From Rhodothermales bacterium (lineage in GTDB: Bacteria > Bacteroidota > Rhodothermia > Rhodothermales > JBHHWM01), in assembly GCA_046756545.1 (NCBI GenBank), contig JBHHWM010000002.1, positions 5,776 through 69,775 on the forward strand: a stretch of DNA of 64,000 nt. The letters run 5' to 3'. The position numbers were made by a program, and so were the translations under genes. Positions 1 through 64,000 of this stretch are shown here, in pieces. The notes under the pieces are model-generated. The model was not told the DNA's origin. It saw only the letters and a list, made by a program, of their open reading frames with translations, and ran no database searches. Positions within the stretch are counted from its first letter, which is position 1. Every line of letters starts with the position of its first letter.

Positions 1-547
1 CGGCTCCGATACCGCGTTGCACAATCGCGTCCGAGACGTTTCCTTCCTCATCCACGACGAACTGCACGATGACACGGCCTTCGACGCCTGCCTTACGAGC
101 AATCTCGGGATAGCGAATCTTTTTCGAAATCCCCGGAAGGCCCCCGATGAGGTCGGGCATCTGTTCGACGACCACAAAGATTTCCGGTTCGGGCTCTTCT
201 TCCTCTACCGGCGGTGGCGGCGGCGGCGGCAGATTCTCCAGCGGTTCTTCGATGTCGAGGGAGGCATCGAGGTCCAGGTCGTCGTCTTCGATGATCTCGT
301 CGTTCGGGACCTCAACCGGTACCGGCGGACGAGGCGGCGGCGGTGGTTTGACCTCCTGCTTCGTCTGCTGGATCTCCTCCATCTCTACGATCTCCTGCTC
401 CATCTGGGTAATTTCCATCCCTTCGCCTCTTTCGAGGTTCAGCTTGGAAAGGCCCGTGAGAAACAGCAGCGACATGATCAGGCCTACCTCGATCAGGATC
501 GGGTAGCTCCTGCGAATGTCTGCTTTGGGATTTTTACGTATGGCCAT
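1..547 (-). CDS. tonB: TonB family energy transducer; the C-terminal end runs off the window
   Basis: It is absent from the ORF track because there is no stop in the window. My reverse-strand translation starts at the ATG at 547. It gives MAIRKNPKADIRRSYPILIEVGLIMSLLFL (membrane anchor), then Pro-rich spacers KPPPPPRPPVPVEVP and LPPPPPPPVEEEEPEPE, then YPEIARKAGVEGRVIVQFVVDEEGNV (TonB C-terminal domain signature). Confidence 0.85.
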   Translation of the reverse strand, partial: MAIRKNPKADIRRSYPILIEVGLIMSLLFLTGLSKLNLERGEGMEITQMEQEIVEMEEIQQTKQEVKPPPPPRPPVPVEVPNDEIIEDDDLDLDASLDIEEPLENLPPPPPPPVEEEEPEPEIFVVVEQMPDLIGGLPGISKKIRYPEIARKAGVEGRVIVQFVVDEEGNVSDAIVQRGIGA

Positions 548-813
548 GGTTATTGCGCTATGCTACACAGGTTACACCGACATGCCCTCCCACATGGGAA
601 TTCCCCAATGTAGGAGAATTGACGCACAATGGAAAGGTAGTTTTGCTATGCGTGCAAAAGAAACGTGCGCTGTCTAAGGCGGGTTCCTTGATAACCGGCA
701 GCTATGCATATGGGTTGGTTTCCGTTGTGTCAAGAAGAAAGTTATGCGTTGCTTCATGCAAAAGCTCTGCTTACAAGACCTGCCGAGGTAGCTAAAGTTG
801 CTGCAAAAATGAT

Positions 814-1185
814 CTACTTCTCAGCCCGTGTCCGGAATACACGGAAGAGCAAGACCGCCGCCAGCAGACCGAGCAGGTTGGCGAGGGCATCTTGGGGATC
901 GGGTGTACGCTCGAAGGGGAGGAGACTCTGATAGATTTCGGTAAGAACGGCATAGGCGGAACTGGCGGCCAGCACCCACCCCGTTCGGTGCCTCGACGGC
1001 GGGCCTACAGCACGCATCCACAACCATCCAAACACGGCAAACGCTGCAAAATGCAGGGTTTTGTCGAACGATAAGAGGTCGACTCTGGGGAGGTCCTCGC
1101 CGGGAATAGAGCAGGCGGCGAGGATACCCAGCGTCCAGGCGATAGCGAGAAGATGGGTGCGCGTGAGCGTCATGCTATCTTTCAT
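814..1185 (-). CDS. VanZ-like small integral membrane protein
   Basis: This is a 123-aa ORF with about 4 hydrophobic helices (LLAIAWTLGILAAC, LHFAAFAVFGWLWM, WVLAASSAYAVL, LANLLGLLAAVLLF). The FDKxLHFxxF pattern resembles the VanZ family. The start may instead be the internal Met at 1173. Confidence 0.5.
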   Translation of the reverse strand: MKDSMTLTRTHLLAIAWTLGILAACSIPGEDLPRVDLLSFDKTLHFAAFAVFGWLWMRAVGPPSRHRTGWVLAASSAYAVLTEIYQSLLPFERTPDPQDALANLLGLLAAVLLFRVFRTRAEK

Positions 1186-2806
1186 GAAGGCCGGAGAACT
1201 GTTCTTTCAGGACGAGAGGAAGCTGGGCGAGCAGGTCCGTCGCCATCATCGTGTGGGGAGCGTAGTGCCTGGCGTAGCGGTCGGCAGCGGCACCGCCCAG
1301 GTGGAGTGCGCATACGGCGGCGTGGGTGGGAGCAAGGCCCTGGGCGAGGAGGCCCGCGCACAGGCCGGCGAGCACGTCGCCGGTACCGGCTGTGGCCAGC
1401 GCCGCGTTGCCGGTGGCGTTGATATAGGCGGTGCCGTCCGGGGTGCCGACGATGCCGGGCATGCCTTTTAGGATCAGCACACAGTTCCATGCGCGGGCGT
1501 AGGTCTGCGCCGCGCGGATGCGGTCCGATACCTCCACCTCGCCCCCGATCAACCGGTTAAATTCGCCGGCATGCGGCGTAAGGATCCAGCGTCCGTTGGC
1601 ATGCCGGGCGATCAGGTCCGGGTCTTCGGCCAGCGCATTGAGCCCGTCCGCATCAATGACGACGGGCAGTTCGGCCCGTTGCAACAGGGTGTGGACGAAG
1701 CGCCGGGTGTCGGGGTGGCGTCCCAGTCCGGGGCCGACGAGGAGGGTGCGGGCTTTCTCCAGCCGAGGCGCGAGTGTGTCCAGCGCGCCGTCTGCCTGGA
1801 TGCCTCCGTCGGACGTGACGGGCAGCGCCAGCGTCGTTACTTCGGTGAGCCTGGCCGCCAGGATCGGCTGGATCGATGCCGGGCAGGCACAGGTGACAAA
1901 CCCGGCTCCCGCCCGCGCCGCCGCCACCGAGGCCATTACCGGAGCGCCGGTCATGCCGGGTGCGCCGCCCACCACCAGCGCCAGGCCCACGCTATACTTG
2001 TGCGCATCGTGAGCGCGCCGGGGCAGCCACGCTGCGATGGCTTTCTCGGTGGGAAGCAGAGCGCATCCCGGTGCCTCGCGTACGCGGTCGATCACGAACC
2101 GAGGAATGCCGATGTCTACGGTCTCGATGCGTCCGGATCGGGTGGGGCCGTTGCCGACGACGAGGCCGGCTTTGAGGGCTCCCATCGTAACGGTTAGATC
2201 GGCGCGAACGGCGGTGCCCAGCACGGTGCCCCGGTCGCTATGCAGCCCGGTCGGCACGTCGAGCGCGACGATGGGCTGTGGCTGTTCGTTCAGCCAATCG
2301 ACGAGGCCGCGAAGAGGCTCCCGTAGCGCATTTGTGAGTCCGGTGCCCAGCAGCGCGTCAACGTATACGCCGGGAGCCGGGTGCGCCGTCGCCTGCCCGA
2401 GGTTCTCAAAACGGCTCAGGTGCAGGCGTTGCCCTACATCGTGTTGCGCCAGGTGTTCGAGGAGATGCCAGTTGCGGGCGGCATCTTCGCTCATTGCCTC
2501 GGGAGCGCTCATCGCGACGACACGCACGCGGGCACCACGGGCATAGAGCGCTCGTGCCACGACGAAGCCGTCGCCCCCGTTGTTGCCTTTGCCGCAGAAA
2601 CAGGCGACGGTCTTGCCCGCCAGGGGGCCGAAGGTCGCTTCAATCCGGTCGGCGGCGGCGCGTCCCGCCGATTCCATCAGGGTGAAACCGGGAATGCCGA
2701 GCGTCTCGATGGCGAAACGGTCGGCAGCGCGCATGGCCTCGGCGGTGAGGACGGGCTGCATCGGAAAAGGGGATGCGAGAGCACGAGAGGGAGGGGGAGT
2801 GTCCAT
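1175..2806 (-). CDS. nnr: Bifunctional NAD(P)H-hydrate repair enzyme (epimerase / ADP-dependent dehydratase)
   Basis: It has the YjeF_N motif CGKGNNGGDGFVVAR and the C-terminal carbohydrate-kinase motifs HKYSVG...GAPGMTGAP and GTGDVLAG. I trimmed the start to the ATG at 2806 (MDTPPP) because the upstream gene stops at 2812. Confidence 0.9.
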   Translation of the reverse strand: MDTPPPSRALASPFPMQPVLTAEAMRAADRFAIETLGIPGFTLMESAGRAAADRIEATFGPLAGKTVACFCGKGNNGGDGFVVARALYARGARVRVVAMSAPEAMSEDAARNWHLLEHLAQHDVGQRLHLSRFENLGQATAHPAPGVYVDALLGTGLTNALREPLRGLVDWLNEQPQPIVALDVPTGLHSDRGTVLGTAVRADLTVTMGALKAGLVVGNGPTRSGRIETVDIGIPRFVIDRVREAPGCALLPTEKAIAAWLPRRAHDAHKYSVGLALVVGGAPGMTGAPVMASVAAARAGAGFVTCACPASIQPILAARLTEVTTLALPVTSDGGIQADGALDTLAPRLEKARTLLVGPGLGRHPDTRRFVHTLLQRAELPVVIDADGLNALAEDPDLIARHANGRWILTPHAGEFNRLIGGEVEVSDRIRAAQTYARAWNCVLILKGMPGIVGTPDGTAYINATGNAALATAGTGDVLAGLCAGLLAQGLAPTHAAVCALHLGGAAADRYARHYAPHTMMATDLLAQLPLVLKEQFSGLHER

Positions 2807-2811
2807 GGCCG

Positions 2812-4518
2812 TTAGACATTCGAGGGTATCCGGAGCGTGTCTTCCAGCGCGTTTTCCCAACGGGCGCGCCAGGATGCGGGTTCGGTGTTCCAGGTGGCCG
2901 GTTCGGGCGGTTGATACGGAAGGATCCGCCCTCCGTCCCATCGTCCGTTACCGTTGCGATCTACAAAGATGCGAAACCGGTAGGTTCCTTCCGGCAGCCC
3001 CTCGAAGAGGAAGCGTCCGGTGGAGTCGGGGCGTGTCGATGCATAGAGCCGGGGTGCCGCCTGGTCGTTCGTCACATAGAGTTCAACGACGAGGGTCCCG
3101 CTTGTGTCGTCGGCGACGGCAGCACCGCTCAAGCTCCCGAGTTCTCGGTCCGAGATGCGCTGAAACAGGCGCGTGTAGACCGTGTCGACCCTGCCGAGTT
3201 CTCGCCCATCGACGCGGACCTGGATGATCTGGCCGGGTCGGAGCGAGGGCGTCGGCGAGAGGTGGTAGGTGGTGCCGTCCCTGGAAGTCGGGATAAACGT
3301 AAGCGGCTGTTGGGTCGTGTCCTGCACGGCGACGATCCGGGCCAGGCGCGCTTTGTCGACCGGTTGGTTGAACCGAACACCGGGCAGATCGGACGGAGGT
3401 AGCACATGCGCGCCGGTTTCGTTCGGCGTTAGATTGTCGGGCGTGAAGCCGATGAATCGCAGCCTCAGCGTGTCGGCTACCGCCGCAGGCGTGAAGCGGA
3501 GCGTGTCGGAGCGTACCGGGTTGCCGCTGGAGTCGGCCACGGCAGTGGGGCGAAGCCGGTGCGGCGCGTCGGCCATCGCGTCGGCCAGCAGGAATACCTG
3601 CCGGGGGGCGTCGGGAGAGGAGTAGGCGGCGTGGACTGCGACGGGCCGGTTGGCGAGCGAATCTTCGAGCAGCCATCCGTCTGGGGCGAGGCTTGTCAGA
3701 TGGACGGCTTCGGAAAAACGCAGCGCGAGGCGGCGGTTGGAGGGCGTGCGGACCCGTTCCAGGACGGGCGGAAGGGTGTCGTGGCGCGTCGTCAGCCAGG
3801 GCATCGGGTGGCCGGTTCGGGTCGTATCGGCGGGGATCGCCGGGCGAGAGGGCACGGCAAAGACCTCGGCGGCGTCGGCACGGCGGTTACGATTGCGATC
3901 CTGGAGGGCGATTACGAAGTAGGGTTGCTCGTTCAGGTACGAGAACTGAAACCGTCCGCTCTCGTCGGTCTGGGTGCGGTAATCCGGGCGTTCCGGAAGC
4001 GTAAGAGGCAGGGTTGAGTCGGGAACGGCGTAGGCAAAGACATCGAGGCTCGCCACGCCGCTACTCTGCAATCCATCGAGCACCCGTCCGGCAAGCTGTC
4101 CCTTGTTGATCTCCGGCCCGGTGGAGAACGCGAAAGTAAGAGGCTGTTTCAGAGCGATGTTGTGGATGTCGCGCAGGTTCGTGTCGAGCGTGAAGACGTA
4201 CGTGGTGTTTTCCCGGAGGGTGCCGGGGAAGCGAATCTCTACCCGTCGCCCACGCCATTTGACGTCGAGTTGCTCGTCGATGGCCGGCGTGATGGACAAC
4301 GCGCGCGTAAACGACGCCTGATCGACGTATTCCGTGAATACAAGGCGCACCGACGAGGCGGTTACGTTGACGGCACCGGCTTCGGGTTCCGTCTGTTCCA
4401 GCGCAGGCGGTGTTCGGTCGGGCGGACCGCCCGGAGGGACGCGCGGGTTGGCACAGGAGGCGAGAACGAGCGTGAGAATCAGCGAGAGAAACGATGCTAT
4501 CGGGCGGAGAAAGCTCAT
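2812..4518 (-). CDS. Lipoprotein with N-terminal Ig-like (SbsA/Big_5-type) domain, function unknown
   Basis: It has a signal peptide with lipobox LVLASC. The segment PPALEQTEPEAGAVNVTASSVRLVFTEYVD is typical of Big_5-like Ig domains. The remainder is beta-rich and I could not assign it. Confidence 0.6.
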   Translation of the reverse strand: MSFLRPIASFLSLILTLVLASCANPRVPPGGPPDRTPPALEQTEPEAGAVNVTASSVRLVFTEYVDQASFTRALSITPAIDEQLDVKWRGRRVEIRFPGTLRENTTYVFTLDTNLRDIHNIALKQPLTFAFSTGPEINKGQLAGRVLDGLQSSGVASLDVFAYAVPDSTLPLTLPERPDYRTQTDESGRFQFSYLNEQPYFVIALQDRNRNRRADAAEVFAVPSRPAIPADTTRTGHPMPWLTTRHDTLPPVLERVRTPSNRRLALRFSEAVHLTSLAPDGWLLEDSLANRPVAVHAAYSSPDAPRQVFLLADAMADAPHRLRPTAVADSSGNPVRSDTLRFTPAAVADTLRLRFIGFTPDNLTPNETGAHVLPPSDLPGVRFNQPVDKARLARIVAVQDTTQQPLTFIPTSRDGTTYHLSPTPSLRPGQIIQVRVDGRELGRVDTVYTRLFQRISDRELGSLSGAAVADDTSGTLVVELYVTNDQAAPRLYASTRPDSTGRFLFEGLPEGTYRFRIFVDRNGNGRWDGGRILPYQPPEPATWNTEPASWRARWENALEDTLRIPSNV

Positions 4519-4550
4519 ATTTTTCTTACACGGGGTTCTCTCCCTTTTGA

Positions 4551-5159
4551 CTACAAAGAATCGTCTGATCGTTCACTCCGGAGGTTGAAGAACAGGTAGA
4601 TGGTAACGGCGGTGGCGGCGGCGATCACGGCTGGTTCGAGGTACCGACGCTTCCAGCTACCCTGGGGCGGGGCCCCTTGCGTTTCGGGAAAGGCTTCCGT
4701 TTCGAGCGTGAGGCGGTCGGTGCGGCGGATGGTATCGGTGAAAACGTCGCGGCACCGGTTTTCCCGGAGCAGCCGTCCGTCGGGTGCCGTCATCGTGTAA
4801 GAGAGGGCCAGCGTGACGGTGCGTGTAAACTGCTTGCGTGGGGCGCGTGCATACGCCACGCGGGCTTCTTCGATTTCGAATTGCAGCCGAGGCAGTGCCA
4901 CGCCGGGTACCTGGAACGACGTGTCGGCCAGGAAGAGGGCGCGGCCTTCTTGCCGCCACCGCCCCGAGAGCGCCGCACGTAGGTAGGGCATCTGCTCCGG
5001 TGCGTCGAGCAAGAACGCCTGCGCTGTGTCCGGCACCTCGGCCAGGCAGCGAACGGCGAGTTCCTGGTAGGCCTCCAGGTTGGTCGGTTGCGCGTGCGCC
5101 GGCCCGGTGAGGACAAGGAAAAGACAGGCCAAGGCGAAGCGGGTGCGAAGCCCCTTCAT
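4551..5159 (-). CDS. Hypothetical exported protein with C-terminal membrane anchor
   Basis: It has a signal peptide MKGLRTRFALACLFLVLTGPAHA/QP and a C-terminal hydrophobic helix AVIAAATAVTIYLFF. I recognise no family. Confidence 0.5.
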   Translation of the reverse strand: MKGLRTRFALACLFLVLTGPAHAQPTNLEAYQELAVRCLAEVPDTAQAFLLDAPEQMPYLRAALSGRWRQEGRALFLADTSFQVPGVALPRLQFEIEEARVAYARAPRKQFTRTVTLALSYTMTAPDGRLLRENRCRDVFTDTIRRTDRLTLETEAFPETQGAPPQGSWKRRYLEPAVIAAATAVTIYLFFNLRSERSDDSL

Positions 5160-5263
5160 GGTACGGTTGGTTGCAGGGTGAAGGTGTTGCGTTGATCAAG
5201 CAGACGAACCCAACACGAGCATAGCGACGGACGACTAAACCTGCAACCCGCTACTCGAAACCT

Positions 5264-6568
5264 TTACGCGTAGATCCCGCGCATGCGCAACGCCCCGGCG
5301 ACCTTGTTGATGGCGAGCACGTAGGCCCCGATGCGCATCGAGATGTCGTATTGCTGAGCGGCGTTATACACGTTGTCGAACGCGGCGCGCATGATGCGGT
5401 CGAGGCGGCGATTGACACGATCTTTCGACCAGAAGTAGCCCTGGCGATCCTGCACCCACTCGAAGTAAGACACCGTGACGCCTCCTGCATTGGCGAGAAT
5501 GTCGGGGACGACGAGGACGCCGTTCGCGTGGAGGATGTCGTCGGCCAGGGGAGTCGTCGGGCCGTTTGCGCCCTCTGCGATGATTTTGGCCTGGACCCGG
5601 GGCGCGATTTCTTTGGTGATCTGGTCCTCTTTGGCTGCCGGGACCAGCACATCGACGTCGAGGGTCAAGAGTTCCTCGTTCGAAATTCGTTCTGTGTGCT
5701 GGTAGCCTTCGAGCGAATTGTTGTTGGCGGTGGAATACGCCATCGCCGCTTGAATGTCGATGCCGTCGGCGTTGTAGTAGCCGCCCGACACGTCGCTCAC
5801 GGCCACGACGTTGCATCCCTGCTCGGTCAGCAATTTAGCCGCGATGGAGCCGACGTTGCCGAAGCCTTGCACGGCCACGCTGCACTGCGAGGGGCGCAGG
5901 CCCAGACGGTCCATTGCCCCCAGCGTCACGGTCATGACGCCGCGCCCGGTGGCTTCTTTGCGTCCCTGGGAGCCGCCCAGCAAGATGGGTTTGCCGGTGA
6001 CGACCGCGTTCGACGTCCGGCGGGTGTGCATGGAATAGGTGTCGAGAATCCACGCCATGATCTGTTCGTTCGTGTTCATGTCCGGCGCGGGAATGTCGCG
6101 TTCCGGGCCGAACACGTCGATCAGGTTGGCGGTGTAGCGGCGCGTCAAGCGTTCTAGTTCGCCCGGAGTCATTCCGCGGGGATTGCAGATGACGCCGCCT
6201 TTGGCCCCGCCGAACGGCACGTCCACCACGGCGCACTTCCACGTCATCCAGGCCGCCAGCGCCTTCACCTCGTCGAGGCTGACGTCGGGGGCATAGCGGA
6301 TGCCGCCCTTGCTGGGGCCGAGCACTTCGTTATGAATTACACGAAACCCTTCGAACACCCGTAGTTTCCCGTCGTCCATCTTCACGGGGATCGCCGTAAT
6401 GTGGATGCGAGACGGCGAGCAGAGATACTCGTAGAAGCCGGGGTCTAATGCCAGGATTTTCGCCGCGATGTCGAACCGATCCATCATCGACTGGAACGGG
6501 TTGTCGTGGTCGATGGGACCCGGCTCTTGATAGACGGCGCGCTCGTAAACGTTGCGTTTAAAGGTCAT
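5264..6568 (-). CDS. gdhA: Glutamate dehydrogenase (Glu/Leu/Phe/Val dehydrogenase family)
   Basis: It carries the catalytic motif [40 protein letters not shown] and the Rossmann motif [11 protein letters not shown] trimmed the start to Met59 (MTFKRNVYE), giving 434 aa, a typical GDH length. Confidence 0.93.
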
Positions 6569-6784
6569 GACGGGGGACGTGCTGAATTGAGACAACGGGG
6601 TAGGGTATGCGTGATAGCGGCACCCCCTTTCGAACGCGCTTTCAATACGCGCATTGCGATAAAGTTCTGGCAGGGGTGTATGAAAATATGGTAGGGATTT
6701 GCCGAAAAAAATACATAGGATTCTTGTGCAAGCATGGGGCATAGCCGCACGCCGGGAGCCCTCCGATAGGGCGGCGTAGCGCGG

Positions 6785-7300
6785 TCATGCCTCCTGCTGG
6801 CGGACGATCTCCCAGACGAAGTGCTTCAAGTCGGGCAGGATGAGTTTGTCGAGGGCCAGCTTGACCGCGTTGAGTGACCCGGGCATCGAGAAGACGAGGG
6901 TGTTCTGGTAGACCCCCGCCGTGGCACGAGAGAGCATGGCGGCGGGGCCGATCTCTTCGTAGGAGAGCATCCGAAACAACTCGCCGAAGCCGGGAAGTTT
7001 TTTTTCCAGCATCGACGAGATCGCTTCATACGTCTGGTCGCGCTTGCTGATGCCGGTGCCGCCGTTAAAGAGCACCACTTCGACCTTCCCGGCCAGTTTT
7101 TGCAGCACCTGCCGGATGATGGCTGGTTCGTCGGGGACGATGCGATAGAGGACGGTGGTATGCCCGGCTTTTTCGAGGCGCACTTGCGTCAGCCCGCCGC
7201 TGCGGTCGGTTTCTTCGGTGCGGGTGTCGCTGATGGTAATGACGGCACAGCGGATCTTGGCGTATTGTTCGGCAGAGGTTCGATGCGCTTTATGGCTCAT
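6785..7300 (-). CDS. moaB: Molybdenum cofactor biosynthesis protein B (MoaB/MogA family)
   Basis: It has the MoCF_biosynth domain motifs [21 protein letters not shown] and SMPGSLNAV. Its ATG overlaps the yidD stop (ATGA at 7297-7300). Confidence 0.8.
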
Positions 7301-7593
7301 ACGTGGGCGTGATGCTCATGAGGAGGGATAGAGGGGGACTCCGGCTTGGGTTCACCGAACCAGCGCGGAGGATCGTAGCCATGGCCGCCCCAGGGGTTGC
7401 ACCGCAGGATCCGCCATACGCTCAGAATGGTGCCCTTCACGGCACCGTACTTGCGCAGGGCCTGGATCGAGTAGTTGGAGCAACTGGGCGTGTAGCGGCA
7501 ATTCGCCGGGAGGTGCGGCGAAATGACCAACTGGTACCCGCGTACGAATCCGATGAATACACGGCGAGGAAGGTGACTCAGCGACCGAAGCAT
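7297..7593 (-). CDS. yidD: Membrane protein insertion efficiency factor YidD
   Basis: It carries [56 protein letters not shown], the canonical YidD signature. The start is probably MLRSLSHL at 7593, although the longer ORF extends to 7611. Confidence 0.9.
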
Positions 7594-7685
7594 AGCGACC
7601 CATAACGGCAAAATACACTGCGGACTTTAAACAACGGACGCTGCCGGGGTTCCGTCTGTGCGGACGTCCTGAAACGGGGCATCGG

Positions 7686-8453
7686 CTATTTTTTGGAGCG
7701 ACGATCCCGAACCGGACGGACGGGACGCTTCACCCGGCCGCTGAAGGTGCGGGTGCGAAGGCGGTTGAGAATCGAAGATCGGCGTTTGGACACCCGGTTC
7801 GCTATGGATTTGTCGGCGGACGGGTTTGCCTCGGAAGAGGCTGCCTCGGTCCGGTTTGACGCCAGCGCGGGCGAGGCGTCTCCCTCATCAACATTGTCGA
7901 AGAAGCGGAAGCGCTGGGGGTCGATGCCGAGCCGGGCCGAGGAGAGCGACGGGGCGTTCTCCGCCCAGTGCGGGGTGCGCCCGCCGTCCATCGAGACGGG
8001 GCTGTAGAAGTGGCGCGTCGTGATCGGGAAGGGGCGCTTGGAGGCTGGTGCCCGGTAGACGTCCAGCGCGATGCCGAGCGCCTGCCGCCAGGAAGCGGAC
8101 AGGCTGTGTTGGTTGAGGCTCAGAATATGGTTGCGCCGGGTCGACGGCTCGTTGAAGGCACTGAACTGGCGGGGCTCCAGCACCACTTCGCGGTACGATT
8201 CCCCCCGATAGGCAGTCTCTACCCGGTTGCGCACCACCCAGGCCACCAGCCGTTGCTCATGTGCGCGGTCGCTCTCGGAGTAGATGCACCGGGCCAGCCA
8301 TAGCACCTCGTCTAGCTGGAGCGGCGAGAGCCGGCGAACCTGTGCGCGCAAGACGGACGCGGGCGAAGGCGTAGCCGTCTGGGCCGTGGCCTCGTTCATC
8401 GAAAACAGGAAGAGCAGCGCGAGAAGCACCCCCCACCGATAGCCTGGTGTCAT
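7686..8453 (-). CDS. SleB-family (Hydrolase_2) cell wall hydrolase, exported, with a basic C-terminal tail
   Basis: The core is LWLARCIYSESDRAHEQRLVAWVVRNRVETAYRGESYREVVLEPRQFSAFN. I trimmed the start to MTPGYRWGVLLALLFLFSMNEATAQ (signal peptide). The C-terminus, KRRSSILNRLRTRTFSGRVKRPVRPVRDRRSKK, is strongly basic. Confidence 0.7.
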   Translation of the reverse strand: MTPGYRWGVLLALLFLFSMNEATAQTATPSPASVLRAQVRRLSPLQLDEVLWLARCIYSESDRAHEQRLVAWVVRNRVETAYRGESYREVVLEPRQFSAFNEPSTRRNHILSLNQHSLSASWRQALGIALDVYRAPASKRPFPITTRHFYSPVSMDGGRTPHWAENAPSLSSARLGIDPQRFRFFDNVDEGDASPALASNRTEAASSEANPSADKSIANRVSKRRSSILNRLRTRTFSGRVKRPVRPVRDRRSKK

Positions 8454-8683
8454 AAAGACGTGTCTTTCGTTGGCGATAGCGTGGAAGCGCCTTGTTGATG
8501 CGCAAACCGTGTGCCGCCTCCTTGTTGTTGCCTTCTTCTCCCCGGGCAGCCCCACCGTGTCCATGGTGCAGGAAAAATGTGCCGCCTGATGCGGCATCCA
8601 AATGGGAGTGAATCCAGGGTCGGTGGTTTGACTGGGGGCACGCCGCCCAGTACTTTTCCCGTCGAACCGAATGAACAGGGACT

Positions 8684-9076
8684 ATGGATACACAAGCGCT
8701 GATCGACCACGTAGTGTTTGATGCCGAGGGGCTGGTGCCCGCCATTGTGCAGGATCACCGGACCAACGACATCCTGATGATGGCCTACATGAACGCGGCC
8801 ACGCTACGCCGGACGCTGGAAACGGGCCTGATGACGTACTGGAGCCGCTCGCGCCGGGCGGTCTGGGTGAAGGGCGAGACCAGCGGCCACACCCAGGAAG
8901 TAAAAGAGGTCCGCCTCGACTGCGACGGCGACGCGCTGCTGTTCAAAGTGGCACAGCGTGGCGGCGCGGCCTGCCACACCGGCCACCGTTCGTGCTTCTA
9001 CCGTGTTTTTGAAGAGGGGCAACTCGTTGAGGCCGAGAGACCGGTTTTCGATCCCGGAGCGGTGTATGGGAAATGA
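8684..9076 (+). CDS. hisI: Phosphoribosyl-AMP cyclohydrolase (monofunctional HisI)
   Basis: It is 130 aa with the motifs [29 protein letters not shown] and DCDGDALL...G.ACHTG.RSCF. Confidence 0.92.
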
Positions 9077-9135
9077 GGCCCCGGTTTCCATATCTTTGAA
9101 GGTGGCGTTCTCTACCGGATAGATCCCAGGCCCCC

Positions 9136-10029
9136 ATGCATTGCGTACTTGGAAAGTGCTCCCTCGCGCTCCTGCTCGTCCTTGTAGGATGCGAGCCCAC
9201 CGCTCAAACCGAGGAGTCCGGCGGAGCACCCTCGGTTCAAACCTCCATTGTGCCGTCCGAGGCGGTCATCGCCTCGCGGGTTCAAGCGGCGACGGCGCGG
9301 CTGGAAGCCGGTGAGGCCGGGGCACTCGTCCTGGCAGCCATCGAAAAGCACGGCGGCCTGGCGCGCTGGTACGCCAACGGGCCGCTCTTCTTCCGCTTCA
9401 ACTATCGCCCACAGGGCCGGCAGCCCATCGATACCTACCAGATCGTCGATACCTGGTCGTCGCGGGCCAGCCATCGCCTGGCGGCCGACTCGTCGATGGG
9501 CTTCGGCTGGGACGGGCAGCGGGCCTGGCGTTTGCCGCCTGAGGTGGATCTGCCCACCAATGCTCGTTTCTGGGCGCTCACGCCGTACTATTTCATCGGC
9601 GTGCCGTTCGTTTTGGGCGATCCGGGCGTGGTGCTCCATCCGGACGGCGAGATGGACTTCGAAGATCGCACCTACGATCTCGTGCGGGTGACGTTCGAAG
9701 CCGGCACCGGCGACGCGCCCGACGACTATTACGTGGTGCTCATCGACCGCCAGACCCGGCGTATTGGCGGCATGCGCTACGTCGTCAGCTATCCGGGGTT
9801 CTTTCCCGAGGGCGGCCATTCGGCGGAGAGCTTCATCGTCTACGATGGGGAGCAGGAGATCGACGGCATCCTCTTTCCGCAGACCTTCCGCACGTTCCAG
9901 TGGAGTGATGAAGACGGCCCGGGCGCGCTGAAAACAGAGACGAGCCTGACAGACGTGGCTTTCCGGCCCAACACATCCGACGACGCTTTTCACGTTCCCG
10001 AAGGAGCCGAAGTGCTCGAAGGCTACTAG
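9136..10029 (+). CDS. Hypothetical lipoprotein
   Basis: It has the lipobox LLVLVGC and ordinary amino-acid composition. The competing antisense ORF 9112-10143 has the R/H/A/G/V-rich shadow composition. It may be a LolA-like or DUF6503-type fold, which I have not verified. Confidence 0.6.
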   Translation: MHCVLGKCSLALLLVLVGCEPTAQTEESGGAPSVQTSIVPSEAVIASRVQAATARLEAGEAGALVLAAIEKHGGLARWYANGPLFFRFNYRPQGRQPIDTYQIVDTWSSRASHRLAADSSMGFGWDGQRAWRLPPEVDLPTNARFWALTPYYFIGVPFVLGDPGVVLHPDGEMDFEDRTYDLVRVTFEAGTGDAPDDYYVVLIDRQTRRIGGMRYVVSYPGFFPEGGHSAESFIVYDGEQEIDGILFPQTFRTFQWSDEDGPGALKTETSLTDVAFRPNTSDDAFHVPEGAEVLEGY

Positions 10030-10402
10030 GCAAAAAAGGGGAACGGCTTGCCTTTGGGGCGCAAAACACCTATCATTAACGCTTCTTGAATTCAGGGACA
10101 CCGCCTCTCTTTTATGACGGGATCCGATGAAAAGCATGCTCATCTTTATGCCTGCTACGTCTGACTGCTAGCCACCGGTCACTCGTAAGAGGGGGCCTGC
10201 CGGGTTTCGGCACGTCCTCTGACGCAATGATGTCAACCGGTTGGTGTAATCTCTGCGCGTAGCCGACGGCTATTATCTGCCGCATCCCGTACGTCTCCCT
10301 GTTTCAAACGCGCGGTCTGGTACCTTTCCCACGTTTCCTGTAGGAATCCTTTCTGTTTCGGGGGGCCTTGTCTCCAGCCGCTGCGACAGCCTCAAACCAC
10401 CC

Positions 10403-11827
10403 ATGTCTCCATCTACTCAACAAGCTCCGTTTCTATCTAGACGACGTCGTTTCTGGGCGGATCTGCGCGCGACCTTCAAAGGGTCGCATCAAGACTATAC
10501 CTCGGGCAGTATCGGGCGAGCGATCACGTTGCTGGCCATTCCGATGGTGCTGGAGATGCTGATGCAGTCGGTCTTCGGTGTCGTAGACGTCTTTTTCGTC
10601 GGCAAGCTGGGAGCCGATGCCGTGGCCGTCGTCGGCCTGACCGAGACGATGCTGGTGTTGGTGCTGGCCGTGGGGCTGGGGTTAAGTATCGCCACGACCG
10701 CCATGGTCGCGCGGCGCATCGGTGAGAAAGATACAGAGGGTGCCGGAGTAGCGGCCATCCAGGCCCTCGTGGCCGGGGGGGCCATCTCGATCCCGATCAG
10801 CGTGCTCGGCATTGTCTTCGCCCCGAGCATGCTGGGCTTGATGGGTGCCTCCGATAGCGTCATCGAGACCGGGTGGGGCTATTGCGCCATTATGTTCGGC
10901 ACAAATGCGACCATCCTTTTTCTCTTCCTCATCAATGCCATCTTTCGGGGTGCGGGCGATGCCGTGCTGGCCATGCGGGCGTTGTGGCTGGCTAATATCC
11001 TCAACATGGTGCTCGACCCGTTCTTGATTTTCGGATGGGGGCCGTTTCCGGAGATGGGCGTGGCGGGAGCCGCCGTGGCTACCTCCATCGGGCGCGGCCT
11101 GGGTGTGGTCTATCAGCTCTACGTGCTGCTTCGCGGGAGCAGCCGCATCCACCTCTTCCTGGAGCAGGTGCGTGTCGATCTTGCCGTGATGAGACGTCTG
11201 ATCAGGGTGTCGTTGCCGGGGATGTTCCAGTATCTGGTGGCGACGCTAAGCTGGATGTTTCTCTTTCGCATCATGGCGGATTTCGGGAGCGATGCGCTGG
11301 CCGGGTACACCATCGCCATCCGTATCCTGGTGTTCGCGTTGTTGCCGTCGTGGGGCATGGGCAATGCCGCCGCCACGCTCGTCGGGCAAAACCTGGGGGC
11401 CGGGAAGCCGGATCGCGCCGAGCGCAGCGTCTGGATCACCAGTTTCGGCAACATGGTTTTTCTGGCCGTGGTGGCGTTGATGATGTTGCTCTTTGCCGAG
11501 CCGCTGATGCGTCTCTTCACCGAAGAAGCCGCCGTGATTGCTGTCGGGGAGGATTGCTTGCGCATCATCAGTTACACCTACGTGCTGTTTGCCTTCGGCC
11601 TGGTCACGGTGCAGGCGTTCAACGGAGCCGGCGACACCACCACGCCGACCCTGATCAACCTCGTCTGCTACTGGTTTCTCCAGATTCCGCTGGCGTATCT
11701 GCTGGCGCATCCCGTGGGTATGGGGACGTCCGGTGTGTTTGCTTCCGTGGCCATCTCGCAGGCGGTGCTGGCCGTCATCGGCATCGTTGTTTTTCGCCTC
11801 GGATACTGGAAGAAGAAGGCCATTTGA
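10403..11827 (+). CDS. MATE family efflux transporter
   Basis: It is 474 aa with about 12 TM helices. The N-terminus, ITLLAIPMVLEMLMQSVFGVVDVFFVGKLG, and the internal duplication (RLIRVSLPGMFQYLV) are typical of NorM/DinF-type MATE proteins. Confidence 0.88.
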   Translation: MSPSTQQAPFLSRRRRFWADLRATFKGSHQDYTSGSIGRAITLLAIPMVLEMLMQSVFGVVDVFFVGKLGADAVAVVGLTETMLVLVLAVGLGLSIATTAMVARRIGEKDTEGAGVAAIQALVAGGAISIPISVLGIVFAPSMLGLMGASDSVIETGWGYCAIMFGTNATILFLFLINAIFRGAGDAVLAMRALWLANILNMVLDPFLIFGWGPFPEMGVAGAAVATSIGRGLGVVYQLYVLLRGSSRIHLFLEQVRVDLAVMRRLIRVSLPGMFQYLVATLSWMFLFRIMADFGSDALAGYTIAIRILVFALLPSWGMGNAAATLVGQNLGAGKPDRAERSVWITSFGNMVFLAVVALMMLLFAEPLMRLFTEEAAVIAVGEDCLRIISYTYVLFAFGLVTVQAFNGAGDTTTPTLINLVCYWFLQIPLAYLLAHPVGMGTSGVFASVAISQAVLAVIGIVVFRLGYWKKKAI

Positions 11828-11914
11828 GCCGGGCTTTGGGGTACGACGGGTTTGCCGAACGGAACGGCAAATCCGTCGTATCAGCCCAGCAAAAAGACAA
11901 CGCGCAGGGTGTGT

Positions 11915-12730
11915 ATGGAACCGTATCGTTTTTTCCCGGGCGAACGCGCCGTTCTCGTCAGTATGCCGCATGTCGGGCTGGAGGTGCCGGAGGAGATCCG
12001 AAGCCGCTTTACGGAGGAGGCACACCTCCTCCCGGATACCGACTGGCACCTCGACCGCCTCTACGATTGGGCACACGATCTGGGCATCGGCGTACTGGCG
12101 GCGACCCACTCGCGCTACGTCATCGACCTGAATCGCCCTCCGACCGACACCCCGCTCTACGCCGGGCCGACCACCGGGCTATGCCCCACCATGTGTTTCG
12201 ACGGAACGCCCCTTTACCACCCCGGACAAGAGCCGGACGAGGACGAACGTCGCCGACGCCTGGAACGGTATTGGACGCCGTATCATGAGCGGCTGTCGCA
12301 CGAACTTCGAGCACTCAAACAACAGCACGGGCACGTCGTCTTGTTCGACGCCCACTCGATCCGTTCGCGGGTGCCACGGCTGTTCTCGGGCCTGCTTCCC
12401 GATTTTAACATAGGGACCAACGACGGCGCGAGTAGTACGCCGGAACTGACCAGCCGGGTTGCAGCGGTGTGTGAGGCGGCTCCGTCGTTCACAACCGTGG
12501 TCAACGGTCGCTTCAAAGGGGGATATATCACCCGGCACTATGGACGCCCCGAGGCCGACGTCCACGCGATTCAGTTAGAACTATCCCAGCGAACCTACCT
12601 GGACGAAGCGCCCCCGTTTGCGTATCGAGACGACCGGGCACGCCGTGTTCGCCCGGTGCTCCGGCAGGTGTTGGAAGCCCTCCTGGAATGGAGCGTCGAA
12701 GAATCCGGCGGCAGCACGTCGGCGGTGTAA
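11915..12730 (+). CDS. hutG: N-formylglutamate deformylase (FGase family)
   Basis: It has the motifs VSMPHVGLEVP, THSRYVIDLNR, VVLFDAHS and GRFKGGYITRHYG...VHAIQLELSQ. I trimmed the start to MEPYRFF at 11915. Confidence 0.8.
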   Translation: MEPYRFFPGERAVLVSMPHVGLEVPEEIRSRFTEEAHLLPDTDWHLDRLYDWAHDLGIGVLAATHSRYVIDLNRPPTDTPLYAGPTTGLCPTMCFDGTPLYHPGQEPDEDERRRRLERYWTPYHERLSHELRALKQQHGHVVLFDAHSIRSRVPRLFSGLLPDFNIGTNDGASSTPELTSRVAAVCEAAPSFTTVVNGRFKGGYITRHYGRPEADVHAIQLELSQRTYLDEAPPFAYRDDRARRVRPVLRQVLEALLEWSVEESGGSTSAV

Positions 12731-12742
12731 CGGGCAGGCCCC

Positions 12743-14119
12743 TCAGGCCAGAGATGCTACCGCCGCTCGATAGCGTGCCGCAATGGCTTCTTCGGAAGGA
12801 TGACGGCCTTCCTGGATGACGTGGTTGCCGCCCACAATAACGTCTCGCACCAGTTCGCCTCCCCCGGCGAAGACGTATGTATCGACGACCCGGTCGTCCG
12901 TTTTGCCGTAGAGCAGGGGCTGGTCGGCGTCGAGCACCACCAGGTCGGCACGGTAGCCGGGTGCGAGGCGACCCACGGCGCGTCCCACGGCGCGCGCGCC
13001 TCCTTCCAGGGCGGCGGCGTAGAGGCCCATGCCGACGGAAGGCGAATCGCCGGTGTGGAGGACGTTGCGCTGGTGCCGGGTCAGCCGTTGTTCGTATTCC
13101 AGCAGGCGCAATTCTTCGGAGGGAGACACCGAGATGTGGCTGTCCGAGCCCAGCCCGAACCGTCCGCCCGCTTTCAGGAAGGCCGCCGTGGGAAACAGGC
13201 CGTCACCCAGGTTGGCTTCCGTGGTGGGGCAGAGGCCCGCCACCACGCCCGTCTCGGCAAGGGCCGTGGTTTCGTCCGGCGTCATGTGGGTGGCATGGAC
13301 CAGGCACCAGCGTTCGGAAACGGCGGCATGATCGAGCAACCATTCTACGGGACGCCGGCCGCACCACGCGACACAATCGGCTACTTCTTTCTCCTGCTCG
13401 GCGATGTGGATGTGGATGGGGGCCGTCGCGTCCAGGTCGTCCAGCAGGGCCAGGACGTCACGCAGCAATTCCGGGGATACGGCGCGTAGCGAATGCGGGG
13501 CGATGCCGATCCGCACCTGTTGGTGGTGGCGGTAGGCGTCCGTCAGGTCTTCAAGAATTTCGGCAAACCCCTTCAGGTCGTTGACGAACCGGCGTTGTCC
13601 GTGGGTGGGTGGCGTCGCGCCGAAAGTGCTGTGGGCATACAGGACGGGCAAGTGGGTGATGCCGATACCGACCTGGCGGGCCGCCGAAATGACACGATGC
13701 GACAGCAGGGCCCGTTGTGCGTAGGGGTGCCCGTCGTTTGCATGATGCAGGTAGTGGAACTCTCCGACGGCCGTGTAGCCGTTTTTCAGCATGTCCACAT
13801 ACAGTTGGGCAGCGGTGGCCTCGACGGTTTCCAGGGTCATTCGGTCGGCCACCTCGTACATGACTTTCCGCCAGGTCCAAAAAGTGTCTCCGGAGGGGCC
13901 TACCCGTTCGGTCAGCCCGGCCATGGCACGCTGAAACGCATGGGAGTGCAGGTTCGGCATGCCGGGCAGGACGGGACCGGCAGCCGGCGGCAGCGCCCCG
14001 CGTTCGGCGTTGGGCCTGATGGTGGCAATGGTGCCGGTTTCGTCAAACTCGATGCGGACGTTCTCAGCCCATCCCGTGGGTAACAGGGCCGAAGGACAGT
14101 AGATTCCTCGCAAACGCAT
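12743..14119 (-). CDS. hutF: Formimidoylglutamate deiminase
   Basis: It is 458 aa of the amidohydrolase superfamily. It carries the motif PGMPNLHSHAFQRAMAGLTE and later HIHIAEQ and GSDS, which is the HutF pattern. Confidence 0.85.
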   Translation of the reverse strand: MRLRGIYCPSALLPTGWAENVRIEFDETGTIATIRPNAERGALPPAAGPVLPGMPNLHSHAFQRAMAGLTERVGPSGDTFWTWRKVMYEVADRMTLETVEATAAQLYVDMLKNGYTAVGEFHYLHHANDGHPYAQRALLSHRVISAARQVGIGITHLPVLYAHSTFGATPPTHGQRRFVNDLKGFAEILEDLTDAYRHHQQVRIGIAPHSLRAVSPELLRDVLALLDDLDATAPIHIHIAEQEKEVADCVAWCGRRPVEWLLDHAAVSERWCLVHATHMTPDETTALAETGVVAGLCPTTEANLGDGLFPTAAFLKAGGRFGLGSDSHISVSPSEELRLLEYEQRLTRHQRNVLHTGDSPSVGMGLYAAALEGGARAVGRAVGRLAPGYRADLVVLDADQPLLYGKTDDRVVDTYVFAGGGELVRDVIVGGNHVIQEGRHPSEEAIAARYRAAVASLA

Positions 14120-14219
14120 AATCCATGTATTCGTTATCTTTCGCCATCCTGGCTTGCTGTTGCATGTCGGTCAGCCGCAAAATATCAAAAACGCTTACGC
14201 TTTGTCGGAAGAACCTGCG

Positions 14220-14705
14220 ATGACGACGCTGGATCGCATCACGCAGTGGCTGGCCGCACACGAGACGGCCTTCAAGACGCTGCATCACCGGGCGACGCGC
14301 ACGTCGGAGGAGTCGGCGGCGGTGCGGGGTGAGTCGCTGGCGGTAGGGGCCAAAGCCATCGTGTTGAAGATCGGTGACCGGTTTGCGCTGTTTGTCATCA
14401 GCGCCGCACGCCGCCTCGATGCGCGTAAGATCCGGGCTTTTCTGGGGGTGAAGAAAGTACGCTTTGCCACGCCGGACGAGTTGATGGCCTTGACCGGCCT
14501 GGTGCCGGGATCCGTGCCGCCCTTCGGTCGTCCGATTCTCGACCTGGATCTGTTCGTCGATACCTCGGTTCAGGAAAATGACCGCGTCGCTTTCAACGCC
14601 GGGTCGCTGACGGATTCGATCATGATGGCGTCTGAGGATTATGTGTGCCTCATCGATGCCACCTTCTTCGACTTCGCTCGTGATGCCCCCCGTGTATCTC
14701 TGTGA
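14220..14705 (+). CDS. YbaK/ProX-type aminoacyl-tRNA deacylase domain protein
   Basis: It has AKAIVLKIGDRFALFVISAARRLDARKIRAFLG and LTGLVPGSVPPFG, typical of YbaK/EbsC trans-editing domains. I trimmed the start to MTTLDRI. Confidence 0.7.
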   Translation: MTTLDRITQWLAAHETAFKTLHHRATRTSEESAAVRGESLAVGAKAIVLKIGDRFALFVISAARRLDARKIRAFLGVKKVRFATPDELMALTGLVPGSVPPFGRPILDLDLFVDTSVQENDRVAFNAGSLTDSIMMASEDYVCLIDATFFDFARDAPRVSL

Positions 14706-14727
14706 TGGGAGCAGAGGAGGCTCGATC

Positions 14728-15477
14728 ATGCATGCTTTTCGCCTGTTCGTCGTGCTTATGTTCCTGGGATGGCTGGGGGCCTGCACCGGCGAATCGCCGC
14801 TCCAACCGGACTGGATCTCGGACCAAGCCGGTGTGTTGACGCAGAACCAGACGTTCACGCTGAGCAATCTTGTGCTCGAACATTGGGAGAACACGACGGC
14901 CCAGATCGTGGGGGTGACGGTGGACGACCTGGAGGGACGCACTATCGAGGAATACACACGTCAACTGGCGAATGAGTGGGGCGTCGGGGAAGCGGGCGTC
15001 AACAATGGCGCGATGATTCTGGTGTCGATAAACGACCGGCAAGTTCACCTCGACGTGGGATACGGCATGGAGTGGCAGGTCACCGATTCGCTGTCTGCAC
15101 GCATCGTGGAAGAGATGGTGCCTTTTTTCAAAGAGGACGATTTTTATACCGGTTTGCGTACGGGTTTCGAGCGGTTGATCGCGGCGAACGAGGGGGGTAC
15201 CTGGAAGGTGGCCTACGGTTCGATGGACGACGCCCTCCAGGCAGGAGAAGAGGCGGCAGGGCAGATCGTCGTCTTCGAAGTTACGGTGACGCAGATTGGG
15301 GAGGACGCGCTAGAGGTCACAACGCCGGGGGATGAACGGGTGAAGATGCTCTTGACGCCCCATACGGATCCTGCCCTGTTCGAATGGGAGCGCCCGTATC
15401 TTTTCCACGCGCGCGTGCAGACAGTAGACCCGCCGGTTGTGAGTATGCTCGGGTTTGAGGAGATGGAGGCATTGTAA
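14728..15477 (+). CDS. TPM-domain (YgcG/TLP18.3-like) lipoprotein
   Basis: It has the lipobox-like WLGAC. The TPM pattern is ISDQAGVLT...TAQIVGVTVDDLEGRTIEEYTRQLANEWGVGEAGVNNGAMILVSINDRQVHLDVGYGME. A C-terminal extension of about 110 aa is of unknown function. Confidence 0.7.
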   Translation: MHAFRLFVVLMFLGWLGACTGESPLQPDWISDQAGVLTQNQTFTLSNLVLEHWENTTAQIVGVTVDDLEGRTIEEYTRQLANEWGVGEAGVNNGAMILVSINDRQVHLDVGYGMEWQVTDSLSARIVEEMVPFFKEDDFYTGLRTGFERLIAANEGGTWKVAYGSMDDALQAGEEAAGQIVVFEVTVTQIGEDALEVTTPGDERVKMLLTPHTDPALFEWERPYLFHARVQTVDPPVVSMLGFEEMEAL

Positions 15478-15491
15478 AACCGGTACGAGAG

Positions 15492-15518
15492 AGGGGGCTG
15501 GAATCCCCTGGTATTTTT
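15492..15518 (+). terminator. Possible intrinsic terminator after the TPM gene
   Basis: A 5-bp stem AGGGG/CCCCT (15492-15496 and 15505-15509) encloses an 8-nt loop and is followed by GGTATTTTT. The stem is short. Confidence 0.35.
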
Positions 15519-15628
15519 GGTTGAAAGGAACCATCCTTGCCGGAGACTACACGGCGTTGATGGCCGTGTTTTTGGCCCTAATGGTTCGATAAATCCACCG
15601 AGACGCGCAAACCAATACGTTCGGAGGT

Positions 15629-17512
15629 TTGGTTGTGCCTGGGAACGTTGGCGGCTCTCGCTTTTTTGCCTGCTTGCTCATTGGCTGCTGCTGGCTATGC
15701 GGGGCAGTCGGTGGGAAGGTGCACGGATACGGGCAGCAGGGAGAGCGAGTCGATAAAGATGATCGAGTGGAAGTATACCTGTCGCTGCTGGGGAAGGCGG
15801 GGGCTGTGTTGCCGGAGGAGGAACGCCAGGCCGCGCGCCGACAGGTCGCTCAGATGATTCTGTTGCTACCGGAGTCCGTGTTGAAGAAGGTCGTCCGTGG
15901 GAACGTGCGCACGTTGGAGGGACGGCTGCGTGAGGATTGGCGGATACTGCCGGGGGCCGGAGCCGTTCTTCTGGCATGGTGGCGCGCGCAAGATCCGCTC
16001 CCGAGCACGCCGCGCAACGAGCGGCTGGAGGAGCATTTGCGCCGGGTTGCCTATGCAGACCGGCACTATGCGGCCCCCGAGACGCTGACGGGGTGGGACG
16101 ACCGGGGCGTGATCTATGTGCGCCTCGACGCACCGGCTACAAAGAAGACGGTGCAATTCACGAATCCTCGACTCGTACGCATCCTGGAGAAGACAACCAC
16201 GCCGATCCGCCTCCAGGATTTTCCGGATAACGAGGTATGGGTCTACGATGAGATCGAGGAGTCGATCTATTACCTCTTCGTCGAGCAGGATGGCCGCTAT
16301 GTGTTGGCTTCCTCGGAGGATCTGATCCCACGCTCGCTACGCCTGGCGTCCGGCAGACGGACAACGCTCCTGCTGACCGATGTGCCGCCCGGAAAGACGG
16401 AGGTTTTGATGGAGGCGATGCGGGCCATCTACCAGGAACTGGCCCCCTACCACCCGGACTTTGGCGAGGCGTACGTCGAACTCGCCGTGTATCTCGATTC
16501 GGAATCGGATCAAGATGGGGTCCCTGCGCAGCGGGCGGAAAGCGAACGTAAATTCCCGGTACACCTGTATGCCCAAAATAGACTCATCGACATGCAGGTC
16601 AAGGAAGACCTCGCCCTGTTGACACGCGAGGAAACCGTCCCTCGCCAACGGTCGAAGGTCCTCGAAGAGGTACGGCCCTTTCCGGCGGTGGCTCGCGTGG
16701 CGCGTTTTCTGGATCCGGATGGGACTACGCGTACCGAGGTGTACTGGAGCGTTCCTGCCGCGACGGGCGTGAACTACCGCCTCTACGAACGCTTCTTGCT
16801 GACGGTATCGACCTCTCAGCGCCTGGCCGATTACACGACGCGCGTTGCACAGCGCAAACAGCAGACCGTGAGGACCGTGCTGAATGCGGGAGCGGAGTCC
16901 GTTCTGCCGGTTCAGACGCTCGTTATGCGCGGCGATACGGCGCGATATCATGTGGCGGTGCAATGGGATCAGTATCCGCTGATCGGAGAAGGGGACGCCA
17001 CGAGGAAAGCCTCCGACGAACCTGTCCGGCGCGGCGTCTTTCGGGCCGACAGTTTGCAGGCGCTCCAGAGCCGGCCGGACGTGCTGGAGATGAGCGATCT
17101 GGTGCCCGTCGTTGCATCGGAGGGGATGGATCTCGATGGGGACGACGGGCGTCCGGCCCTGTCGCCGTATCCCTTTTCTACCTTCTCCAGAGGCGATTCG
17201 CTGGGCCTGTATTTCGAGGTGTATCACCTTGCTTTTGGAGCCGATGACCGGACGCGTTTTTTCGTGGAGTATGAAGTAAGGCGTCGAGAAGCCGGGGGCC
17301 TGTTTCGTCTGTTTCAAGACCGGCAGACGCGTACGTCGGCCCGCACACGATACGCCGGCCGTACCCGCACGGCACGCGAATGGATAGGGCTGGCGTTGGA
17401 AGAGGGAGACAAAGCGGCCGATGTGGAAGTGGTCGTGCGCGTAACGGACGAGACGACGCATCAGGTGACAGAGCGGTCCGTAGTGTTGAGGTTTGTTCCG
17501 CCGGATCGATAA
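15629..17512 (+). CDS. GWxTD domain-containing protein
   Basis: The segment WWRAQDPLPSTPRNERLEEHLRRVAYADRHYAAPETLTGWDDRGVIYVRLDAP matches the GWxTD family pattern (W..DP..T..NE...EH..R..YA....GWxxDRG.iY). The ORF-track start is a TTG, so the true start is uncertain. Confidence 0.6.
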   Translation: MVVPGNVGGSRFFACLLIGCCWLCGAVGGKVHGYGQQGERVDKDDRVEVYLSLLGKAGAVLPEEERQAARRQVAQMILLLPESVLKKVVRGNVRTLEGRLREDWRILPGAGAVLLAWWRAQDPLPSTPRNERLEEHLRRVAYADRHYAAPETLTGWDDRGVIYVRLDAPATKKTVQFTNPRLVRILEKTTTPIRLQDFPDNEVWVYDEIEESIYYLFVEQDGRYVLASSEDLIPRSLRLASGRRTTLLLTDVPPGKTEVLMEAMRAIYQELAPYHPDFGEAYVELAVYLDSESDQDGVPAQRAESERKFPVHLYAQNRLIDMQVKEDLALLTREETVPRQRSKVLEEVRPFPAVARVARFLDPDGTTRTEVYWSVPAATGVNYRLYERFLLTVSTSQRLADYTTRVAQRKQQTVRTVLNAGAESVLPVQTLVMRGDTARYHVAVQWDQYPLIGEGDATRKASDEPVRRGVFRADSLQALQSRPDVLEMSDLVPVVASEGMDLDGDDGRPALSPYPFSTFSRGDSLGLYFEVYHLAFGADDRTRFFVEYEVRRREAGGLFRLFQDRQTRTSARTRYAGRTRTAREWIGLALEEGDKAADVEVVVRVTDETTHQVTERSVVLRFVPPDR

Positions 17513-17519
17513 TCGCGCC

Positions 17520-18875
17520 TCACTCGGGCGCGATCCAGCCGGTGCGGCCCGACGGCGAGGCGACGTAGAGAAACGACTCGAACCGGCCGAGGACCGCTAC
17601 CGGCGTTTCCGCCGCCAGGCTGTCGATCGAAAGAGCCGTCGGTGCGGGGAAACGACGCATGGGCCGGCCGTCGGCCAGGCGCACCTCCTGGACCGGACGT
17701 TGCGCCGGTTCGATCTGGACGGCCGCGACGTAGCCGATGGTGCGGTCCGGGAGGCGCACGCGGTACCAGGTGCCGCTGCCCCCGGCCACGTAGAACGCCG
17801 TATGACGCGGCAAGGTGCGGAGCACCTCGGCTCTGGAACGAGGTGCCGCGCGCAACAAGGCGCGGTTGATTGCCACGCGGGTCCACTGGCCGAAGCGGCT
17901 CGTGTCTACGCGGAGGGTAGCGGGCCGGGCACGGGGTACATGGATGAAGGGAAAGGGGTCCACAGGACCGTTTCGGTAAATGCCGAAATGCAGATGCGGC
18001 GGCGTGGTGCGGGCGTTGCCAGTGTTGCCGACGAGCCCGACCGTGTCGCCCACGGACACGCGCATCCCCTGGCGTACGATCTGGCTGTCGAGGTGGGCGT
18101 AGTAGAGGCTGCGTCCGAAGCTGTCTCGAAGCCATACGACCTTCCCGCCGAGCCCTCCGTTGCGCACGCGTGTCACGGCGGCGTTGGCGGCTGCAATGAC
18201 GGGCGTGCCTCGCGCTGCGAAGATATCGACTCCGTGATGTCGGCGTCGGCCCCCGTCGCGGGGGGCTCCGAAGACGCTGCGGATGGCGTCGCTATTCTTG
18301 CCGGCCACGGGGAAGGCGAGCGAGGCGTCGGTCTGGGCGGTGATGGTGTAGCGTCCTCCTCGCAATAGCTCGGGCTGCACGCGCAGGAGGTAGGTGCGCG
18401 TCCGGCGGATGGTGTAGGCGAGCGTTCGCGTGCTGTCGGCGGCGCTGCGGATGTGCCGGGGGGTACCGGTCGAGTCGCGGGGCGCTTCGAAGAGATCGAC
18501 GAAGACACGGGCCGTATCACCGGGTTGCGTGGTTACGTCGATCAGGAGTTGTTGGCCCCGTTGCAGGTCGAAGCGATACCCCACCGCCGCCGGCTGTGCC
18601 GGGTCGAGGTAGCGGGCTTCGCGAAAAGGAAGCGCGATGGAGGTCGCTTCGTCCAACGCACCGAGGCTTGCATCTAGCCATGTCCGGGCCAGCGCTGTTT
18701 CCATCAGCCCGGCTTCTCCCAACGCTGCGGCATATTGTTCGTGGGGTGTCAGCCGTTCGAAGGATGCGCGAACGGATTCTACCTGTTCGCAACCGGCCAC
18801 TACGAGCGCTCCCATCAGCAAGAGCGTTGCATTCATCAGCCCACAGGTCCATGACGTTGGCAAGCGATACAGCAT
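17520..18875 (-). CDS. M23 family metallopeptidase with C-terminal SH3-like region
   Basis: It has the motifs HHGVDIFAARGTPV and GNTGNARTTPPHLHFGIY (LytM/M23). The start may instead be MNATLLLMGALVVAGC (lipobox) at 18836. Confidence 0.85.
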   Translation of the reverse strand: MLYRLPTSWTCGLMNATLLLMGALVVAGCEQVESVRASFERLTPHEQYAAALGEAGLMETALARTWLDASLGALDEATSIALPFREARYLDPAQPAAVGYRFDLQRGQQLLIDVTTQPGDTARVFVDLFEAPRDSTGTPRHIRSAADSTRTLAYTIRRTRTYLLRVQPELLRGGRYTITAQTDASLAFPVAGKNSDAIRSVFGAPRDGGRRRHHGVDIFAARGTPVIAAANAAVTRVRNGGLGGKVVWLRDSFGRSLYYAHLDSQIVRQGMRVSVGDTVGLVGNTGNARTTPPHLHFGIYRNGPVDPFPFIHVPRARPATLRVDTSRFGQWTRVAINRALLRAAPRSRAEVLRTLPRHTAFYVAGGSGTWYRVRLPDRTIGYVAAVQIEPAQRPVQEVRLADGRPMRRFPAPTALSIDSLAAETPVAVLGRFESFLYVASPSGRTGWIAPE

Positions 18876-19091
18876 GAGTGACGTGTTTGGTGAGTAGAAA
18901 CAGGGTTGTTTCCCGAGACAACATTCGAAGGTACGCCAAAATAGTTTCGAACGAAGCGCGCAAGTACGCGGGTCCGCCGCCGGAGGCCCGTCGGTCTTGT
19001 TTCTGACACATCGTGTGCTGTTTCGTTGCTCCGGCTGCGCAAGCTATGGTGTCGCGGGTAGGGCACAAATGCGTCCCTATGTCATCGCTGC

Positions 19092-19120
19092 TGTAAACGA
19101 TCCTCGATGCCCGGGTGTCT
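19092..19120 (+). promoter_or_regulatory. Candidate ECF-type promoter TGTAAAC-N17-TGTCT upstream of the DUF5916 gene
   Basis: I read TGTAAAC at 19092-19098, a 17-nt spacer, then TGTCTCAA from 19116. The same -35-like and -10-like words occur at identical spacing at 22457-22485. Confidence 0.35.
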
Positions 19121-19388
19121 CAATAGGTAGCCTGGAGGGGGTGCAGCACCGTTCTGAAGACGAGGCTCAGGCAAAGGGGGCCGGGCAGTCGAGTGGGCCA
19201 CCGAGGTGATCTCCAAAAAAAAACAACTTTTTTGAGGTCGCGTGCATCCCTGCTAAAAAATTACCGTAGGGGAAATGCTAGAATACTAGCGTCTTTGCGT
19301 TGTGCTCTCTTTTAACCTGGGAAAAGCGTGCACGAGCGCTGATTTCTGCCTCGAAACGCCATCCTCTGGATCAAGCCAAGGACCCACC

Positions 19389-22118
19389 ATGACACGACTG
19401 GTACAGTACCTAAAATTGCTATTTCTCCTTTTCATTCTGAGTACACTGGCCTTCCCGATAGGGTCATCGGCACAAACGCCGCAACCCGTGAAGGACCAGG
19501 AGACGCTGGCGGCCAATCGCGTAGCCGACGACGTAACCATCGACAGGGAATCGGCCCGCCGGCGGGTGCAGGCCATGCGCCGGGAACTGGACCTCTCGGT
19601 CGATGGGCGGCTGGACGAGGCGGCCTGGCAACAAGCGCCCGTCATCGACGGTTTCCTGCAGCGCGAACCGGTCGAAGGAGCCGAGCCGACCGAACGCACC
19701 GTCGTGCGTATTCTCTACGACGACGAGGCCATCTACATTGGCGCACGCATGTTCGACACCGCGCCCGATTCGATTATTGCCCGTCTGGGCCGCCGTGATG
19801 CGCAACTGGATTCCGATATGTTCGGGTTTTTCATCGATCCCTATCTGGACCGCCGCACCGGATTCTACTTTGCGATCAACGCCGCCGGAACGCTCATGGA
19901 CGGCGTGCTCATGAACGACGACTGGGACGACGACACGTGGGACGGCGTCTGGCAGGGCAAGGTCAAGGTTGACGACGAGGGCTGGACGGCGGAGATGCGC
20001 ATTCCCTATTCGCAGCTTCGGTTCCACAAGAGCGACAGTTATACCTGGGGGATCAATTTCCGCCGCGACATCTCTCGCAAGAACGAGCAGATCTATCTCG
20101 TCTACACGCCGCGCAAAGAAAGCGGGTTCGTCTCCCGGTTCGTCGATCTGGTGGGCATCGAGCATATTAAGCCGCCGCGTCAACTCGAAGTAACGCCCTA
20201 CATCACCTCGCAGGCGGCGTTTACCGACGCCGCAGAGGGCAATCCGTTTGACGACGGCTCGACCTTTACCCCCGATTTCGGGGCTGATTTCAAAGTTGGG
20301 CTCACCAGCAACCTGACGCTGAACGGAACGGTCAACCCGGACTTCGGGCAGGTCGAGGTGGACCCGGCGGTGGTCAACCTGAGCGACGTCGAGACCTTCT
20401 TTCCCGAAAAACGTCCTTTCTTTATCGAAGGGGCCACCATTTTCAACTTCGGGCGCGGCGGCTCGAACAACAACTGGGGCTTTAACTTCGGCAATCCCAG
20501 CTTTTTCTATAGCCGCCGCATCGGGCGTTCTCCGCAGGGCAGCATGCCGGCTCACGATTATGCCGACCGCCCTGATGGAGCCCGCATCCTCGGCGCGGCC
20601 AAGCTCACCGGCAAGGTAGGCGGTAGCTGGAATGTCGGGACGGTTCAGGCCGTGACGGGTCGGGCCATGGCCGAGCTGGACCGGGGCGGCGACCGGTTCA
20701 AAGCCGAAGTGGAACCGGCCACGTACTACGGCATCGTGCGGGCGCAGCGCGAGTTTGACGAAGGACGCCAGGCCCTCGGCTTTATGTCGACCACAACGGT
20801 GCGGTCCTTCACCGACGACCGGCTGCGCGACGAGATCAACAGCGAAGCCTTTACCTTCGGTGTGGACGGCTGGACCTTCCTTGACCGGGACAAAACGTGG
20901 GTGATTACCGGCTGGCTGGGGGGGACGCACGTGCGCGGTTCCACCGAGCGCATGATTCGTCTGCAACGCAGTTCGCAGCACTACTTCCAGCGTCCCGATT
21001 TCAAAGCGGCCAGTCTCGACAGCAGCGCCACCTCCATGACCGGCGTGTCGGGGCGGGTGATGCTCAACAAGCAGCGCGGCAACTTCACCACGAACGCAGC
21101 CATCGGGTTCATATCGCCGTCGTTCGATGCCAACGACCTGGGCTTCCAGTGGCAGACCAACATCATCAACGCGCACGTGGTGGGAAGCTATCGGTGGACG
21201 GAACCGAAATCGTTCTACCGGCGCATTCACGTCAACGCGGCGCTCTTCCGCAGTATGGATTTTGATGGAAATACGACCTGGACGGGCGTTTTTGCGAACA
21301 CCTTTATGATGTTCAAAAACTACTACAGCTTCTTTATGGGGGGGGCCGTCAACCCGCAGACGACGAACAACCGCCGCACGCGTGGAGGCCCGCTGACGCT
21401 CAACCCGTGGGGCTGGGAGGTCTTTGGCGGAGCCAGTACCGACAGCCGCAAAGCGTGGGTCTTTAGTGTGAATGGGTTCTCGTATCGGACGGAAGCAGGG
21501 AACAGCGCCAATATCGGCATCGGTGTCGAGTGGAAGCCGGCGGCCAATGTCTCGCTTTCGGTCAGTCCGGGCATTAACTGGAACGAATCCACGGCGCAGT
21601 GGGTGGGTGCCTACGATGACCCCACCGCCGAGGCCACCTTCGGGCGGCGCTACGTCTTCGGCCATCTGGATCAGACGACGTTCTCGTCCAACGTCCGCCT
21701 CAACTGGACCTTTACGCCGGAACTCAGCCTGCAATTGTTCGCCCAGCCGCTGATCTCGGCAGGCGACTATACCGACTTCAAGGAGTTGAAGCGTCCCAAG
21801 AGCTACGACTTCATGATTTACGGCGAAGAGGGATCGACGTTTGACGAAGAGACCTTCATGGCCGATCCGGACGGCGACGGCCCGGTGGCACCGCTGGAGT
21901 TGTTCAACCCGGACTTCAACTTCAAGTCGCTGCGTGGCACGGCGGTGCTCCGCTGGGAGTTCCGGCCCGGTTCCACGCTCTTTCTCGTCTGGACGCAGAC
22001 CCGCGACGACTTCGAAGAGATTGGTGACTTCCAGTTCGGGCCGTCGTTTGGACGTCTCCTGGACGCCAAGCCGGACAACATTTTCATGCTGAAGTTTACC
22101 TACTGGTTATCGCGTTGA
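19389..22118 (+). CDS. DUF5916 / CBM9-like domain outer-membrane protein
   Basis: It has the signal peptide MTRLVQYLKLLFLLFILSTLAFPIGSSAQ. The N-terminal region, VDGRLDEAAWQQAPVIDGFLQREPVEGAEPTERTVVRILYDDEAIYIGARMFD, is typical of CBM9-like + DUF5916 proteins. The long C-terminal part is rich in beta-strands and ends FMLKFTYWLSR. Confidence 0.7.
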   Translation: MTRLVQYLKLLFLLFILSTLAFPIGSSAQTPQPVKDQETLAANRVADDVTIDRESARRRVQAMRRELDLSVDGRLDEAAWQQAPVIDGFLQREPVEGAEPTERTVVRILYDDEAIYIGARMFDTAPDSIIARLGRRDAQLDSDMFGFFIDPYLDRRTGFYFAINAAGTLMDGVLMNDDWDDDTWDGVWQGKVKVDDEGWTAEMRIPYSQLRFHKSDSYTWGINFRRDISRKNEQIYLVYTPRKESGFVSRFVDLVGIEHIKPPRQLEVTPYITSQAAFTDAAEGNPFDDGSTFTPDFGADFKVGLTSNLTLNGTVNPDFGQVEVDPAVVNLSDVETFFPEKRPFFIEGATIFNFGRGGSNNNWGFNFGNPSFFYSRRIGRSPQGSMPAHDYADRPDGARILGAAKLTGKVGGSWNVGTVQAVTGRAMAELDRGGDRFKAEVEPATYYGIVRAQREFDEGRQALGFMSTTTVRSFTDDRLRDEINSEAFTFGVDGWTFLDRDKTWVITGWLGGTHVRGSTERMIRLQRSSQHYFQRPDFKAASLDSSATSMTGVSGRVMLNKQRGNFTTNAAIGFISPSFDANDLGFQWQTNIINAHVVGSYRWTEPKSFYRRIHVNAALFRSMDFDGNTTWTGVFANTFMMFKNYYSFFMGGAVNPQTTNNRRTRGGPLTLNPWGWEVFGGASTDSRKAWVFSVNGFSYRTEAGNSANIGIGVEWKPAANVSLSVSPGINWNESTAQWVGAYDDPTAEATFGRRYVFGHLDQTTFSSNVRLNWTFTPELSLQLFAQPLISAGDYTDFKELKRPKSYDFMIYGEEGSTFDEETFMADPDGDGPVAPLELFNPDFNFKSLRGTAVLRWEFRPGSTLFLVWTQTRDDFEEIGDFQFGPSFGRLLDAKPDNIFMLKFTYWLSR

Positions 22119-22190
22119 GACGACAGCGCGTTGCGAGGTTGGGGCGGTCAACGGTCCATCGTGCAACGCCGTCTGGGGGAGGGAGGGTAC

Positions 22191-22226
22191 AGCCTCCATC
22201 GGTTCGCCGGTGGAGGCTGTTTTTTT
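22191..22226 (+). terminator. Rho-independent terminator after the DUF5916 gene
   Basis: AGCCTCCA (22191-22198) and TGGAGGCT (22211-22218) form a perfect 8-bp stem around a 12-nt loop. The stem is followed by GTTTTTTT. Confidence 0.65.
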
Positions 22227-22456
22227 GGAGCCACCGCAGGGAGGATTCGGTGTGTGGACAAATCCTCGGCTCATCGATTCATCTACACCTCCATGCTTAC
22301 CTTTAACCCATGTTGTGCTCCCCTTGGGTTGCAACGACGCATCGGGAAAACGACGAACCGAAGAGAGGTTTCCCGCTGGTTTGCTCGTCGATTCATCGTC
22401 TCGCCGTCTCCTCGTTTCCACGTTGCGACCGAAGGGCACAACGTGAGTTACCTTTA

Positions 22457-22485
22457 TGTAAACGCTCTCGTCGCTCCTGCTGTCT
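22457..22485 (+). promoter_or_regulatory. Candidate autoregulatory ECF-type promoter TGTAAAC-N17-TGTCT
   Basis: I read TGTAAAC at 22457-22463, a 17-nt spacer, then TGTCTAA from 22481. This lies about 25 nt upstream of the sigma-factor ATG at 22511. AAC-N16/17-(C/T)GTCT is the general ECF promoter architecture. Confidence 0.35.
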
Positions 22486-22510
22486 AAGGGGATGAGCAGA
22501 CGAGGAACTG

Positions 22511-23083
22511 ATGCAGCTAACCAAAACCCTGGTGACCGAACCCCTTCAGCGTAGCGAGCCGCGTACGTTCTGCGAACTGGTGGAACAGTATCAACGGCCC
22601 CTCTATGCCCTGGCCTACGATCTCACCGGCAATCATCATGATGCCGAGGATCTGTCTCAGGAAGTCTTCATCAAGGCGTATCGGGGAGTCTCCGGCTTTC
22701 GGGGCGAAGCGCAGTTGTATTCGTGGCTCTATCGGATTGCCGTCAATACGTACCTGAACAAGCGGCGCAAAAAGGCGCTTCGTTTCCGGCAGTTATGGGA
22801 CGACTTCAGCCAGGCACCCCGCGACCACGCTCCGCAGCGCGGCCCCGAGGAACACCTGGAGGCGGATGCCATCCGGCAGCACGTAGATGCGGCCCTGAAA
22901 ACGCTCTCGCCACGCGAGCGCTCGGCGTTTGTGCTGCGTCACTACCAGAACCTTTCGCTGAAGGAAGTTGCTGCGGTCATGGAAGTGGCCGAAGGTACCG
23001 TCAAGAGCCTGCTGTTTCGGGCAATGCAAAAGCTGCGTACCTCGCTCGCTTTTTACCGTGAAGACCTGGGGTTGCCGTCTTGA
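22511..23083 (+). CDS. RNA polymerase ECF-type sigma-70 factor
   Basis: It is 190 aa. Region 2 is DAEDLSQEVFIKAYRGVSGFRGEAQLYSWLYRIAVNTYLN. Region 4 is LSPRERSAFVLRHYQNLSLKEVAAVMEVAEGTVKSLLFRAMQKLR. Confidence 0.92.
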   Translation: MQLTKTLVTEPLQRSEPRTFCELVEQYQRPLYALAYDLTGNHHDAEDLSQEVFIKAYRGVSGFRGEAQLYSWLYRIAVNTYLNKRRKKALRFRQLWDDFSQAPRDHAPQRGPEEHLEADAIRQHVDAALKTLSPRERSAFVLRHYQNLSLKEVAAVMEVAEGTVKSLLFRAMQKLRTSLAFYREDLGLPS

Positions 23084-23178
23084 GGGGCATGCGATGTAGC
23101 CCCGCCCCTTGACGCTGTGAAAAACCGCACACCGCGCAGGACTTGAAACGACATACCGGTCAGCCTGACCGAACGACC

Positions 23179-24030
23179 ATGAAACACTGTCCGACCTACG
23201 AGCCGCTGATGACCGAGATGTTTTTCGGTACGTTGAGCGAGGAAGACCGGGAACGGCTCGATGCCCACCTGGCGTCCTGTTCCGGATGCCAGGCCATGGT
23301 GCACGAGATGGAAGCCACGCTCCAGGTCGCGGATGCCGGCACGCGGCCCGAGCCTCCGGAAGCCTTCTGGGACGGCTACTACGAGCGCCTCGTCGCGCGC
23401 ATGCATGAGGAGACGCATCGCGCGAACCGTGCCCAACGCCTGAATGAATGGCTGCGCGACATGGGACGGCTGAACGTGGCTGCCCTGGGGCTCACACCGC
23501 GCCGGATCTTCCAGCTTTCGGGCGCTGTGGCCTTGATTGCCGTCGGTGTGTTGATCGGATGGCTGGTTTTTGGTTCTTCGTCTTCGCCCGTTCCCGGCGT
23601 GGCCCACGATCCGTCGGTGGAAGAGGTGCCGGTACGGGCCGCGTCGCTGGAGGCACGCACCGACCGGTATCTCGAACGCTCCAAGGTATTACTGCTGGGC
23701 CTGGTCAACATGGAGCCTGAACGGGATGGCGTTGTCCTGAACCTGAGTCGCAAGCAAGAAGTGGCCCGCGAACTGATCGAGGAGTCGAGCACGCTCAAGG
23801 CGGCGTTGAGCGACGAGGATCAGCGGATGCTGCGTTTGCTGATCGAAGACCTGGAGGTGATCCTGCTCCAGATTGCCAACCTGGAGACCCGTTACGACCT
23901 CTCTGCTATCGAACTGGTTCAGCGTGGGGTAGATCGCCGGGCCATCCTGCTCAAGATCAATATCACGGAAATGCGCCGTGCCGATAACCCACTCCAGCCT
24001 GCCGTAGAGTCTACACTACCTGACCGTTAA
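23179..24030 (+). CDS. Anti-sigma factor (zf-HC2 N-terminus, single TM, helical extracytoplasmic domain)
   Basis: MKHCPTYEPL...LDAHLASCSGCQAMVHEM is the H-x3-C-x2-C zinc-binding anti-sigma motif. The TM helix is AVALIAVGVLIGWLVF. The gene lies immediately downstream of the ECF sigma gene. Confidence 0.72.
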   Translation: MKHCPTYEPLMTEMFFGTLSEEDRERLDAHLASCSGCQAMVHEMEATLQVADAGTRPEPPEAFWDGYYERLVARMHEETHRANRAQRLNEWLRDMGRLNVAALGLTPRRIFQLSGAVALIAVGVLIGWLVFGSSSSPVPGVAHDPSVEEVPVRAASLEARTDRYLERSKVLLLGLVNMEPERDGVVLNLSRKQEVARELIEESSTLKAALSDEDQRMLRLLIEDLEVILLQIANLETRYDLSAIELVQRGVDRRAILLKINITEMRRADNPLQPAVESTLPDR

Positions 24031-24056
24031 CCCTTTCAGATAAGGAGAAAGAAACC

Positions 24057-25532
24057 ATGTGTAAGCAACGTACTCGTCCCTTGTTACGGCTCGGAGGCGG
24101 CATAATCCTGGTGATAGGACTGCTCGGGCTGGCGTGGCCCGCAACGGTCAGTGCCCAGAGCGAGGCGGCGCAAGCCTACGAAGCGGCCTACGATCTGGTT
24201 ATCGACGAAGACTGGAGCGCGGCCGCCGACGCCCTCCGCGATTTCGTGCGGCAGTATCCTCGCAGCGACTGGGTCGATGATGCCGAGTTCTGGCAGTGTT
24301 ATGTACTCGAACAGGCCGAACGCTCTCCCGAGCAGGCATTCGATTGCTATCATAGCTTCGTCAAGGAGCAGCCCCGGAGCAAGTGGACGGACGACGCCAA
24401 GTCCAACGTGATCCGCATCGGGCGGGGGTTGGTACGGAGCGGCAAGCGCGAGTACCAGGCCATCGTCGAGTCGATGCAAGAAAACGGCGATGACGAGGTG
24501 AAGCTCGCCGCTCTCGATGCACTGTGGCAGATGGGCGACGAACGCGCCCTGGAAGCCGTGCTGGATCTGTATGCGACGTCGAGCAGCGAGCGATACAAAA
24601 AGAAGATCGTGTTCGTGCTCTCCCAGTTCGACGACGCCCGGGCCGCCGATAAACTCAAGGAAATCGCCCTCGACGACCCGGAGCCGCAGATCCGCAAGGA
24701 GGCTATTTTCTGGCTCAGCCAGCGCGACGGCGCAGAGGTCATCTCGCTCCTGGAAGAAATCGCGAAAGAGGAAGACGATGTGGAGGTGCAGAAGCAAGTG
24801 GTCTTTGCCTATTCGCAACTGGGCCGCGAAGGCGTGCCGCAACTGATCGACATGGCCCGGGGGCATCGAAACGCGGAAGTCCGCAAAGACGCCATCTTCT
24901 GGCTCTCGCAGATGGGTGGGAGTGAAGCCCTGACCTTCTTCGATGAACTGATCGATGCGAGTGACGATGAGGAAGTGCAGAAGCAGCTTGTGTTCGCGTT
25001 TTCGCAGTTGGGGCAGGAGGCCGTGCCGCGCCTGATTCGGATCGCGCGCGCCCACAAGAGCCGCGAGGTGCAGAAAGACGCTATTTTCTGGCTGAGCCAG
25101 CAGGGCGGTGCCGAGGTGCTGGACTTTTTCGACGAACTGATCGATGCGAGTGGCGATGAAGAGGTGCAGAAGCAACTTGTGTTCGCGTTTTCGCAGTTGG
25201 GTAGGGAAGCTGTGCCGCGCCTGATCCGCATTGCGCGCACGCACAGGAGCCGCGAGGTGCAAAAGGATGCGTTGTTCTGGCTGGGTCAGGAAGGCGGTGC
25301 CGAGGTGCTGGACTTTTTCGACGAATTCATCGACATGAGCAGCAGTCTGGAGGTGCAGAAGCAGATCGTCTTTGCCTACTCGCAGTTGGGTCGCGAAGGC
25401 GTGCCGCGCCTGATCGAAGTGGCGAAGTCGCATCGCGATCCGGAGGTCCGCAAAGATGCCATCTTCTGGCTGGGCCAGAGCGACGACGAGCGTGCCCGTG
25501 AGGCCCTGCTGGAGATTGTGCGCGGACAGTAA
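24057..25532 (+). CDS. Exported HEAT (PBS-lyase-type) repeat protein with TPR/BamD-like N-terminal segment
   Basis: The signal peptide is ...LLGLAWPATVSA/QS. The N-terminal segment has a repeated P(R/K)S.W.DDA pattern. It is followed by about 6 tandem units of about 63 aa of the type EVQKQ.VFA.SQLG.E.VP.LI..A..H...EV.KDAIFWL.Q.GG.E.L.FFDE.I. Confidence 0.75.
   Translation: MCKQRTRPLLRLGGGIILVIGLLGLAWPATVSAQSEAAQAYEAAYDLVIDEDWSAAADALRDFVRQYPRSDWVDDAEFWQCYVLEQAERSPEQAFDCYHSFVKEQPRSKWTDDAKSNVIRIGRGLVRSGKREYQAIVESMQENGDDEVKLAALDALWQMGDERALEAVLDLYATSSSERYKKKIVFVLSQFDDARAADKLKEIALDDPEPQIRKEAIFWLSQRDGAEVISLLEEIAKEEDDVEVQKQVVFAYSQLGREGVPQLIDMARGHRNAEVRKDAIFWLSQMGGSEALTFFDELIDASDDEEVQKQLVFAFSQLGQEAVPRLIRIARAHKSREVQKDAIFWLSQQGGAEVLDFFDELIDASGDEEVQKQLVFAFSQLGREAVPRLIRIARTHRSREVQKDALFWLGQEGGAEVLDFFDEFIDMSSSLEVQKQIVFAYSQLGREGVPRLIEVAKSHRDPEVRKDAIFWLGQSDDERAREALLEIVRGQ
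24942..25319 (+). repeat. Two adjacent in-frame 189-bp tandem repeat units (the most similar pair of a longer HEAT-unit array spanning about 24.57-25.51 kb)
   Basis: My hand alignment of 24942-25130 against 25131-25319 found about 26 mismatches in 189 nt and no indels, or about 86% identity. The final 24 nt, GGTGCCGAGGTGCTGGACTTTTTC, are identical. Confidence 0.8.
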
Positions 25533-25626
25533 TAGGATACTGAGGGGAGATCGTGGGGACACCACGTGTCTCAAGATGCCCCCATGATCTCCCGTCCACA
25601 AGTCACCCGAACAACGGTAGGAAACC

Positions 25627-26715
25627 ATGAAATTCATCGTAACTATAGGGCTTCTTTTCACCGTTTTGGTGCTATGTCCGGCAAGGCTTCAGGCCCAGGA
25701 TGTCATCCGGCATCCGGATGCCTCGGAGGTCCTCGGCCAGAAGTGGGCGTGGGCCGAAGAGCAAGCCGGGCAACACGATTTTCAGCGAGGCTACTGGATC
25801 GGATACAGCATCGAACGCTTGATGGGCGAGCAGTCGTACATCGGCTCGTGGTCGAGTCGAAAACGACGCATGACGCTCCACGAACTGCTGTATGGCGAAA
25901 AGGCAGAGTTCGAGCCCGGACGGGGGCGAGCCTACTATCGCGACGGCGAGCCCGACCGCAAAGTGCTCAAGGAGGTGGCGCTTCTGTTTGAGTTCAGGCA
26001 AGGTACGTCGGAGCCGCACAACGTCCGCGTTACGAACCTGGCGGGGCACGTGGACCTGGAGCGCCATCCGTTGATCTGGCTGGGAGCGGCTGAGGATGAC
26101 GAAAGCCTGGACCTGGTGCAGCAGCAGTACGACCGGGCGCGGTCGGAGGATGCTCGAGAAGAGCTGGTCATGGCCGTGGCGATCCACGATGAAACCGAGC
26201 GGGTCGTCGCGATGCTGGAAGACATCCTCACCGGCAACGACGGCACGGATGTGCGCGAGAGCGCGGCCTTCTGGCTCGGCCAGCAGGATGACAGCCGGGC
26301 CCTCGACCTATTGATCCGGACGGCGCGGGATGATCGTTCTGAAGATGTGCGCGAACAGGCCGTGTTCGGTATCAGCCAGATGGATCTGGCGGCGGCTACC
26401 GAAGCCCTCATCGACCTGGCTCGCAACGCGCGTGGCGAGGTGCGCAAGAATGCCATCTTCTGGCTGGGTCAGAAAGCGTCGGAACGAGCCGTCGAGGCTC
26501 TGGGCGAAATGGTCGAAGAAGATGCGGATACGGAGGTGCAGAAACAGGCCGTCTTTGCGCTTTCCCAACAGTCCGATGACCGGGGTGTGCCGATGCTGAT
26601 CGAGATTGCCAAGACGCATCCGAAGGCAGCCGTGCGCAAGCAAGCCATCTTCTGGCTGGGCCAGAGCAACGACCCGCGCGCCCTGGAAGCTATCATCGAG
26701 TTGGCCAGAGGCTGA
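25627..26715 (+). CDS. Exported HEAT (PBS-lyase-type) repeat protein, second paralogue
   Basis: The signal peptide is MKFIVTIGLLFTVLVLCPARLQA/QD. The N-terminal domain of about 170 aa is unassigned. It is followed by repeats VRESAAFWLGQQDDSRALDLL, VREQAVFGISQM, VRKNAIFWLGQKASERAVEAL, VQKQAVFALSQQ and VRKQAIFWLGQSNDPRALEAI. Confidence 0.75.
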   Translation: MKFIVTIGLLFTVLVLCPARLQAQDVIRHPDASEVLGQKWAWAEEQAGQHDFQRGYWIGYSIERLMGEQSYIGSWSSRKRRMTLHELLYGEKAEFEPGRGRAYYRDGEPDRKVLKEVALLFEFRQGTSEPHNVRVTNLAGHVDLERHPLIWLGAAEDDESLDLVQQQYDRARSEDAREELVMAVAIHDETERVVAMLEDILTGNDGTDVRESAAFWLGQQDDSRALDLLIRTARDDRSEDVREQAVFGISQMDLAAATEALIDLARNARGEVRKNAIFWLGQKASERAVEALGEMVEEDADTEVQKQAVFALSQQSDDRGVPMLIEIAKTHPKAAVRKQAIFWLGQSNDPRALEAIIELARG

Positions 26716-26872
26716 GGGGTATAGCATACCCCCGTGAAATCGGCCCCCGTAGGGGCGACCCTTGTAGTCGGCCCCACGGGGGTGGTCTTCGATACAGGCG
26801 GAATCGTTGTACGGGTTGCCTGGTACAAGGAGCGACGCGTGATGATCAGTCTCTCCTATCCAGTACGAGCCC

Positions 26873-27802
26873 ATGAGCAGAACATCGTTTATCCTTGCGA
26901 GCTTTGTTTTTATTGTGAGCCTGGTGCTGGCCGGTTGCGTTGCGCAGACGGCCCCGTCCAGCGAACCCGCCGAGCCTATTACGGATGCGGCCTATCTCAC
27001 CGGCACCCAGTGGAACGACGGCCAGGCCGAGGTAGCCTTTTACCAGGTAGAACGTACCCGCAATCAGTACGGGCAGGAGGCCGACCAACGCTTCCTCGTC
27101 GGCACGTATCTCGTTAAACATGACTTCGACCGCGCGGCGATGTCGAAGGCGACGGAGGAGGCCGAGCAGCCGGAGCCGTCGTTCAAGTATGCCCTCTTCT
27201 ACGAATTTGAAAGCGGCTCGTATCAGTACAAGCGCAACTACGTCGTCAATGCGGCCCAGGCCGACCTGACGCCCCTCAAAGCGTCCTACACCAGCTTCGA
27301 CTGGTGCTCGAACGCCTATCGCGAACTGGCCTTTCACGCCGACGGCACCGTTGCCGCGCTCATGCGGAGCGACGACTACGGCAATCGCGCCGACGCGTTC
27401 GCCTACCGGGCCAACGCCTATCCTGTTCACGAACTGCCGCTGCTCGTTCGGGGTCTCGACTTCTCTAAAGCCACCGAGCATACCTTCGCCGTCGTCCAAG
27501 CCGACGGCCGGTACGTGCGTGCCCGCGCCCTGTTCGAAGGCCCCGATACCATCGAATTGCTTTCCGGCAACGTGGAGGCCGAGCGCATCGTGGTGCGCTA
27601 TGACCAGCCGGTGCGTTCGCTCGTCGGCGAAGAGACGGATGCCTCCGAGACCTACTGGCGCGGCACCGGGCCGGAACGCTTGTTGCTGAAGCTAGAGGGC
27701 GAGACGGGTCGTTACCGCATGACGCTCGTCGAAGCACTGCGGACGCCGTACTGGAGCGAAAACTTCTGGCCCCGTCTCACCCAGGTGACACAGCGGCCTT
27801 GA
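26873..27802 (+). CDS. Hypothetical lipoprotein
   Basis: It has the lipobox LVLAGC and ordinary composition. I recognise no family. It is the last same-strand gene after the sigma/anti-sigma/HEAT genes. Confidence 0.6.
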   Translation: MSRTSFILASFVFIVSLVLAGCVAQTAPSSEPAEPITDAAYLTGTQWNDGQAEVAFYQVERTRNQYGQEADQRFLVGTYLVKHDFDRAAMSKATEEAEQPEPSFKYALFYEFESGSYQYKRNYVVNAAQADLTPLKASYTSFDWCSNAYRELAFHADGTVAALMRSDDYGNRADAFAYRANAYPVHELPLLVRGLDFSKATEHTFAVVQADGRYVRARALFEGPDTIELLSGNVEAERIVVRYDQPVRSLVGEETDASETYWRGTGPERLLLKLEGETGRYRMTLVEALRTPYWSENFWPRLTQVTQRP

Positions 27803-27872
27803 AAAAGCAAGTGCCCGGCACTTTGGAAGCACCAGGCACTTGCGCACAGCGGTTTTGTGCAGAGGTACGCGG

Positions 27873-28202
27873 TTAGTGATCACGTGGCAAGTGTTCCGCG
27901 AGCGCCTTGGGCCGAGGGACTAGCACGGGACCCCAAGCGTTATCCGATCCGCCGCATTCGTAGAGCGTGCATTCGCCTGCTGCATTCCGCTCCTTGCAAA
28001 CACACCTCCCACCGTCGCCAACGAGTCTGATAGTTGGGAAGGCATCGGCATGCCACCCGCCCTGGGCGGCTATCGCTTCTTGCAAGCTCTCCAGGCTCGG
28101 AGCAAGGTTTTTTTCAGGCTCCTCGCTGTTGATAAAATCACAGGCCGGCAGGAGCAAGAGCACGATCATGCTCATCAAAAGAAGAAATCGAAAGCGTTTC
28201 AT
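27873..28202 (-). CDS. Small Cys-containing lipoprotein, hypothetical
   Basis: It has the signal/lipobox LLLLPAC and the mature segment GGRCVCKERNAAGECTLYECGG with 4 further Cys. It is 109 aa. Confidence 0.45.
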   Translation of the reverse strand: MKRFRFLLLMSMIVLLLLPACDFINSEEPEKNLAPSLESLQEAIAAQGGWHADAFPTIRLVGDGGRCVCKERNAAGECTLYECGGSDNAWGPVLVPRPKALAEHLPRDH

Positions 28203-28395
28203 ATCGCACCTCCTTCAGAGGGTTATTTTCATTTTATGGCTGCATCATGACGCGTAGCGCGTGGATTTTGCCTGATTCCTTTGTGCCTGCGATCATGATG
28301 CGTTCATAAGGAGATGCGCAGCCGCGTTCCAGATTGGAACGGTACACGGTCAGGACATAATGGCAATAAGACGCTGATAACCTGAGATGTGCGTG

Positions 28396-29544
28396 TCAGG
28401 ATAGCGCTCGCATGCATCGGTTGCGGAGATCGGCGAGGCGTTCGACGGGCTCGTTGCTGAAGACGAGGCGGACGAACTGATCGCTGTTGCGTTCGCCCCA
28501 GTCGCGCATGGGCGTGGCGGCCACTCTGCCGCGTTCCAGCAGGAGGCGCGAGGCCGTAAATGAATCGTAGCCCAGTGCTCCGACGTCCAGCAATTGCGAC
28601 CAGCCGCCCGTCGCGGAGATGGTGGGCCAGTCGTGCAGTTGTTCGTTGAGTACGTCCCGCCGCCGTTGCCATTCCGCAACGCATGCCTCCAGGTCGGCCC
28701 GGGGTGATTGCAAGGCGGCTAGGGCACCGGCCTGTGCGATGCCCGTCGGCGTGACGACGTTATAGATGTGGACGCGAGCAATGTCGGCCATGATGGCTTC
28801 CGGTCCCACCACCCAGCCGATGCGCCAGCCGATCATCCGGTATTCTTTCGAGACCGAGCCGACCGTGATGGTGCGCTCGGCCATGCCGGGCAGCGCGGCG
28901 GGATGGATCAGCGGGTGCCCGTCGAAGAGGATGCGTTCCATGGCGGCGTTGTAGAGCAGCCAGAGGTCGTATTCGCGGCACAACGCCGCCACGACGTCCC
29001 ATTCTACCTGAGTCAGCACCGCTCCCGAAGGCATCGACGGATTCATGAGAAACACCACACGCGTGCGTTTGCTAACGGCGGCTTTTAGCGCGTTTAGGTC
29101 GAGTCGCCAGGTGCCGTCCTGCACCACAAAAGGCACCAGCCGGGGCACTGCTCCGGCCAGGCGCACGCGATAGATCATGCCCGCATACGTGGGATCCGTC
29201 AGGATGACTTCGTCGCCGGGGTCGGTCGTAGCCAGTAGGGCATCGAGCATGCCTTCGGTGCCCCCGCAGGTGATGACGACATGCTCCGGGCGATAGCCGT
29301 GGCCGGCGTGTGCGCCTGCATGATGAGCCACCGCTTCGCGCAGCGTGTGTTTGCCGGTGAACGGGAGGTAGCTGTTGTCGTCGTCGTTGCCGAGCGCGGC
29401 CTGTGTGGCGGCACGCACGCCGGAGGGCGGGGCAAGGTCGGTGTCGAGGTTTTCCAGCCGCAATACCTCCGGGTCATCCCCGGCGGCTGCAGCTACGCGG
29501 TCAATCGAGAAGCCGGGAATACCGTGGAGTCGTTGCACGGACAT
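28396..29544 (-). CDS. Pyridoxal-phosphate-dependent aminotransferase (class I/II)
   Basis: It is 382 aa. The motifs are NLDTDLAPP, Y.PFTGKHTLREAV, MNPSMPSG and SVSKEYRMIGWRIGW, which includes the PLP lysine context SxSK. Confidence 0.85.
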   Translation of the reverse strand: MSVQRLHGIPGFSIDRVAAAAGDDPEVLRLENLDTDLAPPSGVRAATQAALGNDDDNSYLPFTGKHTLREAVAHHAGAHAGHGYRPEHVVITCGGTEGMLDALLATTDPGDEVILTDPTYAGMIYRVRLAGAVPRLVPFVVQDGTWRLDLNALKAAVSKRTRVVFLMNPSMPSGAVLTQVEWDVVAALCREYDLWLLYNAAMERILFDGHPLIHPAALPGMAERTITVGSVSKEYRMIGWRIGWVVGPEAIMADIARVHIYNVVTPTGIAQAGALAALQSPRADLEACVAEWQRRRDVLNEQLHDWPTISATGGWSQLLDVGALGYDSFTASRLLLERGRVAATPMRDWGERNSDQFVRLVFSNEPVERLADLRNRCMRALS

Positions 29545-29572
29545 GGGCCTGCGGGCTGGGCACGTTTGGGGA

Positions 29573-30718
29573 TTACACCTCCGCTAATCGACGTTCCCGA
29601 ACACGCTCGTAATAGGCCTCGTACTGGGGGATGATGCGTTCGACATCAAACGCGTCGATGGCGCGTTTTCGGGCGGCCTCGGCCATGTGGGCCTGCCGCT
29701 CGTCGTTCGTGAGGATCTGCTGGGCGCACTCGGTAAACGCGTCGATGTCGCCGAGCGGATGAAGACAGCCGCCCTCGCTGTTGCCGATCAACTCGGGCAG
29801 GCCGCCGATGTCGCTGCAGATGACCGGCACGCCGCATGCCATCGCCTCCAGCGCCGCCAGTCCGAACGTTTCGGAGCCGCTGGGCATCATAAATAAGTCG
29901 GCGATGGAAAGGATTTCTTCGATAGGTTCCTGTTTGCCCAGGAAACGGATATCTTCATAGACGCCCAGCTCGCGGGCCAGGTGTTCGACGGGCACGCGGT
30001 CGGGGCCGTCGCCGACCAGCAGGAGCTTGACGGCGAGGCCGTCCTGGCGCAGCCGGTGAAAGACGCGCACCACGTCCGAAGCTCGCTTCACGGGGCGGAA
30101 GTTGGAGACATGCACGAGCACCTTCTCGCCGTTGGGACACAGCGCCCGCTTAAAGTGTTCTTTGTTGAGCCGCCGGAAGCGCCGGGTATCGATGAAGTTG
30201 GGGATGACCTCGATGTCGTTGGTGATGTCGAATTTGTCGAGGGTTTCCTGGCGCAGATAGTTCGATACCGCCGTTACGCCGTCGGAAGCATTGATCGAGT
30301 ACGTCACGACGGGGGCAAACGAGGGATCCTGCCCGACGATGGTGATATCGGTGCCGTGCAGCGTGGTGACGACCGGGATAGGATGGGCCTGCTCGTCGAG
30401 AATTTGCCGGGCGAGGACGGCGCTGGTGGCGTGCGGGATGGCGTAGTGCACGTGCAGCAGATCGAGCTTTTCATACCGCACCGCATCGACCATCTTGCTG
30501 GTAAGCGCGAGCGAGTAGGGAGGGTACTCGAACAGGGGATACGTGTTTACGTTGACTTCGTGAAAGCAGATGTTTTCGGTGATGTGGGCCAGGCGGAACG
30601 GGAGCGAGTAGGCGATAAAGTGGATCTGGTGTCCGCGCGCAGCGAGGGCCTTGCCCAGTTCGGTAGCGACGACGCCGCTGCCTCCGTAGACCGGATAACA
30701 CGTGATTCCTATTTTCAT
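29573..30718 (-). CDS. bshA: N-acetyl-alpha-D-glucosaminyl L-malate synthase (bacillithiol biosynthesis glycosyltransferase)
   Basis: It matches the BshA pattern I remember from Bacillus along its full length: MKIGITCYPVYGGSGVVATELGKALAARGHQIHFI, TTLHGTDIT, HVSNFRPVKR, LLLVGDGPD and ESFGLAALEAMACGVPVI. Confidence 0.82.
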   Translation of the reverse strand: MKIGITCYPVYGGSGVVATELGKALAARGHQIHFIAYSLPFRLAHITENICFHEVNVNTYPLFEYPPYSLALTSKMVDAVRYEKLDLLHVHYAIPHATSAVLARQILDEQAHPIPVVTTLHGTDITIVGQDPSFAPVVTYSINASDGVTAVSNYLRQETLDKFDITNDIEVIPNFIDTRRFRRLNKEHFKRALCPNGEKVLVHVSNFRPVKRASDVVRVFHRLRQDGLAVKLLLVGDGPDRVPVEHLARELGVYEDIRFLGKQEPIEEILSIADLFMMPSGSETFGLAALEAMACGVPVICSDIGGLPELIGNSEGGCLHPLGDIDAFTECAQQILTNDERQAHMAEAARKRAIDAFDVERIIPQYEAYYERVRERRLAEV

Positions 30719-30951
30719 ACCTGAGCTTATGATGGAGATCCACGATCAGGACGAGGCCTGATGGATGCATTTGGAACAGTAGGGGTCAAATGGGAGAACC
30801 CATCAGTCCGGCTCAGGTTGCACGATGGAGCCGTGACCAATGGGTAGCTATGCGCGGCTTACAAGAGGCCGTGCGTCTACCTGAGGCAACAGCTTCACGC
30901 CGGTTTCGTACTAAGCCTTTGTGTTCACTATCAATAAAGGAATCCACTGCT

Positions 30952-31593
30952 ATGAAAGGTCGTTCGCTTCAGGTTGTTTTCTCGATAGCTTTTCTCGTGT
31001 CTTGTCTGTTGAGCGTGCGGCCGGCGCAGGCTCAGTTTGCCCGGTTTGGCGTAACCGCCGGTCTCAACTTCGACCGGCTCAGCGACGTGGTGTTGAATAG
31101 CGTGGACGCCAACTTCGAAAGCAGTACGGGCTGGCATCTCGAAGTGTGGGCCGATCTGCCGCTCGGGCCTGTCGCGGTGCGTCCGGGGCTGCGCTACATG
31201 GATGCCGGCCATCTTTTTCAGGGACTTTCCGACGTGTCGTCGGGCGTCAGAGAAGACTTCGACATCAACCTCGTGGAGGTCCCCATCGCCGCACGCTTTC
31301 GGTTCAGTACGCCGGCGGTGAAGCCCTACGTGTTTGCCGGTCCGGTCCTGCGTTTTCCGGTAGGCGTCTCGGACGATCTTGACGGCGATCTGGAGTCGCC
31401 GAGCGTGGCCGGAGAACTCGGCCTGGGTGTGGAAGTGTCGCTGGGAGTCGTAACGCTCTACCCGGAAATATCCTTCACCTTCGGCATTTCTCGGTTCGTG
31501 GCGGATGAGTTTACCATCGGCTTTGAGGATTTTTCCACCGACGATCGCCAACATCTCAACACGGCGATGCTGCGTCTGGGCATCGGGCTGTAG
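30952..31593 (+). CDS. Porin-family outer-membrane beta-barrel protein (OMP_b-brl_2-like)
   Basis: The signal peptide is ...LLSVRPAQA/QF, followed by FGVTAGLNFDRLSD. The sequence has alternating beta-strand character and the C-terminus is MLRLGIGL. I trimmed the start to MKGRSLQ. Confidence 0.6.
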   Translation: MKGRSLQVVFSIAFLVSCLLSVRPAQAQFARFGVTAGLNFDRLSDVVLNSVDANFESSTGWHLEVWADLPLGPVAVRPGLRYMDAGHLFQGLSDVSSGVREDFDINLVEVPIAARFRFSTPAVKPYVFAGPVLRFPVGVSDDLDGDLESPSVAGELGLGVEVSLGVVTLYPEISFTFGISRFVADEFTIGFEDFSTDDRQHLNTAMLRLGIGL

Positions 31594-31598
31594 CCGGC

Positions 31599-32648
31599 TC
31601 AATCCATCTTCAGGTTGACGACGATGGGGAAGTGGTCGGTGTGGGTGGTCGGGTCGTGCGCCTGGACGTAGACAACCTCGCGCACCCGGCGATAGAGGGC
31701 CGGAGAGAGCAAGATGTGATCGATGGCCGATAGTTCACCCGGCCCGACGCGTCCATCCTGGTCGCGGTCGTAGAAAGACGTGAAGCGTTCGATCTGGGGG
31801 ACTTCAGCGATCAGGTTGCGGAGGTCGTCGTCCGGGTCCGGGCCGGCGGCTTTGATACGCTCCAGCACGTTCGTGATGGGACGGTGGTCGCCGATGTCGA
31901 GCGTCTGGTCGTCGAAGTCGTTGAAGTCGCCGAGGACGATCACGTCTCGTCCGGCTTCTGTCTCCTGGGCGATGAGGCGTCGGATGACTTCGGCCTGCGC
32001 TTCGCGCCGGTCCTTGCGGTCGGGGTCGTCGGGGCGTGCCAGAAGGTGCAGGCCGATGATGGTGGTCGGCACATCGCCCAGCATGAGGCGGGCATACATG
32101 TTCTTACTGACACCGTACGTGTCGTCCGAAGCGCCTACGTTGGTTCGCTCGTCAGTTCGTCCTATTTTTTCAACCGGCACCCTGGAGAGCAATCCCACAT
32201 CCTGCCCGGTGAAACGGTCGTTGCCCTGTACAAAATGGACGTCATAGCCCATACCGGCCAGCGATTCATCGACCAGCAGTTGCATGGCCCGGCAGTTTTC
32301 CACCTCCTCCAGCATCACAACATCGGCGTCGAGCATGCGCACGATGTCTCCGATCCGGTTGCGGTGGGCGCGTGCTTTCTCCGGGTTGCCCTTGTGCGGG
32401 AACGTGGCCCGGCCTTCTTCGCCAAAGCCGTCGAACATGAATTCGGTATTGAGCGTGGCCACGCGCAGGCCGTCGCTGAAGGCATAGGTCGGGGGCGCTT
32501 CAGGGCGGAAGGCGAACGGGGCGGTTGGCTCGGCAACCGGTGTGCGAGGCGGGGACGCACAACGTAGCGGCAAGGCCAGCGCGAACAAGAGCCATGTCCA
32601 CCGCGCCACGACGCGGTGGGTTCGTAGCGGAACGACGGATACGGGCAT
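31599..32648 (-). CDS. Endonuclease/exonuclease/phosphatase (EEP) family protein, exported
   Basis: The motifs are VATLNTEF, DVVMLEEVE, VIVLGDFND and TDHFPIVVNL, the last being the EEP catalytic His. The start is probably MPVSVVPL at 32648. Confidence 0.72.
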   Translation of the reverse strand: MPVSVVPLRTHRVVARWTWLLFALALPLRCASPPRTPVAEPTAPFAFRPEAPPTYAFSDGLRVATLNTEFMFDGFGEEGRATFPHKGNPEKARAHRNRIGDIVRMLDADVVMLEEVENCRAMQLLVDESLAGMGYDVHFVQGNDRFTGQDVGLLSRVPVEKIGRTDERTNVGASDDTYGVSKNMYARLMLGDVPTTIIGLHLLARPDDPDRKDRREAQAEVIRRLIAQETEAGRDVIVLGDFNDFDDQTLDIGDHRPITNVLERIKAAGPDPDDDLRNLIAEVPQIERFTSFYDRDQDGRVGPGELSAIDHILLSPALYRRVREVVYVQAHDPTTHTDHFPIVVNLKMD

Positions 32649-32784
32649 ACGGTGGGGGGAAGGTACAGGTGGTGGAAGCACATGGGCCAAGATACGAGAA
32701 GGCAAGGTCCCTTTCCGTTTTGGCGCGTGGTCCGTTAAGAAAAAAGGAGGCCTGTGTTCCCCGCACGTGCCGCACCGTGCGCCA

Positions 32785-33477
32785 TTACATCACGCCTTCG
32801 TAGAATCGAAAACGCTCGGCAATGAGCTTGACGGGACGATTCGGCGTGATCGGCTGTATGCCGCGAACCCACGGTGGATGCTCGTCGCCTCCCATGGCCA
32901 CTTCACTGTAGAAATGGCGGGTTCGGTCGGAGAACGGACGCAAGTGGGCCTGCGCGTGACGTACATAATAGGCCAGGGACAACGTTCGCTGCCAGCCCCG
33001 CGCCTGCGTGTCAACGTCGAGGCTGCTGTAGTAGCGGCGCTTCCGGCTGTTCGGGTTGAAGGCACTGAACTGGTAGGCATCCAGCACAACGTCCTGGTAC
33101 GTGCGTTTTCCCCGATAGGCTGTTTCGACGCGGTTGCGCACGACCCAGGCTACCAACTCTTGTTCTTCAAGCCGCTTACTCTCGGTGTAGACGACGCGTG
33201 CCAGCCAGAGCGTTTCCGAGTCGATGAGTTCCGGAGGGACCCGGGGCATCGTTCTCGGGTTGCGCAGGGCTTCTTCTATCTGGGCTGCCGGGAGAAGGGA
33301 GGATGTTGCGTCGGTGGACGTTTCGGGCAACGGGGCTTCCTCCGGAGGCGTCTTCCCACGCCGCGTATGATCCAGCCAATCCTTTCGGATAAGCAAAAGT
33401 CCAGCGAGGAGAATCACTACCGAGCATCCATAAGCTCCTAGCCGTGACTTTATGGTGAACTGTTTTATATGATCCAT
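32785..33477 (-). CDS. SleB-family (Hydrolase_2) cell wall hydrolase, membrane-anchored paralogue
   Basis: LWLARVVYTESKRLEEQELVAWVVRNRVETAYRGKRTYQDVVLDAYQFSAFN is clearly paralogous to the gene at 7686-8453. The anchor is GCSVVILLAGLLLI. I trimmed the start to the ATG at 33477. Confidence 0.7.
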   Translation of the reverse strand: MDHIKQFTIKSRLGAYGCSVVILLAGLLLIRKDWLDHTRRGKTPPEEAPLPETSTDATSSLLPAAQIEEALRNPRTMPRVPPELIDSETLWLARVVYTESKRLEEQELVAWVVRNRVETAYRGKRTYQDVVLDAYQFSAFNPNSRKRRYYSSLDVDTQARGWQRTLSLAYYVRHAQAHLRPFSDRTRHFYSEVAMGGDEHPPWVRGIQPITPNRPVKLIAERFRFYEGVM

Positions 33478-33780
33478 ACAGGATGGATGGTTGCTTCGTA
33501 GGATAGCTTCTGATAGGGCCTCGAAATTGCTTTCGAACAACCGTACTCCTTTCCCTATCACATGGTGTACCAAATCGTATGATGTCGGGGGCGCCGTACG
33601 TTAAGGGGTAGGTTTATGTTTTTGTAAAAGCGGGGTTTACCTGTTAATTGAGATAATTTTCATATCACGTTCTTCCTTTCTTTAGAGTGGCCGCTATGTG
33701 CGGCAAAGGTTTCTGGGTTTGTACTTTCTTTCTTGAAATACACGCGACTTCCGGCCGGTAACCAACCGCGACATAGAGGG

Positions 33781-34971
33781 ATGCCCGCGATGCCGTTGCA
33801 CATCCTGGTAGATGAAAACATCCCGCTGGCGAGCGAAGCCTTCAGCACGCTGGGGCGGGTAACGTGTCTGCCGGGACGGCGGATGACGCCGGAAGCCGTG
33901 CGCATCGCCGACGTCCTCCTGGTGCGCAGCGTGACACGGGTCGATGCGGCCCTGTTGGAAGGCAGTGCCGTGCGTTTCGTCGGTTCAGCAACCATTGGGA
34001 CGGATCACGTGGATCGGGCCTATGTGCAAGAACGGGGGATTGCCTTTGCCTATGCGCCCGGTTCCAATGCGGAATCCGTCGTCGAGTATGTGCTGGCGGC
34101 GCTGTTGCGGTTGTCGGTAAGGAAGGCCGAGGCATTGCGCGGCAAAACGGTCGGTATCGTCGGGTGCGGCCATATCGGGGGCCAACTGGCAGTTCGGTTG
34201 CCTGCATTCGGCGTGCGGGTGTTGAAAAACGATCCTCCCCTGGCCGAGCATGCTCGTCAGGCCGAGAGGCCGCATGACTTCGTACCGCTGGACAAGGTAC
34301 TGGCCGAGGCTGACATCCTTACTTCACACGTGCCGCTCACGCGGGAAGGTCCGCACGCTACCTATCACCTCCTCGATGAAACCACGTTACGCCGGATGAA
34401 GCCGGGAGCCTGGCTGCTCAACACGGCGCGCGGGGCCGTCGTCTCGAATGAGGCGTTGAAAGCTGTGCTTGCGGACGGTCATCTGGGTGCGGCGGTTCTC
34501 GACGTGTGGGAAAACGAGCCGGTGCCGGACCCCGGCCTGCTGCACCTCGTCGATCTGGCTACTCCGCACATCGCCGGTTATTCATTCGACGGAAAGATCC
34601 GGGGCACACGTATGCTGTACCAGGCGCTGGTCGACTATCTGGATGTGCTGCCGACGTGGGATGCCGGGGCCGCGTTGGCTCCCGGCCCGGACGAGGTCCT
34701 GCCTCTCGCCGTCCCCGATCCTATGCTTTCCGAGATGGTCTGGTTGGATCACCTCGTGCGGCAGATGTACGACCTTCAGGCCGACGATGCGCGCCTGCGC
34801 CGTCTGCTGACGTTGCCGCCGGAGAAGCACGCGGCATACTTCAGCGGCTTGCGCAAGCAGTATCCGCGCCGCCGCTCGTTCACGCGGCACACCCAGGCGC
34901 ACCGCGACATACCTGACCGGTATCGAACACTCATAGAGGAAGGGCTGCGGATTCAACGGGGGCAAGGGTAA
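33781..34971 (+). CDS. pdxB: 4-phosphoerythronate dehydrogenase
   Basis: It is collinear with E. coli PdxB as I remember it: ILVDENIPLA, LLVRSVTRV, FVGSATIGTDHVD, GKTVGIVGCGHIGG, TSHVPLT and HIAGYS. The start is at Met 33781 or 33790. Confidence 0.9.
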   Translation: MPAMPLHILVDENIPLASEAFSTLGRVTCLPGRRMTPEAVRIADVLLVRSVTRVDAALLEGSAVRFVGSATIGTDHVDRAYVQERGIAFAYAPGSNAESVVEYVLAALLRLSVRKAEALRGKTVGIVGCGHIGGQLAVRLPAFGVRVLKNDPPLAEHARQAERPHDFVPLDKVLAEADILTSHVPLTREGPHATYHLLDETTLRRMKPGAWLLNTARGAVVSNEALKAVLADGHLGAAVLDVWENEPVPDPGLLHLVDLATPHIAGYSFDGKIRGTRMLYQALVDYLDVLPTWDAGAALAPGPDEVLPLAVPDPMLSEMVWLDHLVRQMYDLQADDARLRRLLTLPPEKHAAYFSGLRKQYPRRRSFTRHTQAHRDIPDRYRTLIEEGLRIQRGQG

Positions 34972-35118
34972 GCACGCGCATCCGGAAAACCGCATGGTGT
35001 GTTACCCAATGACCCGGCTCGTGCGTCATAGGTACGTCTTTTGTAATGCATGATAAGGGAACGATTTCCGGCGCAGGTGTGCCGATGAGTACGTAGTGAT
35101 CGGGCAGGCCGGACGATA

Positions 35119-38007
35119 ATGTCTTCAAAAGGATACGCGATGATTGGACGAATCTGCCTGGTGACGGTGTTCCTGTGTGGGCTGGCTGCAGCGGGATCGG
35201 GACAGGCGCTCCGCCTCGACGACCTGCCTCCTACCACCGGCAACACCCGCTTTTTTCAGGATCAGTTTGCCGTGCGGTATCCGGGGCTTAGCCTCAACGG
35301 CTTTACGTGTGCCGATCATGCACCGGAGGGCTGTTCACACGGGCTCGGCCTCGCCGAAGTCTTGCACGCCGTTTACGCCGACGCTCCCGTCACCTCGATC
35401 AAAGCGGTGTACGAAAAACTGCTCCTCTCTGCAAACGAGCCTCTCGTTGCGGCTCCGGAAAACAGAGGACAGGTTATCGAGAATGCCCAGCGAATTCAGG
35501 CACGGGCCCTCGTAGCACTTGTTACCTATATCCTGGAGCGAAACGGCAACAGTCTACGCGCCCTCAATGCGCGCACAGGTCCCAACGTACCCTCTCATCG
35601 GGTGGCGCTTCGTCGTTTCAAAGAGGCTATCGCCGAGGCCTCCGCGTTCCAGGTCAATCGGGCCATGAGCAGCGATGCCGTGAAGTGGACGGTGGTGGTG
35701 ACGAGCATGGCTCGCTCCGTCGATTTTTACCTGGCGCTCGAAAATGCCTATCAGCATTACTCCGATCCGGACTACACGGACGAAGAGGCTGACCGCTTGC
35801 TCTCCTGCACCGAGAAGGGTCAATGGTTGTTTAACGTCGCCGAATCCGTCCGGCGGCTCAATGAACTCGGCAACGAAGAACTGATCCCGACGCTGAACCT
35901 GGACGAAGTGCAGCCCGGCAACTGGCCCATGAAGGTGCATGTGGCTGTCGGCTATGCCGTGCTGGCGGCCCAGGTCCACGACGGGCGGTGCTATGCGGCA
36001 CCGGAGCAAGACAACGTGGGCTGGTTCCACCGGGCTCTGCGAAGCGCAGGAGCACCGACCAACCGAAACCGAAGCAAACACTGGAATTACCAGACCGGCA
36101 GCGGCAGGCGTTTCTTCGCCGAAGGACCCTACTATTTTCACTTTGCGCTCCGTGAAATCATTCCTTTCTGGCACGCCGTGCGCCTCAACGGTTTGCTCGA
36201 TGCCCATCCTGATTTCGACCTGGATGATCCTTTTCGAGCCTCGTGGTTTTTCCGGCCGCTTCACTGGCTGGCCGACCTGGCTACCCCCGACGGACGCGTT
36301 CCCGCCCTGGATGACGGCAACAAGGTGCCCCTGCGCGACGCGGCCCTGATGCGCTGGACCCCTGCCTATGGCGACGCGGCGCTCGGTCGTAAAATGGCCT
36401 GGGTTGCCGATCAGCAAGACCGGGGGTGGGGGCCGAGCACGGTGTTATTGCCCGTCGAACTGGCCATCCCCCGCCTGGAGGCCGGGACGGGCCTCCCGCC
36501 GCCGGACATCGGCAACACCGCGGCTGACCAGACCGGCGGAGAGGGCGAGCAGCAACTGGTGATCCGCCGCGCGGCTGGATTCGGAAGCGAGGGAGCTACC
36601 CCGACCCACTACGTGCTGCTCAATGGGGAAAGCGGCGATGCGATCCGACGGGGCGAAGGACACGAGCAAGGCGACCAGATGCAACTGCTCTACTATGTAG
36701 ACGATGTGTCGTATCTGCTCGACTCCGGGTACGATGATGCCGCCGGCCTGACCAACAGCACCTGGAATCATTATGCCGACCACAACGTGATGACGATGGG
36801 ACTGGACCAGGGAAACGGCGAGGGGGGCGTCAAGGTGCCTCGTGTACGCTTGGATCGGCGGCGCGTGGTGTCCAATCATCAGGATATGCGCGTGCTGTAT
36901 CGGGCAACGACCGGGCGGATCGACGTGTTGAATGCCCAGATAGAACTTCACCCGGACGACGACCTGGATCGAGGCCCCGCAGGCGATTACCGGCGTACGG
37001 TGCTTTTTATTCAGGATGCGCATGCGCCGTACCTCATCGACATCAACGCCATCGCCGGGCCGGACGACCCCTTGTTCGAGTACGTGATGCGCTATCACGG
37101 CAACTCGGACGCATTGAGCCGCGTGCCGGAGCGCGACGGCTTTGCGTTCTGGCAACACCTCTGGGCGACCACGCCGGAACCCGTGCGTACCGGCAGCCAC
37201 TTGTTCTTGCAGCCGTTCTCCGTCGAGTATCCGCTGAAAACGACCGTCGAGGACGACCGCGTGCGCGAGACGCTCAACGGCGAACGACCCATCATGCGGC
37301 TCGACATCGAAGGCGGGCCGCCCGGTTTGTCACAGGCTCGCAATCATACGACGGTGGCGTTTATCCGCGCCCTGCCGCATGCCGCCGGGTCCGGCGCCGT
37401 GACCTCGCGCCCGGTCGAGGCACGGACGCATCGGGGGGGCGGGGTGGCTGAGGATACCCTGTTGGCGTGGCGCTACTACACGTGGCAGCACGACCTTTCG
37501 ATGATCGACGTGCTGGCGGTGCGATCCGCCGCCGTCCATCGCGAACCCCACCTCCGCGCCGACGAGGTGCTGGAGGTCAACACTCCCGACGAGGTCCTGG
37601 CGCTCATTATCCCCGCCGATGCCGACTACGGTTTCGCCCGGTTGCGTCGTATCGACGGAGATTGGCGTATCGATCCGGCTTATCATCTCAACCTTGAGGA
37701 GCAGGCCGGGCAGCCCGTCGCTGTCGAGGAGCCACCCGTGTCGGTCTTTTTCAGCCTCGAACCCAACGTGCCGAATCCCTTCAGCACGACGACGGACCTG
37801 CGCTTTTCGCTGCCCATGGCTGCCCACACGACGCTTGTGGTGTTCGACATCAACGGACGAGAGGTGGCCCGGCTCGTGGATGCCTGGCGTGAGGCCGGGC
37901 GGCACCGCGTGGCGTGGGACGCGAGCCGCCTGGCCAGCGGTGTCTACTTCTGCCGCCTTAGCGCCGCCGACTTGGTCGAGACCCGGCGCATGGTGTTGCG
38001 AAAATAG
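35119..38007 (+). CDS. Heparinase II/III-like (polysaccharide lyase-like) protein with T9SS C-terminal sorting domain
   Basis: It has a signal peptide (MIGRICLVTVFLCGLAAAGSGQ). The central FAEGPYYFHF and GEGHEQGDQMQLLYYVDDVSYLLDSGYD...ADHNVM resemble the Hepar_II_III pattern (H.D..sf.l...g..ll.D.G). The C-terminal NVPNPFSTTTDLRFSL...SGVYFCRL...RRMVLRK is a Por/T9SS CTD. Confidence 0.5.
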   Translation: MSSKGYAMIGRICLVTVFLCGLAAAGSGQALRLDDLPPTTGNTRFFQDQFAVRYPGLSLNGFTCADHAPEGCSHGLGLAEVLHAVYADAPVTSIKAVYEKLLLSANEPLVAAPENRGQVIENAQRIQARALVALVTYILERNGNSLRALNARTGPNVPSHRVALRRFKEAIAEASAFQVNRAMSSDAVKWTVVVTSMARSVDFYLALENAYQHYSDPDYTDEEADRLLSCTEKGQWLFNVAESVRRLNELGNEELIPTLNLDEVQPGNWPMKVHVAVGYAVLAAQVHDGRCYAAPEQDNVGWFHRALRSAGAPTNRNRSKHWNYQTGSGRRFFAEGPYYFHFALREIIPFWHAVRLNGLLDAHPDFDLDDPFRASWFFRPLHWLADLATPDGRVPALDDGNKVPLRDAALMRWTPAYGDAALGRKMAWVADQQDRGWGPSTVLLPVELAIPRLEAGTGLPPPDIGNTAADQTGGEGEQQLVIRRAAGFGSEGATPTHYVLLNGESGDAIRRGEGHEQGDQMQLLYYVDDVSYLLDSGYDDAAGLTNSTWNHYADHNVMTMGLDQGNGEGGVKVPRVRLDRRRVVSNHQDMRVLYRATTGRIDVLNAQIELHPDDDLDRGPAGDYRRTVLFIQDAHAPYLIDINAIAGPDDPLFEYVMRYHGNSDALSRVPERDGFAFWQHLWATTPEPVRTGSHLFLQPFSVEYPLKTTVEDDRVRETLNGERPIMRLDIEGGPPGLSQARNHTTVAFIRALPHAAGSGAVTSRPVEARTHRGGGVAEDTLLAWRYYTWQHDLSMIDVLAVRSAAVHREPHLRADEVLEVNTPDEVLALIIPADADYGFARLRRIDGDWRIDPAYHLNLEEQAGQPVAVEEPPVSVFFSLEPNVPNPFSTTTDLRFSLPMAAHTTLVVFDINGREVARLVDAWREAGRHRVAWDASRLASGVYFCRLSAADLVETRRMVLRK

Positions 38008-38088
38008 CGGGTGGACGTAGGAGGGGCGATTCGGCAGCCAGCCGTTCTCCTTTTCCCTACTGGCTCTTCCCTTTTCACCCAGGCGTCG

Positions 38089-38994
38089 TCATCGGTAGCC
38101 GTAGGATCGCAGGAAAGTGTCCTTGTTACGCCAGTCGCTTCGGACCTTGACGAAGAGTTTCAGAAAGACGGGTTTGCCGAGGAACGCCTCGATGTCTTTG
38201 CGCGCGGCGATGCCTACCTGTTTCAGCGCCCGGCCGCCCTTGCCGATCAGGATGCCTTTCTGTGAATCGCGCTCCACCACGATTTCCGCGTCGATGAGGT
38301 CTTTGCCATCCGAGCGTTCCTCGTAGGCGGTGATGTTGACGGCGGCGGAGTACGGGATTTCCTGGCGGTACTTTTGGAAGACTTTCTCGCGGATGATCTC
38401 GGCGACGAAGAACCGCTGCGGGTGTTCGCTGATCATATCCTTCGGGTAGAAGGGCGGCCCCAGGGGCAGGCGCTGCCTGATCTCCCGCATCAGCACGTCG
38501 AGGTTGAAACCCGTCAGGGCCGAGATGGGGATGATTTCTTCGAAGGCGCGGAGCGTCGTGTAGCGCTCGACCAGCGGGAGCGCGTCTTCCTGTTGAATCA
38601 GGTCGATTTTGTTGATGGCGAGGATGGCCGGACGCGTGCCGAGTTGATCCAGGCTCAGCGTGTCCGGCGCGTCCTGGCGCGCATCGGCCAGGAAGACGAT
38701 CAGGTCGGCGTCGGTGATGGCGTCGCGGACGTTGTGCATCATGGCTTCCTGGAGCTGGTAGCGCGGCTTGATGATGCCGGGCGTATCCAGGAAAATGATC
38801 TGCGCCTCGTCGTCGGAGAAGATGCCGAGGATGCGATGCCGGGTCGTCTGGGCCTTGGGGGTGACGATGGAGAGCTTGCTGCCCAGCAGTGCGTTGAGCA
38901 ACGTGCTCTTGCCGACGTTCGGCTTTCCGATGAGGGCCACGTAGCCGCTGCGATGATCGGCCGGAACGGCGTCGAGGTTGAGGATGGGTTCCAT
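38089..38994 (-). CDS. era: GTPase Era
   Basis: The motifs are G1 GKPNVGKST, G3 DTPG and G4 NKID. A C-terminal KH domain follows (VERDSQKGILIGKGG..LK). Confidence 0.95.
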   Translation of the reverse strand: MEPILNLDAVPADHRSGYVALIGKPNVGKSTLLNALLGSKLSIVTPKAQTTRHRILGIFSDDEAQIIFLDTPGIIKPRYQLQEAMMHNVRDAITDADLIVFLADARQDAPDTLSLDQLGTRPAILAINKIDLIQQEDALPLVERYTTLRAFEEIIPISALTGFNLDVLMREIRQRLPLGPPFYPKDMISEHPQRFFVAEIIREKVFQKYRQEIPYSAAVNITAYEERSDGKDLIDAEIVVERDSQKGILIGKGGRALKQVGIAARKDIEAFLGKPVFLKLFVKVRSDWRNKDTFLRSYGYR

Positions 38995-39005
38995 AGAAGG
39001 CAGGC

Positions 39006-39731
39006 TTAATATTCTTTCACAAGCCGCCGCATCTCGCGGACGGCGCGGTCGAGGCCGACGAGCACGGCGCGGGCCACCACGGCAAACCCAATGGAGACCT
39101 CGCGAACGTGAGGGACGGTCTGTTGGAAGAGAGGGTAGTTGTGGTAGTCGAGGCCGTGCCCGGCGTGGACCCGCAGGCCCAGGGCGTGCGCCTTCTCGGC
39201 CCCGCGTGCCAGGCGACGAGCCATCTCCTGCTGCGCGGCGAGTGTGCGGGCGTTGGCAAAGTCGCCCGTATGGAGTTCGATGGCGTTGGCCCCGACCTCG
39301 CGGGCCGCTTCGATCTGGTCCTCGTCCGGATCGACGAAGAGGGCGACTTCTTCGATCCTGGCATCGTAGAGGCGAGGAACGACCTCGTGCAGCCGGTCGC
39401 GGTGTCCGAGCACGTCGAGGCCGCCTTCGGTTGTGATCTCCTCGCGGCGTTCGGGCACGAGGGTCGCTAGCTCAGGCTTGATGTCGCAGCAGATGCGGAC
39501 GATCTCTTCGTGGGTCGAAAGTTCGAAATCCAGTTTGCCTTGCACGGTTTGCCGGAGGAGTCGGGCATCGCGATCATGAATATGGCGGCGGTCTTCGCGC
39601 AGGTGGAAGACGATCCCGTCGGCCCCGGCCAGTTCGCAGAGCACGGCGGCCTGGACGGGATCGGGAAAGGTTTCGCGCCGCGCATTGCGCAACGTCGCGA
39701 CGTGATCGATGTTGATAAGCAGGTTGGTCAC
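39006..39731 (-). CDS. pdxJ: Pyridoxine 5'-phosphate synthase
   Basis: The motifs are LLINIDHVATLRNAR, GIVFHLREDRRHI, ELHTG, HAGHGL and EVSIGFA. Confidence 0.95.
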   Translation of the reverse strand: MTNLLINIDHVATLRNARRETFPDPVQAAVLCELAGADGIVFHLREDRRHIHDRDARLLRQTVQGKLDFELSTHEEIVRICCDIKPELATLVPERREEITTEGGLDVLGHRDRLHEVVPRLYDARIEEVALFVDPDEDQIEAAREVGANAIELHTGDFANARTLAAQQEMARRLARGAEKAHALGLRVHAGHGLDYHNYPLFQQTVPHVREVSIGFAVVARAVLVGLDRAVREMRRLVKEY

Positions 39732-40029
39732 AGGCGTAAGAAGGTGAATGAACGTGAACCTTTAAGGAAAAAATGATGAGGAAGAGCAACTCCTGCGTGT
39801 TTTCCGGGTCTGCTTTCGATAGCAGGAGGCTCTGAAAAGAGTAGAACCCCATAGAAACGACCTTTGTTTTGTTGCTGCTGCATGTAAGGTGGCAGGGGCT
39901 TGCAAGGGGAGAGCCGCGATGTAGTTGCATTTCGGGGGGAAATACCTGTATTTTCGATCCCGGCGCTTTGTTAAGAGTGCCGTCCTGTTTACGATTATCC
40001 CACCCATACACATCTGGAGCACGACACGC

Positions 40030-40491
40030 ATGGCTTCGAGTGGCCAAAGTCTTAGAATCGCAATCCAAATCCTGTTAGGGATCATCATCATCGCGTTGGG
40101 TTATTGGCTGTATGTCTCTATTACCGGTCCCTGGAAAGAGGTGGAACGGAGACAAGAAATGACACGGATGACGCGCGAGCGCATGGACAAGGTCCGTATA
40201 GCGCTCATCCGGTATGAAAGGGCGGAAGACCGGTTCCCGGGGGGGCTCGATTCTCTGGTCTTGTGGCTAAAAACGGACTCCGCGAGCGTGGCCAACCTGG
40301 ACAGTCTCTTCGGTCTCGGGTTCGACCCGGATTCGATGCTTTTCTCTCCCCGGACACGCAAGCGGTTCCTCTACACGCTCAACGACACCGGGCGTGTGGC
40401 CGTTTATCTGCTCAAAGATCCGGACTCCGAAGATCAGATCGGCTCCGAGACACCGGACATTACGCAACTCAACGCGGCCAGTTGGGAGTAG
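40030..40491 (+). CDS. Hypothetical N-terminally anchored protein (pseudopilin-like organisation without a prepilin cleavage motif)
   Basis: It has a single N-terminal helix, IAIQILLGIIIIALGYWLYV. It is followed by MDKVRIALIRYERAEDRFPGGLDSLVLWL, which recalls the GspG/pilin globular head pattern. No G/FTLIE leader motif is present. Confidence 0.45.
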   Translation: MASSGQSLRIAIQILLGIIIIALGYWLYVSITGPWKEVERRQEMTRMTRERMDKVRIALIRYERAEDRFPGGLDSLVLWLKTDSASVANLDSLFGLGFDPDSMLFSPRTRKRFLYTLNDTGRVAVYLLKDPDSEDQIGSETPDITQLNAASWE

Positions 40492-40595
40492 ACTGTCCAT
40501 TTTGGATTATAGGTTTTAGATTCTGGGTTAGGATCTTGTATGCGATAAGGTCCCATCTGATCGGTCTGTTCCAGCATCCGGGATGAGGTCTTTCA

Positions 40596-41516
40596 ATGGA
40601 CGTACGCGCACGGGCAGGCATCGACATCTATGGAAAGGAACTCCGCTATGCCGAAGTGGAGCAGCGGGGTCCACGCTATCGTCTGCTCCGGCTCGGTAGT
40701 TGCGATTTCGATTTCGACGTGGCCGAAGCCGTTCTTCAGGGAACGAACACGGAGTACCTGGAGGCCCTTACGGACGCGCTCAATGATGTCTTCGAGGGGT
40801 CGGTGGCCGCCCGGCTTCACGTCACGCTGCATCCGCCTACCTGCTACTCGTTTTTCACGCCGATCCCCGTCGATATGGGAAAGGAGGCTCGCAAGACGCA
40901 CCTGCTCCGGGAAGCGGCCCTGCTGACGCGTTCGCACGCGCCGCAACCCCTCCGTCTCACGGCCGACCCCGTCTACACCGAAACCGTGGCCGAGGGTGTG
41001 GCCGTCGAGTGGTTCCATGTGCTGGCGCTGAACGAGCAACTGCATGGACGCTTTGATCGCATTTGCCGGATGCTGCCCCAATCGCGCCACCGCATGACGT
41101 TGAGCATGCACGCGGTGGCCAATGCCATTGAACGGATCGAGCGGCGGGATGGAGGCCGTCGCCAGGACGCGCCGTTCACCCTTGCGCTCGGTTGGTATCC
41201 CACGCACGTCGAGTATACGCTGTGCCGCCACGGTCGCTGGTACTTCAGCCAATACACCGACGCCGACGCGCCGGACGACTGCGCCTACTTCGCGCTCGTG
41301 CTGCTCGACCGCCTCGGACTAAAACCGTCCTCCATCGGGCGCATCTTTACGTACGGGGGTTACAAAGATCTGGATGAGTTCTTGCAGCTAGGCTACGTGT
41401 TTCCGGTAGCTCCCGAATCGCTGAATCCGCTGCAACTCATCGACCTGGACCAGGGCAGCATGGCGGCCGGCTTCGATCATCAGGTGTATGCGCCCTGTGT
41501 CGGGGTCGCCTTGTAG
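40596..41516 (+). CDS. Hypothetical protein with PilM/actin-like ATPase-fold pattern
   Basis: The start AGIDIYGKELRYAEVEQ and the later LALGWYPTHVEYTLCRHG follow the two-lobe pattern of PilM-like proteins. I see no clear nucleotide-binding motifs. The assignment is tentative. Confidence 0.4.
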   Translation: MDVRARAGIDIYGKELRYAEVEQRGPRYRLLRLGSCDFDFDVAEAVLQGTNTEYLEALTDALNDVFEGSVAARLHVTLHPPTCYSFFTPIPVDMGKEARKTHLLREAALLTRSHAPQPLRLTADPVYTETVAEGVAVEWFHVLALNEQLHGRFDRICRMLPQSRHRMTLSMHAVANAIERIERRDGGRRQDAPFTLALGWYPTHVEYTLCRHGRWYFSQYTDADAPDDCAYFALVLLDRLGLKPSSIGRIFTYGGYKDLDEFLQLGYVFPVAPESLNPLQLIDLDQGSMAAGFDHQVYAPCVGVAL

Positions 41517-41744
41517 GGCAGGTAGAACAAAAGGCCGGGTTGTTGGGGCCTGAAGGGGACACGCGGGCATTGTTCGACGAACCGAGGCGGCGTGGTTTCA
41601 TTTCGGGGGCACCGGGAGCGTGATTATTTTTTAGCTGCCGCGCCGTATTGACACCAAGGCGGGCAGCTTCTATTTTACCCTTCCGTGCAAACCGCGCTTT
41701 TTTTATTCCCCACCCTTTTTGCACGCCGGTTTACCCACAGTATT

Positions 41745-43466
41745 ATGTGTTTCAGGTTGCCCATATTCCGGCAACGACCGGTACTTTTCTTTGGCTGTGC
41801 CTTGTTGATAGGGATGGTGCATAGCGCACCTGTATGGGGACAGTTCAGCCGGGTGTGGGGAGCCGAAGAGCTTCAAATCGGCCAGCGGTGCAACCTGTTT
41901 GCCCGCTGGGACGGCCGTTCGTCGCTCGATGGAGTCTTTCTCGAACTTCCGGCCGGATGGACGCTCCAGGAAGCGACGGCCCTGCGGCAGGGCTACGAGC
42001 AAATGGCCCTTCAGGTTCGTCGCGGAGACCGGATGGGGAATCAGTATGTGATCTCCGCTTCTCGCGCGCTTCGCGGAGCGCACGACCTGATTTTTCGGAT
42101 TCAGACCGGGGGAACGCCGGGGCATACGTTCTGGACCCTCACCCCCTTTCAACGCCGCACCAGCAACGGACAGGTACGGTTGATAGCCCGCGACGCCTTT
42201 CACCAGGATCAACTCGTGCGTCAGACTATGTCGGCCCCGGTGCTCGATAACCGCGTGCTGGCTTTCCGAGGGGACGGAGCGCCCTGGCTCTTGCAGCGTG
42301 AGGCGTTGCCGGATCTGGGCACCCGGGCCGCCTATTCCGTCGAATTCTGGCTGCGGACCACGGACTTCAACGAAGTGCTGCTCTCGACATGGACGGGCGA
42401 CGAGCATGCCCCTTATCCCCTCGAATTGATCGTCGATGCCGGGGGGCGGCTGCGCTTTTATCGGGGGCAGCCGGGGCGGCACGAGTCGATGGTTACGCAG
42501 GATCCGGTAGCCGACGGGCAGTGGCACCACATTGCCCTGACGCACGAAGGGGCCGCCGGCTGGACGCGTCTCTTCCTCGACGGAGCCGCCGCCGATTCGC
42601 TCGTGAGCCCGGTACCGCTGACCATTGCGCACCGCACGCCCCTGGCGCTCGGGGCGCGTCTACCGTCTACCGACGCATCAGTGGAAATCGGCAGCGGGTA
42701 TACGGGGCTCCTCGATGAACTGCATTTCTGGCCCCGCGCACGTCGAGCCGCCGAGATCCGACGTACCATGCGTCAGCCGGTGGAGGCTACGGAGGCCGGC
42801 GTGGTGTTTCTTGGGTTCGAAGAGCCGATTCCGTCCGCCTTGATCGAGCGTCGTTCTCCGCGTACCGAGCGTGTTTCCTCTGATCTCGCCTTGTATCATC
42901 CCGTCCGCAATGTACAGGCCGTGCTGGACGGGGAGGCCATCCGGGTTACCTGGGAGACACGCGATCAACACACGACCGCTTTCGTGGTGGAGCGCTCGAC
43001 GGACGGACGCGACTTTCAGGCCGTCGGCGATGTGGCGGTGCCCGAAGCTATCTCTGCCGTGAACCGGGTGGAACCGTTTTCCTTTCTCGATCCTGATGTC
43101 GCAAGCCAGGTGGTGTTTTACCGGATCCGTCAACGCTTTGACGGGGGTGCAGAACGGCTTTCCGGTGCCATCAAACTGGGGCTTGGCCGGGTAGAGCAGG
43201 AGCAGGCGGTGCTTCTCGGTAACTTCCCCAACCCGTTTAATCCCACGACGACCATCGTCTACGAGGTGCGCGAGACGCAGCGCGTCCGTGTTTCGGTGTG
43301 GGATCTCTCGGGGCAGCAGGTGGCGATGCTCGTAGACCAGGTACGACGACCGGGGAGCTACGACGTGCGGTTCGACGGCGGCGATCTGCCCAGCGGCACC
43401 TACTTTGTGCGTCTCCAGAACCCGCAAGGACCGATACAGACGCACAAGATGATCTTGATGAAGTAA
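41745..43466 (+). CDS. LamG (concanavalin A-like lectin) domain protein with T9SS C-terminal sorting domain
   Basis: The LamG pattern is FWLRTTDFNEVLLSTW...GQWHHIALTH...RLFLDGAAA...LDELHFWPRARRAAEI. The C-terminal FPNPFNPTTTIVYEV...SGTYFVRLQ...HKMILMK is a Por/T9SS CTD. The start is probably MCFRLPIF at 41745. Confidence 0.62.
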   Translation: MCFRLPIFRQRPVLFFGCALLIGMVHSAPVWGQFSRVWGAEELQIGQRCNLFARWDGRSSLDGVFLELPAGWTLQEATALRQGYEQMALQVRRGDRMGNQYVISASRALRGAHDLIFRIQTGGTPGHTFWTLTPFQRRTSNGQVRLIARDAFHQDQLVRQTMSAPVLDNRVLAFRGDGAPWLLQREALPDLGTRAAYSVEFWLRTTDFNEVLLSTWTGDEHAPYPLELIVDAGGRLRFYRGQPGRHESMVTQDPVADGQWHHIALTHEGAAGWTRLFLDGAAADSLVSPVPLTIAHRTPLALGARLPSTDASVEIGSGYTGLLDELHFWPRARRAAEIRRTMRQPVEATEAGVVFLGFEEPIPSALIERRSPRTERVSSDLALYHPVRNVQAVLDGEAIRVTWETRDQHTTAFVVERSTDGRDFQAVGDVAVPEAISAVNRVEPFSFLDPDVASQVVFYRIRQRFDGGAERLSGAIKLGLGRVEQEQAVLLGNFPNPFNPTTTIVYEVRETQRVRVSVWDLSGQQVAMLVDQVRRPGSYDVRFDGGDLPSGTYFVRLQNPQGPIQTHKMILMK

Positions 43467-43540
43467 GGAGCTTTTCAGACGGGGTTCGTGCAGGGGCTTT
43501 CATTTCGTTGCGGCCCGCCGACATAGATTTCATCGATTGG

Positions 43541-43576
43541 AGGGGCACGGTGCAGATGTTCGCCGTGCCTCTTTTC
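43541..43576 (+). terminator. Probable intrinsic terminator downstream of the LamG gene
   Basis: AGGGGCACGG (43541-43550) pairs with CCGTGCCTCT (43563-43572), giving 10 bp including one G-U pair. The loop is 12 nt and the stem is followed by TTTC. Confidence 0.45.
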
Positions 43577-43662
43577 GTGCAATCACGGGTGGCATAACAA
43601 CGATCGATGACGTTATTTTCAGGCAACCGACACGCCGTATCAATCATTGCAGGAGGATCTTC

Positions 43663-44346
43663 ATGAAACTCACCTACTTCGGCCATTCGGCGTTTCAGAT
43701 CGAGACCAACGGTGCCACGCTCCTCTTCGATCCGTTCATCACAGGCAATAAGCACACCGACGGCATCGTTACTCCCGGCGACCTCCATCCCGATGTGATT
43801 CTGCTGACGCACGCGCACGGCGATCACTGGGGCGATACCATCGATATTGCCCGGCGGAGTGGGGCCCTGATCGTCGCCAACTTCGAGATTACGCAGTATG
43901 CCCAGGCGCAGGGCCACGGCAACGTCCAACCTATGAATACGGGCGGGTCGTGGACGTTCGACTGGGGCACGGTGACCCAGACGTACGCGCGCCACTCGTC
44001 CTCTTTTCCCGACGGCACCTACGGCGGTAATCCCAATGGCTACCTGGTCCACTTCGAGGGCCTCTGCATTTACAATGCCGGCGATACGAGCCCTTTTGCC
44101 GAAATGGCGTGGATAGGCGAAGAGCACCAGGTAGACGTTGCGCTGCTTCCCATCGGCGACTGTTTTACGATGGGGCCGACAGGGGCCGTCCGGGCCGCCC
44201 GGATGCTCAAGCCCGCGTTGACCGTTCCGCTCCACTTCAATACGTTCCCGCTCATCGAAGTAGATACCGCGCAATGGGCGGCCCAGATGGCGGCTGAAGG
44301 GTTCGACACAAGAATTTTGGCTGCCGGCGAAACGCTTGAACGATAG
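43663..44346 (+). CDS. Metal-dependent hydrolase, UPF0173 (MBL-fold) family
   Basis: The motifs are MKLTYFGHSAFQIETNG..LLFDPF, LLTHAHGDH and VPLHFNTFP. The trimmed length is 227 aa. Confidence 0.8.
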   Translation: MKLTYFGHSAFQIETNGATLLFDPFITGNKHTDGIVTPGDLHPDVILLTHAHGDHWGDTIDIARRSGALIVANFEITQYAQAQGHGNVQPMNTGGSWTFDWGTVTQTYARHSSSFPDGTYGGNPNGYLVHFEGLCIYNAGDTSPFAEMAWIGEEHQVDVALLPIGDCFTMGPTGAVRAARMLKPALTVPLHFNTFPLIEVDTAQWAAQMAAEGFDTRILAAGETLER

Positions 44347-44455
44347 TGGCGTAAGTTCAGGAAAAGTTGTATGATTGACAAGACGGCCCACAGAACGCCG
44401 TCGATCATTCCTCGATGTGGCTCGGTGGCTTTCATCAGCTTCGACGAGCACGTTC

Positions 44456-45478
44456 ATGCTTCCTCGACCGCTTTTGCTAGGCAGGGTCCACGCGCGCGTG
44501 CGGCCCGTCGGGCGCTGGCTTCTCCTGGCGCTCCTGCTGGGCCTGGGACTCGCTCCCGGAGACGTGGCCGCCCAACGTCCCTTTCGCATCAACGACCCGT
44601 TCTACCGGGGCGAGACGGCTCGCCGGGACTTCTTCGACCGATATGCATTCACGGCTGAAGTGTCCTATCGGTCGGCCGGATCATTGCAAGAAGACGGCTT
44701 GCCTACGGCCAGCAGCGACCTCGGGCTCCGCTTCCGCTTCGACTATGAGCTTGCCTCCCGCCTCGACCTGGGAGCCATCTTCGACGCCGTCGGCGGTAAC
44801 ACCGGCCGGTCGGTCTCGTTAAGCTGGCTCGTGCTCAAGTATTACCGCTACCTGGAACGGTCGGACTACGCGTTCCGGCTGGCCGTCGATCCCTCGTCGG
44901 ACGGTCGCGTCGGGTTTCCCCAGGTCGATCTCGCCTTTCTCTACACGTCCTTGCTCTCGCCGGTGTTTTCGACGGACTTTGGCCTGGGGATGCGGCGGGT
45001 CAACATCGGCTACGCGCAGTTCCTGCCGCCCGAGCCCCTCGGCCCCGACGATCCGCTCGTCATCCGCCCCCGACCGACGGTGCTTTTCACGCGGGCGCTG
45101 GGTACCGAATTGCACGTGATGATGGATTACAACCTGCTCCTCGACCCGGCAGGCAGCAACCTGTTCTTCGGTTTTCTTGGTGAAGGCGGCGCGTACAGTT
45201 TAATCGAGTCTCCCTTACGCCGGTCGGACTCCGGGACGCTGGCCGTTTCGAACATTTCCGATCTGGAAGAGGGCACGGCCGTGCAGGAAGGTCAGGAACG
45301 GAGGATTCCCTATCGCGGCGGGGTCGTATGGGTGCGTGCCGGCATCGAGTTTCACCGGCCCAGCTATCAGATTTCGCCCTTCCTGGGAGCGCCGCTCAAG
45401 CAATGGACGCCGGAGGCGGAGAATGGCAGTTGGCCCCAGGCACGTCTTCACTTCGGGGTGCAACTGATGCTGCGGTAA
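44456..45478 (+). CDS. Hypothetical exported protein, possibly outer-membrane beta-barrel
   Basis: The signal-like N-terminus is WLLLALLLGLGLAPGDVAA/QR. The sequence has alternating-polarity strands such as LGLRFRFDYELA and LHFGVQLMLR. I recognise no family. Confidence 0.4.
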   Translation: MLPRPLLLGRVHARVRPVGRWLLLALLLGLGLAPGDVAAQRPFRINDPFYRGETARRDFFDRYAFTAEVSYRSAGSLQEDGLPTASSDLGLRFRFDYELASRLDLGAIFDAVGGNTGRSVSLSWLVLKYYRYLERSDYAFRLAVDPSSDGRVGFPQVDLAFLYTSLLSPVFSTDFGLGMRRVNIGYAQFLPPEPLGPDDPLVIRPRPTVLFTRALGTELHVMMDYNLLLDPAGSNLFFGFLGEGGAYSLIESPLRRSDSGTLAVSNISDLEEGTAVQEGQERRIPYRGGVVWVRAGIEFHRPSYQISPFLGAPLKQWTPEAENGSWPQARLHFGVQLMLR

Positions 45479-45553
45479 CGAATCGAGCCGCAGGGGAAGC
45501 AGCCGCAGAGAACAGGCCGGCGGCACCTCGTTCACCATGGATTCTTCGCCGGT

Positions 45554-46045
45554 ATGACCCTTGGTATTCTCTCCGACACGCACGGGTATTTTCATCCGAG
45601 GCTTCCGGAGTTCCTGGATTCGGTCGATCTGATCTTACACGCCGGCGATGTGGGAGATGAGCAGGTGTTGGATCGGCTGGAAGCCCTGGCTCCGACCCGG
45701 GCCGTCTGGGGAAACATCGACGGCGTGGCGCTTCGCCGCCGGGTGCCCGAGCATCAGCGTTTTGAACAGGAGAGCCTCTCGTTCTGGATGACCCATATTG
45801 CCGGACGGCCCGGACGCTGGCAGGCCGGCATGGGAGAGGCGCTACGCGAGCAACCGCCCGATGTGTTCATCTGCGGCCATAGCCATATCTTGCAGATCGA
45901 GCGCGTGGCCGCGTTGGACGGCATGCTTTTTATCAATCCCGGAGCCGCCGGGCGGCAGGGCCTGCACCGGGTGAAAACGTGCGTGCGCCTCGTCCTCTCC
46001 AACGGAACGCCGACGCAGGCCGAAGTCATCCATCTCGATGATTGA
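45554..46045 (+). CDS. Metallophosphoesterase (YfcE/MJ0936 family)
   Basis: The motifs are GILSDTHG, HAGDVG, GNID, CGHSH and INPGA. Confidence 0.82.
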   Translation: MTLGILSDTHGYFHPRLPEFLDSVDLILHAGDVGDEQVLDRLEALAPTRAVWGNIDGVALRRRVPEHQRFEQESLSFWMTHIAGRPGRWQAGMGEALREQPPDVFICGHSHILQIERVAALDGMLFINPGAAGRQGLHRVKTCVRLVLSNGTPTQAEVIHLDD

Positions 46046-46163
46046 CGGCGGCTGGAGGCCGAACGGATCAATGGAATGGGGCCGAGTTCGGTCTAAATAA
46101 TCAGGGTTCAAAGCGGCAGTTTTGTTAACTTTACACCCTCAACGTTGAATCGGATGTACCTTC

Positions 46164-47903
46164 ATGCCCGACGCCATCACGCGTGCTCAGCGCACCGAAC
46201 GCTTCGACCTCCGAGCGATTTATGAAACGAGCCAGCTACTCAGTAGCTCGCTCGACCTGGAGTTTGTGCTCAGCAATCTCTTGTTGACGGCCATGAGCAA
46301 GCTGCTCGTAACGCGGGGGGCTGCGCTGCTCCACGACCCCCTTGAAGATGCCTACCGGGCTGCTGCCGTCAAAGGCCTTCCCGGTCTCAAAAAAGGAGAC
46401 CTGGTGCAAACCGCCGATCTTCCCCACGACCGCATGCTGCACGGCGACGAAGTCCCTGAAGCGCTGGCGGCTCTGCGCGTTCGGCTCGTTTTGCCGGTGG
46501 CCTTCGGGCATCGCAAGATCGGGTTGATCGGGCTGGGCAAGAAGGCGACGGGGCAGCCCTATGAGGAGCAAGAACTGGAGTTCATCCAGTCGCTGGTCAA
46601 CATGTCGTCCTCGGCGGTGCACAACTCGCTTATCGTCGAAGAACTCCGCCAGGCCAACCGCGACCTCGACGGCAAAATCCAGCAACTCAACACGCTGTTC
46701 GATCTGTCGCAGGAGTTCAACGCCACCGTGGACCGGGAGCGCCTCGTCAAGCTGTTCTCGTTCGCGTTGATGGGGCAGATGCTGGTGGGCAAGCATCTCT
46801 TCATGATGCGGCGCACGGGGGGCGGAAACGACGAGGCCGAACACACCCTGGAGATCGTCTCGATAAAAGGCATTCAGGAGAAGGTGATAGAGCCCGACCT
46901 GGTGGACCGGCTGTGCGCCCTGGAAGATCTGGTGCTTCTGGAGCAGGAGGCCGAGGATGCCGAAGACTGGGAAGCTTTTCGGCAATGTGGGTTGGTGCTG
47001 GCCCTGCCGCTCCGGCAGCAAGGCGAGACGCGCGGTTTGCTTTGCCTGGGGCCGAAAATGACGGGCCAGGGCTACCAGCCGGACGAAGTGGAGTTCCTGT
47101 ATTCACTGGGTAACCTGGCTCTCGTCTCCATTCAAAATGCCTATCTGTTCGAAGAGCAGGTCGAGAAAGAGCGGCTGGAGAAGGAAATGCGCCTCGCGCG
47201 AGAGATCCAGGAGGGATTGCTGCCGAGCCGAATCCCCACGGTGCCCGGTGCCGAAGTGGCCGCGCTGGCCCTGCCCAGCCGCGAGGTGGGCGGCGACTAC
47301 CTCGACGCGGTGCTCTTGGAAGGCAACCGCCTCCTGCTGGCCATCGCCGATGTGACGGGCAAGGGGGTCCCCGCTGCGCTGTTGATGGCCAACCTTCAGG
47401 CGTGTCTCCACGTCATGGTGCCGATGGATCTGACGCTCGAAGAAGCCACGAGCCACATGAACCGCGTCATCTGCCAGAATACGGGGTACGATAAATTCAT
47501 TACCGCTTTTACCGGTATTTACCACGCCGAGACGGGACAATTCGAGTACGTCAATGCAGGCCACGAGCCGCCGATGCTGGTGCGTAACAACGGCGACATC
47601 GAGTTGCTGGAAGCCGGCGGTCTGTTGCTGGGCGTGATGCGCAATATGCCCTACGAACGCGGATGTGTCATGCTCGAACCGGGCGACACGGTGGTGATGT
47701 TTACGGACGGTGTGACGGAAGCGATGGGGGCGGAAGAAGAAGAATATACGCCGGAGCGGTTGGAGGCCTGCCTCAAAACGCATCACCGTCAATCGGCGCA
47801 GGCCTTGCTCGACAGCATCCAGCAAGACGTTATCGTGTTCACCGGCGAGGTACCCGTCCTCAGCGACGACCGGACGATGGTGGTGCTGAAGGTAACTGGG
47901 TAG
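46164..47903 (+). CDS. PP2C/SpoIIE-family serine phosphatase with N-terminal GAF domains
   Basis: The C-terminal part, REIQEGLLP...GGDYLD...LAIADVTGKGVPAALLMA...FTDGVTEA...SDDRTMVVLKV, is the RsbU/SpoIIE pattern. Two GAF-like regions precede it. Confidence 0.85.
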   Translation: MPDAITRAQRTERFDLRAIYETSQLLSSSLDLEFVLSNLLLTAMSKLLVTRGAALLHDPLEDAYRAAAVKGLPGLKKGDLVQTADLPHDRMLHGDEVPEALAALRVRLVLPVAFGHRKIGLIGLGKKATGQPYEEQELEFIQSLVNMSSSAVHNSLIVEELRQANRDLDGKIQQLNTLFDLSQEFNATVDRERLVKLFSFALMGQMLVGKHLFMMRRTGGGNDEAEHTLEIVSIKGIQEKVIEPDLVDRLCALEDLVLLEQEAEDAEDWEAFRQCGLVLALPLRQQGETRGLLCLGPKMTGQGYQPDEVEFLYSLGNLALVSIQNAYLFEEQVEKERLEKEMRLAREIQEGLLPSRIPTVPGAEVAALALPSREVGGDYLDAVLLEGNRLLLAIADVTGKGVPAALLMANLQACLHVMVPMDLTLEEATSHMNRVICQNTGYDKFITAFTGIYHAETGQFEYVNAGHEPPMLVRNNGDIELLEAGGLLLGVMRNMPYERGCVMLEPGDTVVMFTDGVTEAMGAEEEEYTPERLEACLKTHHRQSAQALLDSIQQDVIVFTGEVPVLSDDRTMVVLKVTG

Positions 47904-48099
47904 CACGTACGGCACGTGGAGCTATGAAAAAAGATCGGCCTGCTCGATAGCAGAAGCACGCTTTTCCCCGACGCTGTTTATGAAAGAAAAGCAAATCCTG
48001 GATTTTTACCCTGTATGGACGTTGCATACCTGAAGGAACGGGGTTACGTTAGAATACCTGCTCATCCGCTCCTTCACCAGATGATGAAGCCACGGAACC

Positions 48100-48333
48100 A
48101 TGCTGAACCTGAGTACGGAAGTAAAACAGGCGACGACGGAGTGCAAGAAGGAGTTTTCGTGCCTGGAAGGTAACAGAACGGATCTGTGCAAAGTGAAATA
48201 CTGTGTGGATAGAGAACTCCATTTCATCAAATGCCTGAACGAAGGGTATTGCCCGTATCAGTACCTTTTTGGCAAGGAGTATGTATGCGTGTGCCCCACG
48301 CGCAAAGAGATCTATAACAAGTACAAGGTATAA
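48100..48333 (+). CDS. Small (77 aa) cysteine-rich hypothetical protein in a low-GC islet
   Basis: The sequence is MLNLSTEVKQATTECKKEFSCLEGNRTDLCKVKYCVDRELHFIKCLNEGYCPYQYLFGKEYVCVCPTRKEIYNKYKV, with 8 Cys. It is Lys/Tyr/Glu-rich and does not look like a shadow ORF. Whether it is coding is unproven. Confidence 0.4.
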   Translation: MLNLSTEVKQATTECKKEFSCLEGNRTDLCKVKYCVDRELHFIKCLNEGYCPYQYLFGKEYVCVCPTRKEIYNKYKV

Positions 48334-48421
48334 GATCTATTCTCAGGTCTCATGATGCCCGGCCCCTCGATGCGCTTGTAGGGGCTTCCTGGATGAACGC
48401 CCTGGACGGCCCAAGGGAACC

Positions 48422-49681
48422 CTAACGCCCGGCTTCTTTCCTCGCTTCGAAGAGGGCGGTCAGCGCGATGCGTTCGGCGTCGGTCAGGTGTTTTTGGCGG
48501 CGGGCCATGACCGTTTCGGCCACGCGTAGTGCTTTGTCCAGGCGGTATTCAACGAATCCGGTGGCGGCGCTGCCCCATGAAAACGAGGGCAGGGTGCGCG
48601 GCGGCAAACCGGCCCCGTAGATGTTGCAGAACACGCCGACGACGGTGCCCGTGTTGAAGGTGGCGTTGATGCCGCACTTCGAATGATCGCCCATGAACAG
48701 GCCGAGAAACTGTCGCCCTGTGGGGTCGAAGGCTCCCGTCGCTGCATCGAAGAGCGTGATGGGGCCGTAGTCGTTTTTGAGGTTGGACGTGTTGGTGCCC
48801 GCGCCCAGGTTGCACCATCGACCCAGGTACGAATGGCCCAGGAAGCCGACGTGCGCTTTATTGGAGAAGGAATGCACGAGGCTGTCGTGCACCTCGCCGC
48901 CGACTTTGCTTCGCTCGCCGATAGCGCTTCCCTCGATGTTCGCCGCTACCTTGATGTGCGTGCCCGGTCCCACGTACACCGGGCCTTTCACGACGGCGTG
49001 TTCCATGACGGTGGCGTGCTCGTCGATGAAGATGGGGCCTCCCTCTGCGTTCAGGATCACGCCTGGGCGGAGGGTGGCACCGGGAGCCACGTAGATGCGC
49101 TCTTCTTCGATCAAAACGGCGCTCTCGTGAATCCCGGCCCCGGTGCGATCCTGGAGAGACCGCCCGGCGGTGCGGGCCGCGAAGTCGCGCAGGAGGGCCG
49201 GGCGTAGGGCGTCGATGAGGTGCCACAGGCGATCCACCAGCCGGGCTCCTTCCACCGTTTCTTCAGGCAGCCCCTCGAACGTCGCTCGTGCGACGGCCTC
49301 GGCCTGCACGAGCCCGTCACGGGCACGGGGCACCCACGCGGCGACGACCTCTTCGTCCTGCACGAAAACGCGGGCCGGTTCTCCATTGCGGGCGGCCCGC
49401 CGCAGCCGTTCGAGCAGCGGACCGTCCTCGGCAATCAGGCGGCCGTTGACGAACAGCACGTCGGCATCGTGCGGGATGCGGTTCGCGGGCAGGTTGTTTT
49501 CCTGAGCCGTTACGGGGGCGATGAGCGAGCGAGCGTGCAACAGCGTCGGGGGGGCGGCAAACGCCTCTCGCGTGGTTTCGAGCAGGGTGCGGATACCCAG
49601 GCGGAGATCATAGACGGCGCGGGTAGCTACCAGGGGCAGCAGGTGATCGATCTGGTCGTCTTCGAAGAGGCAAAGATACAT
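48422..49681 (-). CDS. GlmU-like putative sugar nucleotidyltransferase/acetyltransferase (left-handed beta-helix)
   Basis: The N-terminus, [15 protein letters not shown]...[15 protein letters not shown], is typical of the alternative bacterial GlmU-like family. The C-terminal half has hexapeptide repeats ([28 protein letters not shown]). Confidence 0.68.
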
Positions 49682-49874
49682 CGTGTTCGGCCCGGATCCG
49701 GTGGAAAACGTGAACGGAGGCCCCGGTTCGGAACGATTTCCGAGAGGGCGTCCGGCGTCAACAAGAAATTACCAAAACCCCGTACAACCTAGGAACCCGG
49801 CTAGGCGTTCTCAAGAGAAAGCTGTACTTTGTTACAGCGCGCCTTCCACTACACCCGATTCATCCAGCTATACC

Positions 49875-50549
49875 ATGAAGTTTTTTGTCGATACCGCCAA
49901 CCTCGACGAGATCAAGGAAGCCAACGACATGGGCGTCCTCGACGGCGTCACCACCAATCCCTCGTTGATGAAGAAGGTGGGGAACGTAGATTTCCACGAG
50001 CATATCTACAAGATCTGCGAAGTGGTCGATGGAGACGTTTCTGCCGAGGTGACGGCGACGGATTTTGGCGGCATCATGCAGCAGGCGCGCCAACTGGCCG
50101 CCATTCACAAAAACGTCGTCGTAAAAGTGCCGCTCATTCTAGACGGCATCAAGGCTATTAAGGCCCTGAAGGCCGAAGGCATTCGCACCAACTGCACGTT
50201 GTGCTTCTCGCCCACCCAGGCGCTCATTGCCGCCAAAGCCGGGGCCGCATACATCAGCCCCTTCATAGGCCGCATCGACGACATCTCGTCGGACGGTATG
50301 CGGCTGGTGGAGCAGATCGTGCAAATCTATGCCAACTACGGCTTCGAAACGGAAGTGCTGGCGGCGTCCATTCGCCACCCGATGCACGTGGTGGAAGCCG
50401 CTATGATGGGCGCGCACGTAGCGACAATGCCGTTCAAGGTGATCAAAAACCTCCTCCGCCATCCGCTTACCGATATCGGTCTTGAGAAATTCCTTGCCGA
50501 CTGGGAAGCGTTCCAGGCGGCGCAGCAAACCGACGTGCGGATGGCATAG
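49875..50549 (+). CDS. fsa: Fructose-6-phosphate aldolase / type 3B transaldolase
   Basis: The motifs are [56 protein letters not shown] and ASIRHP. It is collinear with Bacillus YwjH/Fsa as I remember it. Confidence 0.9.
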
Positions 50550-50578
50550 TCTACTTTTCTAACCATAGCCCGGTTCTT

Positions 50579-51229
50579 ATGGCAGACAAGGTGTTGAAGT
50601 ATGAAGGAGAAGACGTGATTGTGGCCTATAACGTGCGTCGTTGTATCCACATGGCCGAATGCGTGCACGGCCTGCCGGCGGTATTCGATCCCGAGCGCCG
50701 TCCCTGGGTCCGTCCCGATGAAGCCGCCGCCGATCCTCTTACGGAGGTGGTGACGCGGTGTCCTACAGGGGCGCTACAGTTCACCCGAAAAGACGGCGGA
50801 CCGGAGGAAGCCGTCCCGGATCAAAACACCGTCACCGTCGACCCCGACGGCCCGCTCTTCGTTCGCGGAGACATCGAAATCGTCATGCCCGACGGCTCCG
50901 TACTGCTCAGGGAGACCAGGGTGGCCTTGTGCCGGTGCGGCGCGTCGAACAACAAGCCGTTCTGCGACAACAGCCACGGAAATATCGATTTTCAGGATTC
51001 GGGTGTTTTTCGAGAGGTGCGAGTCAAGTCAGAAAAAGAGGGGGAAGACGGTCTGCTGCGGGTGCGGCCCTCGCGCAACGGCCCGCTGCTGGTTCAAGGG
51101 CCTCTCGACCTCATCGGTGCCGAGGAGCGTGTGCGGGGCAGCCAGGCGGCGCTGTGCCGGTGCGGTGCGTCGAGCAACAAGCCTTTCTGCGACGGCACGC
51201 ACAACACCATCGGCTTCACGTCGGAGTGA
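50579..51229 (+). CDS. Iron-sulfur protein: divergent 4Fe-4S mono-cluster domain + two CDGSH domains
   Basis: The N-terminal part, RRCIHMAECVHGLPAVFDPERRPWV...RCPTGAL, looks like a Fer4_19 domain. It is followed by CRCGASNNKPFCDNSH and CRCGASSNKPFCDGTH, which are CDGSH-type 2Fe-2S motifs. Confidence 0.8.
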   Translation: MADKVLKYEGEDVIVAYNVRRCIHMAECVHGLPAVFDPERRPWVRPDEAAADPLTEVVTRCPTGALQFTRKDGGPEEAVPDQNTVTVDPDGPLFVRGDIEIVMPDGSVLLRETRVALCRCGASNNKPFCDNSHGNIDFQDSGVFREVRVKSEKEGEDGLLRVRPSRNGPLLVQGPLDLIGAEERVRGSQAALCRCGASSNKPFCDGTHNTIGFTSE

Positions 51230-51237
51230 GCGAGGGC

Positions 51238-51657
51238 CTACGCGCCCTGGATGTGTGCGACGAACAACTGCTCCAGCGTGGCTTCAGGGTTGCGGGTCCG
51301 ACCGGTGTGAACCTCGGAGGTCTGGAGCATCGCGGAACGCGGGGTGGTGAGCCAGTGAAAGCGTTCGGACGGCGGCAGCAGGCCGATCAGTCCGGCATCG
51401 GGGGTGCCCCGGCAGATACGCTGGTACGCATCTAGATAGCGCTCGATCAGTTCTACGTCGATGGTAGGGCAGAGCCTTGTAAGGTGATGCCGGTTCAGGT
51501 AGAGGCGGATGTCGAGGTAGTCGGCGGTACGCGCATGTAGCACCACGCCGACGTTTTGAAAGGAGCAGAGATGGATCAGCGGCACCACCCGCACGATGGC
51601 GTAGTCATAGTCGATCCAGGTCGAATCGGGAGGAGGCGGTGTCGGCGGCGGCTTCAT
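51238..51657 (-). CDS. DUF3037 domain-containing protein
   Basis: The segments YDYAIVRVVPLIHLCSFQNVGVVLHA and ERFHWLTTPRSAMLQTSEVH match my recollection of DUF3037. Its ATG overlaps the stop of the upstream kinase-like gene (ATGA at 51654-51657). Confidence 0.68.
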   Translation of the reverse strand: MKPPPTPPPPDSTWIDYDYAIVRVVPLIHLCSFQNVGVVLHARTADYLDIRLYLNRHHLTRLCPTIDVELIERYLDAYQRICRGTPDAGLIGLLPPSERFHWLTTPRSAMLQTSEVHTGRTRNPEATLEQLFVAHIQGA

Positions 51658-52493
51658 CGGCGGTAGGGGAGCGGCTGAGAGGGTTGCCGGTTGCGTGCGC
51701 GCCGGGCCTGTATCGCTTCTTCTAAAAACGGGCGTGGCCCGCGAAGGCGCTGCCGTAAATAATCATAATAGGCCCGGCGATTCTCTTCGGCCGAGGCGAA
51801 GGGGGGGCGGCGGCCTTCCGGGGCATCCATGAGCAACTCTTCCGGAATGAGGGCGACCGTTTCGCTCAGCACGTCGTCGTGGAGGCGGGTCGTCATCCGG
51901 GTGTCGGCGGCTTCGAGGTCGCCGGCGAGCGGCAAGAGTACATGATCCTTGATGAGCGGGAAGGACGTGTGGATGCCGGCTTCGTTCAGCCCGTCCCAGT
52001 TATGGTGAAAGTAGAGGGCCGCGCCGTGGTCGATCATCCAGAGGCGACGGTCCCATAGCAAAAAATTGGGGTTGCGCGGGGTACGGTCGATGTTGGTGAC
52101 GTAGGCGTCGAACCATACGATGTCGGCGGCCAGGTCCGGCGAGACGAAGTCGCCCACGGCCACCGGGTCGAAGTTGAATGCCCCGTCGAGATAGCGCAGG
52201 CCGACGTTGAGTCCCCGGCTGCCTTTCAGGATGTCCTGGATCTCGGGGTCGCGCTCCGTCCGGCCGAAGGCGGCATCGAGATAAATCAGGGCCAGTTCGG
52301 GCACCGGCAACCCGGCGCGTTGGGCCAGCAACCCGACGATGAACTCGGCGATCAGCGCGCGCGCTCCCTGACCGGCCCCGCGAAACTTGACGACGTACAG
52401 GCCGCCGTCCTCGGTATCGAGGATAGCCGGTAGCGAGCCGCCTTCGCGGAGCGGCACCACGTACCGGGTGGCGGTATGCGTAGGGAGCATCAT
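51654..52493 (-). CDS. HipA-like / PI3-4-kinase-like small kinase family protein
   Basis: It has a Gly-rich loop context, LYVVKFRGAGQGARALIAEF. Its catalytic-loop-like VTNIDRTPRNPNFLLW...MIDHGAA is analogous to the HipA GN.DxHxKN / DxG motifs. This is the family usually found next to DUF3037. Confidence 0.62.
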   Translation of the reverse strand: MMLPTHTATRYVVPLREGGSLPAILDTEDGGLYVVKFRGAGQGARALIAEFIVGLLAQRAGLPVPELALIYLDAAFGRTERDPEIQDILKGSRGLNVGLRYLDGAFNFDPVAVGDFVSPDLAADIVWFDAYVTNIDRTPRNPNFLLWDRRLWMIDHGAALYFHHNWDGLNEAGIHTSFPLIKDHVLLPLAGDLEAADTRMTTRLHDDVLSETVALIPEELLMDAPEGRRPPFASAEENRRAYYDYLRQRLRGPRPFLEEAIQARRARNRQPSQPLPYRR

Positions 52494-52787
52494 TGCGTTA
52501 GGGGGCAGTCCGGGCGTAAGAGGTCGAGGTGCTGCAATCTACTGATTCCTCGTCGAAGGAAAAACGCACCGGTGTTGGGCGGGGGAGCGCGCATGAGTTC
52601 GACGCCCCAGTGTTTTGGATGAACAAGATTGGATGGAACGCGCGGCAAAGAGTTCCAGTTTTCGGTTTTCAGCGCATGGAAAACGCATCGAAACAATTCG
52701 CTTGTTCGCCCCGTTTTTTTTGCGCCTTTTCGTTGGAGGTCCCATGAGAGGGCGGATTGTTGACAGGCAAGACCTCGGTAGTAGCGT

Positions 52788-54182
52788 ATGATCTTCATGG
52801 CCCTGGGTGATACCGATGCCATTGGCGCAAGCTGTCATTTTCTGAAGGTTGAAGGAACAGGCCTCGTGCTCGATGCCGGTGCCGATCCGGATGAAGAAGG
52901 TCTCGCCAGTCTTCCCCAGTTCGATGTCATTCATGCCAACCCCGGCTGGTATGTAGATCATGCCATCATTACGCACGCCCACCACGATCATATCGGGGCG
53001 CTGCCGGTGCTGGTCGAGCATTTCCCACATGTGCTCGTCCACATGACGCGGGCCACCCGCGATCTGGCGGAATTTGTGTTGCCGGCCTCGGCCCGGTTGC
53101 AGCGTCGCCGGTTGCGCGAGGGCTCGTCGGTGCATCAGCCCCTCTTCGACGAGGAACAACTGGAAGTGCTCAACTATCTCTACCTGACGCACGAACTCGA
53201 AGCATCGTTCGATGTGACGGGTCTTCGGACTACGTCGCCGGTGACTGCACGATTTTACTACTCCGGTCATATTCTTGGCTCGGCGGGGGTGTTGTTGACG
53301 TTTGAGGAAGAGGGACGGGAGCGCCGCGTCTTCTATTCCAGCGACACCAACCTGCGGCATCAATCCATCATTCCCGGCGGGCATTACCCCGAATCCCCCG
53401 TCGATGTGCTCATTATGGAATCCACCATGGGGGCCGATCCCGAAGCCGAGTTGACGACGCGTCGCACCGAGGAACACAAATTCCAGGAAGCGTTGTTGCG
53501 GGTGGTTGAGCGAGGAGGTACGGTGTTGGTGCCAGTGTTTGCGCTGGGGCGAGCGCAGGAGACGCTCGCGCTCATCGACCGTTTCAAGCAGCGGGGGCTG
53601 TTGCCCGAGGACGTACCTGTGTATACGGCCGGAGGGATGCGTGCCATCGCCGATGTGTATGACCGAACGCGCTATGTTACGCCCCGCCTGAACCCTGACT
53701 TCCAGGTCTATGAGGTGGACCAACGCCGGATGCCGCGTACCTACACGGCCAAGCGAAATGCCCTCGAAGGACCGAGCATCCACGTGGTCAGCAGCGGGAT
53801 GATGTTTGAAGGATCGCTCTCGAACTGGGTGGCGCAGCGACTGGTAGAGGATGAGAAAAATGCTATTTTTCTCGTTGGTTTTTCGAAGGAAGACGCCCCG
53901 GCGGATCGGCTGCTCAGTGCAGCGCAGAATGATGCAAGGGAGGTGGTGCTCGATGCGGATATAGGGGCCCAACCGCTACGTTGCGAGGTTGAGCGGTTTC
54001 GCTTCAGCGGCCACAGCCACCGCCGCGACCTGATCCAACTCGTCGAAAAACTCAATCCGAAGAAGGTGATCCTCGTCCACGGTGAAGGAGGCGCGCGCGA
54101 GTGGATGGCCGATAATATTCAGTTTTTCTACCCGGAGATCGACGTTTTTATGCCCGAAGCCGGTGTGCCGCTCGACGTTTAG
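52788..54182 (+). CDS. MBL-fold beta-CASP family hydrolase (RNA-metabolising, RNase J/CPSF-like)
   Basis: The motifs are GASCHFLKVEG..LVLDAG and ITHAHHDHIGALP (HxHxDH). Beta-CASP-like motifs are SSDTN and ESTMG. The C-terminal FSGHSHRRDL...KKVILVHGE is RMMBL-like. Confidence 0.75.
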   Translation: MIFMALGDTDAIGASCHFLKVEGTGLVLDAGADPDEEGLASLPQFDVIHANPGWYVDHAIITHAHHDHIGALPVLVEHFPHVLVHMTRATRDLAEFVLPASARLQRRRLREGSSVHQPLFDEEQLEVLNYLYLTHELEASFDVTGLRTTSPVTARFYYSGHILGSAGVLLTFEEEGRERRVFYSSDTNLRHQSIIPGGHYPESPVDVLIMESTMGADPEAELTTRRTEEHKFQEALLRVVERGGTVLVPVFALGRAQETLALIDRFKQRGLLPEDVPVYTAGGMRAIADVYDRTRYVTPRLNPDFQVYEVDQRRMPRTYTAKRNALEGPSIHVVSSGMMFEGSLSNWVAQRLVEDEKNAIFLVGFSKEDAPADRLLSAAQNDAREVVLDADIGAQPLRCEVERFRFSGHSHRRDLIQLVEKLNPKKVILVHGEGGAREWMADNIQFFYPEIDVFMPEAGVPLDV

Positions 54183-54269
54183 TTTGACGTTTGATGTTCG
54201 AAGCCATTGTACTTTTTACAGAAGAAGCGGACATTGGACTTTGCATGCTGACCTTCGAACGGACTCCTT

Positions 54270-57200
54270 ATGCCGTCTATTCCTACGCCGTCTGCCGAAT
54301 TGCTGGATGATTTTGCGGCCGGGCTCCGGCCCCGGCTCGTCGGTGATCTTCGCATCGATGCCCTGACGCGTGTCGTCTATGCCACCGATGCCAGCCTGTA
54401 TCAGATTCAGCCTCTCGGTGTGCTGATCCCGAAACATGTGGACGACGTACAGGCGGCGCTGGAGGGGGCGGCGCGCTATCAGATTCCCGTTCTGCCGAGA
54501 GGCGGCGGCTCGTCGCTGGCCGGGCAAACCGTCGGGGCCGCCCTCGTTATCGACTTCACGAAACACCTCGACGCCCTTCACGAGATCAATGCGGACGAAC
54601 GATGGGTGCGCGTGCAGCCGGGCCTCGTGCTCGATCATCTCAACGCGGCCCTGGCCCCGCGCGGCCTGATGGTAGGACCGGATCCCGCCAGCAGCAACCG
54701 CGCCACGCTCGGCGGCATGGTCGGGAATAACTCGACGGGTACACACTCCATCCTCTACGGCAACCTCGTCCGCCACATCCTTGAAATTCGCGCGCTTCTG
54801 GCCGATGGATCTCCGGTCGCCTTCAACGCGCTCGACGCCGCCGCCTGGCGTGCCCGGACGAAACAGACCGGGTTCGAAGGACTCATCTATCGCGGGCTCG
54901 ATCAACTCCTCAAGGCGCGCGGCCCGATCATCGAGCGCGACACGCCGAAGCACTGGCGGCGCAACAGCGGCTACCGGCTGGAATATGTGCTCAACGAAAA
55001 CGGAGAAGCCGGGCGTCCGGCCACGACGCGCAACGTGGCCCAGTTGCTCTGCGGCAGCGAGGGAACCCTGGCCGTCAGCACGGAACTGACGCTCTCGCTC
55101 GTGCCGCGCCCGAAGCGAACGGCGCTGGGTATCGTGCATTTCCACGCACGCCCGGAGGCTCTGCGCGCCGTGACGACGATCCTGGAAACCGAACCGTCGG
55201 CTGTCGAACTTCTGGACGGCGTGGCCATCGAACAGACGCGCCGGACGCCCGGTTTTGCACACCGCCTGACGTTCGTAGAGGGAAGTCCGGGTGCGGTGCT
55301 GATCACCGAGTATTACGGCGAAGCAGAACGCACCCTTCGGTCCAGGTTGGAGGATCTCGAACGCGCCCTCGACCGGGCAGGGCAGGGCTATGCCGTCGTC
55401 CGGGTCGTCGAGCCGTCGCAAATCCAGAATGTGTGGGCCGTTCGCAAGGCAGGGCTCGGGCTGATCATGGGGGTCAAGGGGGAGTATAAACCGGTCGCCG
55501 TCATCGAAGACGCCTCCGTGCCGGTCGAACACCTCGCCGATTACATAGAGGAACTGGATCGCCTGCTGGCCGAGACGGACACACGGGCCGCCTACTATGC
55601 GCACGCTTCAGCCGGGTGCCTGCACGTGCGTCCGTTTCTCAATACCAGGGACCCGCGTGACGTGGCGAAGATGCGCGAAATCAGCCAGGGATCGATGGAA
55701 CTGGTGGCCAGGTACGGCGGCTCGGTGTCGTCGGAGCACGGCGACGGGCTTGTGCGGGGCTGGCTCAACGAACGATTCCTCGGGCCGGATCTCTACCAGG
55801 TTCATCGTGAACTCAAGGAGATCTTCGATCCGGAATGTATACTCAACCCCGGCAAGATCGTCGACACGCCGCCGCCCGGCGACAACCTGCGCCTGGGTCC
55901 TGCCTACCGAGCCATGCCGATCCGCGAAATGCTGGACTGGTCGAGGGACGGCAGCTTGGCGGAGGCGGTGGAAATGTGCAACGGCAACGGAGCCTGTCGT
56001 AAGCTTCACAGCGGGGTGATGTGCCCGAGCTTTATGGCCACGCGGGAAGAAGAACATTCGACGCGGGGGCGGGCCAATGCGCTGCGCGCCGCGATGTCGG
56101 GCCTGCTTCCGCCGGAGGAATGGACCGGCGCGCGCATGTACGAGGTGATGGATCTGTGCATCCAGTGCAAGGCGTGCAAGGTAGAGTGTACCTCCAACGT
56201 GGACATGGCCAAGATGAAGACCGAGTGGCTGAGCCACTACCAGGAGGCTAACGGCCCGTCGCGGCGGGCGCGACTTTTTGTTTATCAGCCGCGTCTGGCG
56301 CGGTTGCTGAGTGGGGGCGTGAAGGCCCGCATCGTGAACTGGGCGAGCAGCTTGAAGCCGGTACGCGCCTTGTTGAAACAAACGCTCGGCATCAGCCCGG
56401 AACGCACGGTGCCCCCGTTTGCCCGCGAGCCGTTCACAACCTGGTTTGCCGGGCAGCAGTGGGAGGATGAAGGGGCCTCCGTGGTGCTTTTTGCCGACAC
56501 GTTCAACAACTATCAGCATCCCGAGACGGCGCGGGCCGCCGCCGAATTTTTACACCGAACCGGGTACCGCGTCATCGTACCCGATGCTCGGACCTGTTGC
56601 GGGCGTCCCTTCTTGTCGAAAGGGTTCGTTACCGAGGCGCAGGAACGCGCGCTCCAGACCGTTGACGCCCTGTACCCGTACGCCGAGCAGGGCTTGCCTA
56701 TCGTCGGGTTGGAGCCGAGTTGCATCCTCACGTTTTTGGACGAGTTTCTGACGCTCTTGCCCGGCGATCTGCGGGCCCGGCGCGTGGCCGAAGTGACGAT
56801 GACCTTCGAGCAATACGTGGCACGGCTCGCCGATGCAGGCGCGCTCGCCGATGTCGCCTGGACGGACGACACCCGCCGGGTGTTGCTGCACGGGCATTGC
56901 CATCAAAAAGCCCTTGTCGGCACCGGGCCGGCCGAACGCTGCCTGTCGTTGCCGCCCAGCTACACGACCGAGACGGTCGATGCGGGCTGTTGCGGCATGG
57001 CGGGAGCCTTCGGATACGAGAAAGAGCACTACGCGCTGTCGATCAAGATGGCGGAACACCGCCTCGCGCCGGCCGTCCGGGCGGCTGCCGAAGATACGAT
57101 CATTGCGGCGGCGGGTACTTCGTGCCGGGCGCAGATTCGGGACACCACGGGCCGCCACGCGTTGCACCCCGCCGAGGTGTTGCGCGATGCGCTGGCATAG
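54270..57200 (+). CDS. FAD-linked oxidase fused to 4Fe-4S and CCG (Fe-S oxidoreductase) domains, YdiJ-like 2-hydroxyacid dehydrogenase
   Basis: It is 976 aa. The FAD_binding_4 region is VLPRGGGSSLAGQTVG. The FAD-oxidase C-terminal part is SSEHGDG. The ferredoxin cysteines are CNGNGACRK and CIQCKACKVEC. Two CCG-type Cys motifs are present (TCCGRP and AGCCGMAG). Confidence 0.85.
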   Translation: MPSIPTPSAELLDDFAAGLRPRLVGDLRIDALTRVVYATDASLYQIQPLGVLIPKHVDDVQAALEGAARYQIPVLPRGGGSSLAGQTVGAALVIDFTKHLDALHEINADERWVRVQPGLVLDHLNAALAPRGLMVGPDPASSNRATLGGMVGNNSTGTHSILYGNLVRHILEIRALLADGSPVAFNALDAAAWRARTKQTGFEGLIYRGLDQLLKARGPIIERDTPKHWRRNSGYRLEYVLNENGEAGRPATTRNVAQLLCGSEGTLAVSTELTLSLVPRPKRTALGIVHFHARPEALRAVTTILETEPSAVELLDGVAIEQTRRTPGFAHRLTFVEGSPGAVLITEYYGEAERTLRSRLEDLERALDRAGQGYAVVRVVEPSQIQNVWAVRKAGLGLIMGVKGEYKPVAVIEDASVPVEHLADYIEELDRLLAETDTRAAYYAHASAGCLHVRPFLNTRDPRDVAKMREISQGSMELVARYGGSVSSEHGDGLVRGWLNERFLGPDLYQVHRELKEIFDPECILNPGKIVDTPPPGDNLRLGPAYRAMPIREMLDWSRDGSLAEAVEMCNGNGACRKLHSGVMCPSFMATREEEHSTRGRANALRAAMSGLLPPEEWTGARMYEVMDLCIQCKACKVECTSNVDMAKMKTEWLSHYQEANGPSRRARLFVYQPRLARLLSGGVKARIVNWASSLKPVRALLKQTLGISPERTVPPFAREPFTTWFAGQQWEDEGASVVLFADTFNNYQHPETARAAAEFLHRTGYRVIVPDARTCCGRPFLSKGFVTEAQERALQTVDALYPYAEQGLPIVGLEPSCILTFLDEFLTLLPGDLRARRVAEVTMTFEQYVARLADAGALADVAWTDDTRRVLLHGHCHQKALVGTGPAERCLSLPPSYTTETVDAGCCGMAGAFGYEKEHYALSIKMAEHRLAPAVRAAAEDTIIAAAGTSCRAQIRDTTGRHALHPAEVLRDALA

Positions 57201-57236
57201 GGTGTCGTAGATGCAGATTCCATACATGATGATGCC

Positions 57237-58742
57237 ATGAGTTGTGCGACCCTCCGAACTATTTTTTTCTGTGGCTGCCTGGTGGCATTCAGGGCCGGTG
57301 CGGCGAGCCGGGAGGCCGCCGCGCAGGAATCGGCCAGGGAGCAGTTGGCGGAACGCGGCGTTGCCGTTACCCCCGAAGCGTTCGTTGAGGCGGCGTTCGA
57401 GGGGGACCGTGCCGTCGTCGATCTGTTGTTGCTGGCAGGCATGGATCCCAATGCGTCCGGAGCGTCTTCGGAGAACGAGCGTCCCCCCGCCTTTTTTTCC
57501 GACAACGAAGGCGATGTCGTGCGGTCGGACGGCGCTACCGCGTTGATGGCGGCCTCTTTCGGTGGCCGGCCCGGCGTGGCGCAGCGGCTCCTGGAGGCCG
57601 GGGCCGATCCCAACAGGGCGACCACCCGAGGCGGCTACACCCCGCTCATGTTCGCCGCACGGGCCGGGCATGTCGAGGTCGTCGAGATACTCCTGGAAGC
57701 CGGGGCCGACCCCGGGACGCAGGAACGACTCTGGGACATTACGGCGCTGTTTATCGCGGTGCGTGCCGGGCATGTCGAGGTGGTCGAATCGTTGCTGGCA
57801 GCGGGCGACGACCTCGATAGCCGAGGGCACCGGGGCAGCACGTTGCTGTCGTTCGCCGCGATGGAAGGGCACGTCGACATGGTGGCTTTCCTGCTCCGGC
57901 TCGGAGCCGATCTTCGCGCCGTGGACGATTTCGGCAACACGGCCCTGATGGCCGCCGCCTACGGGGGGCACCGCCACGTCGTCGAGGTGTTGGTGGAGGC
58001 CGGGGTCGACCCGCTGAGCGGGACGAAGAGCACCAGCAAATATGCCGTCAATAACGTTACGCCGTTGATGGCTGCGTCGGCGGGCGGGCACCTCGCGGTC
58101 ATCGATCTGCTCCTCGACCTCGGAGCCGATCCGAACCGGCAGGACGCTAAAGGAAGGACGGCGTTGATCCACGCGGCTCGGCTCGGGAAGGCGGAAGCGG
58201 CACACCGGCTGGTGGCGGCAGGGGTGTCGTTGGACGGCCCGGATACGCGCGGCTTCACCGCCTTGCTCTATGCGGCGTCTTCCCGGTATAGCCAGATAGA
58301 GGTGATCGACGTGCTGCTGGCTGCCGGGGCCGATCCGAATGCCGTAAACGTCGAGGGACATACCGCCCTGCGGCGCGCCGCAATCGCCGGGCACGTCGAG
58401 ATCGGCAGGGCGTTGCTGGCCGCCGGGGCCGATCCCAACCTTGTGACGGACCAGGCAGAATCGCCGCTCGCGCAAGCGGCCTATGGGGGGCATGCGGCGT
58501 TCGTCGGGTTCTTGTTGGAGGCCGGGGCACATCCCGACCTGGGCATGGAGCAGATTGGCTGGACGCCCCTGATGGCCGCCGCCGACCAGGGCGCGGCGGA
58601 TGTCGTGCGCCTCTTGTTGGAAGCCGGGGCCGATCCGCACGTGCGCATGATCGATGGAACGACGGCCTACGATAGGGCCCTGGCTAACGGGCACCTGGAG
58701 GTGTTACGGTTGCTGGAAAAGGCCGGCGCGGAGGAGAAGTGA
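57237..58742 (+). CDS. Exported ankyrin-repeat protein (about 13 ANK repeats)
   Basis: The signal-like N-terminus is IFFCGCLVAFRAGAA. Regular 33-aa units follow, such as GYTPLMFAARAGHVEVVEILLEAGADPG, TALFIAVRAGHVEVVESLLAAGDDLD and WTPLMAAADQGAADVVRLLLEAGADPH. Confidence 0.9.
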   Translation: MSCATLRTIFFCGCLVAFRAGAASREAAAQESAREQLAERGVAVTPEAFVEAAFEGDRAVVDLLLLAGMDPNASGASSENERPPAFFSDNEGDVVRSDGATALMAASFGGRPGVAQRLLEAGADPNRATTRGGYTPLMFAARAGHVEVVEILLEAGADPGTQERLWDITALFIAVRAGHVEVVESLLAAGDDLDSRGHRGSTLLSFAAMEGHVDMVAFLLRLGADLRAVDDFGNTALMAAAYGGHRHVVEVLVEAGVDPLSGTKSTSKYAVNNVTPLMAASAGGHLAVIDLLLDLGADPNRQDAKGRTALIHAARLGKAEAAHRLVAAGVSLDGPDTRGFTALLYAASSRYSQIEVIDVLLAAGADPNAVNVEGHTALRRAAIAGHVEIGRALLAAGADPNLVTDQAESPLAQAAYGGHAAFVGFLLEAGAHPDLGMEQIGWTPLMAAADQGAADVVRLLLEAGADPHVRMIDGTTAYDRALANGHLEVLRLLEKAGAEEK

Positions 58743-58765
58743 AACGCTCTGCGAAACACGATGCC

Positions 58766-59680
58766 TCAGTTCAACGCAAGGGCTAACTGGTAGCGGGAGA
58801 ACCCTGCGAAAATCCCGAACCCGTTTTTGACATTCGTAAACACCTGAACCGGTTCGGCAAAAGGATTATCCCGCGCTTCTTGGTGCAACTCGTACGAGAG
58901 GGCGTAGTCGTAATAGGCTTTGCTGATGCCGTAGAGGTTGACGAAGAGGGTGCCTTCATCGCGCAAGAAGCTCTCTTCTATGTCCAGGTTGATTTCGTGG
59001 AGGCCGTCCGTGAGGAGGGCGTCGGTGAAGTAGACGTTCCCGAAACGATTCTCTTCGTTGATGTCGAAGAAGTCTTCGTTCTCGGCGGTGATGGCCGGAT
59101 CATCGGTACGGAACCGCACGCCGGAGAAGTTCGGTTCGCCCGTTCTCGGATCCTGGATGCGGCGATACGCATCCAGGCGGTAATAATTAGGCTGGTCGGG
59201 TGGATCGGCGATGCGAATCGTGACCTTGAGGTTGCCGGATCCGGCACTGCGGCTTTCCCGCTCGTGCGTGAACGTAACAGAGATCGGGCCGGGCACGGCG
59301 TCGGTGGCATCGACGCGGTCGTAGCCCGGTGCCGAGGCGCGCAGCGTATACGTTTTGCCTGTTTCCGGGCGGAGGCTGGCGGCGCGATAGAGTCCTTCCC
59401 CGACGTGGGGTAAGGTCGTCAGCACCCGGCCGTCTTCGATGATCTCCACTCGCGCATTATCGATAGACTGGATGGCGCTCTGTCCGTCCACCACGCTGCG
59501 TGCTTCGCCGAGGTGTACTTCCCAGACGTAGCCGGGGCGGAAGAAGCTGTTGACGGCGATCTTGGGAGGATGCCGGGGGAGGTCAACCTCCACCGTCGTT
59601 TCGCAGGCGCTCAAGAGCACGACGGCCGTCAGGGCAAGCAGCCCTGCTCTGGATGTTTGGATGTATGGGGCTGAGCGCAT
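58766..59680 (-). CDS. DUF4249-family lipoprotein (partner of the upstream TonB-dependent receptor)
   Basis: It has the lipobox VVLLSAC. The segment TVEVDLPRHPPKIAVNSFFRPG..WEVHL is typical of DUF4249. The gene lies 14 nt downstream of the receptor gene on the same strand. Confidence 0.6.
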   Translation of the reverse strand: MRSAPYIQTSRAGLLALTAVVLLSACETTVEVDLPRHPPKIAVNSFFRPGYVWEVHLGEARSVVDGQSAIQSIDNARVEIIEDGRVLTTLPHVGEGLYRAASLRPETGKTYTLRASAPGYDRVDATDAVPGPISVTFTHERESRSAGSGNLKVTIRIADPPDQPNYYRLDAYRRIQDPRTGEPNFSGVRFRTDDPAITAENEDFFDINEENRFGNVYFTDALLTDGLHEINLDIEESFLRDEGTLFVNLYGISKAYYDYALSYELHQEARDNPFAEPVQVFTNVKNGFGIFAGFSRYQLALALN

Positions 59681-59694
59681 AGCTAAGGGCGGCC

Positions 59695-62340
59695 CTAGAA
59701 GGTGCGGCGGTAGGTGATGTAGGGAATCGCGGGGAAAAGGCTGAACTGGTGAAGCTTTTCTTCCTTCTCATCCAGCGTCACAAAAAACGGGTTCCTGCGG
59801 TTGTAGGCATTATAGAGGCCCAGGCTGATGGTCCGCTCGCCGCTCCGTGTCGGCTTGTGAAAATGAATGCCGACGTCCAGACGGTGGCGCGCGCGCATGC
59901 GGAAATCGTTCCGCTGGCCGTAGGATTCGATGGTGCAGCCGAAGCATGCGTCGGCATCGACGTAGGGATGGACGTAATAGACGGTGGTCGGGAGCGTCAG
60001 GGCGCTGCCCGATAGATACACCCAGCTACCGGATATCTCGGTGCGCGGCGATACGTGGTGGATCAGCACCAGGGCGATGTTATGTCGCCGGTCGTACTTG
60101 AACGGAAAGATCCGGCCTCCGTTGAGGTTGTCAAAGCGGCGGTTGCTCCACGAGAGCGTGTAGCTCAGCCACCCCGTGGTGCGCCCCGCCTTCTTTTGCA
60201 CGAACAGTTCGGCTCCATAGGCATGCCCCTTGCCCGACTCGACCTTGTCCTGCCAGTTCTCGTCGAGCCCGAGGAAGTTGGATCCTCCCTTGAACTCGAT
60301 CAGGTTTGTCATGGCCTTGTAATAGCCTTCCAGGCTCACTTCGAATTGATTGTTCAGGACGGTGCGGGCCAGGCCGGCGGCTACGAGGTGCGACGATTGG
60401 GGCGGGACGCGCCGGGTAGCCGGGAGCCACAGGTCGGTCGGCAGTCCTACCGAACTGTTGGTGAGCAGGAGGATGTATTGCTTCATCGACGCATACGAGG
60501 CTTTCAACGCCCAGCCGTTGGGGAGCAGGTAGCGCAGCGACACGCGAGGCTGGAGCGATGAAAAGTGCCGGTTCGTGATGAGAAAGCCGGAAGCGTGGAG
60601 GCCCACGTTGACTTTCAGCCGGTCGTTGACCTTGATGTCGTCTTCGACAAAGGCGGCATATTCCAGGGCATCGAGGGGCTCCGCCGGCTCGATGGTGACG
60701 GGCGAGGCCTCACCGCTATCATCCAGGTTGACTTTGATTTGCGTGGCACCGGGACGAAACGTGTGAAAGAGTCCGTTCAGACCGAACCGTATGTAATGAT
60801 CCGGGTCGGGCCGGTAGTCGAAATCCACTTTGACGCCCCAATCGCGGATGCCGGATTGGTAGAGTAGCTTGAAGGCTTCGTCCACATTGCTTCCCTTTTG
60901 CTCGCTACCTACCTCGAACCGGAACCGGCTATACGTGGCCGTGACGTTGCTGAACAGTTTGTTGCTCCAGAGATGGTTCCACCGGATCGTGGAGGTGAGG
61001 TTGCCCCATTGCAGAAACGCCTTGTTGCGAAAATTGTCACGGCGTTCCAGGGCGGAAAACCGGTCGAGCCCGCGATAGACGCTGAAGTACACCCGGTCTG
61101 TGGGCGAGAGGAGGTGGTTTACCTTGGCATTGAGATCGTAGAAGAAGAAGCCGCCCCGTTCGTCTTTCGGCATAAAAGGCCGCATAATCGCGTCCAGGTA
61201 GGTTCGCCGCCCGGATATGATGAAGGAGGTTGTTTCCTTCTTGATCGGTCCTTCGATCATCAGGCGCGAGGCGACGAACCCGATAGCGCCCGCCCCGACG
61301 AACTCTCGCATGTTGCCTTCCTTCATGCCGATGTCGAGCACCGAGGAAAGGCGGCCTCCGTAGCGCGCGGGAAAGCCGCCTTTGATTATCTCTACGTGTT
61401 TGATAGCGTCGGCGTTGAACACCGAAAAAAAGCCGCCCAGGTGGGAGGCGTTGTAGACCGGTGCGCCGTCGAGCAGGATGAGCGTTTGATCGGGGCTGCC
61501 GCCACGCACGAACAGGCCGCTGGTGCCTTCCGTCCCCGACTGCACGCCCGGCAGCAGTTGCAACGTACGCAGCACGTCCACTTCGCCCAGGATCGTCGGG
61601 ACCGCTTTGATGTGCCGGACGGGAACGTCAATCGTGCTCATCCGGGTGCGCTCCTCGATGGGTTCCAGCCGGTCGGCGACCACCTCGATGCCTTCCGACA
61701 TGAGCGTGACGGGTTGAAGCCGGATATCGAGGCGGAGGTCTTTGTCGAGGAGCAGGCGGTAGGTCAGGGTTTCGTAGCCGAGATAGGACACCCGCAGCGT
61801 GACGGAATCGGTGGGCAGGGTGAGGCTGTAGAATCCGTAGGCGTTGGTGGCCGTGCCCGCATGGCGTAGGACCGCGTAGAGGTTCGCGCCGATCAGTTTC
61901 TCGCCGGATTCGGCGTCTTCCAGAAAACCGCTGATCGTATATCGGGGCGTGGCCTGTTGGCGGGCGCGGCGTGCCTGGCGGGTGGTGTCTGCCGGGGCCT
62001 CTTTGATGACGTAGGCTCCCGACGGCAATCGCTGGAACGCGAGGCCGCTCCGGGCGAGCAGGCAACGGAGCACATCTTCGAGGCCGGCCCGGCGAATCGT
62101 ACACCTCGATTCCTTGCCGGACACCAGCGCCGGGTCGTAGACCAGTTCGATGCGGGTCGCCTCCAGGAGGCGTTGCAGCGCGTCGGTGAGGAGAGTGCCC
62201 CGGAAGTCGAAGGTGTAGGGCGGCGTTTGCACCTGCGCACTATCGGCCTGCACCTGCGCCGACGCCGAAGATACGCCGAGCCCGGCCAGACACAACCAAC
62301 CGGCCAGAAAAACGACGGCGTATCTTCGGATTTGGCACAT
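59695..62340 (-). CDS. TonB-dependent receptor with N-terminal STN domain and carboxypeptidase-regulatory-like domain
   Basis: The STN-like part is FDFRGTLLTDALQRLLEATRIELVYDPALV...LEDVLRCLLARSGLAFQRLPSGAYVI. The CarbopepD_reg part is ISGFLEDAESGEKLIGANLY...GFYSLTL. The plug is LQLLPGVQSG...LFVRGGSPDQTLILLDGAPVYN. The C-terminus is PYITYRRTF. Confidence 0.9.
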   Translation of the reverse strand: MCQIRRYAVVFLAGWLCLAGLGVSSASAQVQADSAQVQTPPYTFDFRGTLLTDALQRLLEATRIELVYDPALVSGKESRCTIRRAGLEDVLRCLLARSGLAFQRLPSGAYVIKEAPADTTRQARRARQQATPRYTISGFLEDAESGEKLIGANLYAVLRHAGTATNAYGFYSLTLPTDSVTLRVSYLGYETLTYRLLLDKDLRLDIRLQPVTLMSEGIEVVADRLEPIEERTRMSTIDVPVRHIKAVPTILGEVDVLRTLQLLPGVQSGTEGTSGLFVRGGSPDQTLILLDGAPVYNASHLGGFFSVFNADAIKHVEIIKGGFPARYGGRLSSVLDIGMKEGNMREFVGAGAIGFVASRLMIEGPIKKETTSFIISGRRTYLDAIMRPFMPKDERGGFFFYDLNAKVNHLLSPTDRVYFSVYRGLDRFSALERRDNFRNKAFLQWGNLTSTIRWNHLWSNKLFSNVTATYSRFRFEVGSEQKGSNVDEAFKLLYQSGIRDWGVKVDFDYRPDPDHYIRFGLNGLFHTFRPGATQIKVNLDDSGEASPVTIEPAEPLDALEYAAFVEDDIKVNDRLKVNVGLHASGFLITNRHFSSLQPRVSLRYLLPNGWALKASYASMKQYILLLTNSSVGLPTDLWLPATRRVPPQSSHLVAAGLARTVLNNQFEVSLEGYYKAMTNLIEFKGGSNFLGLDENWQDKVESGKGHAYGAELFVQKKAGRTTGWLSYTLSWSNRRFDNLNGGRIFPFKYDRRHNIALVLIHHVSPRTEISGSWVYLSGSALTLPTTVYYVHPYVDADACFGCTIESYGQRNDFRMRARHRLDVGIHFHKPTRSGERTISLGLYNAYNRRNPFFVTLDEKEEKLHQFSLFPAIPYITYRRTF

Positions 62341-62614
62341 CCTTCCTGTATGTGTTGGGGCGAAACAGGACCGGTGTACGATAGTTTTTTCTATTCGTGA
62401 CAGTAGCCCTGGTTACATCGCCGCTCGGTGGCTTTCCCTGGTTCCATCCGTACTACACACCCGGGCGGAGGGAGGTACCAAGGGGGCATGTAGAAGCGTA
62501 CTCCCGGTTGATTGTCTACGTGGTATATCGGAATTTATCTGCGTGCTGTTCGGGTAAGGATATGTTAGCTCTCGATGGGAGAACCGTTATCCCACACTCA
62601 ACTCGGTGCGCGTC

Positions 62615-62929
62615 ATGCCCCGTTTTGCGGTTCTGCTTCATGGTACGCATTTCTTCTTCGACCTCGGAGACGGTCCCACCGCGTCCGGGTTCTATGTCCA
62701 GAGAATCGTCGAGGCTCGTGACGCTGCCGAGGCCGAGACCCGCGCCGTCGAGCGGTTGCGGCGCGATGCGACGCTCATCAAGATGACGCTGAACCAGCCG
62801 TCGGATCCCCCCATGGTGTATGCCGAGGAGATCCGAGAACTGACGGAGGAAGATGGGTTGGATCAGGAGACGGGGTTCGCGTTCTACACCGGAGATGCCG
62901 AGGAGGCATCGGGCGAGGGGGCGGTCTAA
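62615..62929 (+). CDS. Hypothetical small acidic protein
   Basis: The ORF starts MPRFAVLLHGTHFFFDLGDG.. and has normal composition. I recognise no family. The ORF-track start at 62606 is a GTG and the first ATG is at 62615. Confidence 0.35.
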   Translation: MPRFAVLLHGTHFFFDLGDGPTASGFYVQRIVEARDAAEAETRAVERLRRDATLIKMTLNQPSDPPMVYAEEIRELTEEDGLDQETGFAFYTGDAEEASGEGAV

Positions 62930-63058
62930 ACACGCATGGCAGGCGGCGCGACGGTTTTGGCTTGCCGGTGCGCGGTGGTCTCCATAGCTTGCCTGAAACG
63001 TGGCCCGCCACGCCTGGAACCCACGCCGTCAGGAAGCAGAAATCCACCGGTTTCTATT

Positions 63059-64000
63059 ATGAAAGTAGCCTCTCGTTGTACGTTCGCAGCCCTCGCCATC
63101 ATCCTGGCCTTGCCGTGGGGTGCCGCCGCCCAGAGCCGGACGTTCGGGCAGGAGCCGGATTTTCTGCTCGGCCTGAGGACGGACCGCTCTGCGTCGCTCA
63201 CGTTCGCGGATGTAGACGGCGATGGCGACCTCGATGTGATCGTGGCGAACGGCCGTCACTGGCCGCAGGCGAACGAGGTGTTCATCAACAATGGCGCGCC
63301 CGAAGACCGTGCCCACATTGCCCCCGGCGGAGGGTACGGACGGTTTACTCTGGGCTACACGCTCGGAGAGGAATGGACCACCAGCTACGCCGTGCCTGCA
63401 GGTGACATCGATGGCGACGGCGATCTGGATGTTGTGGTCGGCAACGACAGGGCACACAACCTGATCTACACGAACGACGGCACCGGCCGGTTTTTCTATG
63501 CCGGACGCCTGGCAGACGAAGCCGACCTCACCCGCGACGTGTTGCTGGCAGACCTGAACGGTGATGGGTGGATGGATGCGGCGGTAGCCAACCGGCGCGC
63601 AGAGAACGTCATCTACTTGAACGACGGGCAAGGAGGCTTCGGCGCAAGGAAGGTATTCGGTACGTCGGACGACTCGACGATCAAGCTGTCGCTTGGCGAC
63701 GTCGATGGCGACGGCGACCTGGACCTCGTTTTGGCGAACCGGGACGGCCAGGCCAACAGGGTCTACCTGAACGACGGGCACGCGGGGTACGACGAGGCCC
63801 GCCCGTTCGGCACCGGGAGCGATGCCACGCTGGCCACCGCCCTGGCAGACATGGATGGCGACGGGCACCTCGACATCGTCACTGCCAATGCCGGAGAGCC
63901 GAACGCCGTGTACTTCGGAGATGGAAGGGGCGGTTTCGACGCGGGCGTTCGGTTCGGGCGTCCGGATGGGCAAACCTTCTCGGTGGCCGTGGCGGATCTT
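63059..64000 (+). CDS. FG-GAP/VCBS-repeat (integrin-alpha-like beta-propeller) exported protein; the 3' end runs off the window
   Basis: It is absent from the ORF track because there is no stop in the window. My translation from the ATG at 63059 gives MKVASRCTFAALAIILALPWGAAAQ (signal peptide). Repeated DVDGDGDLDVIVAN, DIDGDGDLDVVVGN, DLNGDGWMDAAVAN, DVDGDGDLDLVLAN and DMDGDGHLDIVTAN motifs follow. The antisense ORF 63029-63973 is a shadow. Confidence 0.8.
   Translation, partial: MKVASRCTFAALAIILALPWGAAAQSRTFGQEPDFLLGLRTDRSASLTFADVDGDGDLDVIVANGRHWPQANEVFINNGAPEDRAHIAPGGGYGRFTLGYTLGEEWTTSYAVPAGDIDGDGDLDVVVGNDRAHNLIYTNDGTGRFFYAGRLADEADLTRDVLLADLNGDGWMDAAVANRRAENVIYLNDGQGGFGARKVFGTSDDSTIKLSLGDVDGDGDLDLVLANRDGQANRVYLNDGHAGYDEARPFGTGSDATLATALADMDGDGHLDIVTANAGEPNAVYFGDGRGGFDAGVRFGRPDGQTFSVAVADL

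Follow-up and report, generated by a model that had tools for sequence, protein, structure and literature searches.

A shared ECF-type promoter motif upstream of a sigma factor gene and a DUF5916 gene in Rhodothermales

ECF sigma factors as a rule control their own transcription and are encoded alongside the genes they regulate (PMC7826278). In the stretch of Rhodothermales DNA analysed here (64,000 nucleotides, hereafter the window), one word pair, TGTAAAC-N17-TGTCT, stands both before an ECF sigma factor gene and before the neighbouring gene of a DUF5916 protein, which raises the question of whether the two genes answer to the same sigma factor. A preliminary description of the locus had proposed that the DUF5916 protein and the sigma/anti-sigma/HEAT cluster form one ECF-controlled module, and this proposal is supported by the promoters of orthologs and by gene linkage. 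Since the same promoter precedes both sigma and DUF5916 and is kept in relatives, the cluster and DUF5916 very probably constitute a single envelope-stress regulon.

Genes of the locus and their two word pairs

The genes and signals on which the argument rests are as follows.

19092..19123, + strand: P1, predicted ECF-type promoter of the DUF5916 gene (exact match, matrix score, ortholog invariance)
19389..22118, + strand: DUF5916 gene, 909 aa, with putative signal peptide, CBM9-like domain and predicted large beta-barrel (Pfam, AF2 model)
22189..22227, + strand: intrinsic terminator after DUF5916 (14-bp stem at 22189-22220 and a T7 run)
22457..22487, + strand: P-sigma, predicted autoregulatory ECF promoter TGTAAAC-N17-TGTCTAA (exact match, matrix score, cross-phylum conservation)
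22511..23083, + strand: ECF sigma factor, 190 aa (Sigma70_r2 and Sigma70_r4/r4_2 only, Pfam)
23179..24030, + strand: anti-sigma factor with N-terminal zf-HC2 (4.7e-07), one transmembrane segment and a C-terminal domain of ~145 aa
24057-25532 and 25627-26715, + strand: two predicted secreted HEAT-repeat proteins (HEAT_2, 2.4e-39 and 1.4e-23)

Domain matches in Pfam uphold the earlier gene calls (DUF5916/CBM9-like, sigma, anti-sigma and HEAT). The DUF5916 protein matches its family at 8e-64 and CBM9_1 at 6.8e-05 (23.3 bits, just below the 23.4-bit cut-off), and its N-terminus carries a hydrophobic segment. In the AF2 model (pLDDT 77.8, about 40 strands), the CBM9 fold is recovered with a TM of 0.77, and the top Foldseek matches of the barrel are all outer-membrane barrels (SlpA, MtrB, LptD, SprA and SusC), at low TM values of 0.15-0.34. 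The protein is predicted to combine a CBM9-like domain with a large outer-membrane-type beta-barrel. No papers on DUF5916 were found by full-text search.

The sigma factor is composed of regions 2 and 4 only and matches TIGR02937 (sigma70-ECF) at 2.9e-35, its closest solved relatives being M. tuberculosis SigE, RpoE and SigW. Its NCBIfam matches are at superfamily level only, with no equivalog or subfamily cut-off reached, and HEAT-associated groups are not mentioned in the main text of PMC7826278, which treats ECF groups. The anti-sigma gene lies directly downstream of sigma and is syntenic in all sigma-ortholog loci; its transmembrane segment spans residues 120-150, counted in the ORF starting at 23143. 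Both HEAT-repeat proteins have signal-peptide-like N-termini, and HEAT-repeat genes come after sigma and anti-sigma across several phyla. In Longibacter, the anti-sigma factor and the HEAT domain are joined in a single protein. The strong terminator stands between DUF5916 and P-sigma, with a counterpart in one related locus (L162), and its position between the two units explains the need for two promoters.

The coordinates given earlier for both word pairs proved correct throughout. In P1, TGTAAAC (19092-19098) is followed after 17 nt by TGTCTCAA (19116-19123); its -35 word is TGTAAAC(G) (19092-19099), its -10 word is (GG)TGTCTCA (19114-19122), and transcription is predicted to start near 19127. 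In P-sigma, TGTAAAC (22457-22463) and TGTCTAA (22481-22487) are likewise 17 nt apart, and 23 nt separate the pair from the ATG of the sigma gene (22511). The two sites agree in all 12 core bases and in spacing. P1 lies in the intergenic region upstream of DUF5916, reported at 510 bp and measured at 513 bp (18876-19388).

Exactly two matches to TGTAAAC-N17-TGTCT occur in the window, on the + strand at 19092-19120 and 22457-22485, in agreement with the earlier claim that there is no further exact copy. None of 100 dinucleotide-preserving shuffles of the window contains the pattern. Loosening it to GTAAAC-N15-19-GTC yields a single additional site (22099-22074), which is on the minus strand within the DUF5916 coding region and is at chance level (1.39 expected). 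A position weight matrix trained solely on sites from other genomes scores P-sigma at 27.5 bits and P1 at 27.4 bits; the next best site in the window reaches 13.7 bits, inside the range of the shuffle maxima (9.8-19.1). By relaxed patterns and matrix scan, no further ECF promoter site in the window rises above chance.

Conservation of the predicted promoters and linkage of the genes

Comparison of related loci supports reading the word pair upstream of sigma as a conserved, autoregulatory ECF promoter. Across 2.55 Mb of such loci, 14 distinct TGTAAAC-N17-[CT]GTC sites precede sigma orthologs (46-100% identity) at a distance of 38-67 nt, in loci spanning Rhodothermales, KSB1, Calditrichia and others, and the motif is also present before the sigma ortholog of the cultured Longibacter salinarum. 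Degenerate xxAAC-N17-CGTC forms precede the sigma orthologs of L002, L008, L011 and L012. The -10 word is TGTCT in Rhodothermales, and the flank upstream of the P-sigma motif is unconserved in the alignment of sigma orthologs. Position in related genomes had been put forward as a check on the motif, and 22 of the 28 exact sites in the 2.55 Mb sit before sigma or DUF5916 orthologs.

P1 is conserved among close DUF5916 orthologs. Alignment of orthologous intergenic regions, the other comparison proposed earlier, finds both words and the 17-nt spacing kept in 8/8 distinct DUF5916 orthologs of 73-80% identity, in the form TGTAAACG-N14-GGTGTCT(C/T)A, at 186-317 nt upstream of the gene. The invariant columns cover TGTAAACG and GGTGTCT.A, with none inside the 14-nt spacer, and the remainder of the intergenic regions is 48% identical. 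P1 is retained despite a different upstream neighbour in L162 and L166, and in L161, L163 and L166 it is retained with no sigma cluster within 6 kb. At 68% identity and below it is absent or degenerate: merely degenerate in L171, not found in the Rhodocaloribacter DUF5916 orthologs (L169 and L170, 66-68% identity) and not found before more distant DUF5916 genes. A Rhodocaloribacter sigma ortholog, sought as a test of promoter co-evolution, was not identified among the matches listed.

As an independent line of evidence, gene neighbourhood ties DUF5916 to ECF sigma/anti-sigma clusters in many lineages. DUF5916 is strongly conserved: among the best 120 relatives, identity is 58-80% and the sources include Rhodothermales, Ignavibacteria, KSB1 and others. 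A same-strand ECF sigma gene lies no more than 5 kb upstream in 22 of 41 DUF5916 loci, the typical operon order in other lineages being sigma, zf-HC2 anti-sigma, secreted protein and, last, DUF5916. Collinearity with orthologs of this particular sigma cluster is seen in five loci: DUF5916 directly follows HEAT2 in L008 and L088, adjoins the cluster orthologs in L162 and L164, and lies near them in L168. It also directly follows HEAT2 in L083, where the contig begins within HEAT1 and sigma and anti-sigma fall outside view.

These comparisons also bear on the best-surviving alternative, namely that P1 is real and is recognised by an ECF sigma paralogue whose gene lies elsewhere in the genome, the likeness of the two promoters reflecting overlapping specificity and not a common regulon. 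DUF5916 sites do have fixed flanks of their own (G after AAC, GG before TGTCT) from which the sigma sites differ slightly, the invariant TGTAAACG and GGTGTCT being absent from most sigma sites, and the persistence of P1 in the three relatives with no nearby sigma cluster points the same way. In L172, moreover, a paralogous sigma gene (36% identity) with HEAT and DUF4097 genes lies near DUF5916, and xxAAC-N17-xGTC words occur at both the paralogous sigma gene and DUF5916. Against this stand the identity of core bases and spacing at the two window sites, the collinearity of DUF5916 with this cluster's own orthologs in the five loci, and the failure to find a second ECF sigma gene in the 64-kb window, so that the alternative is regarded as improbable.

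The leader and its operator-like palindromes

P1 lies 297 nt from the DUF5916 ATG, unusually far for an ECF promoter. The preliminary description had raised a leader of about 260 nt as a caveat, which is a real one; another conserved regulatory block, located within the leader, accounts in part for its length.

19127..19388, + strand: predicted 5' leader from P1, about 262 nt (orthologs retain leaders of 186-317 nt)
19213..19237, + strand: A-run/T-run tract, then TTGAGG at 19232-19237 (A/T tract and a TTG/TTC word in orthologs)
19242..19291, + strand: conserved leader block GTGCATC-N..-CGTAG with two operator-like 16-bp palindromes (invariant alignment columns)
19251-19266, + strand: O1, 16-bp palindrome, TGCTAAAAAATTACCG
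19276-19291, + strand: O2, 16-bp palindrome, TGCTAGAATACTAGCG

The two palindromes share the consensus TGCTA-N6-TAGC(A/G) and are the only such palindromes in the 64 kb at two or fewer mismatches; every Rhodothermales DUF5916 ortholog of 65-80% identity has a palindrome of this kind upstream. In L018, L082 and L093, Penicillinase_R (blaI-like) genes have two to three copies of the same palindrome across their TTGACA-N17-TATnTT promoters and are followed by M56 peptidase genes; the order blaI, blaR1, secreted protein, DUF5916 runs along one strand in L082 and L093. BlaI-type repressors act as dimers on operator palindromes, and proteolysis inactivates them (PMC1935004). The match between the leader palindromes and the operators of blaI promoters suggests that O1 and O2 represent a second regulatory input to DUF5916. 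No BlaI or BlaR1 gene was found in the 64-kb window; a weak tblastn match at 6696-6818 falls in a 171-aa ORF (6785-7300) that is not BlaI-like and was rejected. One BlaR1 homolog carries HEAT repeats in place of the penicillin-binding sensor domain.

TTGAGG together with TGC-TAAAAA (19251-19259) may form a proximal sigma-70-like promoter, P2, which is a weak candidate. Its layout resembles the TTGACA-N14-TGCTAT...TAGCA of the blaI promoters in L018, L082 and L093; it is weak by consensus and was not called by a generic promoter scan. Other readings of the leader were rejected. For a structured leader RNA or riboswitch, no Rfam match was obtained at E <= 10 save a spurious snoRNA, the minimum-free-energy fold has no extra stability relative to shuffles (z = -0.85), and a candidate hairpin, CCCTGC/GTAGGG, lacks compensatory changes across orthologs. 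A sigma-54 promoter in the conserved block was discarded on inspection, its GC-to-GC spacing misfitting the -24/-12 geometry.

The same leader features underlie a further alternative, in which P1 would make a short non-coding transcript ending at the A-run/T-run hairpin (about 19205-19240) and DUF5916 would be transcribed only from the proximal, repressor-controlled promoter. The length of the leader, a hairpin with an internal U-run ~90-110 nt past the predicted start and the conserved promoter-like and operator block beyond that hairpin would all fit such an arrangement. However, between P1 and the A/T tract conservation is poor and the length ranges from about 45 to about 190 nt, which argues against a functional RNA; no U-run follows the hairpin, the terminator scan called nothing at 19205-19240, and the Rfam and folding results given above lend no support. 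This reading appears somewhat less probable still than a paralogous sigma factor. As for the second motif copy being a functionless chance match, the occurrence of just two copies in one window and the unusual distance to the gene might suggest it, but it is effectively refuted by the ortholog alignment, in which the words are invariant around a variable spacer in all eight cases, and by the empty shuffles.

Proposed regulon and its relation to known systems

The reading preferred here is that P1 and P-sigma are functional ECF promoters read by the sigma factor at 22511-23083. Together with the full scheme that we infer around it, comprising the transcription starts, the sigma factor that reads P1, the signal and the repressor, this reading is considered likely. 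P-sigma would drive an operon of sigma, zf-HC2 anti-sigma, HEAT1 and HEAT2, establishing positive autoregulation, and P1 would drive the separately transcribed DUF5916 gene. An envelope signal would free sigma from its membrane anti-sigma factor, probably with the participation of the periplasmic HEAT proteins, and the two units would then be switched on at the same time. Expression of DUF5916 is probably also gated by another regulator, the likeliest being a BlaI-like repressor whose gene lies outside the window; it could either block transcripts from P1 or control the weak proximal promoter.

RpoE/SigW-type ECF systems (E. coli sigma-E/RseA; B. subtilis sigma-W, sigma-X and sigma-M) share several features with the locus: a sigma factor with regions 2 and 4 only, a co-transcribed membrane anti-sigma factor with an N-terminal zinc-finger-type domain (co-transcription being predicted here), an AAC -35 and a (C/T)GTC -10, 17 nt apart, immediately before the sigma gene, and a small regulon of envelope proteins, likewise predicted here. 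The present locus differs in its conserved partners, a pair of secreted HEAT-repeat proteins plus the predicted DUF5916 barrel, in reaching no NCBIfam equivalog or subfamily cut-off, and in the TGTCT -10 word of Rhodothermales. To our knowledge, HEAT-repeat and DUF5916 partners have not been described for RpoE/SigW-type systems.

FecI/FecR/FecA cell-surface signalling and the ECF sigma/anti-sigma/SusC-like pairs of Bacteroides polysaccharide loci are similar in that an ECF sigma factor and a membrane anti-sigma factor are encoded with a large outer-membrane barrel (predicted here), whose gene the sigma factor controls (likewise predicted here) and which carries a carbohydrate-binding-like domain. 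Unlike FecI/FecR/FecA, however, the anti-sigma factor at this locus matches zf-HC2 only and not FecR, and in Pfam the DUF5916 protein matches neither a Plug nor a TonB-dependent receptor nor an STN domain. The locus therefore does not qualify as FecI/FecR/FecA-type cell-surface signalling, which calls for a FecR-family anti-sigma factor and for a TonB-dependent transducer bearing both a Plug and an N-terminal signalling domain.

The BlaI/BlaR1 (MecI/MecR1) system resembles the locus in that the DUF5916-leader palindromes are the motif that overlaps the -10 of Penicillinase_R genes in related loci. Staphylococcal and Bacillus BlaI operators are built on TACA/TGTA; the half-site here, in contrast, is TGCTA, the target is a predicted outer-membrane barrel rather than a beta-lactamase, and blaI/blaR1 are not in the window.

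A more speculative extension, possible yet on balance doubtful, is that DUF5916 could be the outer-membrane part of an undescribed trans-envelope signalling module, in which the CBM9-like domain would sense a surface or glycan cue, periplasmic HEAT proteins or domains would relay it to the zf-HC2 anti-sigma factor and to a HEAT-bearing BlaR1-type M56 protease, and P1 and the BlaI-type operators would converge on the DUF5916 gene.

The sigma/DUF5916 system appears to be of an ordinary kind with a new, unstudied cast. It provides a first regulatory context for DUF5916, a widespread family of predicted large outer-membrane-type barrels, and supplies a promoter motif, with a minimal regulon, for an ECF sigma/anti-sigma/HEAT cluster, so far uncharacterised, that several poorly studied phyla share. 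The motif permits regulon prediction in any genome that carries this cluster, and P1 and P-sigma are simple reporter targets. If the palindromes are truly BlaI-type operators, two different envelope-signalling systems would converge on one gene.

Two probable promoter sites and the genes around them

The window, which derives from a Rhodothermales metagenome-assembled genome, carries the ECF-type word pair TGTAAAC-N17-TGTCT in front of both a DUF5916 gene (copy P1) and an ECF sigma gene.

Features of the region (window positions)
17520-18875, minus strand: M23 peptidase
19092-19120, plus strand: DUF5916-proximal site P1, TGTAAACGATCCTCGATGCCCGGGTGTCT, exact match
19389-22118: DUF5916/CBM9-like protein; the start ATG agrees with a 100% identical 909-aa database entry
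22189-22220: strong terminator with T7, between the DUF5916 and sigma genes
22457-22485, plus strand: sigma-proximal site, TGTAAACGCTCTCGTCGCTCCTGCTGTCT, exact match
22511-23083: ECF sigma factor
23179-24030: zf-HC2 anti-sigma factor with one transmembrane segment
24057-25532 and 25627-26715: two secreted HEAT-repeat proteins (HEAT1 and HEAT2)

Both word pairs lie exactly at the positions and on the strand given in the preliminary description, and its by-eye finding of no further exact copy also holds: a search of both window strands for the 12 bases at fixed spacing returned no third match, and the exact pattern occurred in 0 of 100 dinucleotide-preserving shuffles. Under the relaxed pattern GTAAAC-N15-19-GTC a single further site appears, on the minus strand within the DUF5916 coding region; this is at chance level. 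Scored with a position weight matrix trained solely on sites from other genomes, the two sites reach 27.5 and 27.4 bits, and the next-best window position reaches 13.7 bits, inside the range of the shuffle maxima (9.8-19.1).

The DUF5916 protein belongs to a family for which a full-text literature search found no paper. Its AlphaFold model (mean pLDDT 77.8, pTM 0.70) comprises a signal peptide, a CBM9-like beta-sandwich matching 1i82 (TM 0.77) and a very large beta-barrel, whose structural neighbours are all outer-membrane proteins (Deinococcus SlpA, MtrB, LptD, SprA, SusC and porins), with low TM-scores. The label of an outer-membrane gene is a reasonable prediction.

Conservation of the two predicted promoters

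Among the fetched loci encoding sigma relatives (designated by L-numbers), the sigma/anti-sigma/HEAT/HEAT order is kept in Rhodothermales, and the same cluster occurs in metagenome-assembled genomes labelled Ignavibacteria, KSB1, Calditrichia, Krumholzibacteriia and Acidobacteriota. Exact TGTAAAC-N17-[CT]GTC stands 38-67 nt before the inferred sigma start at 14 distinct loci (sigma identity 46-100%), with degenerate forms of the same class elsewhere (TGCGAAC-N17-CGTCTTA, TGCCAAC-N17-CGTCC and TGTCAAC-N16-CGAC); in the cultured Longibacter salinarum, TGTAAAC-N17-TGTCG precedes the sigma ortholog. When the five closest relatives are aligned, the stretches ahead of the motif prove unrelated; the conserved part opens with the motif and takes in the short leader and the ribosome-binding site. 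This conservation agrees with the autoregulation, and the co-encoding with regulators and targets, that are usual for ECF sigma factors (PMC7826278). The sigma-proximal system displays every sequence-level feature of an autoregulated ECF promoter, and comparative sequence predicts this copy to be a conserved autoregulatory promoter.

In two relatives (L014:9033-9961 and L016:9037-9901) some 950 nt separate sigma from the ECF promoter upstream of it, the gap being occupied by the operon's first gene, which encodes a secreted 261-279-aa protein (DUF4097-like by eye); DUF4097 genes also lie downstream of the anti-sigma gene in L. salinarum (L173) and flank a paralogous sigma gene in L172. Further exact TGTAAAC-N17-[CT]GTC sites occur 30 nt past the DUF5916 stop codon (L103:7454-7488) and 2.5 kb upstream of a sigma ortholog, with no obvious plus-strand ORF between (L088:2297-2331); these two may be additional regulon promoters.

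For P1, contigs were fetched for the collected DUF5916 homologs, and the orthologous intergenic regions were aligned, a check proposed in the preliminary description. All eight distinct orthologs with 73-80% protein identity (window, L081, L161, L162, L163, L164 (=L165), L166 (=L167) and L168) carry TGTAAACG-N14-GGTGTCT(C/T)A on the coding strand, 186-317 nt before the DUF5916 start, so that both words and the 17-nt spacing are kept throughout and the spacer varies. The invariant columns are precisely the two words, with none among the 14 intervening columns, and the whole aligned upstream region is 48% identical; the alignment thus has the form of a classical phylogenetic footprint of a putative two-block promoter. 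P1 is retained in L162 and L166, where an epimerase replaces the M23 peptidase as upstream neighbour, and in L161, L163 and L166, which have no sigma cluster within 6 kb, as a trans-acting sigma factor predicts. The fetched DNA, 2.55 Mb in all, holds 28 distinct exact sites, and 22 of them fall at sigma- or DUF5916-upstream positions; the chance expectation, estimated from the number of specified bases, is about 2-3. P1 is absent from Rhodocaloribacter orthologs (66-68% identity) and more distant DUF5916 homologs, and is present in L171 (65% identity) solely in the degenerate form CGTAATC-N17-TGTCTAA.

Linkage of DUF5916 to ECF clusters

Other lineages have DUF5916 at the end of the sigma cluster, directly after HEAT2, as at L008, L083 (whose contig begins inside HEAT1, with sigma and anti-sigma out of view), L088 and probably L092. 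Upstream sequence of 4 kb or more was available for 41 metagenomic DUF5916 loci, and in 22 of these a same-strand ECF sigma gene ends at most 5 kb upstream; the tight order in such loci is sigma, zf-HC2 anti-sigma, secreted protein, DUF5916. Given this position at the cluster end, the module in the window is a rearranged form of a widespread one, in which DUF5916 has been moved upstream, behind its own terminator and with its own copy of the sigma promoter. The single ECF-controlled module of sigma, anti-sigma, HEAT and DUF5916 genes envisaged earlier is supported by conservation and gene linkage, and it is very likely that P1 functions as an ECF promoter of DUF5916 and that the adjacent sigma factor reads it.

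The system would work like those of the RpoE/SigW type. It also resembles FecIRA-type and Bacteroides ECF/SusC-type signalling in the encoding of a predicted outer-membrane barrel alongside sigma and anti-sigma, but the defining features of those systems are missing: neither a FecR domain nor Plug, TonB or STN domains are present.

HEAT repeats are found fused to membrane transducers in two relatives: a BlaR1-type M56 peptidase that bears HEAT repeats at its C-terminus lies immediately upstream of the sigma cluster's ECF promoter (L018:6357-8525), and the L. salinarum zf-HC2 anti-sigma factor has a weak HEAT_2 match (L173:10594-11679). These fusions suggest a role for the window's separate HEAT proteins as sensory partners of the anti-sigma factor. 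Residues 33-114 of HEAT1 give sub-threshold YbgF/CpoB and BamD-type TPR matches (TIGR02795, 1.5e-13; PF13525, 3.5e-05), which hint that it may contact the Tol-Pal or outer-membrane assembly machinery.

Operator-like palindromes in the DUF5916 leader

The long P1 leader has no Rfam match, and no unusual RNA stability was found in it. The ortholog alignment contains a second strongly conserved block at 19242-19291, with two 16-bp palindromes, TGCTAAAAAATTACCG and TGCTAGAATACTAGCG, of the form TGCTA-N6-TAGC(A/G), which occurs nowhere else in the 64-kb window. Every Rhodothermales ortholog examined, including those devoid of P1, has the palindrome upstream of DUF5916, where its density is about 20-fold over the background of all loci. 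Just upstream of the block, an A9-CAAC-T6 tract with a weak hairpin (19205-19240) has an A-run/T-run counterpart in all close orthologs; its candidate roles are UP-like element, DNA bend and weak attenuator.

An extended form, GTGCTA-N6-TAGCAC, is present in 2-3 copies at L018:5895-5929, L082:5877-5955 and L093:3832-3910, where it overlaps TTGACA-N17-TATnTT promoters of Penicillinase_R (BlaI-family) repressor genes that are followed by BlaR1-type M56 peptidase genes. At L082:6007-12535 and L093:3968-12511, blaI, blaR1, a secreted repeat protein gene and DUF5916 follow one another on a single strand, separated by short gaps; DUF5916 in this lineage seems to belong to a BlaI/BlaR1-controlled cluster rather than an ECF operon. 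A single palindrome, TGCTAGATTTCTAGCA, also lies about 30 nt upstream of a gene for a secreted 349-aa protein (L004:5003-6072), which shares homology with the C-terminal repeats of BlaR1 from L082 and is encoded 4 kb upstream of the sigma cluster.

Other arrangements combine the palindrome with ECF-like words. The L172 DUF5916 ortholog (66% identity; 7870-8001) is without the distal P1 and has TGTAAC-N4-TGCTAAAAAATTAGCGTAG, an ECF-like -35/-10 pair with the palindrome as spacer, together with TGCCAAC-N17-CGTCTAA 75 nt before the ATG; the TGTAAC-palindrome-CGTA arrangement is shared with Rhodocaloribacter (L169, L170). On the opposite strand of L172, at a distance of 5 kb, is the paralogous sigma gene (36% identity; 15614-16240), accompanied by HEAT and DUF4097 genes and preceded by TGCAAAC-N17-GGTCC.

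Repressors of the BlaI type act as dimers on palindromic operators, and proteolysis inactivates them (PMC1935004). This biology and the palindrome shared with blaI promoters lead us to propose, with moderate confidence, that a BlaI-like repressor binds the DUF5916 leader; it would be encoded outside the 64-kb window, in which no blaI or blaR1 gene was found. The bound repressor might block transcripts from P1, or it might control a candidate proximal promoter, TTGAGG-N13-TGCTAAAAA, whose architecture mirrors that of the blaI promoters and which is weak by consensus. The system is a probable ECF regulon with an uncharacterised cast, namely the HEAT-repeat proteins and the DUF5916 barrel, to which the putative BlaI-type operators, conserved as a pair in the DUF5916 leader, come as an unexpected addition.

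Follow-up and report, generated by a model that had tools for sequence, protein, structure and literature searches.

A widespread operon of an ECF sigma factor, an RsiW-like zinc anti-sigma factor and predicted exported HEAT-repeat proteins, observed in a Rhodothermales bacterium

Gene content of the locus

The stretch of DNA analysed here (the window) comprises 64,000 nucleotides of a contig from a Rhodothermales bacterium. Its open reading frames include five consecutive genes on the + strand, at 22511-27802, which encode a sigma factor, an anti-sigma factor, two HEAT-repeat proteins (HEAT1 and HEAT2) and a lipoprotein. The intergenic gaps are, in order, 95 nt (59 nt when counted from the first TTG of the anti-sigma ORF), 26, 94 and 157 nt, in agreement with a preliminary description of the locus that gave five same-strand genes with gaps of about 26-160 nt. 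The first gene (22511..23083) encodes an ECF (group 4) sigma factor of 190 aa, an assignment based on the presence of the sigma-2 and sigma-4 domains only (Sigma70_r2, 67.6 bits; Sigma70_r4, 59.4 bits) and on a match to the superfamily model TIGR02937 at 121.3 bits, against a cutoff of 42.9 bits.

The second gene (23179..24030, + strand) encodes a single-pass anti-sigma factor of 283 aa. The ORF itself opens at 23143, and alignment with 19 homologues places the start at the ATG at 23179. The anti-sigma domain occupies approximately residues 1-80, scores 30 bits against zf-HC2 and contains the candidate zinc ligands C4, H30, C34 and C37; the motif H30-x3-C34-x2-C37 together with C4, in a gene directly following that of the sigma factor, is characteristic of the class I (RsiW-like) zinc anti-sigma factors. 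A profile of the family matches RsiW (PDB 5wuq) with E=3.6e-7, as well as RslA (3hug), and the N-terminal domain of RsiW, from the SigW-RsiW pair of Bacillus subtilis, is the closest relative of solved structure (Foldseek TMt 0.71). The two proteins share a single transmembrane helix, at residues 107-131 (23497-23571) in the window protein, and the zinc ligands of RsiW lie at nearly the same positions as the candidate ligands. The extracytoplasmic parts, in contrast, are unrelated, and RsiW is not known to have HEAT partners.

The periplasmic part of the window anti-sigma factor (residues ~150-283, 23626-24027; roughly 130 residues) is predicted to be a helical bundle, with helices at 157-176, 189-209, 213-233, 241-250 and 253-269 and no other secondary structure; the mean pLDDT of the AF2 model of the protein is 72.7. 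This domain gave no match in Pfam even at E<=10, to HEAT families or to any other, which bears out the earlier description of an all-helical extracytoplasmic domain that could not be placed in a family. It is present in 779 representative clusters and, in the best 150 of these, is always C-terminal, in proteins of ~210-330 aa or in shorter fragments, so the architecture looks fixed.

HEAT1 (24057..25532, + strand; 491 aa; HEAT_2, 134 bits) consists of a signal peptide, a YbgF/BamD-like TPR segment (residues ~35-114) and a HEAT array whose coding sequence contains a 189-nt tandem repeat. The N-terminus of HEAT1 shows weak matches to TIGR02795 (YbgF; 51.4 bits), BamD/YfiO (E=3.5e-5) and PorW. 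Identification of HEAT1 as the Tol-Pal protein YbgF/CpoB was considered and rejected: the YbgF-type alignment is confined to residues 38-114 of the TPR segment, and the scores lie below the cutoffs for TIGR02795 (90.1 bits) and PRK10803 (32.7 against 383). HEAT2 (25627..26715, + strand; 362 aa; HEAT_2, 83 bits; HEAT_PBS, 68 bits) combines a signal peptide and 13 HEAT helices with a small, conserved, beta-rich N-terminal domain (residues ~26-154) that belongs to no Pfam family and in which W40, W57, M66 and W151 are invariant. Its AF2 model (pLDDT 89.7, pTM 0.83) is a small beta domain followed by an alpha-solenoid, and Foldseek matches the repeat region to alphaRep/HEAT protein-binding scaffolds. 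Neither protein qualifies as a phycobilin lyase or NblB (NblB, 50 bits against 300; CpcE, 21.5 against 330; CpcF, 21.5 against 220); judging from these scores, the repeat type is the only feature that they share with the PBS-lyase/NblB families.

Both HEAT proteins of the window begin with a charged n-region, a hydrophobic h-region and an AXA-like site. Using as a proxy for signal peptides a 10-residue window with a mean Kyte-Doolittle hydropathy of at least 2.0 within the first 70 residues, we found such N-termini in 73/74 HEAT1, 51/51 HEAT2 and 11/11 homologues of the upstream DUF5916 protein described below, compared with 1/70 of the sigma factors that served as controls. Export of HEAT1 and HEAT2 is thus supported at the level of sequence, as their Sec-type signal peptides had already suggested. 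The last gene of the row (26873..27802, + strand) encodes a lipoprotein of 309 aa with an LAGC lipobox and no family match in the domain search. The 157-nt gap that precedes it contains a GC-rich inverted repeat (26744..26782, + strand; 16-nt arms, 88% complementary), a possible transcript end of the module, which is uncertain because no T-run follows.

Conservation of a four-gene module

The locus was compared with 79 related loci, all from metagenome-assembled genomes and distributed over many phyla, including Rhodothermales, Aminicenantes, KSB1, Calditrichia, Ignavibacteria, Latescibacterota, Planctomycetota and Acidobacteriota. The sigma factor, the anti-sigma factor and HEAT1 occur together in essentially all of them, a recurrence that cannot be attributed to chance. 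In 70/70 of the loci with more than 1.8 kb of sequence beyond the anti-sigma gene, HEAT1 comes next, at a median distance of 14 nt (30 nt or less in 59/78), and the HEAT1-HEAT2 pair is present in 48/59 loci, HEAT2 being absent from about 19%. The conserved unit consists of four genes, those of the ECF sigma factor, the RsiW-like zinc anti-sigma factor, HEAT1 and HEAT2. The gene order first proposed holds for these four and fails for the fifth: none of the 79 loci has a homologue of the lipoprotein within 10 kb, and this includes L003, the nearest relative, with an anti-sigma factor 63% identical to that of the window. The lipoprotein family, named DUF3108 by some sources, is conserved at 55-80% identity across Rhodothermales and Salinibacter, and in Salinibacter sp. 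10B and another Rhodothermales genome (L084, L085) its members are found in unrelated gene contexts. We accordingly judge the lipoprotein gene to be a bystander that adjoins the module and lies outside it.

Promoters and the upstream DUF5916 gene

A predicted autoregulatory ECF promoter (22452..22493, + strand; 23.8 bits with a position weight matrix, PWM, built with the window left out) precedes the sigma gene, with a -35 element TGTAAAC at 22457-22463 and a -10 element GTCTAA at 22482-22487 that ends 24 nt before the ATG. The motif, TGTAAACC-N-GTCTAA, is conserved upstream of the sigma gene, with strict matches at fixed spacing in 39/70 loci. Among the related loci 55 PWM matches score at least 17 bits, 50 of them upstream of the sigma gene, as against two in shuffled versions of all loci, and 4 Mb of simulated sequence yielded zero matches of at least 16 bits. 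The window holds exactly two strong sites, where none is expected by chance. The second (TGTAAAC-N18-GTCTCA; 19087..19128, + strand; 21.1 bits, from a PWM to which the window did not contribute) is situated in a 513-nt divergent intergenic region, in front of a gene encoding a DUF5916 protein. Both the conserved promoter and its second copy before the DUF5916 gene are new in this analysis.

The DUF5916 gene lies upstream of the sigma gene (19389..22118, + strand; the ORF opens at 19302 and the likely start is the ATG at 19389) and was overlooked in the preliminary description. Its product has a signal peptide, an N-terminal CBM9-like domain (CBM9_1, 23.2 bits, marginally below the cutoff of 23.4) and a DUF5916 domain (PF19313; residues 291-936, 217 bits against a gathering score of 22.6). 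The conserved C-terminus DNIFxxKFTYWxx, the lack of a transmembrane segment and a composition rich in G, F and T are features of a protein that is probably an outer-membrane beta-barrel. Between this gene and the sigma promoter lies a terminator-like hairpin (22189..22220, + strand; a 14-bp stem with 9 GC pairs, then TTTTTTT), which is predicted to end the DUF5916 transcript. Within the available flanks, DUF5916 homologues are co-oriented with the module in 17 related loci and directly flank it in 13, often immediately 3' of HEAT2; a same-strand copy is present in 10/41 well-flanked loci, i.e. about a quarter. In two loci (L054, L059) the ECF promoter motif stands directly upstream of the DUF5916 gene. 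The gene probably belongs with the operon system; it is the foremost candidate for a regulon member and most likely a target of the sigma factor.

Relationship to catalogued ECF groups

Periplasmic HEAT repeats fused to anti-sigma factors are listed for ECF231, ECF275 and ECF277s1 in the ECF classification 2.0 (Casas-Pastor et al. 2021; supplementary text, bioRxiv 10.1101/2019.12.11.873521), and separate HEAT proteins are given there at position +2 in ECF277s3 and at +2 and +3 in ECF277s5. Extracytoplasmic HEAT arrays in an anti-sigma setting are thus less unusual than the preliminary description supposed, and its caveat that the context might already figure in ECF classifications was well placed. 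The authors of the ECF277 entry suggest that the HEAT repeats belong to the sensing domain; they report the group from Acidobacteria, Prevotella and myxobacteria, describe its promoter motifs as 'not conserved' and note a PDZ protein nearby in s1 and at 0.5 copies per ECF in s5 (bioRxiv 10.1101/2019.12.11.873521). The window reproduces the s5 pattern, with a single-pass zinc anti-sigma factor at +1 and HEAT proteins at +2/+3, an arrangement kept in 48/59 loci; like the window module, ECF277 is uncharacterised. Against a few labelled ECF sequences, used as a proxy for group HMMs, the sigma factor scored 76 bits with ECF231s3, 72 with ECF277s4 and 67 with ECF111s5, an ambiguous outcome at the sigma level. 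The profile of the anti-sigma C-terminal domain aligns over its full length with ECF277 anti-sigma factors from Solibacter (WP_011688875.1 of Solibacter usitatus, 39 bits), Bryobacter (20 bits) and Terracidiphilus (19.6 bits), and has no significant match in that of Terriglobus saanensis. Compared with ECF277 as catalogued, the clade of the window spans Rhodothermales, Aminicenantes, Calditrichia and others, and its promoter motif is sharp. In the scanned genes of the window, no PDZ gene came to notice.

ECF231 resembles the module in the association of a zinc anti-sigma factor with periplasmic HEAT repeats, in its -35 element (TGTAACCTT, close to TGTAAACCTT of the module), in its occurrence in Aminicenantes and Balneolaeota, and in the proximity of MacB_PCD/FtsX permeases, which are also found in 8 of the related loci. 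It differs in the fusion of the HEAT array to the anti-sigma factor, where the window module has separate proteins predicted to be exported, in its -10 element and in the 'adhesins' at +3, which were not seen with the window module. The window anti-sigma factor, with a C-terminal domain that matches neither HEAT nor any other Pfam family, is not a fusion of the ECF231 type, and its best listed relatives are proteins of 125-335 aa devoid of a fused HEAT array. The composition of the module is, in summary, already catalogued (ECF277-type) and appears never to have been characterised experimentally: literature searches found no experimental study of such a sigma/anti-sigma/HEAT operon, so that the earlier statement that no mechanism of this composition has been characterised appears right. 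The four-gene module is a widespread envelope-signalling operon.

A possible signalling mechanism

The reading that we favour, with moderate confidence, is that the locus is a self-inducing, ECF277-like sigma/anti-sigma module in which the HEAT proteins take part in a periplasmic sensing complex and the DUF5916 gene is induced. HEAT1 and HEAT2 would attach to the anti-sigma factor through its periplasmic bundle, forming a sensing or shielding complex; an envelope cue would disturb this complex; the anti-sigma factor would then be removed by regulated proteolysis; and the freed sigma factor would transcribe both its own operon and the DUF5916 gene at a higher rate. The proteolytic step is an assumption for the window protein, although PrsW and RasP are known to control RsiW by proteolysis, and no site-1 or site-2 protease that could carry it out was identified.

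The proposed complex takes after RseB-RseA and after the HEAT arrays fused to the anti-sigma factor in ECF231 and ECF277s1, which presumably act in this way. The SigE-RseA-RseB operon of E. coli encodes a sigma factor, a single-pass anti-sigma factor and an exported protein that binds the periplasmic domain of the latter and gates its proteolysis. The analogy with HEAT1 and HEAT2 is functional: there is no relation in sequence or fold, the window proteins being predicted alpha-solenoids, and the promoter consensus is different. A domain search gave only HEAT, Arm and TPR families and no MucB_RseB match for either protein, and the modelled beta domain and solenoid of HEAT2 do not correspond to an RseB-like fold. 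The fused arrays of ECF277s1 resemble HEAT2 only in a generic, repeat-level fashion (about 15 bits), so the argument from fusion is valid for the domain type and does not extend to orthology. Since the HEAT proteins are predicted to be exported and are strictly co-inherited with the anti-sigma factor, they are best read as its putative partners in the periplasm; of the earlier proposal that both the HEAT proteins and the lipoprotein are such partners, this is the part that survives, the lipoprotein being absent from all related loci.

Several observations count against the mechanism. Membership in the operon would be equally expected if the HEAT proteins were outputs of the sigma factor; HEAT2 is lacking in about 19% of the loci and DUF5916 is nearby in only about a quarter; and the DUF5916 promoter match in the window lies about 260 nt upstream of the start codon. 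A more specific and rather doubtful possibility, which we consider unlikely, is that the anti-sigma bundle, HEAT1 and HEAT2 form an undescribed periplasmic complex that monitors the state or the ligand of the DUF5916/CBM9 outer-membrane protein. If true, it would represent a trans-envelope route mechanistically distinct from the RseB/DegS, FecA/FecR and SusC-type transducers, and one common in uncultured members of the FCB group (Fibrobacterota-Chlorobiota-Bacteroidota), Acidobacteriota and related phyla.

The main competing explanation, to which we assign a limited but appreciable probability, makes the HEAT proteins outputs: the sigma factor would induce them as periplasmic scaffolds or chaperones that help to maintain the envelope or assist the DUF5916 outer-membrane protein in its assembly or function, while the anti-sigma bundle would sense the signal alone. 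The HEAT genes lie downstream in an autoregulated operon and would be induced along with the sigma gene, the N-terminus of HEAT1 weakly recalls YbgF, BamD/YfiO and PorW, and the promoter motif is shared with the DUF5916 gene, often found directly after HEAT2. Every one of the TPR matches, however, falls below its family cutoff, and HEAT1 is tied to the anti-sigma gene wherever the sequence extends far enough (70/70 loci; median gap 14 nt), whereas the linkage of DUF5916 is about 25%; moreover, the anti-sigma factors of related ECF groups carry the HEAT array within their own polypeptide. Much less probable is a thiol/zinc redox switch of the RsrA kind, in which the zinc domain would itself sense oxidative or disulfide stress, signalling being independent of the periplasmic parts. 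The H-x3-C-x2-C motif with C4 and weak matches to RsrA (18 bits) and ChrR are compatible with such a switch, but both scores are far under the family cutoffs, the protein is anchored in the membrane with a strongly conserved periplasmic domain, and in one subclade (P0037, P0041, P0085, P0093, P0106) the cysteines are lost while protein and operon are otherwise kept. The best structural relative is RsiW, a factor controlled by proteolysis and not by redox state. The least probable arrangement, and a highly improbable one, is a unit of five genes in which the lipoprotein joins the HEAT proteins as a sensory partner of the anti-sigma factor. It draws on the presence of an exported lipoprotein encoded on the same strand 157 nt past HEAT2, and against it stand the lack of this gene at all 79 related loci, L003 included, the conservation of its family in Rhodothermales and Salinibacter in unrelated neighbourhoods, and the GC-rich hairpin in the gap before it.

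A conserved module of sigma factor, anti-sigma factor and exported HEAT-repeat proteins

ORF calling at positions 22511-27802 of the window, whose G+C content is 59–67%, yields five successive plus-strand genes separated, in order, by 95, 26, 94 and 157 nt. The first (22511-23083) encodes an ECF sigma factor with Sigma70_r2 and r4 domains (TIGR02937, 121 bits), and the second (23179-24030) an anti-sigma factor with a zf-HC2 domain, for which alignment with 19 homologues places the start at ATG 23179 rather than at the first start codon of the ORF, TTG 23143. The third and fourth (HEAT1, 24057-25532; HEAT2, 25627-26715) encode HEAT_2/HEAT_PBS repeat proteins, and the fifth (26873-27802) a protein with the lipobox LAGC. 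No Rfam match was detected in the window between 18000 and 28500.

Full-length relatives of the anti-sigma protein number 426; they are 38–67% identical to it and align with more than 90% of the protein. A scan of a genome collection with an alignment of these relatives (two peptide patterns) recovered 79 related loci from Rhodothermales, Aminicenantes, KSB1, Calditrichia, Ignavibacteriales, Latescibacterota, Planctomycetota, Acidobacteriota and other lineages, in which ORFs were called and then searched with the window proteins. The sigma, anti-sigma and HEAT1 genes are present in essentially every one of these loci and HEAT2 in most; where enough DNA is available, HEAT1 follows the anti-sigma gene in 70 of 70 loci and both HEAT genes are found in 48 of 59. 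Once start codons had been adjusted to the signal peptide, the median distance between the anti-sigma gene and HEAT1 came to 14 nt, with no more than 30 nt in 59 of 78 loci. The exported HEAT proteins are co-encoded with the anti-sigma factor strictly and at close spacing. The five-gene order proposed in the preliminary description is accordingly retained for its first four members but not for the lipoprotein gene, which has a homologue in none of the 79 loci. The resulting module is real, conserved and widespread. All 79 of the species-representative genomes that carry it are MAGs, and the two peptide patterns matched no isolate genome; an experimental host may therefore have to be sought among the ECF277 Acidobacteria.

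Several other genes accompany the module in individual loci. In L007, a gene for a prolyl-oligopeptidase (S9) with PD40 repeats (1550-3523) separates the anti-sigma gene from HEAT1, and in L008 these two genes are 1.7 kb apart (between 10828 and 12525); the S9 enzyme of L007 is a candidate for a periplasmic protease acting in this pathway. Genes for MacB_PCD/FtsX permeases occur near the module in 17 copies in 8 loci (for example L010, 13693-16095, minus strand), an association that has also been described for ECF231s1. Cyclophilin-type peptidyl-prolyl isomerases are encoded between HEAT2 and the DUF5916 gene in L054 (8768-9253) and near the module in L083 (2656-3132).

The anti-sigma factor

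The profile of the anti-sigma family matches the anti-sigma domains of RsiW (5wuq, E = 3.6e-7) and RslA (3hug), and the candidate zinc ligands C4, H30, C34 and C37 occupy, nearly exactly, the positions of the RsiW zinc ligands. The cysteines are lost in a subclade of homologues (P0037, P0041, P0085, P0093, P0106) that retains everything else, an observation that speaks against a redox switch. In L083, a single gene for a 543-residue protein with no Pfam match on record comes after the anti-sigma gene, and HEAT2 is absent. The AF2 model, built on a 20-sequence alignment (mean pLDDT 72.7), consists of a confident N-terminal anti-sigma domain, a transmembrane helix (residues 107-131), a disordered linker and five helices between residues 157 and 269.

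These helices form the conserved periplasmic bundle of the anti-sigma factor (hereafter C-domain, residues ~150-283), which had been described as an all-helical domain of ~130 residues that could not be placed in a family. That description is borne out: a relaxed Pfam search (E ≤ 10) gave no match to the C-domain, and a fold search with the anti-sigma model retrieved generic four-helix bundles alone (FliS, designed bundles, PsbQ), with E > 0.1. When the C-domain by itself was used in an exhaustive HMMER search, 779 representative clusters were recovered, of which 439 had E ≤ 1e-10; in the best 150 of the 779, the domain is always C-terminal, in proteins of ~210–330 residues or shorter fragments, and the architecture therefore looks fixed.

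The HEAT-repeat proteins

A signal-peptide-like hydrophobic segment is present within the first 70 residues of 73 of 74 HEAT1 and 51 of 51 HEAT2 homologues, compared with 1 of 70 sigma factors used as controls; the same test was positive for 11 of 11 DUF5916 homologues. Since a positively charged n-region precedes the h-region, the HEAT arrays are placed outside the cytoplasm, as initially suspected, whether the segment is cleaved or serves as an anchor. The predicted structure of HEAT2 (pLDDT 89.7, pTM 0.83) comprises a small β-rich N-domain (residues ~26-154), in which W40, W57, M66 and W151 are invariant, and a solenoid of 13 HEAT helices after it. Fold searches with the solenoid returned alphaRep binder and armadillo scaffolds alone, and for the N-domain neither a fold search nor a relaxed Pfam search produced a match. 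The N-terminal TPR segment of HEAT1 resembles YbgF/CpoB and BamD, at scores below the family cutoffs. The HEAT1 array contains a tandem repeat (24776-25479) of 3.7 copies of a 189-nt unit (63 residues, two HEATs), and the identity of the copies (75–82%) suggests a recent expansion of repeats within the array.

A conserved promoter and its predicted targets

A conserved ECF promoter motif, TGTAAACC-N-GTCTAA, precedes the sigma gene. The 6-mers most widely shared upstream of sigma are GTAAAC and GTCTAA, which occur at the fixed spacing GTAAAC-N18-GTCTAA (consensus TTGTAAACCTTT...CCGTCTAAT), with a strict match in 39 of 70 loci. When 1.16 Mb of related loci were scanned with a promoter PWM at a threshold of at least 17 bits, 55 matches were obtained, of which 50 precede sigma, 2 precede DUF5916 genes (in L054 and L059) and 3 lie elsewhere, compared with 2 matches when all loci were shuffled. 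Across the 64 kb of the window, a second PWM, trained with the window's own site excluded, detects two strong sites and no more; zero sites of at least 16 bits occurred in 4 Mb of simulated sequence. One of the two (22452-22493, plus strand, 23.8 bits) is the predicted promoter of sigma, its -10 element ending 24 nt before the ATG, and through it the ECF sigma/RsiW-like anti-sigma pair is predicted to be autoregulated. The second copy (19087-19128, plus strand, 21.1 bits) lies in the divergent intergenic region ahead of a DUF5916/CBM9 gene (19389-22118, plus strand), the transcript of which is parted from the sigma promoter by a strong terminator hairpin (22189-22220). Such sharp conservation makes regulon prediction possible in MAGs.

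DUF5916/CBM9 proteins constitute a large family of unknown function. All-against-all clustering of neighbouring genes identified DUF5916 as the sole further recurrent family, in 17 loci, invariably on the strand of the module and mostly directly after HEAT2 or directly before sigma; among well-flanked loci it is present in 10 of 41. The protein encoded in the window has a signal peptide, lacks a transmembrane segment, is rich in G, F and T, and ends in a conserved aromatic strand (DNIFxxKFTYWxx), features on the basis of which it is probably an outer-membrane β-barrel. A PDB sequence search with DUF5916 gave no matches, and a literature search found no experimental work on it.

In L011, a locus without HEAT2, a 19.9-bit promoter match (13494-13535, minus strand) precedes the gene for an exported pentapeptide-repeat protein (12695-13465, minus strand), which may be another member of the regulon. 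A very strong match of 25.7 bits in L027 (15051-15092, minus strand) lies downstream of the module and points toward it; no ORF of at least 100 codons follows the site, which might drive a small protein or RNA. Divergent from the DUF5916 gene of the window is a peptidoglycan endopeptidase gene (Peptidase_M23 + SH3, 17520-18875, minus strand), and L082 has a comparable gene upstream of its module (4726-6087, minus strand); this may be a coincidence.

Relation to catalogued ECF groups and possible mechanism

The composition of the module is already catalogued, as the preliminary description had allowed: in ECF classification 2.0 (Casas-Pastor et al. 2021; bioRxiv 10.1101/2019.12.11.873521), subgroup s1 of ECF277 has anti-sigma factors with fused HEAT repeats, while HEAT proteins are encoded separately in s3 (at +2) and in s5 (at both +2 and +3), and the gene order in the window follows the s5 pattern. 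In the same classification, the zinc anti-sigma factor of ECF231 has a periplasmic HEAT array fused to it, the -35 element of that group is TGTAACCTT, some ECF275 anti-sigma factors carry HEAT repeats, and the HEAT repeats of ECF277 are suggested to belong to the sensing domain. ECF277 promoters are reported there as not conserved, whereas the present clade has a sharp motif, to which the promoters given for ECF272 and ECF231 come closest. The C-domain profile matches, over the whole domain, the ECF277 anti-sigma factor WP_011688875.1 of Solibacter usitatus (39.2 bits; E = 2.9e-8, calculated for 1e6 database sequences) and, more weakly, those of Bryobacter and Terracidiphilus. Judged by eye, the ECF277 anti-sigma factor of Terriglobus saanensis looks alike, but neither hmmsearch nor hhalign (probability 0.14%) supported homology of its C-domain. 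Similarity of the sigma factor to the few labelled sequences of the ECF paper was not decisive, since ECF231, ECF277 and ECF111 scored nearly equally, and a Rosetta-stone comparison of the HEAT2 profile with HEAT-fused ECF277s1 anti-sigma factors gave generic repeat-level matches of at most 16 bits that left the HEAT2 N-domain unmatched. What the present analysis adds is the promoter, the connection to DUF5916, a defined C-domain family and the removal of the lipoprotein from the module.

We propose that HEAT1 and HEAT2 would bind the periplasmic bundle of the anti-sigma factor and gate its proteolysis, a logic akin to that of RseB although the folds are unrelated, and that DUF5916 may be the outer-membrane output. 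As the main alternative, the HEAT proteins may be outputs in their own right, serving for instance as scaffolds for DUF5916 or the envelope. The coupling of HEAT1 to the anti-sigma gene in 70 of 70 loci, as opposed to ~25% for DUF5916, together with the fusion of HEAT arrays to anti-sigma factors in sister ECF groups, tilts the balance towards the HEAT proteins being partners of the anti-sigma factor.

ECF sigma factors are a major class of bacterial signalling proteins, and we know of no signal or mechanism for most catalogued groups, including the HEAT-tied ECF231, ECF275 and ECF277. The initial impression that no mechanism of this composition had been characterised agrees with our literature searches (ECF277/231/275; anti-sigma with HEAT repeat and periplasmic), which found no experimental work. 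To these groups the module offers three testable features: a promoter, a C-domain family without a Pfam model and a candidate target, DUF5916/CBM9. If the HEAT proteins are partners of the anti-sigma factor, a new type of accessory regulator would be added to the RseB paradigm; if they are not, the locus would be one more ordinary envelope-stress operon.

The adjacent lipoprotein

The lipoprotein, previously considered a possible sensory partner, is a bystander outside the module: besides being absent from the related loci, its family occurs elsewhere in unrelated neighbourhoods. It has no family match, even in a relaxed Pfam search (E ≤ 10), and a PDB sequence search was also empty; its relatives, assigned to DUF3108 by some sources, share 55–80% identity across Rhodothermales and Salinibacter. 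In Salinibacter sp. 10B and another Rhodothermales genome (L084, 8001-8924; L085, 8001-8918), sigma, anti-sigma and HEAT genes are absent from its surroundings, and in L085 it adjoins curli genes (csgEFG) and an M50 peptidase gene. The 157-nt gap ahead of the gene in the window contains a GC-rich inverted repeat. A small convergent gene (27873-28202, minus strand), separated from it by a 17-bp hairpin (27807-27843), encodes a putative lipoprotein of 109 residues (lipobox LLPAC) with no family match, relaxed Pfam search included, and in both short metagenome contigs it is again a neighbour of the lipoprotein gene.

Follow-up and report, generated by a model that had tools for sequence, protein, structure and literature searches.

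A HipA_2-family kinase gene and a DUF3037-only gene in a Rhodothermales chromosome: a short-partner variant of a known two-gene family

What does a HipA-like kinase do when its gene comes first in a pair and the second gene codes for a DUF3037 protein in place of a HipB antitoxin? We examined such a pair in a window of 64,000 nucleotides from a Rhodothermales bacterium, the window being the whole stretch of DNA that was analyzed. A sequence-only reading had described ORFs of 279 and 139 aa on the minus strand that share an ATGA overlap at 51654-51657, and ORF calling and the sequence itself bore this out. Its account of the flanks, with CDGSH and beta-CASP genes on the opposite strand, agreed with our positions and Pfam identities. 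The shared stop and start codons imply that translation of the kinase and its partner would be coupled, and the two genes would also be co-transcribed. The features of the locus are:

51654..52493, minus strand: HipA_2-family Ser/Thr-type kinase gene, putative toxin/effector (ATG start, 279 aa; Pfam HipA_2)
51238..51657, minus strand: DUF3037-only partner gene, putative kinase neutralizer (ATG start, 139 aa; Pfam DUF3037)
51654..51657, minus strand: ATGA overlap of the kinase stop codon (TGA) and the partner start codon (ATG), read directly from the sequence
52365..52388, minus strand: codons for K36 and the Gly-rich loop FRGAGQG, residues 36-43, from subfamily conservation
52065..52094, minus strand: catalytic loop NIDRTPRNPN, residues 134-143, with D136 as predicted catalytic Asp, from conservation and the DS-6A alignment
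52023..52034, minus strand: IDHG motif, residues 154-157, with D155 as predicted metal-binding Asp, from conservation; aligns with LIDHN of DS-6A
51316..51369, minus strand: most conserved stretch of the partner, S97-E-R-F-H-W-L-T..P-R-S...Q-T-S114, from invariance among 53 homologues
52494..52787, no strand assigned: divergent intergenic region of 294 bp on the 5' side of the kinase gene, where the promoter presumably lies
50579..51229, plus strand: flanking CDGSH/Fer4_19 protein gene (Pfam)
52788..54182, plus strand: flanking beta-CASP metallo-hydrolase gene (Pfam)

The kinase and its DUF3037 partner

Both ORFs are real genes, since a Rhodothermales MAG has yielded database entries identical to both proteins, named 'HipA family kinase' and 'DUF3037 domain-containing protein', and homologues of the two genes number in the thousands. 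The description of the first protein as a HipA-like kinase was supported by Pfam HipA_2 (PF20613; 68 bits against a cut-off of 27, E=1e-18), although HipA_C itself stayed below the Pfam threshold (13.9 bits against a cut-off of 30.5, E=0.043, residues 27-73 only). The DUF3037 assignment of the second protein was upheld by PF11236 (114 bits, cut-off 22.6, E=4.4e-33). Neither protein matched a model in the NCBIfam search.

The kinase motifs quoted in the sequence-only reading were all located: VVKFRGAGQG at residues 34-43, NIDRTPRNPN at 134-143, and IDHG at 154-157. K36, G41, and G43 are invariant in all 81 subfamily kinases, as are E50, D136, N141, and D155, and G157 of IDHG is 100% conserved in the same 81 proteins. 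Because K36, E50, D136, N141, and D155 never vary, the subfamily kinases are predicted to be active enzymes, not pseudokinases. The AlphaFold model of the kinase (pLDDT 90.6) was compared with solved structures, and the best match was CtkA from Helicobacter pylori (PDB 3akk; E=1.6e-5, TM 0.58, identity 11-15%). The lipid kinases PI4KII-alpha and VPS34 came next, followed by HipA (4pu5, 4pu3) and HipT (8ezs, 8ezr). A sequence search of the solved structures with the kinase gave no detectable match, CtkA included. With K36, the Gly loop, D136, N141, and D155 all intact, the 279-aa product has the full catalytic set of an enzyme with the protein-kinase fold.

The partner consists of the DUF3037 domain and little else. 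In all 78 subfamily partners, no more than 34 aa separate the C-terminus from the point where the DUF3037 profile ends, and the partner's 120 closest homologues are all about 130-175 aa long. A DUF3037 profile search of 1.84 billion representative proteins returned 2,126 clusters; the best 150 of these are almost all 100-190 aa. The few long DUF3037 proteins that we found carry C-terminal additions that differ among them. For example, P0314 (288 aa), encoded after a HipA_2 kinase, has a C-terminus with no PDC-M66B match, and P0311 is a DUF3037-AHSA1/SRPBCC fusion. Because short forms prevail and the long ones carry differing additions, the DUF3037 domain is what stays constant in the partner, and a C-terminal domain is an optional, variable addition. 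We also looked for natural kinase-DUF3037 fusions as evidence of interaction; the only candidate was a chimera of two partial proteins (P0326) that is probably an artifact.

Conservation of the short partner is unusually high: across 53 sequences, 18 positions never vary. Its most striking conserved stretch is PPSERFHWLTAPRSAVLQTS, in which S97, E98, R99, F100, W102, T104, S108, Q112, and S114 are invariant among the 53 homologues. H101, R107, and R120 are nearly invariant in the same set. Only F100, T104, Q112, and S114 are shared with DS-6B, the partner in a characterized system described below, and W102 is replaced by Tyr in that protein. The polar cluster S97, E98, R99, and H101 is thus specific to the short-partner subfamily.

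The AlphaFold model of the partner (pLDDT 93) contains a three-stranded sheet, then helices and a small C-terminal hairpin. It shares no fold with solved structures (best E=1.6), and the partner sequence has no match among PDB sequences. As the DUF3037 model is confident and neither type of match was found, we rejected a HipS-like or HipB-like partner. The DUF3037 fold also occurs in four predicted viral proteins.

The earlier statements that the kinase gene comes first and that a HipB helix-turn-helix protein is missing also held up. The 294-bp upstream region contains no HTH or HipB-like ORF, and in relatives the genes on that side differ or are missing. In the same region, we found no sigma-70-like promoter, no convincing operator-like palindrome or repeat, and no conservation with the orthologous region of a related Rhodothermales locus (L089). 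The lack of an operator-like repeat or conserved upstream element is in line with an absence of promoter-binding control, as weak negative evidence.

Comparison with known systems

We compared the pair with described defense systems and kinase modules. The kinase matched the PADLOC model PDC-M66A nearly over its full length (77 bits, E=2.4e-22) and PHROG phrog_3162 (E=2.6e-20). The partner matched PDC-M66B (E=1.4e-6) over profile positions 3-128 of 281 only, and phrog_5137 over positions 5-130 of 279 only. The PHROG families matched by both proteins are phage-encoded protein families. The pair thus resembles PDC-M66 in matching both of its models and differs in missing the C-terminal part of PDC-M66B, about 150 aa. 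PADLOC-DB v2 classes PDC-M66 as a multi-gene candidate for phage defense, and PDC systems stem from a 'guilt-by-embedding' screen (PMC12988326; Payne et al. 2024).

The experimentally studied relative that we aligned directly is DS-6, with sequences and coordinates taken from the PMC13092281 supplement. hhalign aligned the kinase with DS-6A (probability 96.9%, E=1.6e-10, 28% identity over 193 columns) and the partner with residues 6-128 of the 275 residues of DS-6B (probability 91.8%, E=7.5e-7, 22% identity). DS-6A scored 53 bits on the PDC-M66A model, below the 77 bits of the kinase studied here. DS-6 consists of a HipA-related kinase and a DUF3037+DUF1829 protein and defends E. coli (DefensePredictor, Science 2026; PMC13092281); the same paper renames it HipAD, citing Brenes & Laub, Cell Host Microbe 2025. 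Defense was lost when a key residue of DS-6A, predicted to be catalytic, was mutated, and the strain table lists a D139A mutant of DS-6A (PMC13092281). AlphaFold3 predicted binding of DS-6A to DS-6B with ipTM 0.76-0.79 and of DS-6B to DNA with ipTM 0.67 (PMC13092281).

The locus shares with DS-6/HipAD a HipA_2-type kinase gene in first position, a DUF3037 gene after it, a 4-nt overlap, and the lack of HipB, and D136 of the kinase aligns with DS-6A D139. The two systems differ in their partners: DS-6B has a C-terminal DUF1829-like domain that is predicted to contact DNA, whereas the 139-aa partner has none. The kinase also has a C-terminal helical tail about 30 aa longer than that of DS-6A, ending in RR. 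Finally, families of the DS-6 type are represented in PHROGs, whereas the subfamily described here was not found on viral contigs.

A second studied relative lies beside Retron-Sda1. There, a HipA-like and DUF3037 pair defends E. coli against phage Bas51 and does so without needing the retron (PLoS Biol 2025; PMC12548924). Deleting its kinase gene abolishes defense, and deleting its DUF3037 gene is toxic (PMC12548924). The authors describe DUF3037 as strongly associated with HipA-like genes and as PDC-M66 in PADLOC (PMC12548924). Our pair resembles this two-gene unit, which works on its own. It differs in that the Sda1-associated DUF3037 protein has a C-terminal region like those of retron type III DNA-binding proteins, and in that a reverse transcriptase and an ncRNA lie beside that pair, whereas the window has no such neighbors.

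Similarity to other kinase modules is more partial. The locus shares a protein-kinase-like fold and HipA-type catalytic motifs with canonical HipBA, but it lacks the HipB HTH antitoxin, has the reverse gene order with the kinase first, and codes for a kinase in which HipA_C is sub-threshold and whose length is 279 aa, compared with 426-438 aa for the HipA chains matched in the fold search. HipBST is similar in joining a short HipA-like kinase to a small non-HTH partner, and HipT is among the fold matches. Unlike HipBST, the locus has no HipB and its partner gene is downstream rather than upstream; since the DUF3037 model has no solved-structure match, no HipS-like or HipB-like fold was detected in it. 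CtkA tops the structural matches of the kinase model but has no sequence-level match, and we know of no DUF3037 partner for CtkA.

These comparisons make the earlier label 'unknown function' out of date at the family level, as PDC-M66, DS-6/HipAD, and the Retron-Sda1 pair all belong to it. The family is already known: PADLOC-DB v2 (dated 2023) listed it as a candidate, and validation came in 2025-2026. The locus is a short-partner, chromosomal, non-phage-borne variant of this HipA_2-DUF3037 system.

Distribution and genomic site

We scanned one genome per species across 185,579 species for relatives and confirmed at least 572. Identity within the subfamily is 51-78% across Bacteroidota, Gemmatimonadota, Chloroflexota, and other phyla. 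Detailed locus comparison used the best 80 of the at least 572 relatives; these show 51-66% identity and span more than 8 phyla, with Gemmatimonadota in the majority. Their taxa are Rhodothermales, other Bacteroidota, Chlorobiota, Gemmatimonadota, Chloroflexota, Acidobacteriota, Myxococcota, Methylomirabilota, Burkholderiaceae, and Solirubrobacteraceae. The Myxococcota relatives include a cultured Corallococcus. An orthologous pair (47% identity) is present in Bacteroides finegoldii and Parabacteroides distasonis, and genetic tools exist for both genera. In B. finegoldii, the two proteins are WP_004305885.1 and WP_004305884.1.

The sequence-only reading had put forward co-localization of the two families as a check, and the result was strongly positive. 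In 78 of the best 80 of the at least 572 relatives, the kinase gene is followed immediately by a DUF3037 ORF on the same strand. The two genes overlap by 4 nt in 47 of these 78 loci and by 14-26 nt in 19 more. One exception (L054) has an apparently intact kinase gene followed by a hairpin, with no DUF3037 gene within 6 kb downstream; the other (L064) is a rearranged locus at a contig end. The kinase and DUF3037 genes have almost never been separated in evolution. All-against-all ORF clustering of 83 loci yielded only these two genes, antisense shadow ORFs, and lineage-specific synteny, so we rejected a conserved third component. Two-component regulators recur near the pair at variable positions.

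Identity across phyla (59-64%) is nearly equal to that within the order (66%), which suggests that the pair has spread horizontally under strong constraint. Carriage by phages or plasmids is essentially nil. No relative of the subfamily was found in 2.9 million viral contigs, phage genomes gave only three distant partial matches, and 8 of 72,556 plasmid records contain the subfamily, most of these being very large and non-mobilizable. In Bacteroides and Chondrinema, the pair sits in ordinary metabolic contexts with no mobile elements.

The surroundings in the window are similarly ordinary. The neighbors code for a transaldolase, a sugar nucleotidyltransferase, a GAF-SpoIIE phosphatase, an FAD/Fe-S oxidase, and similar proteins, and no defense genes, integrases, or transposases occur within about 10 kb of the pair. 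Four loci ascertained through the kinase at 66-77% identity (L087, L088, L089, and L005) have the same block: FAD-oxidase, beta-CASP, a variable segment, kinase, DUF3037, in some cases CDGSH, transaldolase, NTP transferase, and SpoIIE. In L087-L089, identities are 73-77% for the kinase, 61-75% for DUF3037, 78-81% for beta-CASP, 72-74% for the FAD-oxidase, and 68-69% for the NTP transferase. Within this Rhodothermales subclade, the pair diverges at the rate of its housekeeping neighbors.

Synteny and equal divergence led us at first to favor a core housekeeping gene pair. Because the pair looked core-like, we carried out an unbiased empty-site test in which loci were picked through homologues of beta-CASP, not of the kinase. 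L094 (beta-CASP 80%) has the pair at the syntenic site. The complete genome of Rhodocaloribacter litoris (L097, beta-CASP 68%) keeps the block but lacks the pair and the CDGSH gene, leaving a spacer of 39 bp from transaldolase to beta-CASP. In the complete 4.8-Mb genome of L096 (beta-CASP 71%), a dynamin-like GTPase gene stands in the pair's place. In L095 (beta-CASP 75%), the pair occurs neither beside a Uma2 gene nor within the 15 kb of that locus; a Uma2 gene precedes the pair in L004. The empty sites, which occur in the complete genomes CP076718.1 and CP030158.1, downgraded the core-gene explanation. Presence and absence at one syntenic site among related Rhodothermales (L094 against L097 and L096) show the pair to be accessory: it sits as cargo in a small variable spot flanked by conserved genes, and one subclade has retained it by vertical descent. 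As to the check for variable or defense islands that the sequence-only reading had proposed, the spot is variable and is empty in some relatives, and no defense genes lie near the pair in the window. We also considered a functional link to the SpoIIE/PP2C phosphatase gene (46164-47903) and rejected it, as this gene is equally present in the pair-less L096 and L097.

Possible functions of the pair

We favor the reading, with a probability of about 0.6, that the locus is a two-gene kinase-toxin/neutralizer module of the HipA_2-DUF3037 family (PDC-M66/DS-6/HipAD). By analogy with the homologues, the DUF3037 protein would bind the kinase and hold it inactive. Phage infection or another insult would relieve this inhibition, and the freed kinase would phosphorylate an essential host protein and stop growth. 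The outcome could be abortive infection or a persistence-like state. The better-studied kinases HipA and HipT target aminoacyl-tRNA synthetases. The neutralizing role proposed for the partner derives from the genetics of the Sda1-associated pair and the predicted DS-6 complex. With no counterpart of the DS-6B C-terminal domain in the partner, any autoregulation of transcription through such a domain would be missing, so control in the short-partner variant would rest on stoichiometric co-translation and direct protein-protein inhibition instead of promoter binding.

The sequence-only reading had proposed a non-canonical module with toxin-antitoxin-like or phage-defense roles. The PDC-M66 matches, the homology to DS-6/HipAD, and the published DS-6 and Sda1 experiments, which concern homologues, speak for that proposal, but this copy is the short-partner variant. 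Several observations count against the module reading. Toxicity, binding, and defense are extrapolated from homologues that are 22-28% identical, and the partner lacks the C-terminal half that is present in both experimentally studied systems. The window contains no defense genes, integrases, or transposases, and the numbers of relatives on viral contigs (0 in 2.9 million) and in plasmid records (8 of 72,556) weigh in the same direction. The same is true of the L054 kinase, which has no DUF3037 partner, and of the syntenic, housekeeping-rate evolution in the subclade. Synteny and a housekeeping-like divergence rate are unusual for defense or toxin-antitoxin genes.

The main rival explanation, which we consider doubtful, is that the two proteins are a domesticated, non-toxic signaling pair serving a normal cellular process, with DUF3037 as regulatory subunit, adaptor, or substrate and with no addiction or defense role. 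It would account for the conserved synteny and for divergence equal to that of housekeeping neighbors in the Rhodothermales subclade, for contexts free of mobile elements here and in Bacteroides and Chondrinema, and for the absence of the subfamily from viral contigs. The partner is also unusually conserved for an antitoxin and has many invariant polar residues that DS-6B lacks, and the orphan kinase in L054 has an intact active site. However, presence and absence at the same syntenic site indicate that cells can do without the pair, the 80 genomes revealed neither a third conserved gene nor a conserved pathway context, and the only characterized homologues form toxin/neutralizer pairs.

The selfish alternative is a toxin-antitoxin (addiction) module that stabilizes its own locus and brings no anti-phage benefit. 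This explanation draws on the same architecture and homology as the kinase-toxin/neutralizer reading, and it fits a pair that is accessory yet stably kept once acquired and that has no recognizable defense island around it. Nevertheless, we judge it quite unlikely, because both tested homologous systems protect against phages and the subfamily is nearly absent from plasmids, the typical home of addiction modules. A small-molecule kinase, like the lipid, aminoglycoside, and choline kinases of the same fold, is highly improbable; in this reading, DUF3037 would contribute enzymatic activity or ligand binding to a metabolic or modification pathway. In its favor, PI4KII-alpha and VPS34 are nearly as close as HipA and HipT in the fold search, and a ligand pocket would fit the conserved polar residues of DUF3037. 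Against it, the pair has no consistent link to any metabolic gene; CtkA, which is structurally nearest, has an entry that describes it as a kinase; in sequence, HipA-type kinases are the closest relatives; and DS-6 defense is reported to be kinase-dependent.

One further idea, which is speculative and in our view unlikely to hold, concerns the partner itself. The short DUF3037-only form may be a separate, widespread subfamily in which DUF3037 is both sensor and switch. The polar cluster (S97, E98, and R99, with the near-invariant H101, R107, and R120) might then bind a ligand or phage cue, or serve as the phospho-acceptor of the kinase. Such a pair would be a minimal post-translational switch with no DNA-binding autoregulation, perhaps co-opted for a stable cellular role over defense.

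Returning to the kinase-toxin/neutralizer module, the pairing of HipA-like and DUF3037 genes has only recently been validated as an anti-phage toxin/neutralizer system. The locus in our window establishes no new principle but presents the minimal form of that system. This short form dominates the nearest 150 of the 2,126 DUF3037 clusters and is conserved across many environmental phyla. A kinase with a bare DUF3037 protein would be a compact pair for structural and biochemical work. The dominance of the short form, its high conservation across phyla, and its absence from phages suggest that DUF3037 by itself suffices to control the kinase.

A variable spot between the transaldolase and beta-CASP genes

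The gap that holds the kinase–DUF3037 pair lies between a transaldolase gene and a beta-CASP gene.

50550-52787, transaldolase–beta-CASP gap, variable spot

This gap is a small variable spot whose contents differ among related Rhodothermales. The window carries a CDGSH gene together with the pair, and L089 carries the pair with CDGSH reduced to a 21-aa remnant. Three other related loci (L087, L088 and L094) contain the pair and an additional 261-aa ORF or MBL-fold gene. The same gap is occupied by a dynamin-like GTPase in L096, a complete genome that lacks the pair at this site, and is empty in Rhodocaloribacter litoris (L097), with only a 39-bp spacer.

Another relative with the pair, L004, has a Uma2-family (restriction-endonuclease-like) gene immediately before it (L004:5641-6000). 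In L095, this Uma2-family gene (L095:5027-5587) identifies the equivalent position, from which the pair is missing.

Other genes and antisense ORFs in the window

Several further features of the window were considered.

46164-47903, GAF-SpoIIE (PP2C-type) phosphatase gene, 3.3 kb from the kinase
52539-53972, minus strand, 477-aa shadow ORF
54216-55604, minus strand, 462-aa shadow ORF
56550-58694, minus strand, 714-aa shadow ORF

The phosphatase is probably unrelated to the pair because its gene is found equally in the pair-less relatives L096 and L097. The three long ORFs, each antisense to a real gene, were rejected as base-composition artefacts of GC-rich sequence; comparable shadow ORFs produced spurious conserved clusters in our neighbour analysis. 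The window also encodes a 501-aa protein (57237-58742) with ankyrin repeats nearly throughout (Ank_2, E=5e-80). Proteins made almost wholly of such repeats are uncommon in free-living bacteria.

Exceptional loci and DUF3037 fusions

Two loci depart from the arrangement in which DUF3037 directly follows the kinase gene. In an Ardenticatenaceae MAG (L054:6001-6900) the kinase is an orphan: it retains every catalytic residue, and we found no DUF3037 gene within 6 kb downstream. A near-perfect palindrome of ~46 nt (GGCTTGTAGTGCGCGC...GCGCGCACTACAAGCC) lies 3' of this orphan gene. The second locus, near a contig end in a Chloroflexota MAG (L064:4691-6455), is rearranged: one strand encodes a full-length kinase, and the opposite strand carries the 3' part of a kinase gene (profile positions 174-265) and a DUF3037 gene.

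DUF3037 also occurs joined to other domains. The 268-aa protein P0311 (L092:213-1019) combines an AHSA1/SRPBCC ligand-binding-type domain with DUF3037. The 346-aa P0326 is a chimera that joins part of HipA_2 to part of DUF3037 and may have arisen artefactually, through misassembly or a frameshift.

The kinase C-terminal tail

The kinase terminates in two arginines.

51657-51665, kinase C-terminus, Y277-R278-R279

Most subfamily members (57/81) likewise end in -RR. The penultimate Arg is encoded variously by CGC, CGG, CGT, CGA and AGG, and the -RR end is retained even at loci without the ATGA overlap. Together, these observations indicate that selection acts on the protein tail itself and that the -RR end is more than a by-product of the overlap.
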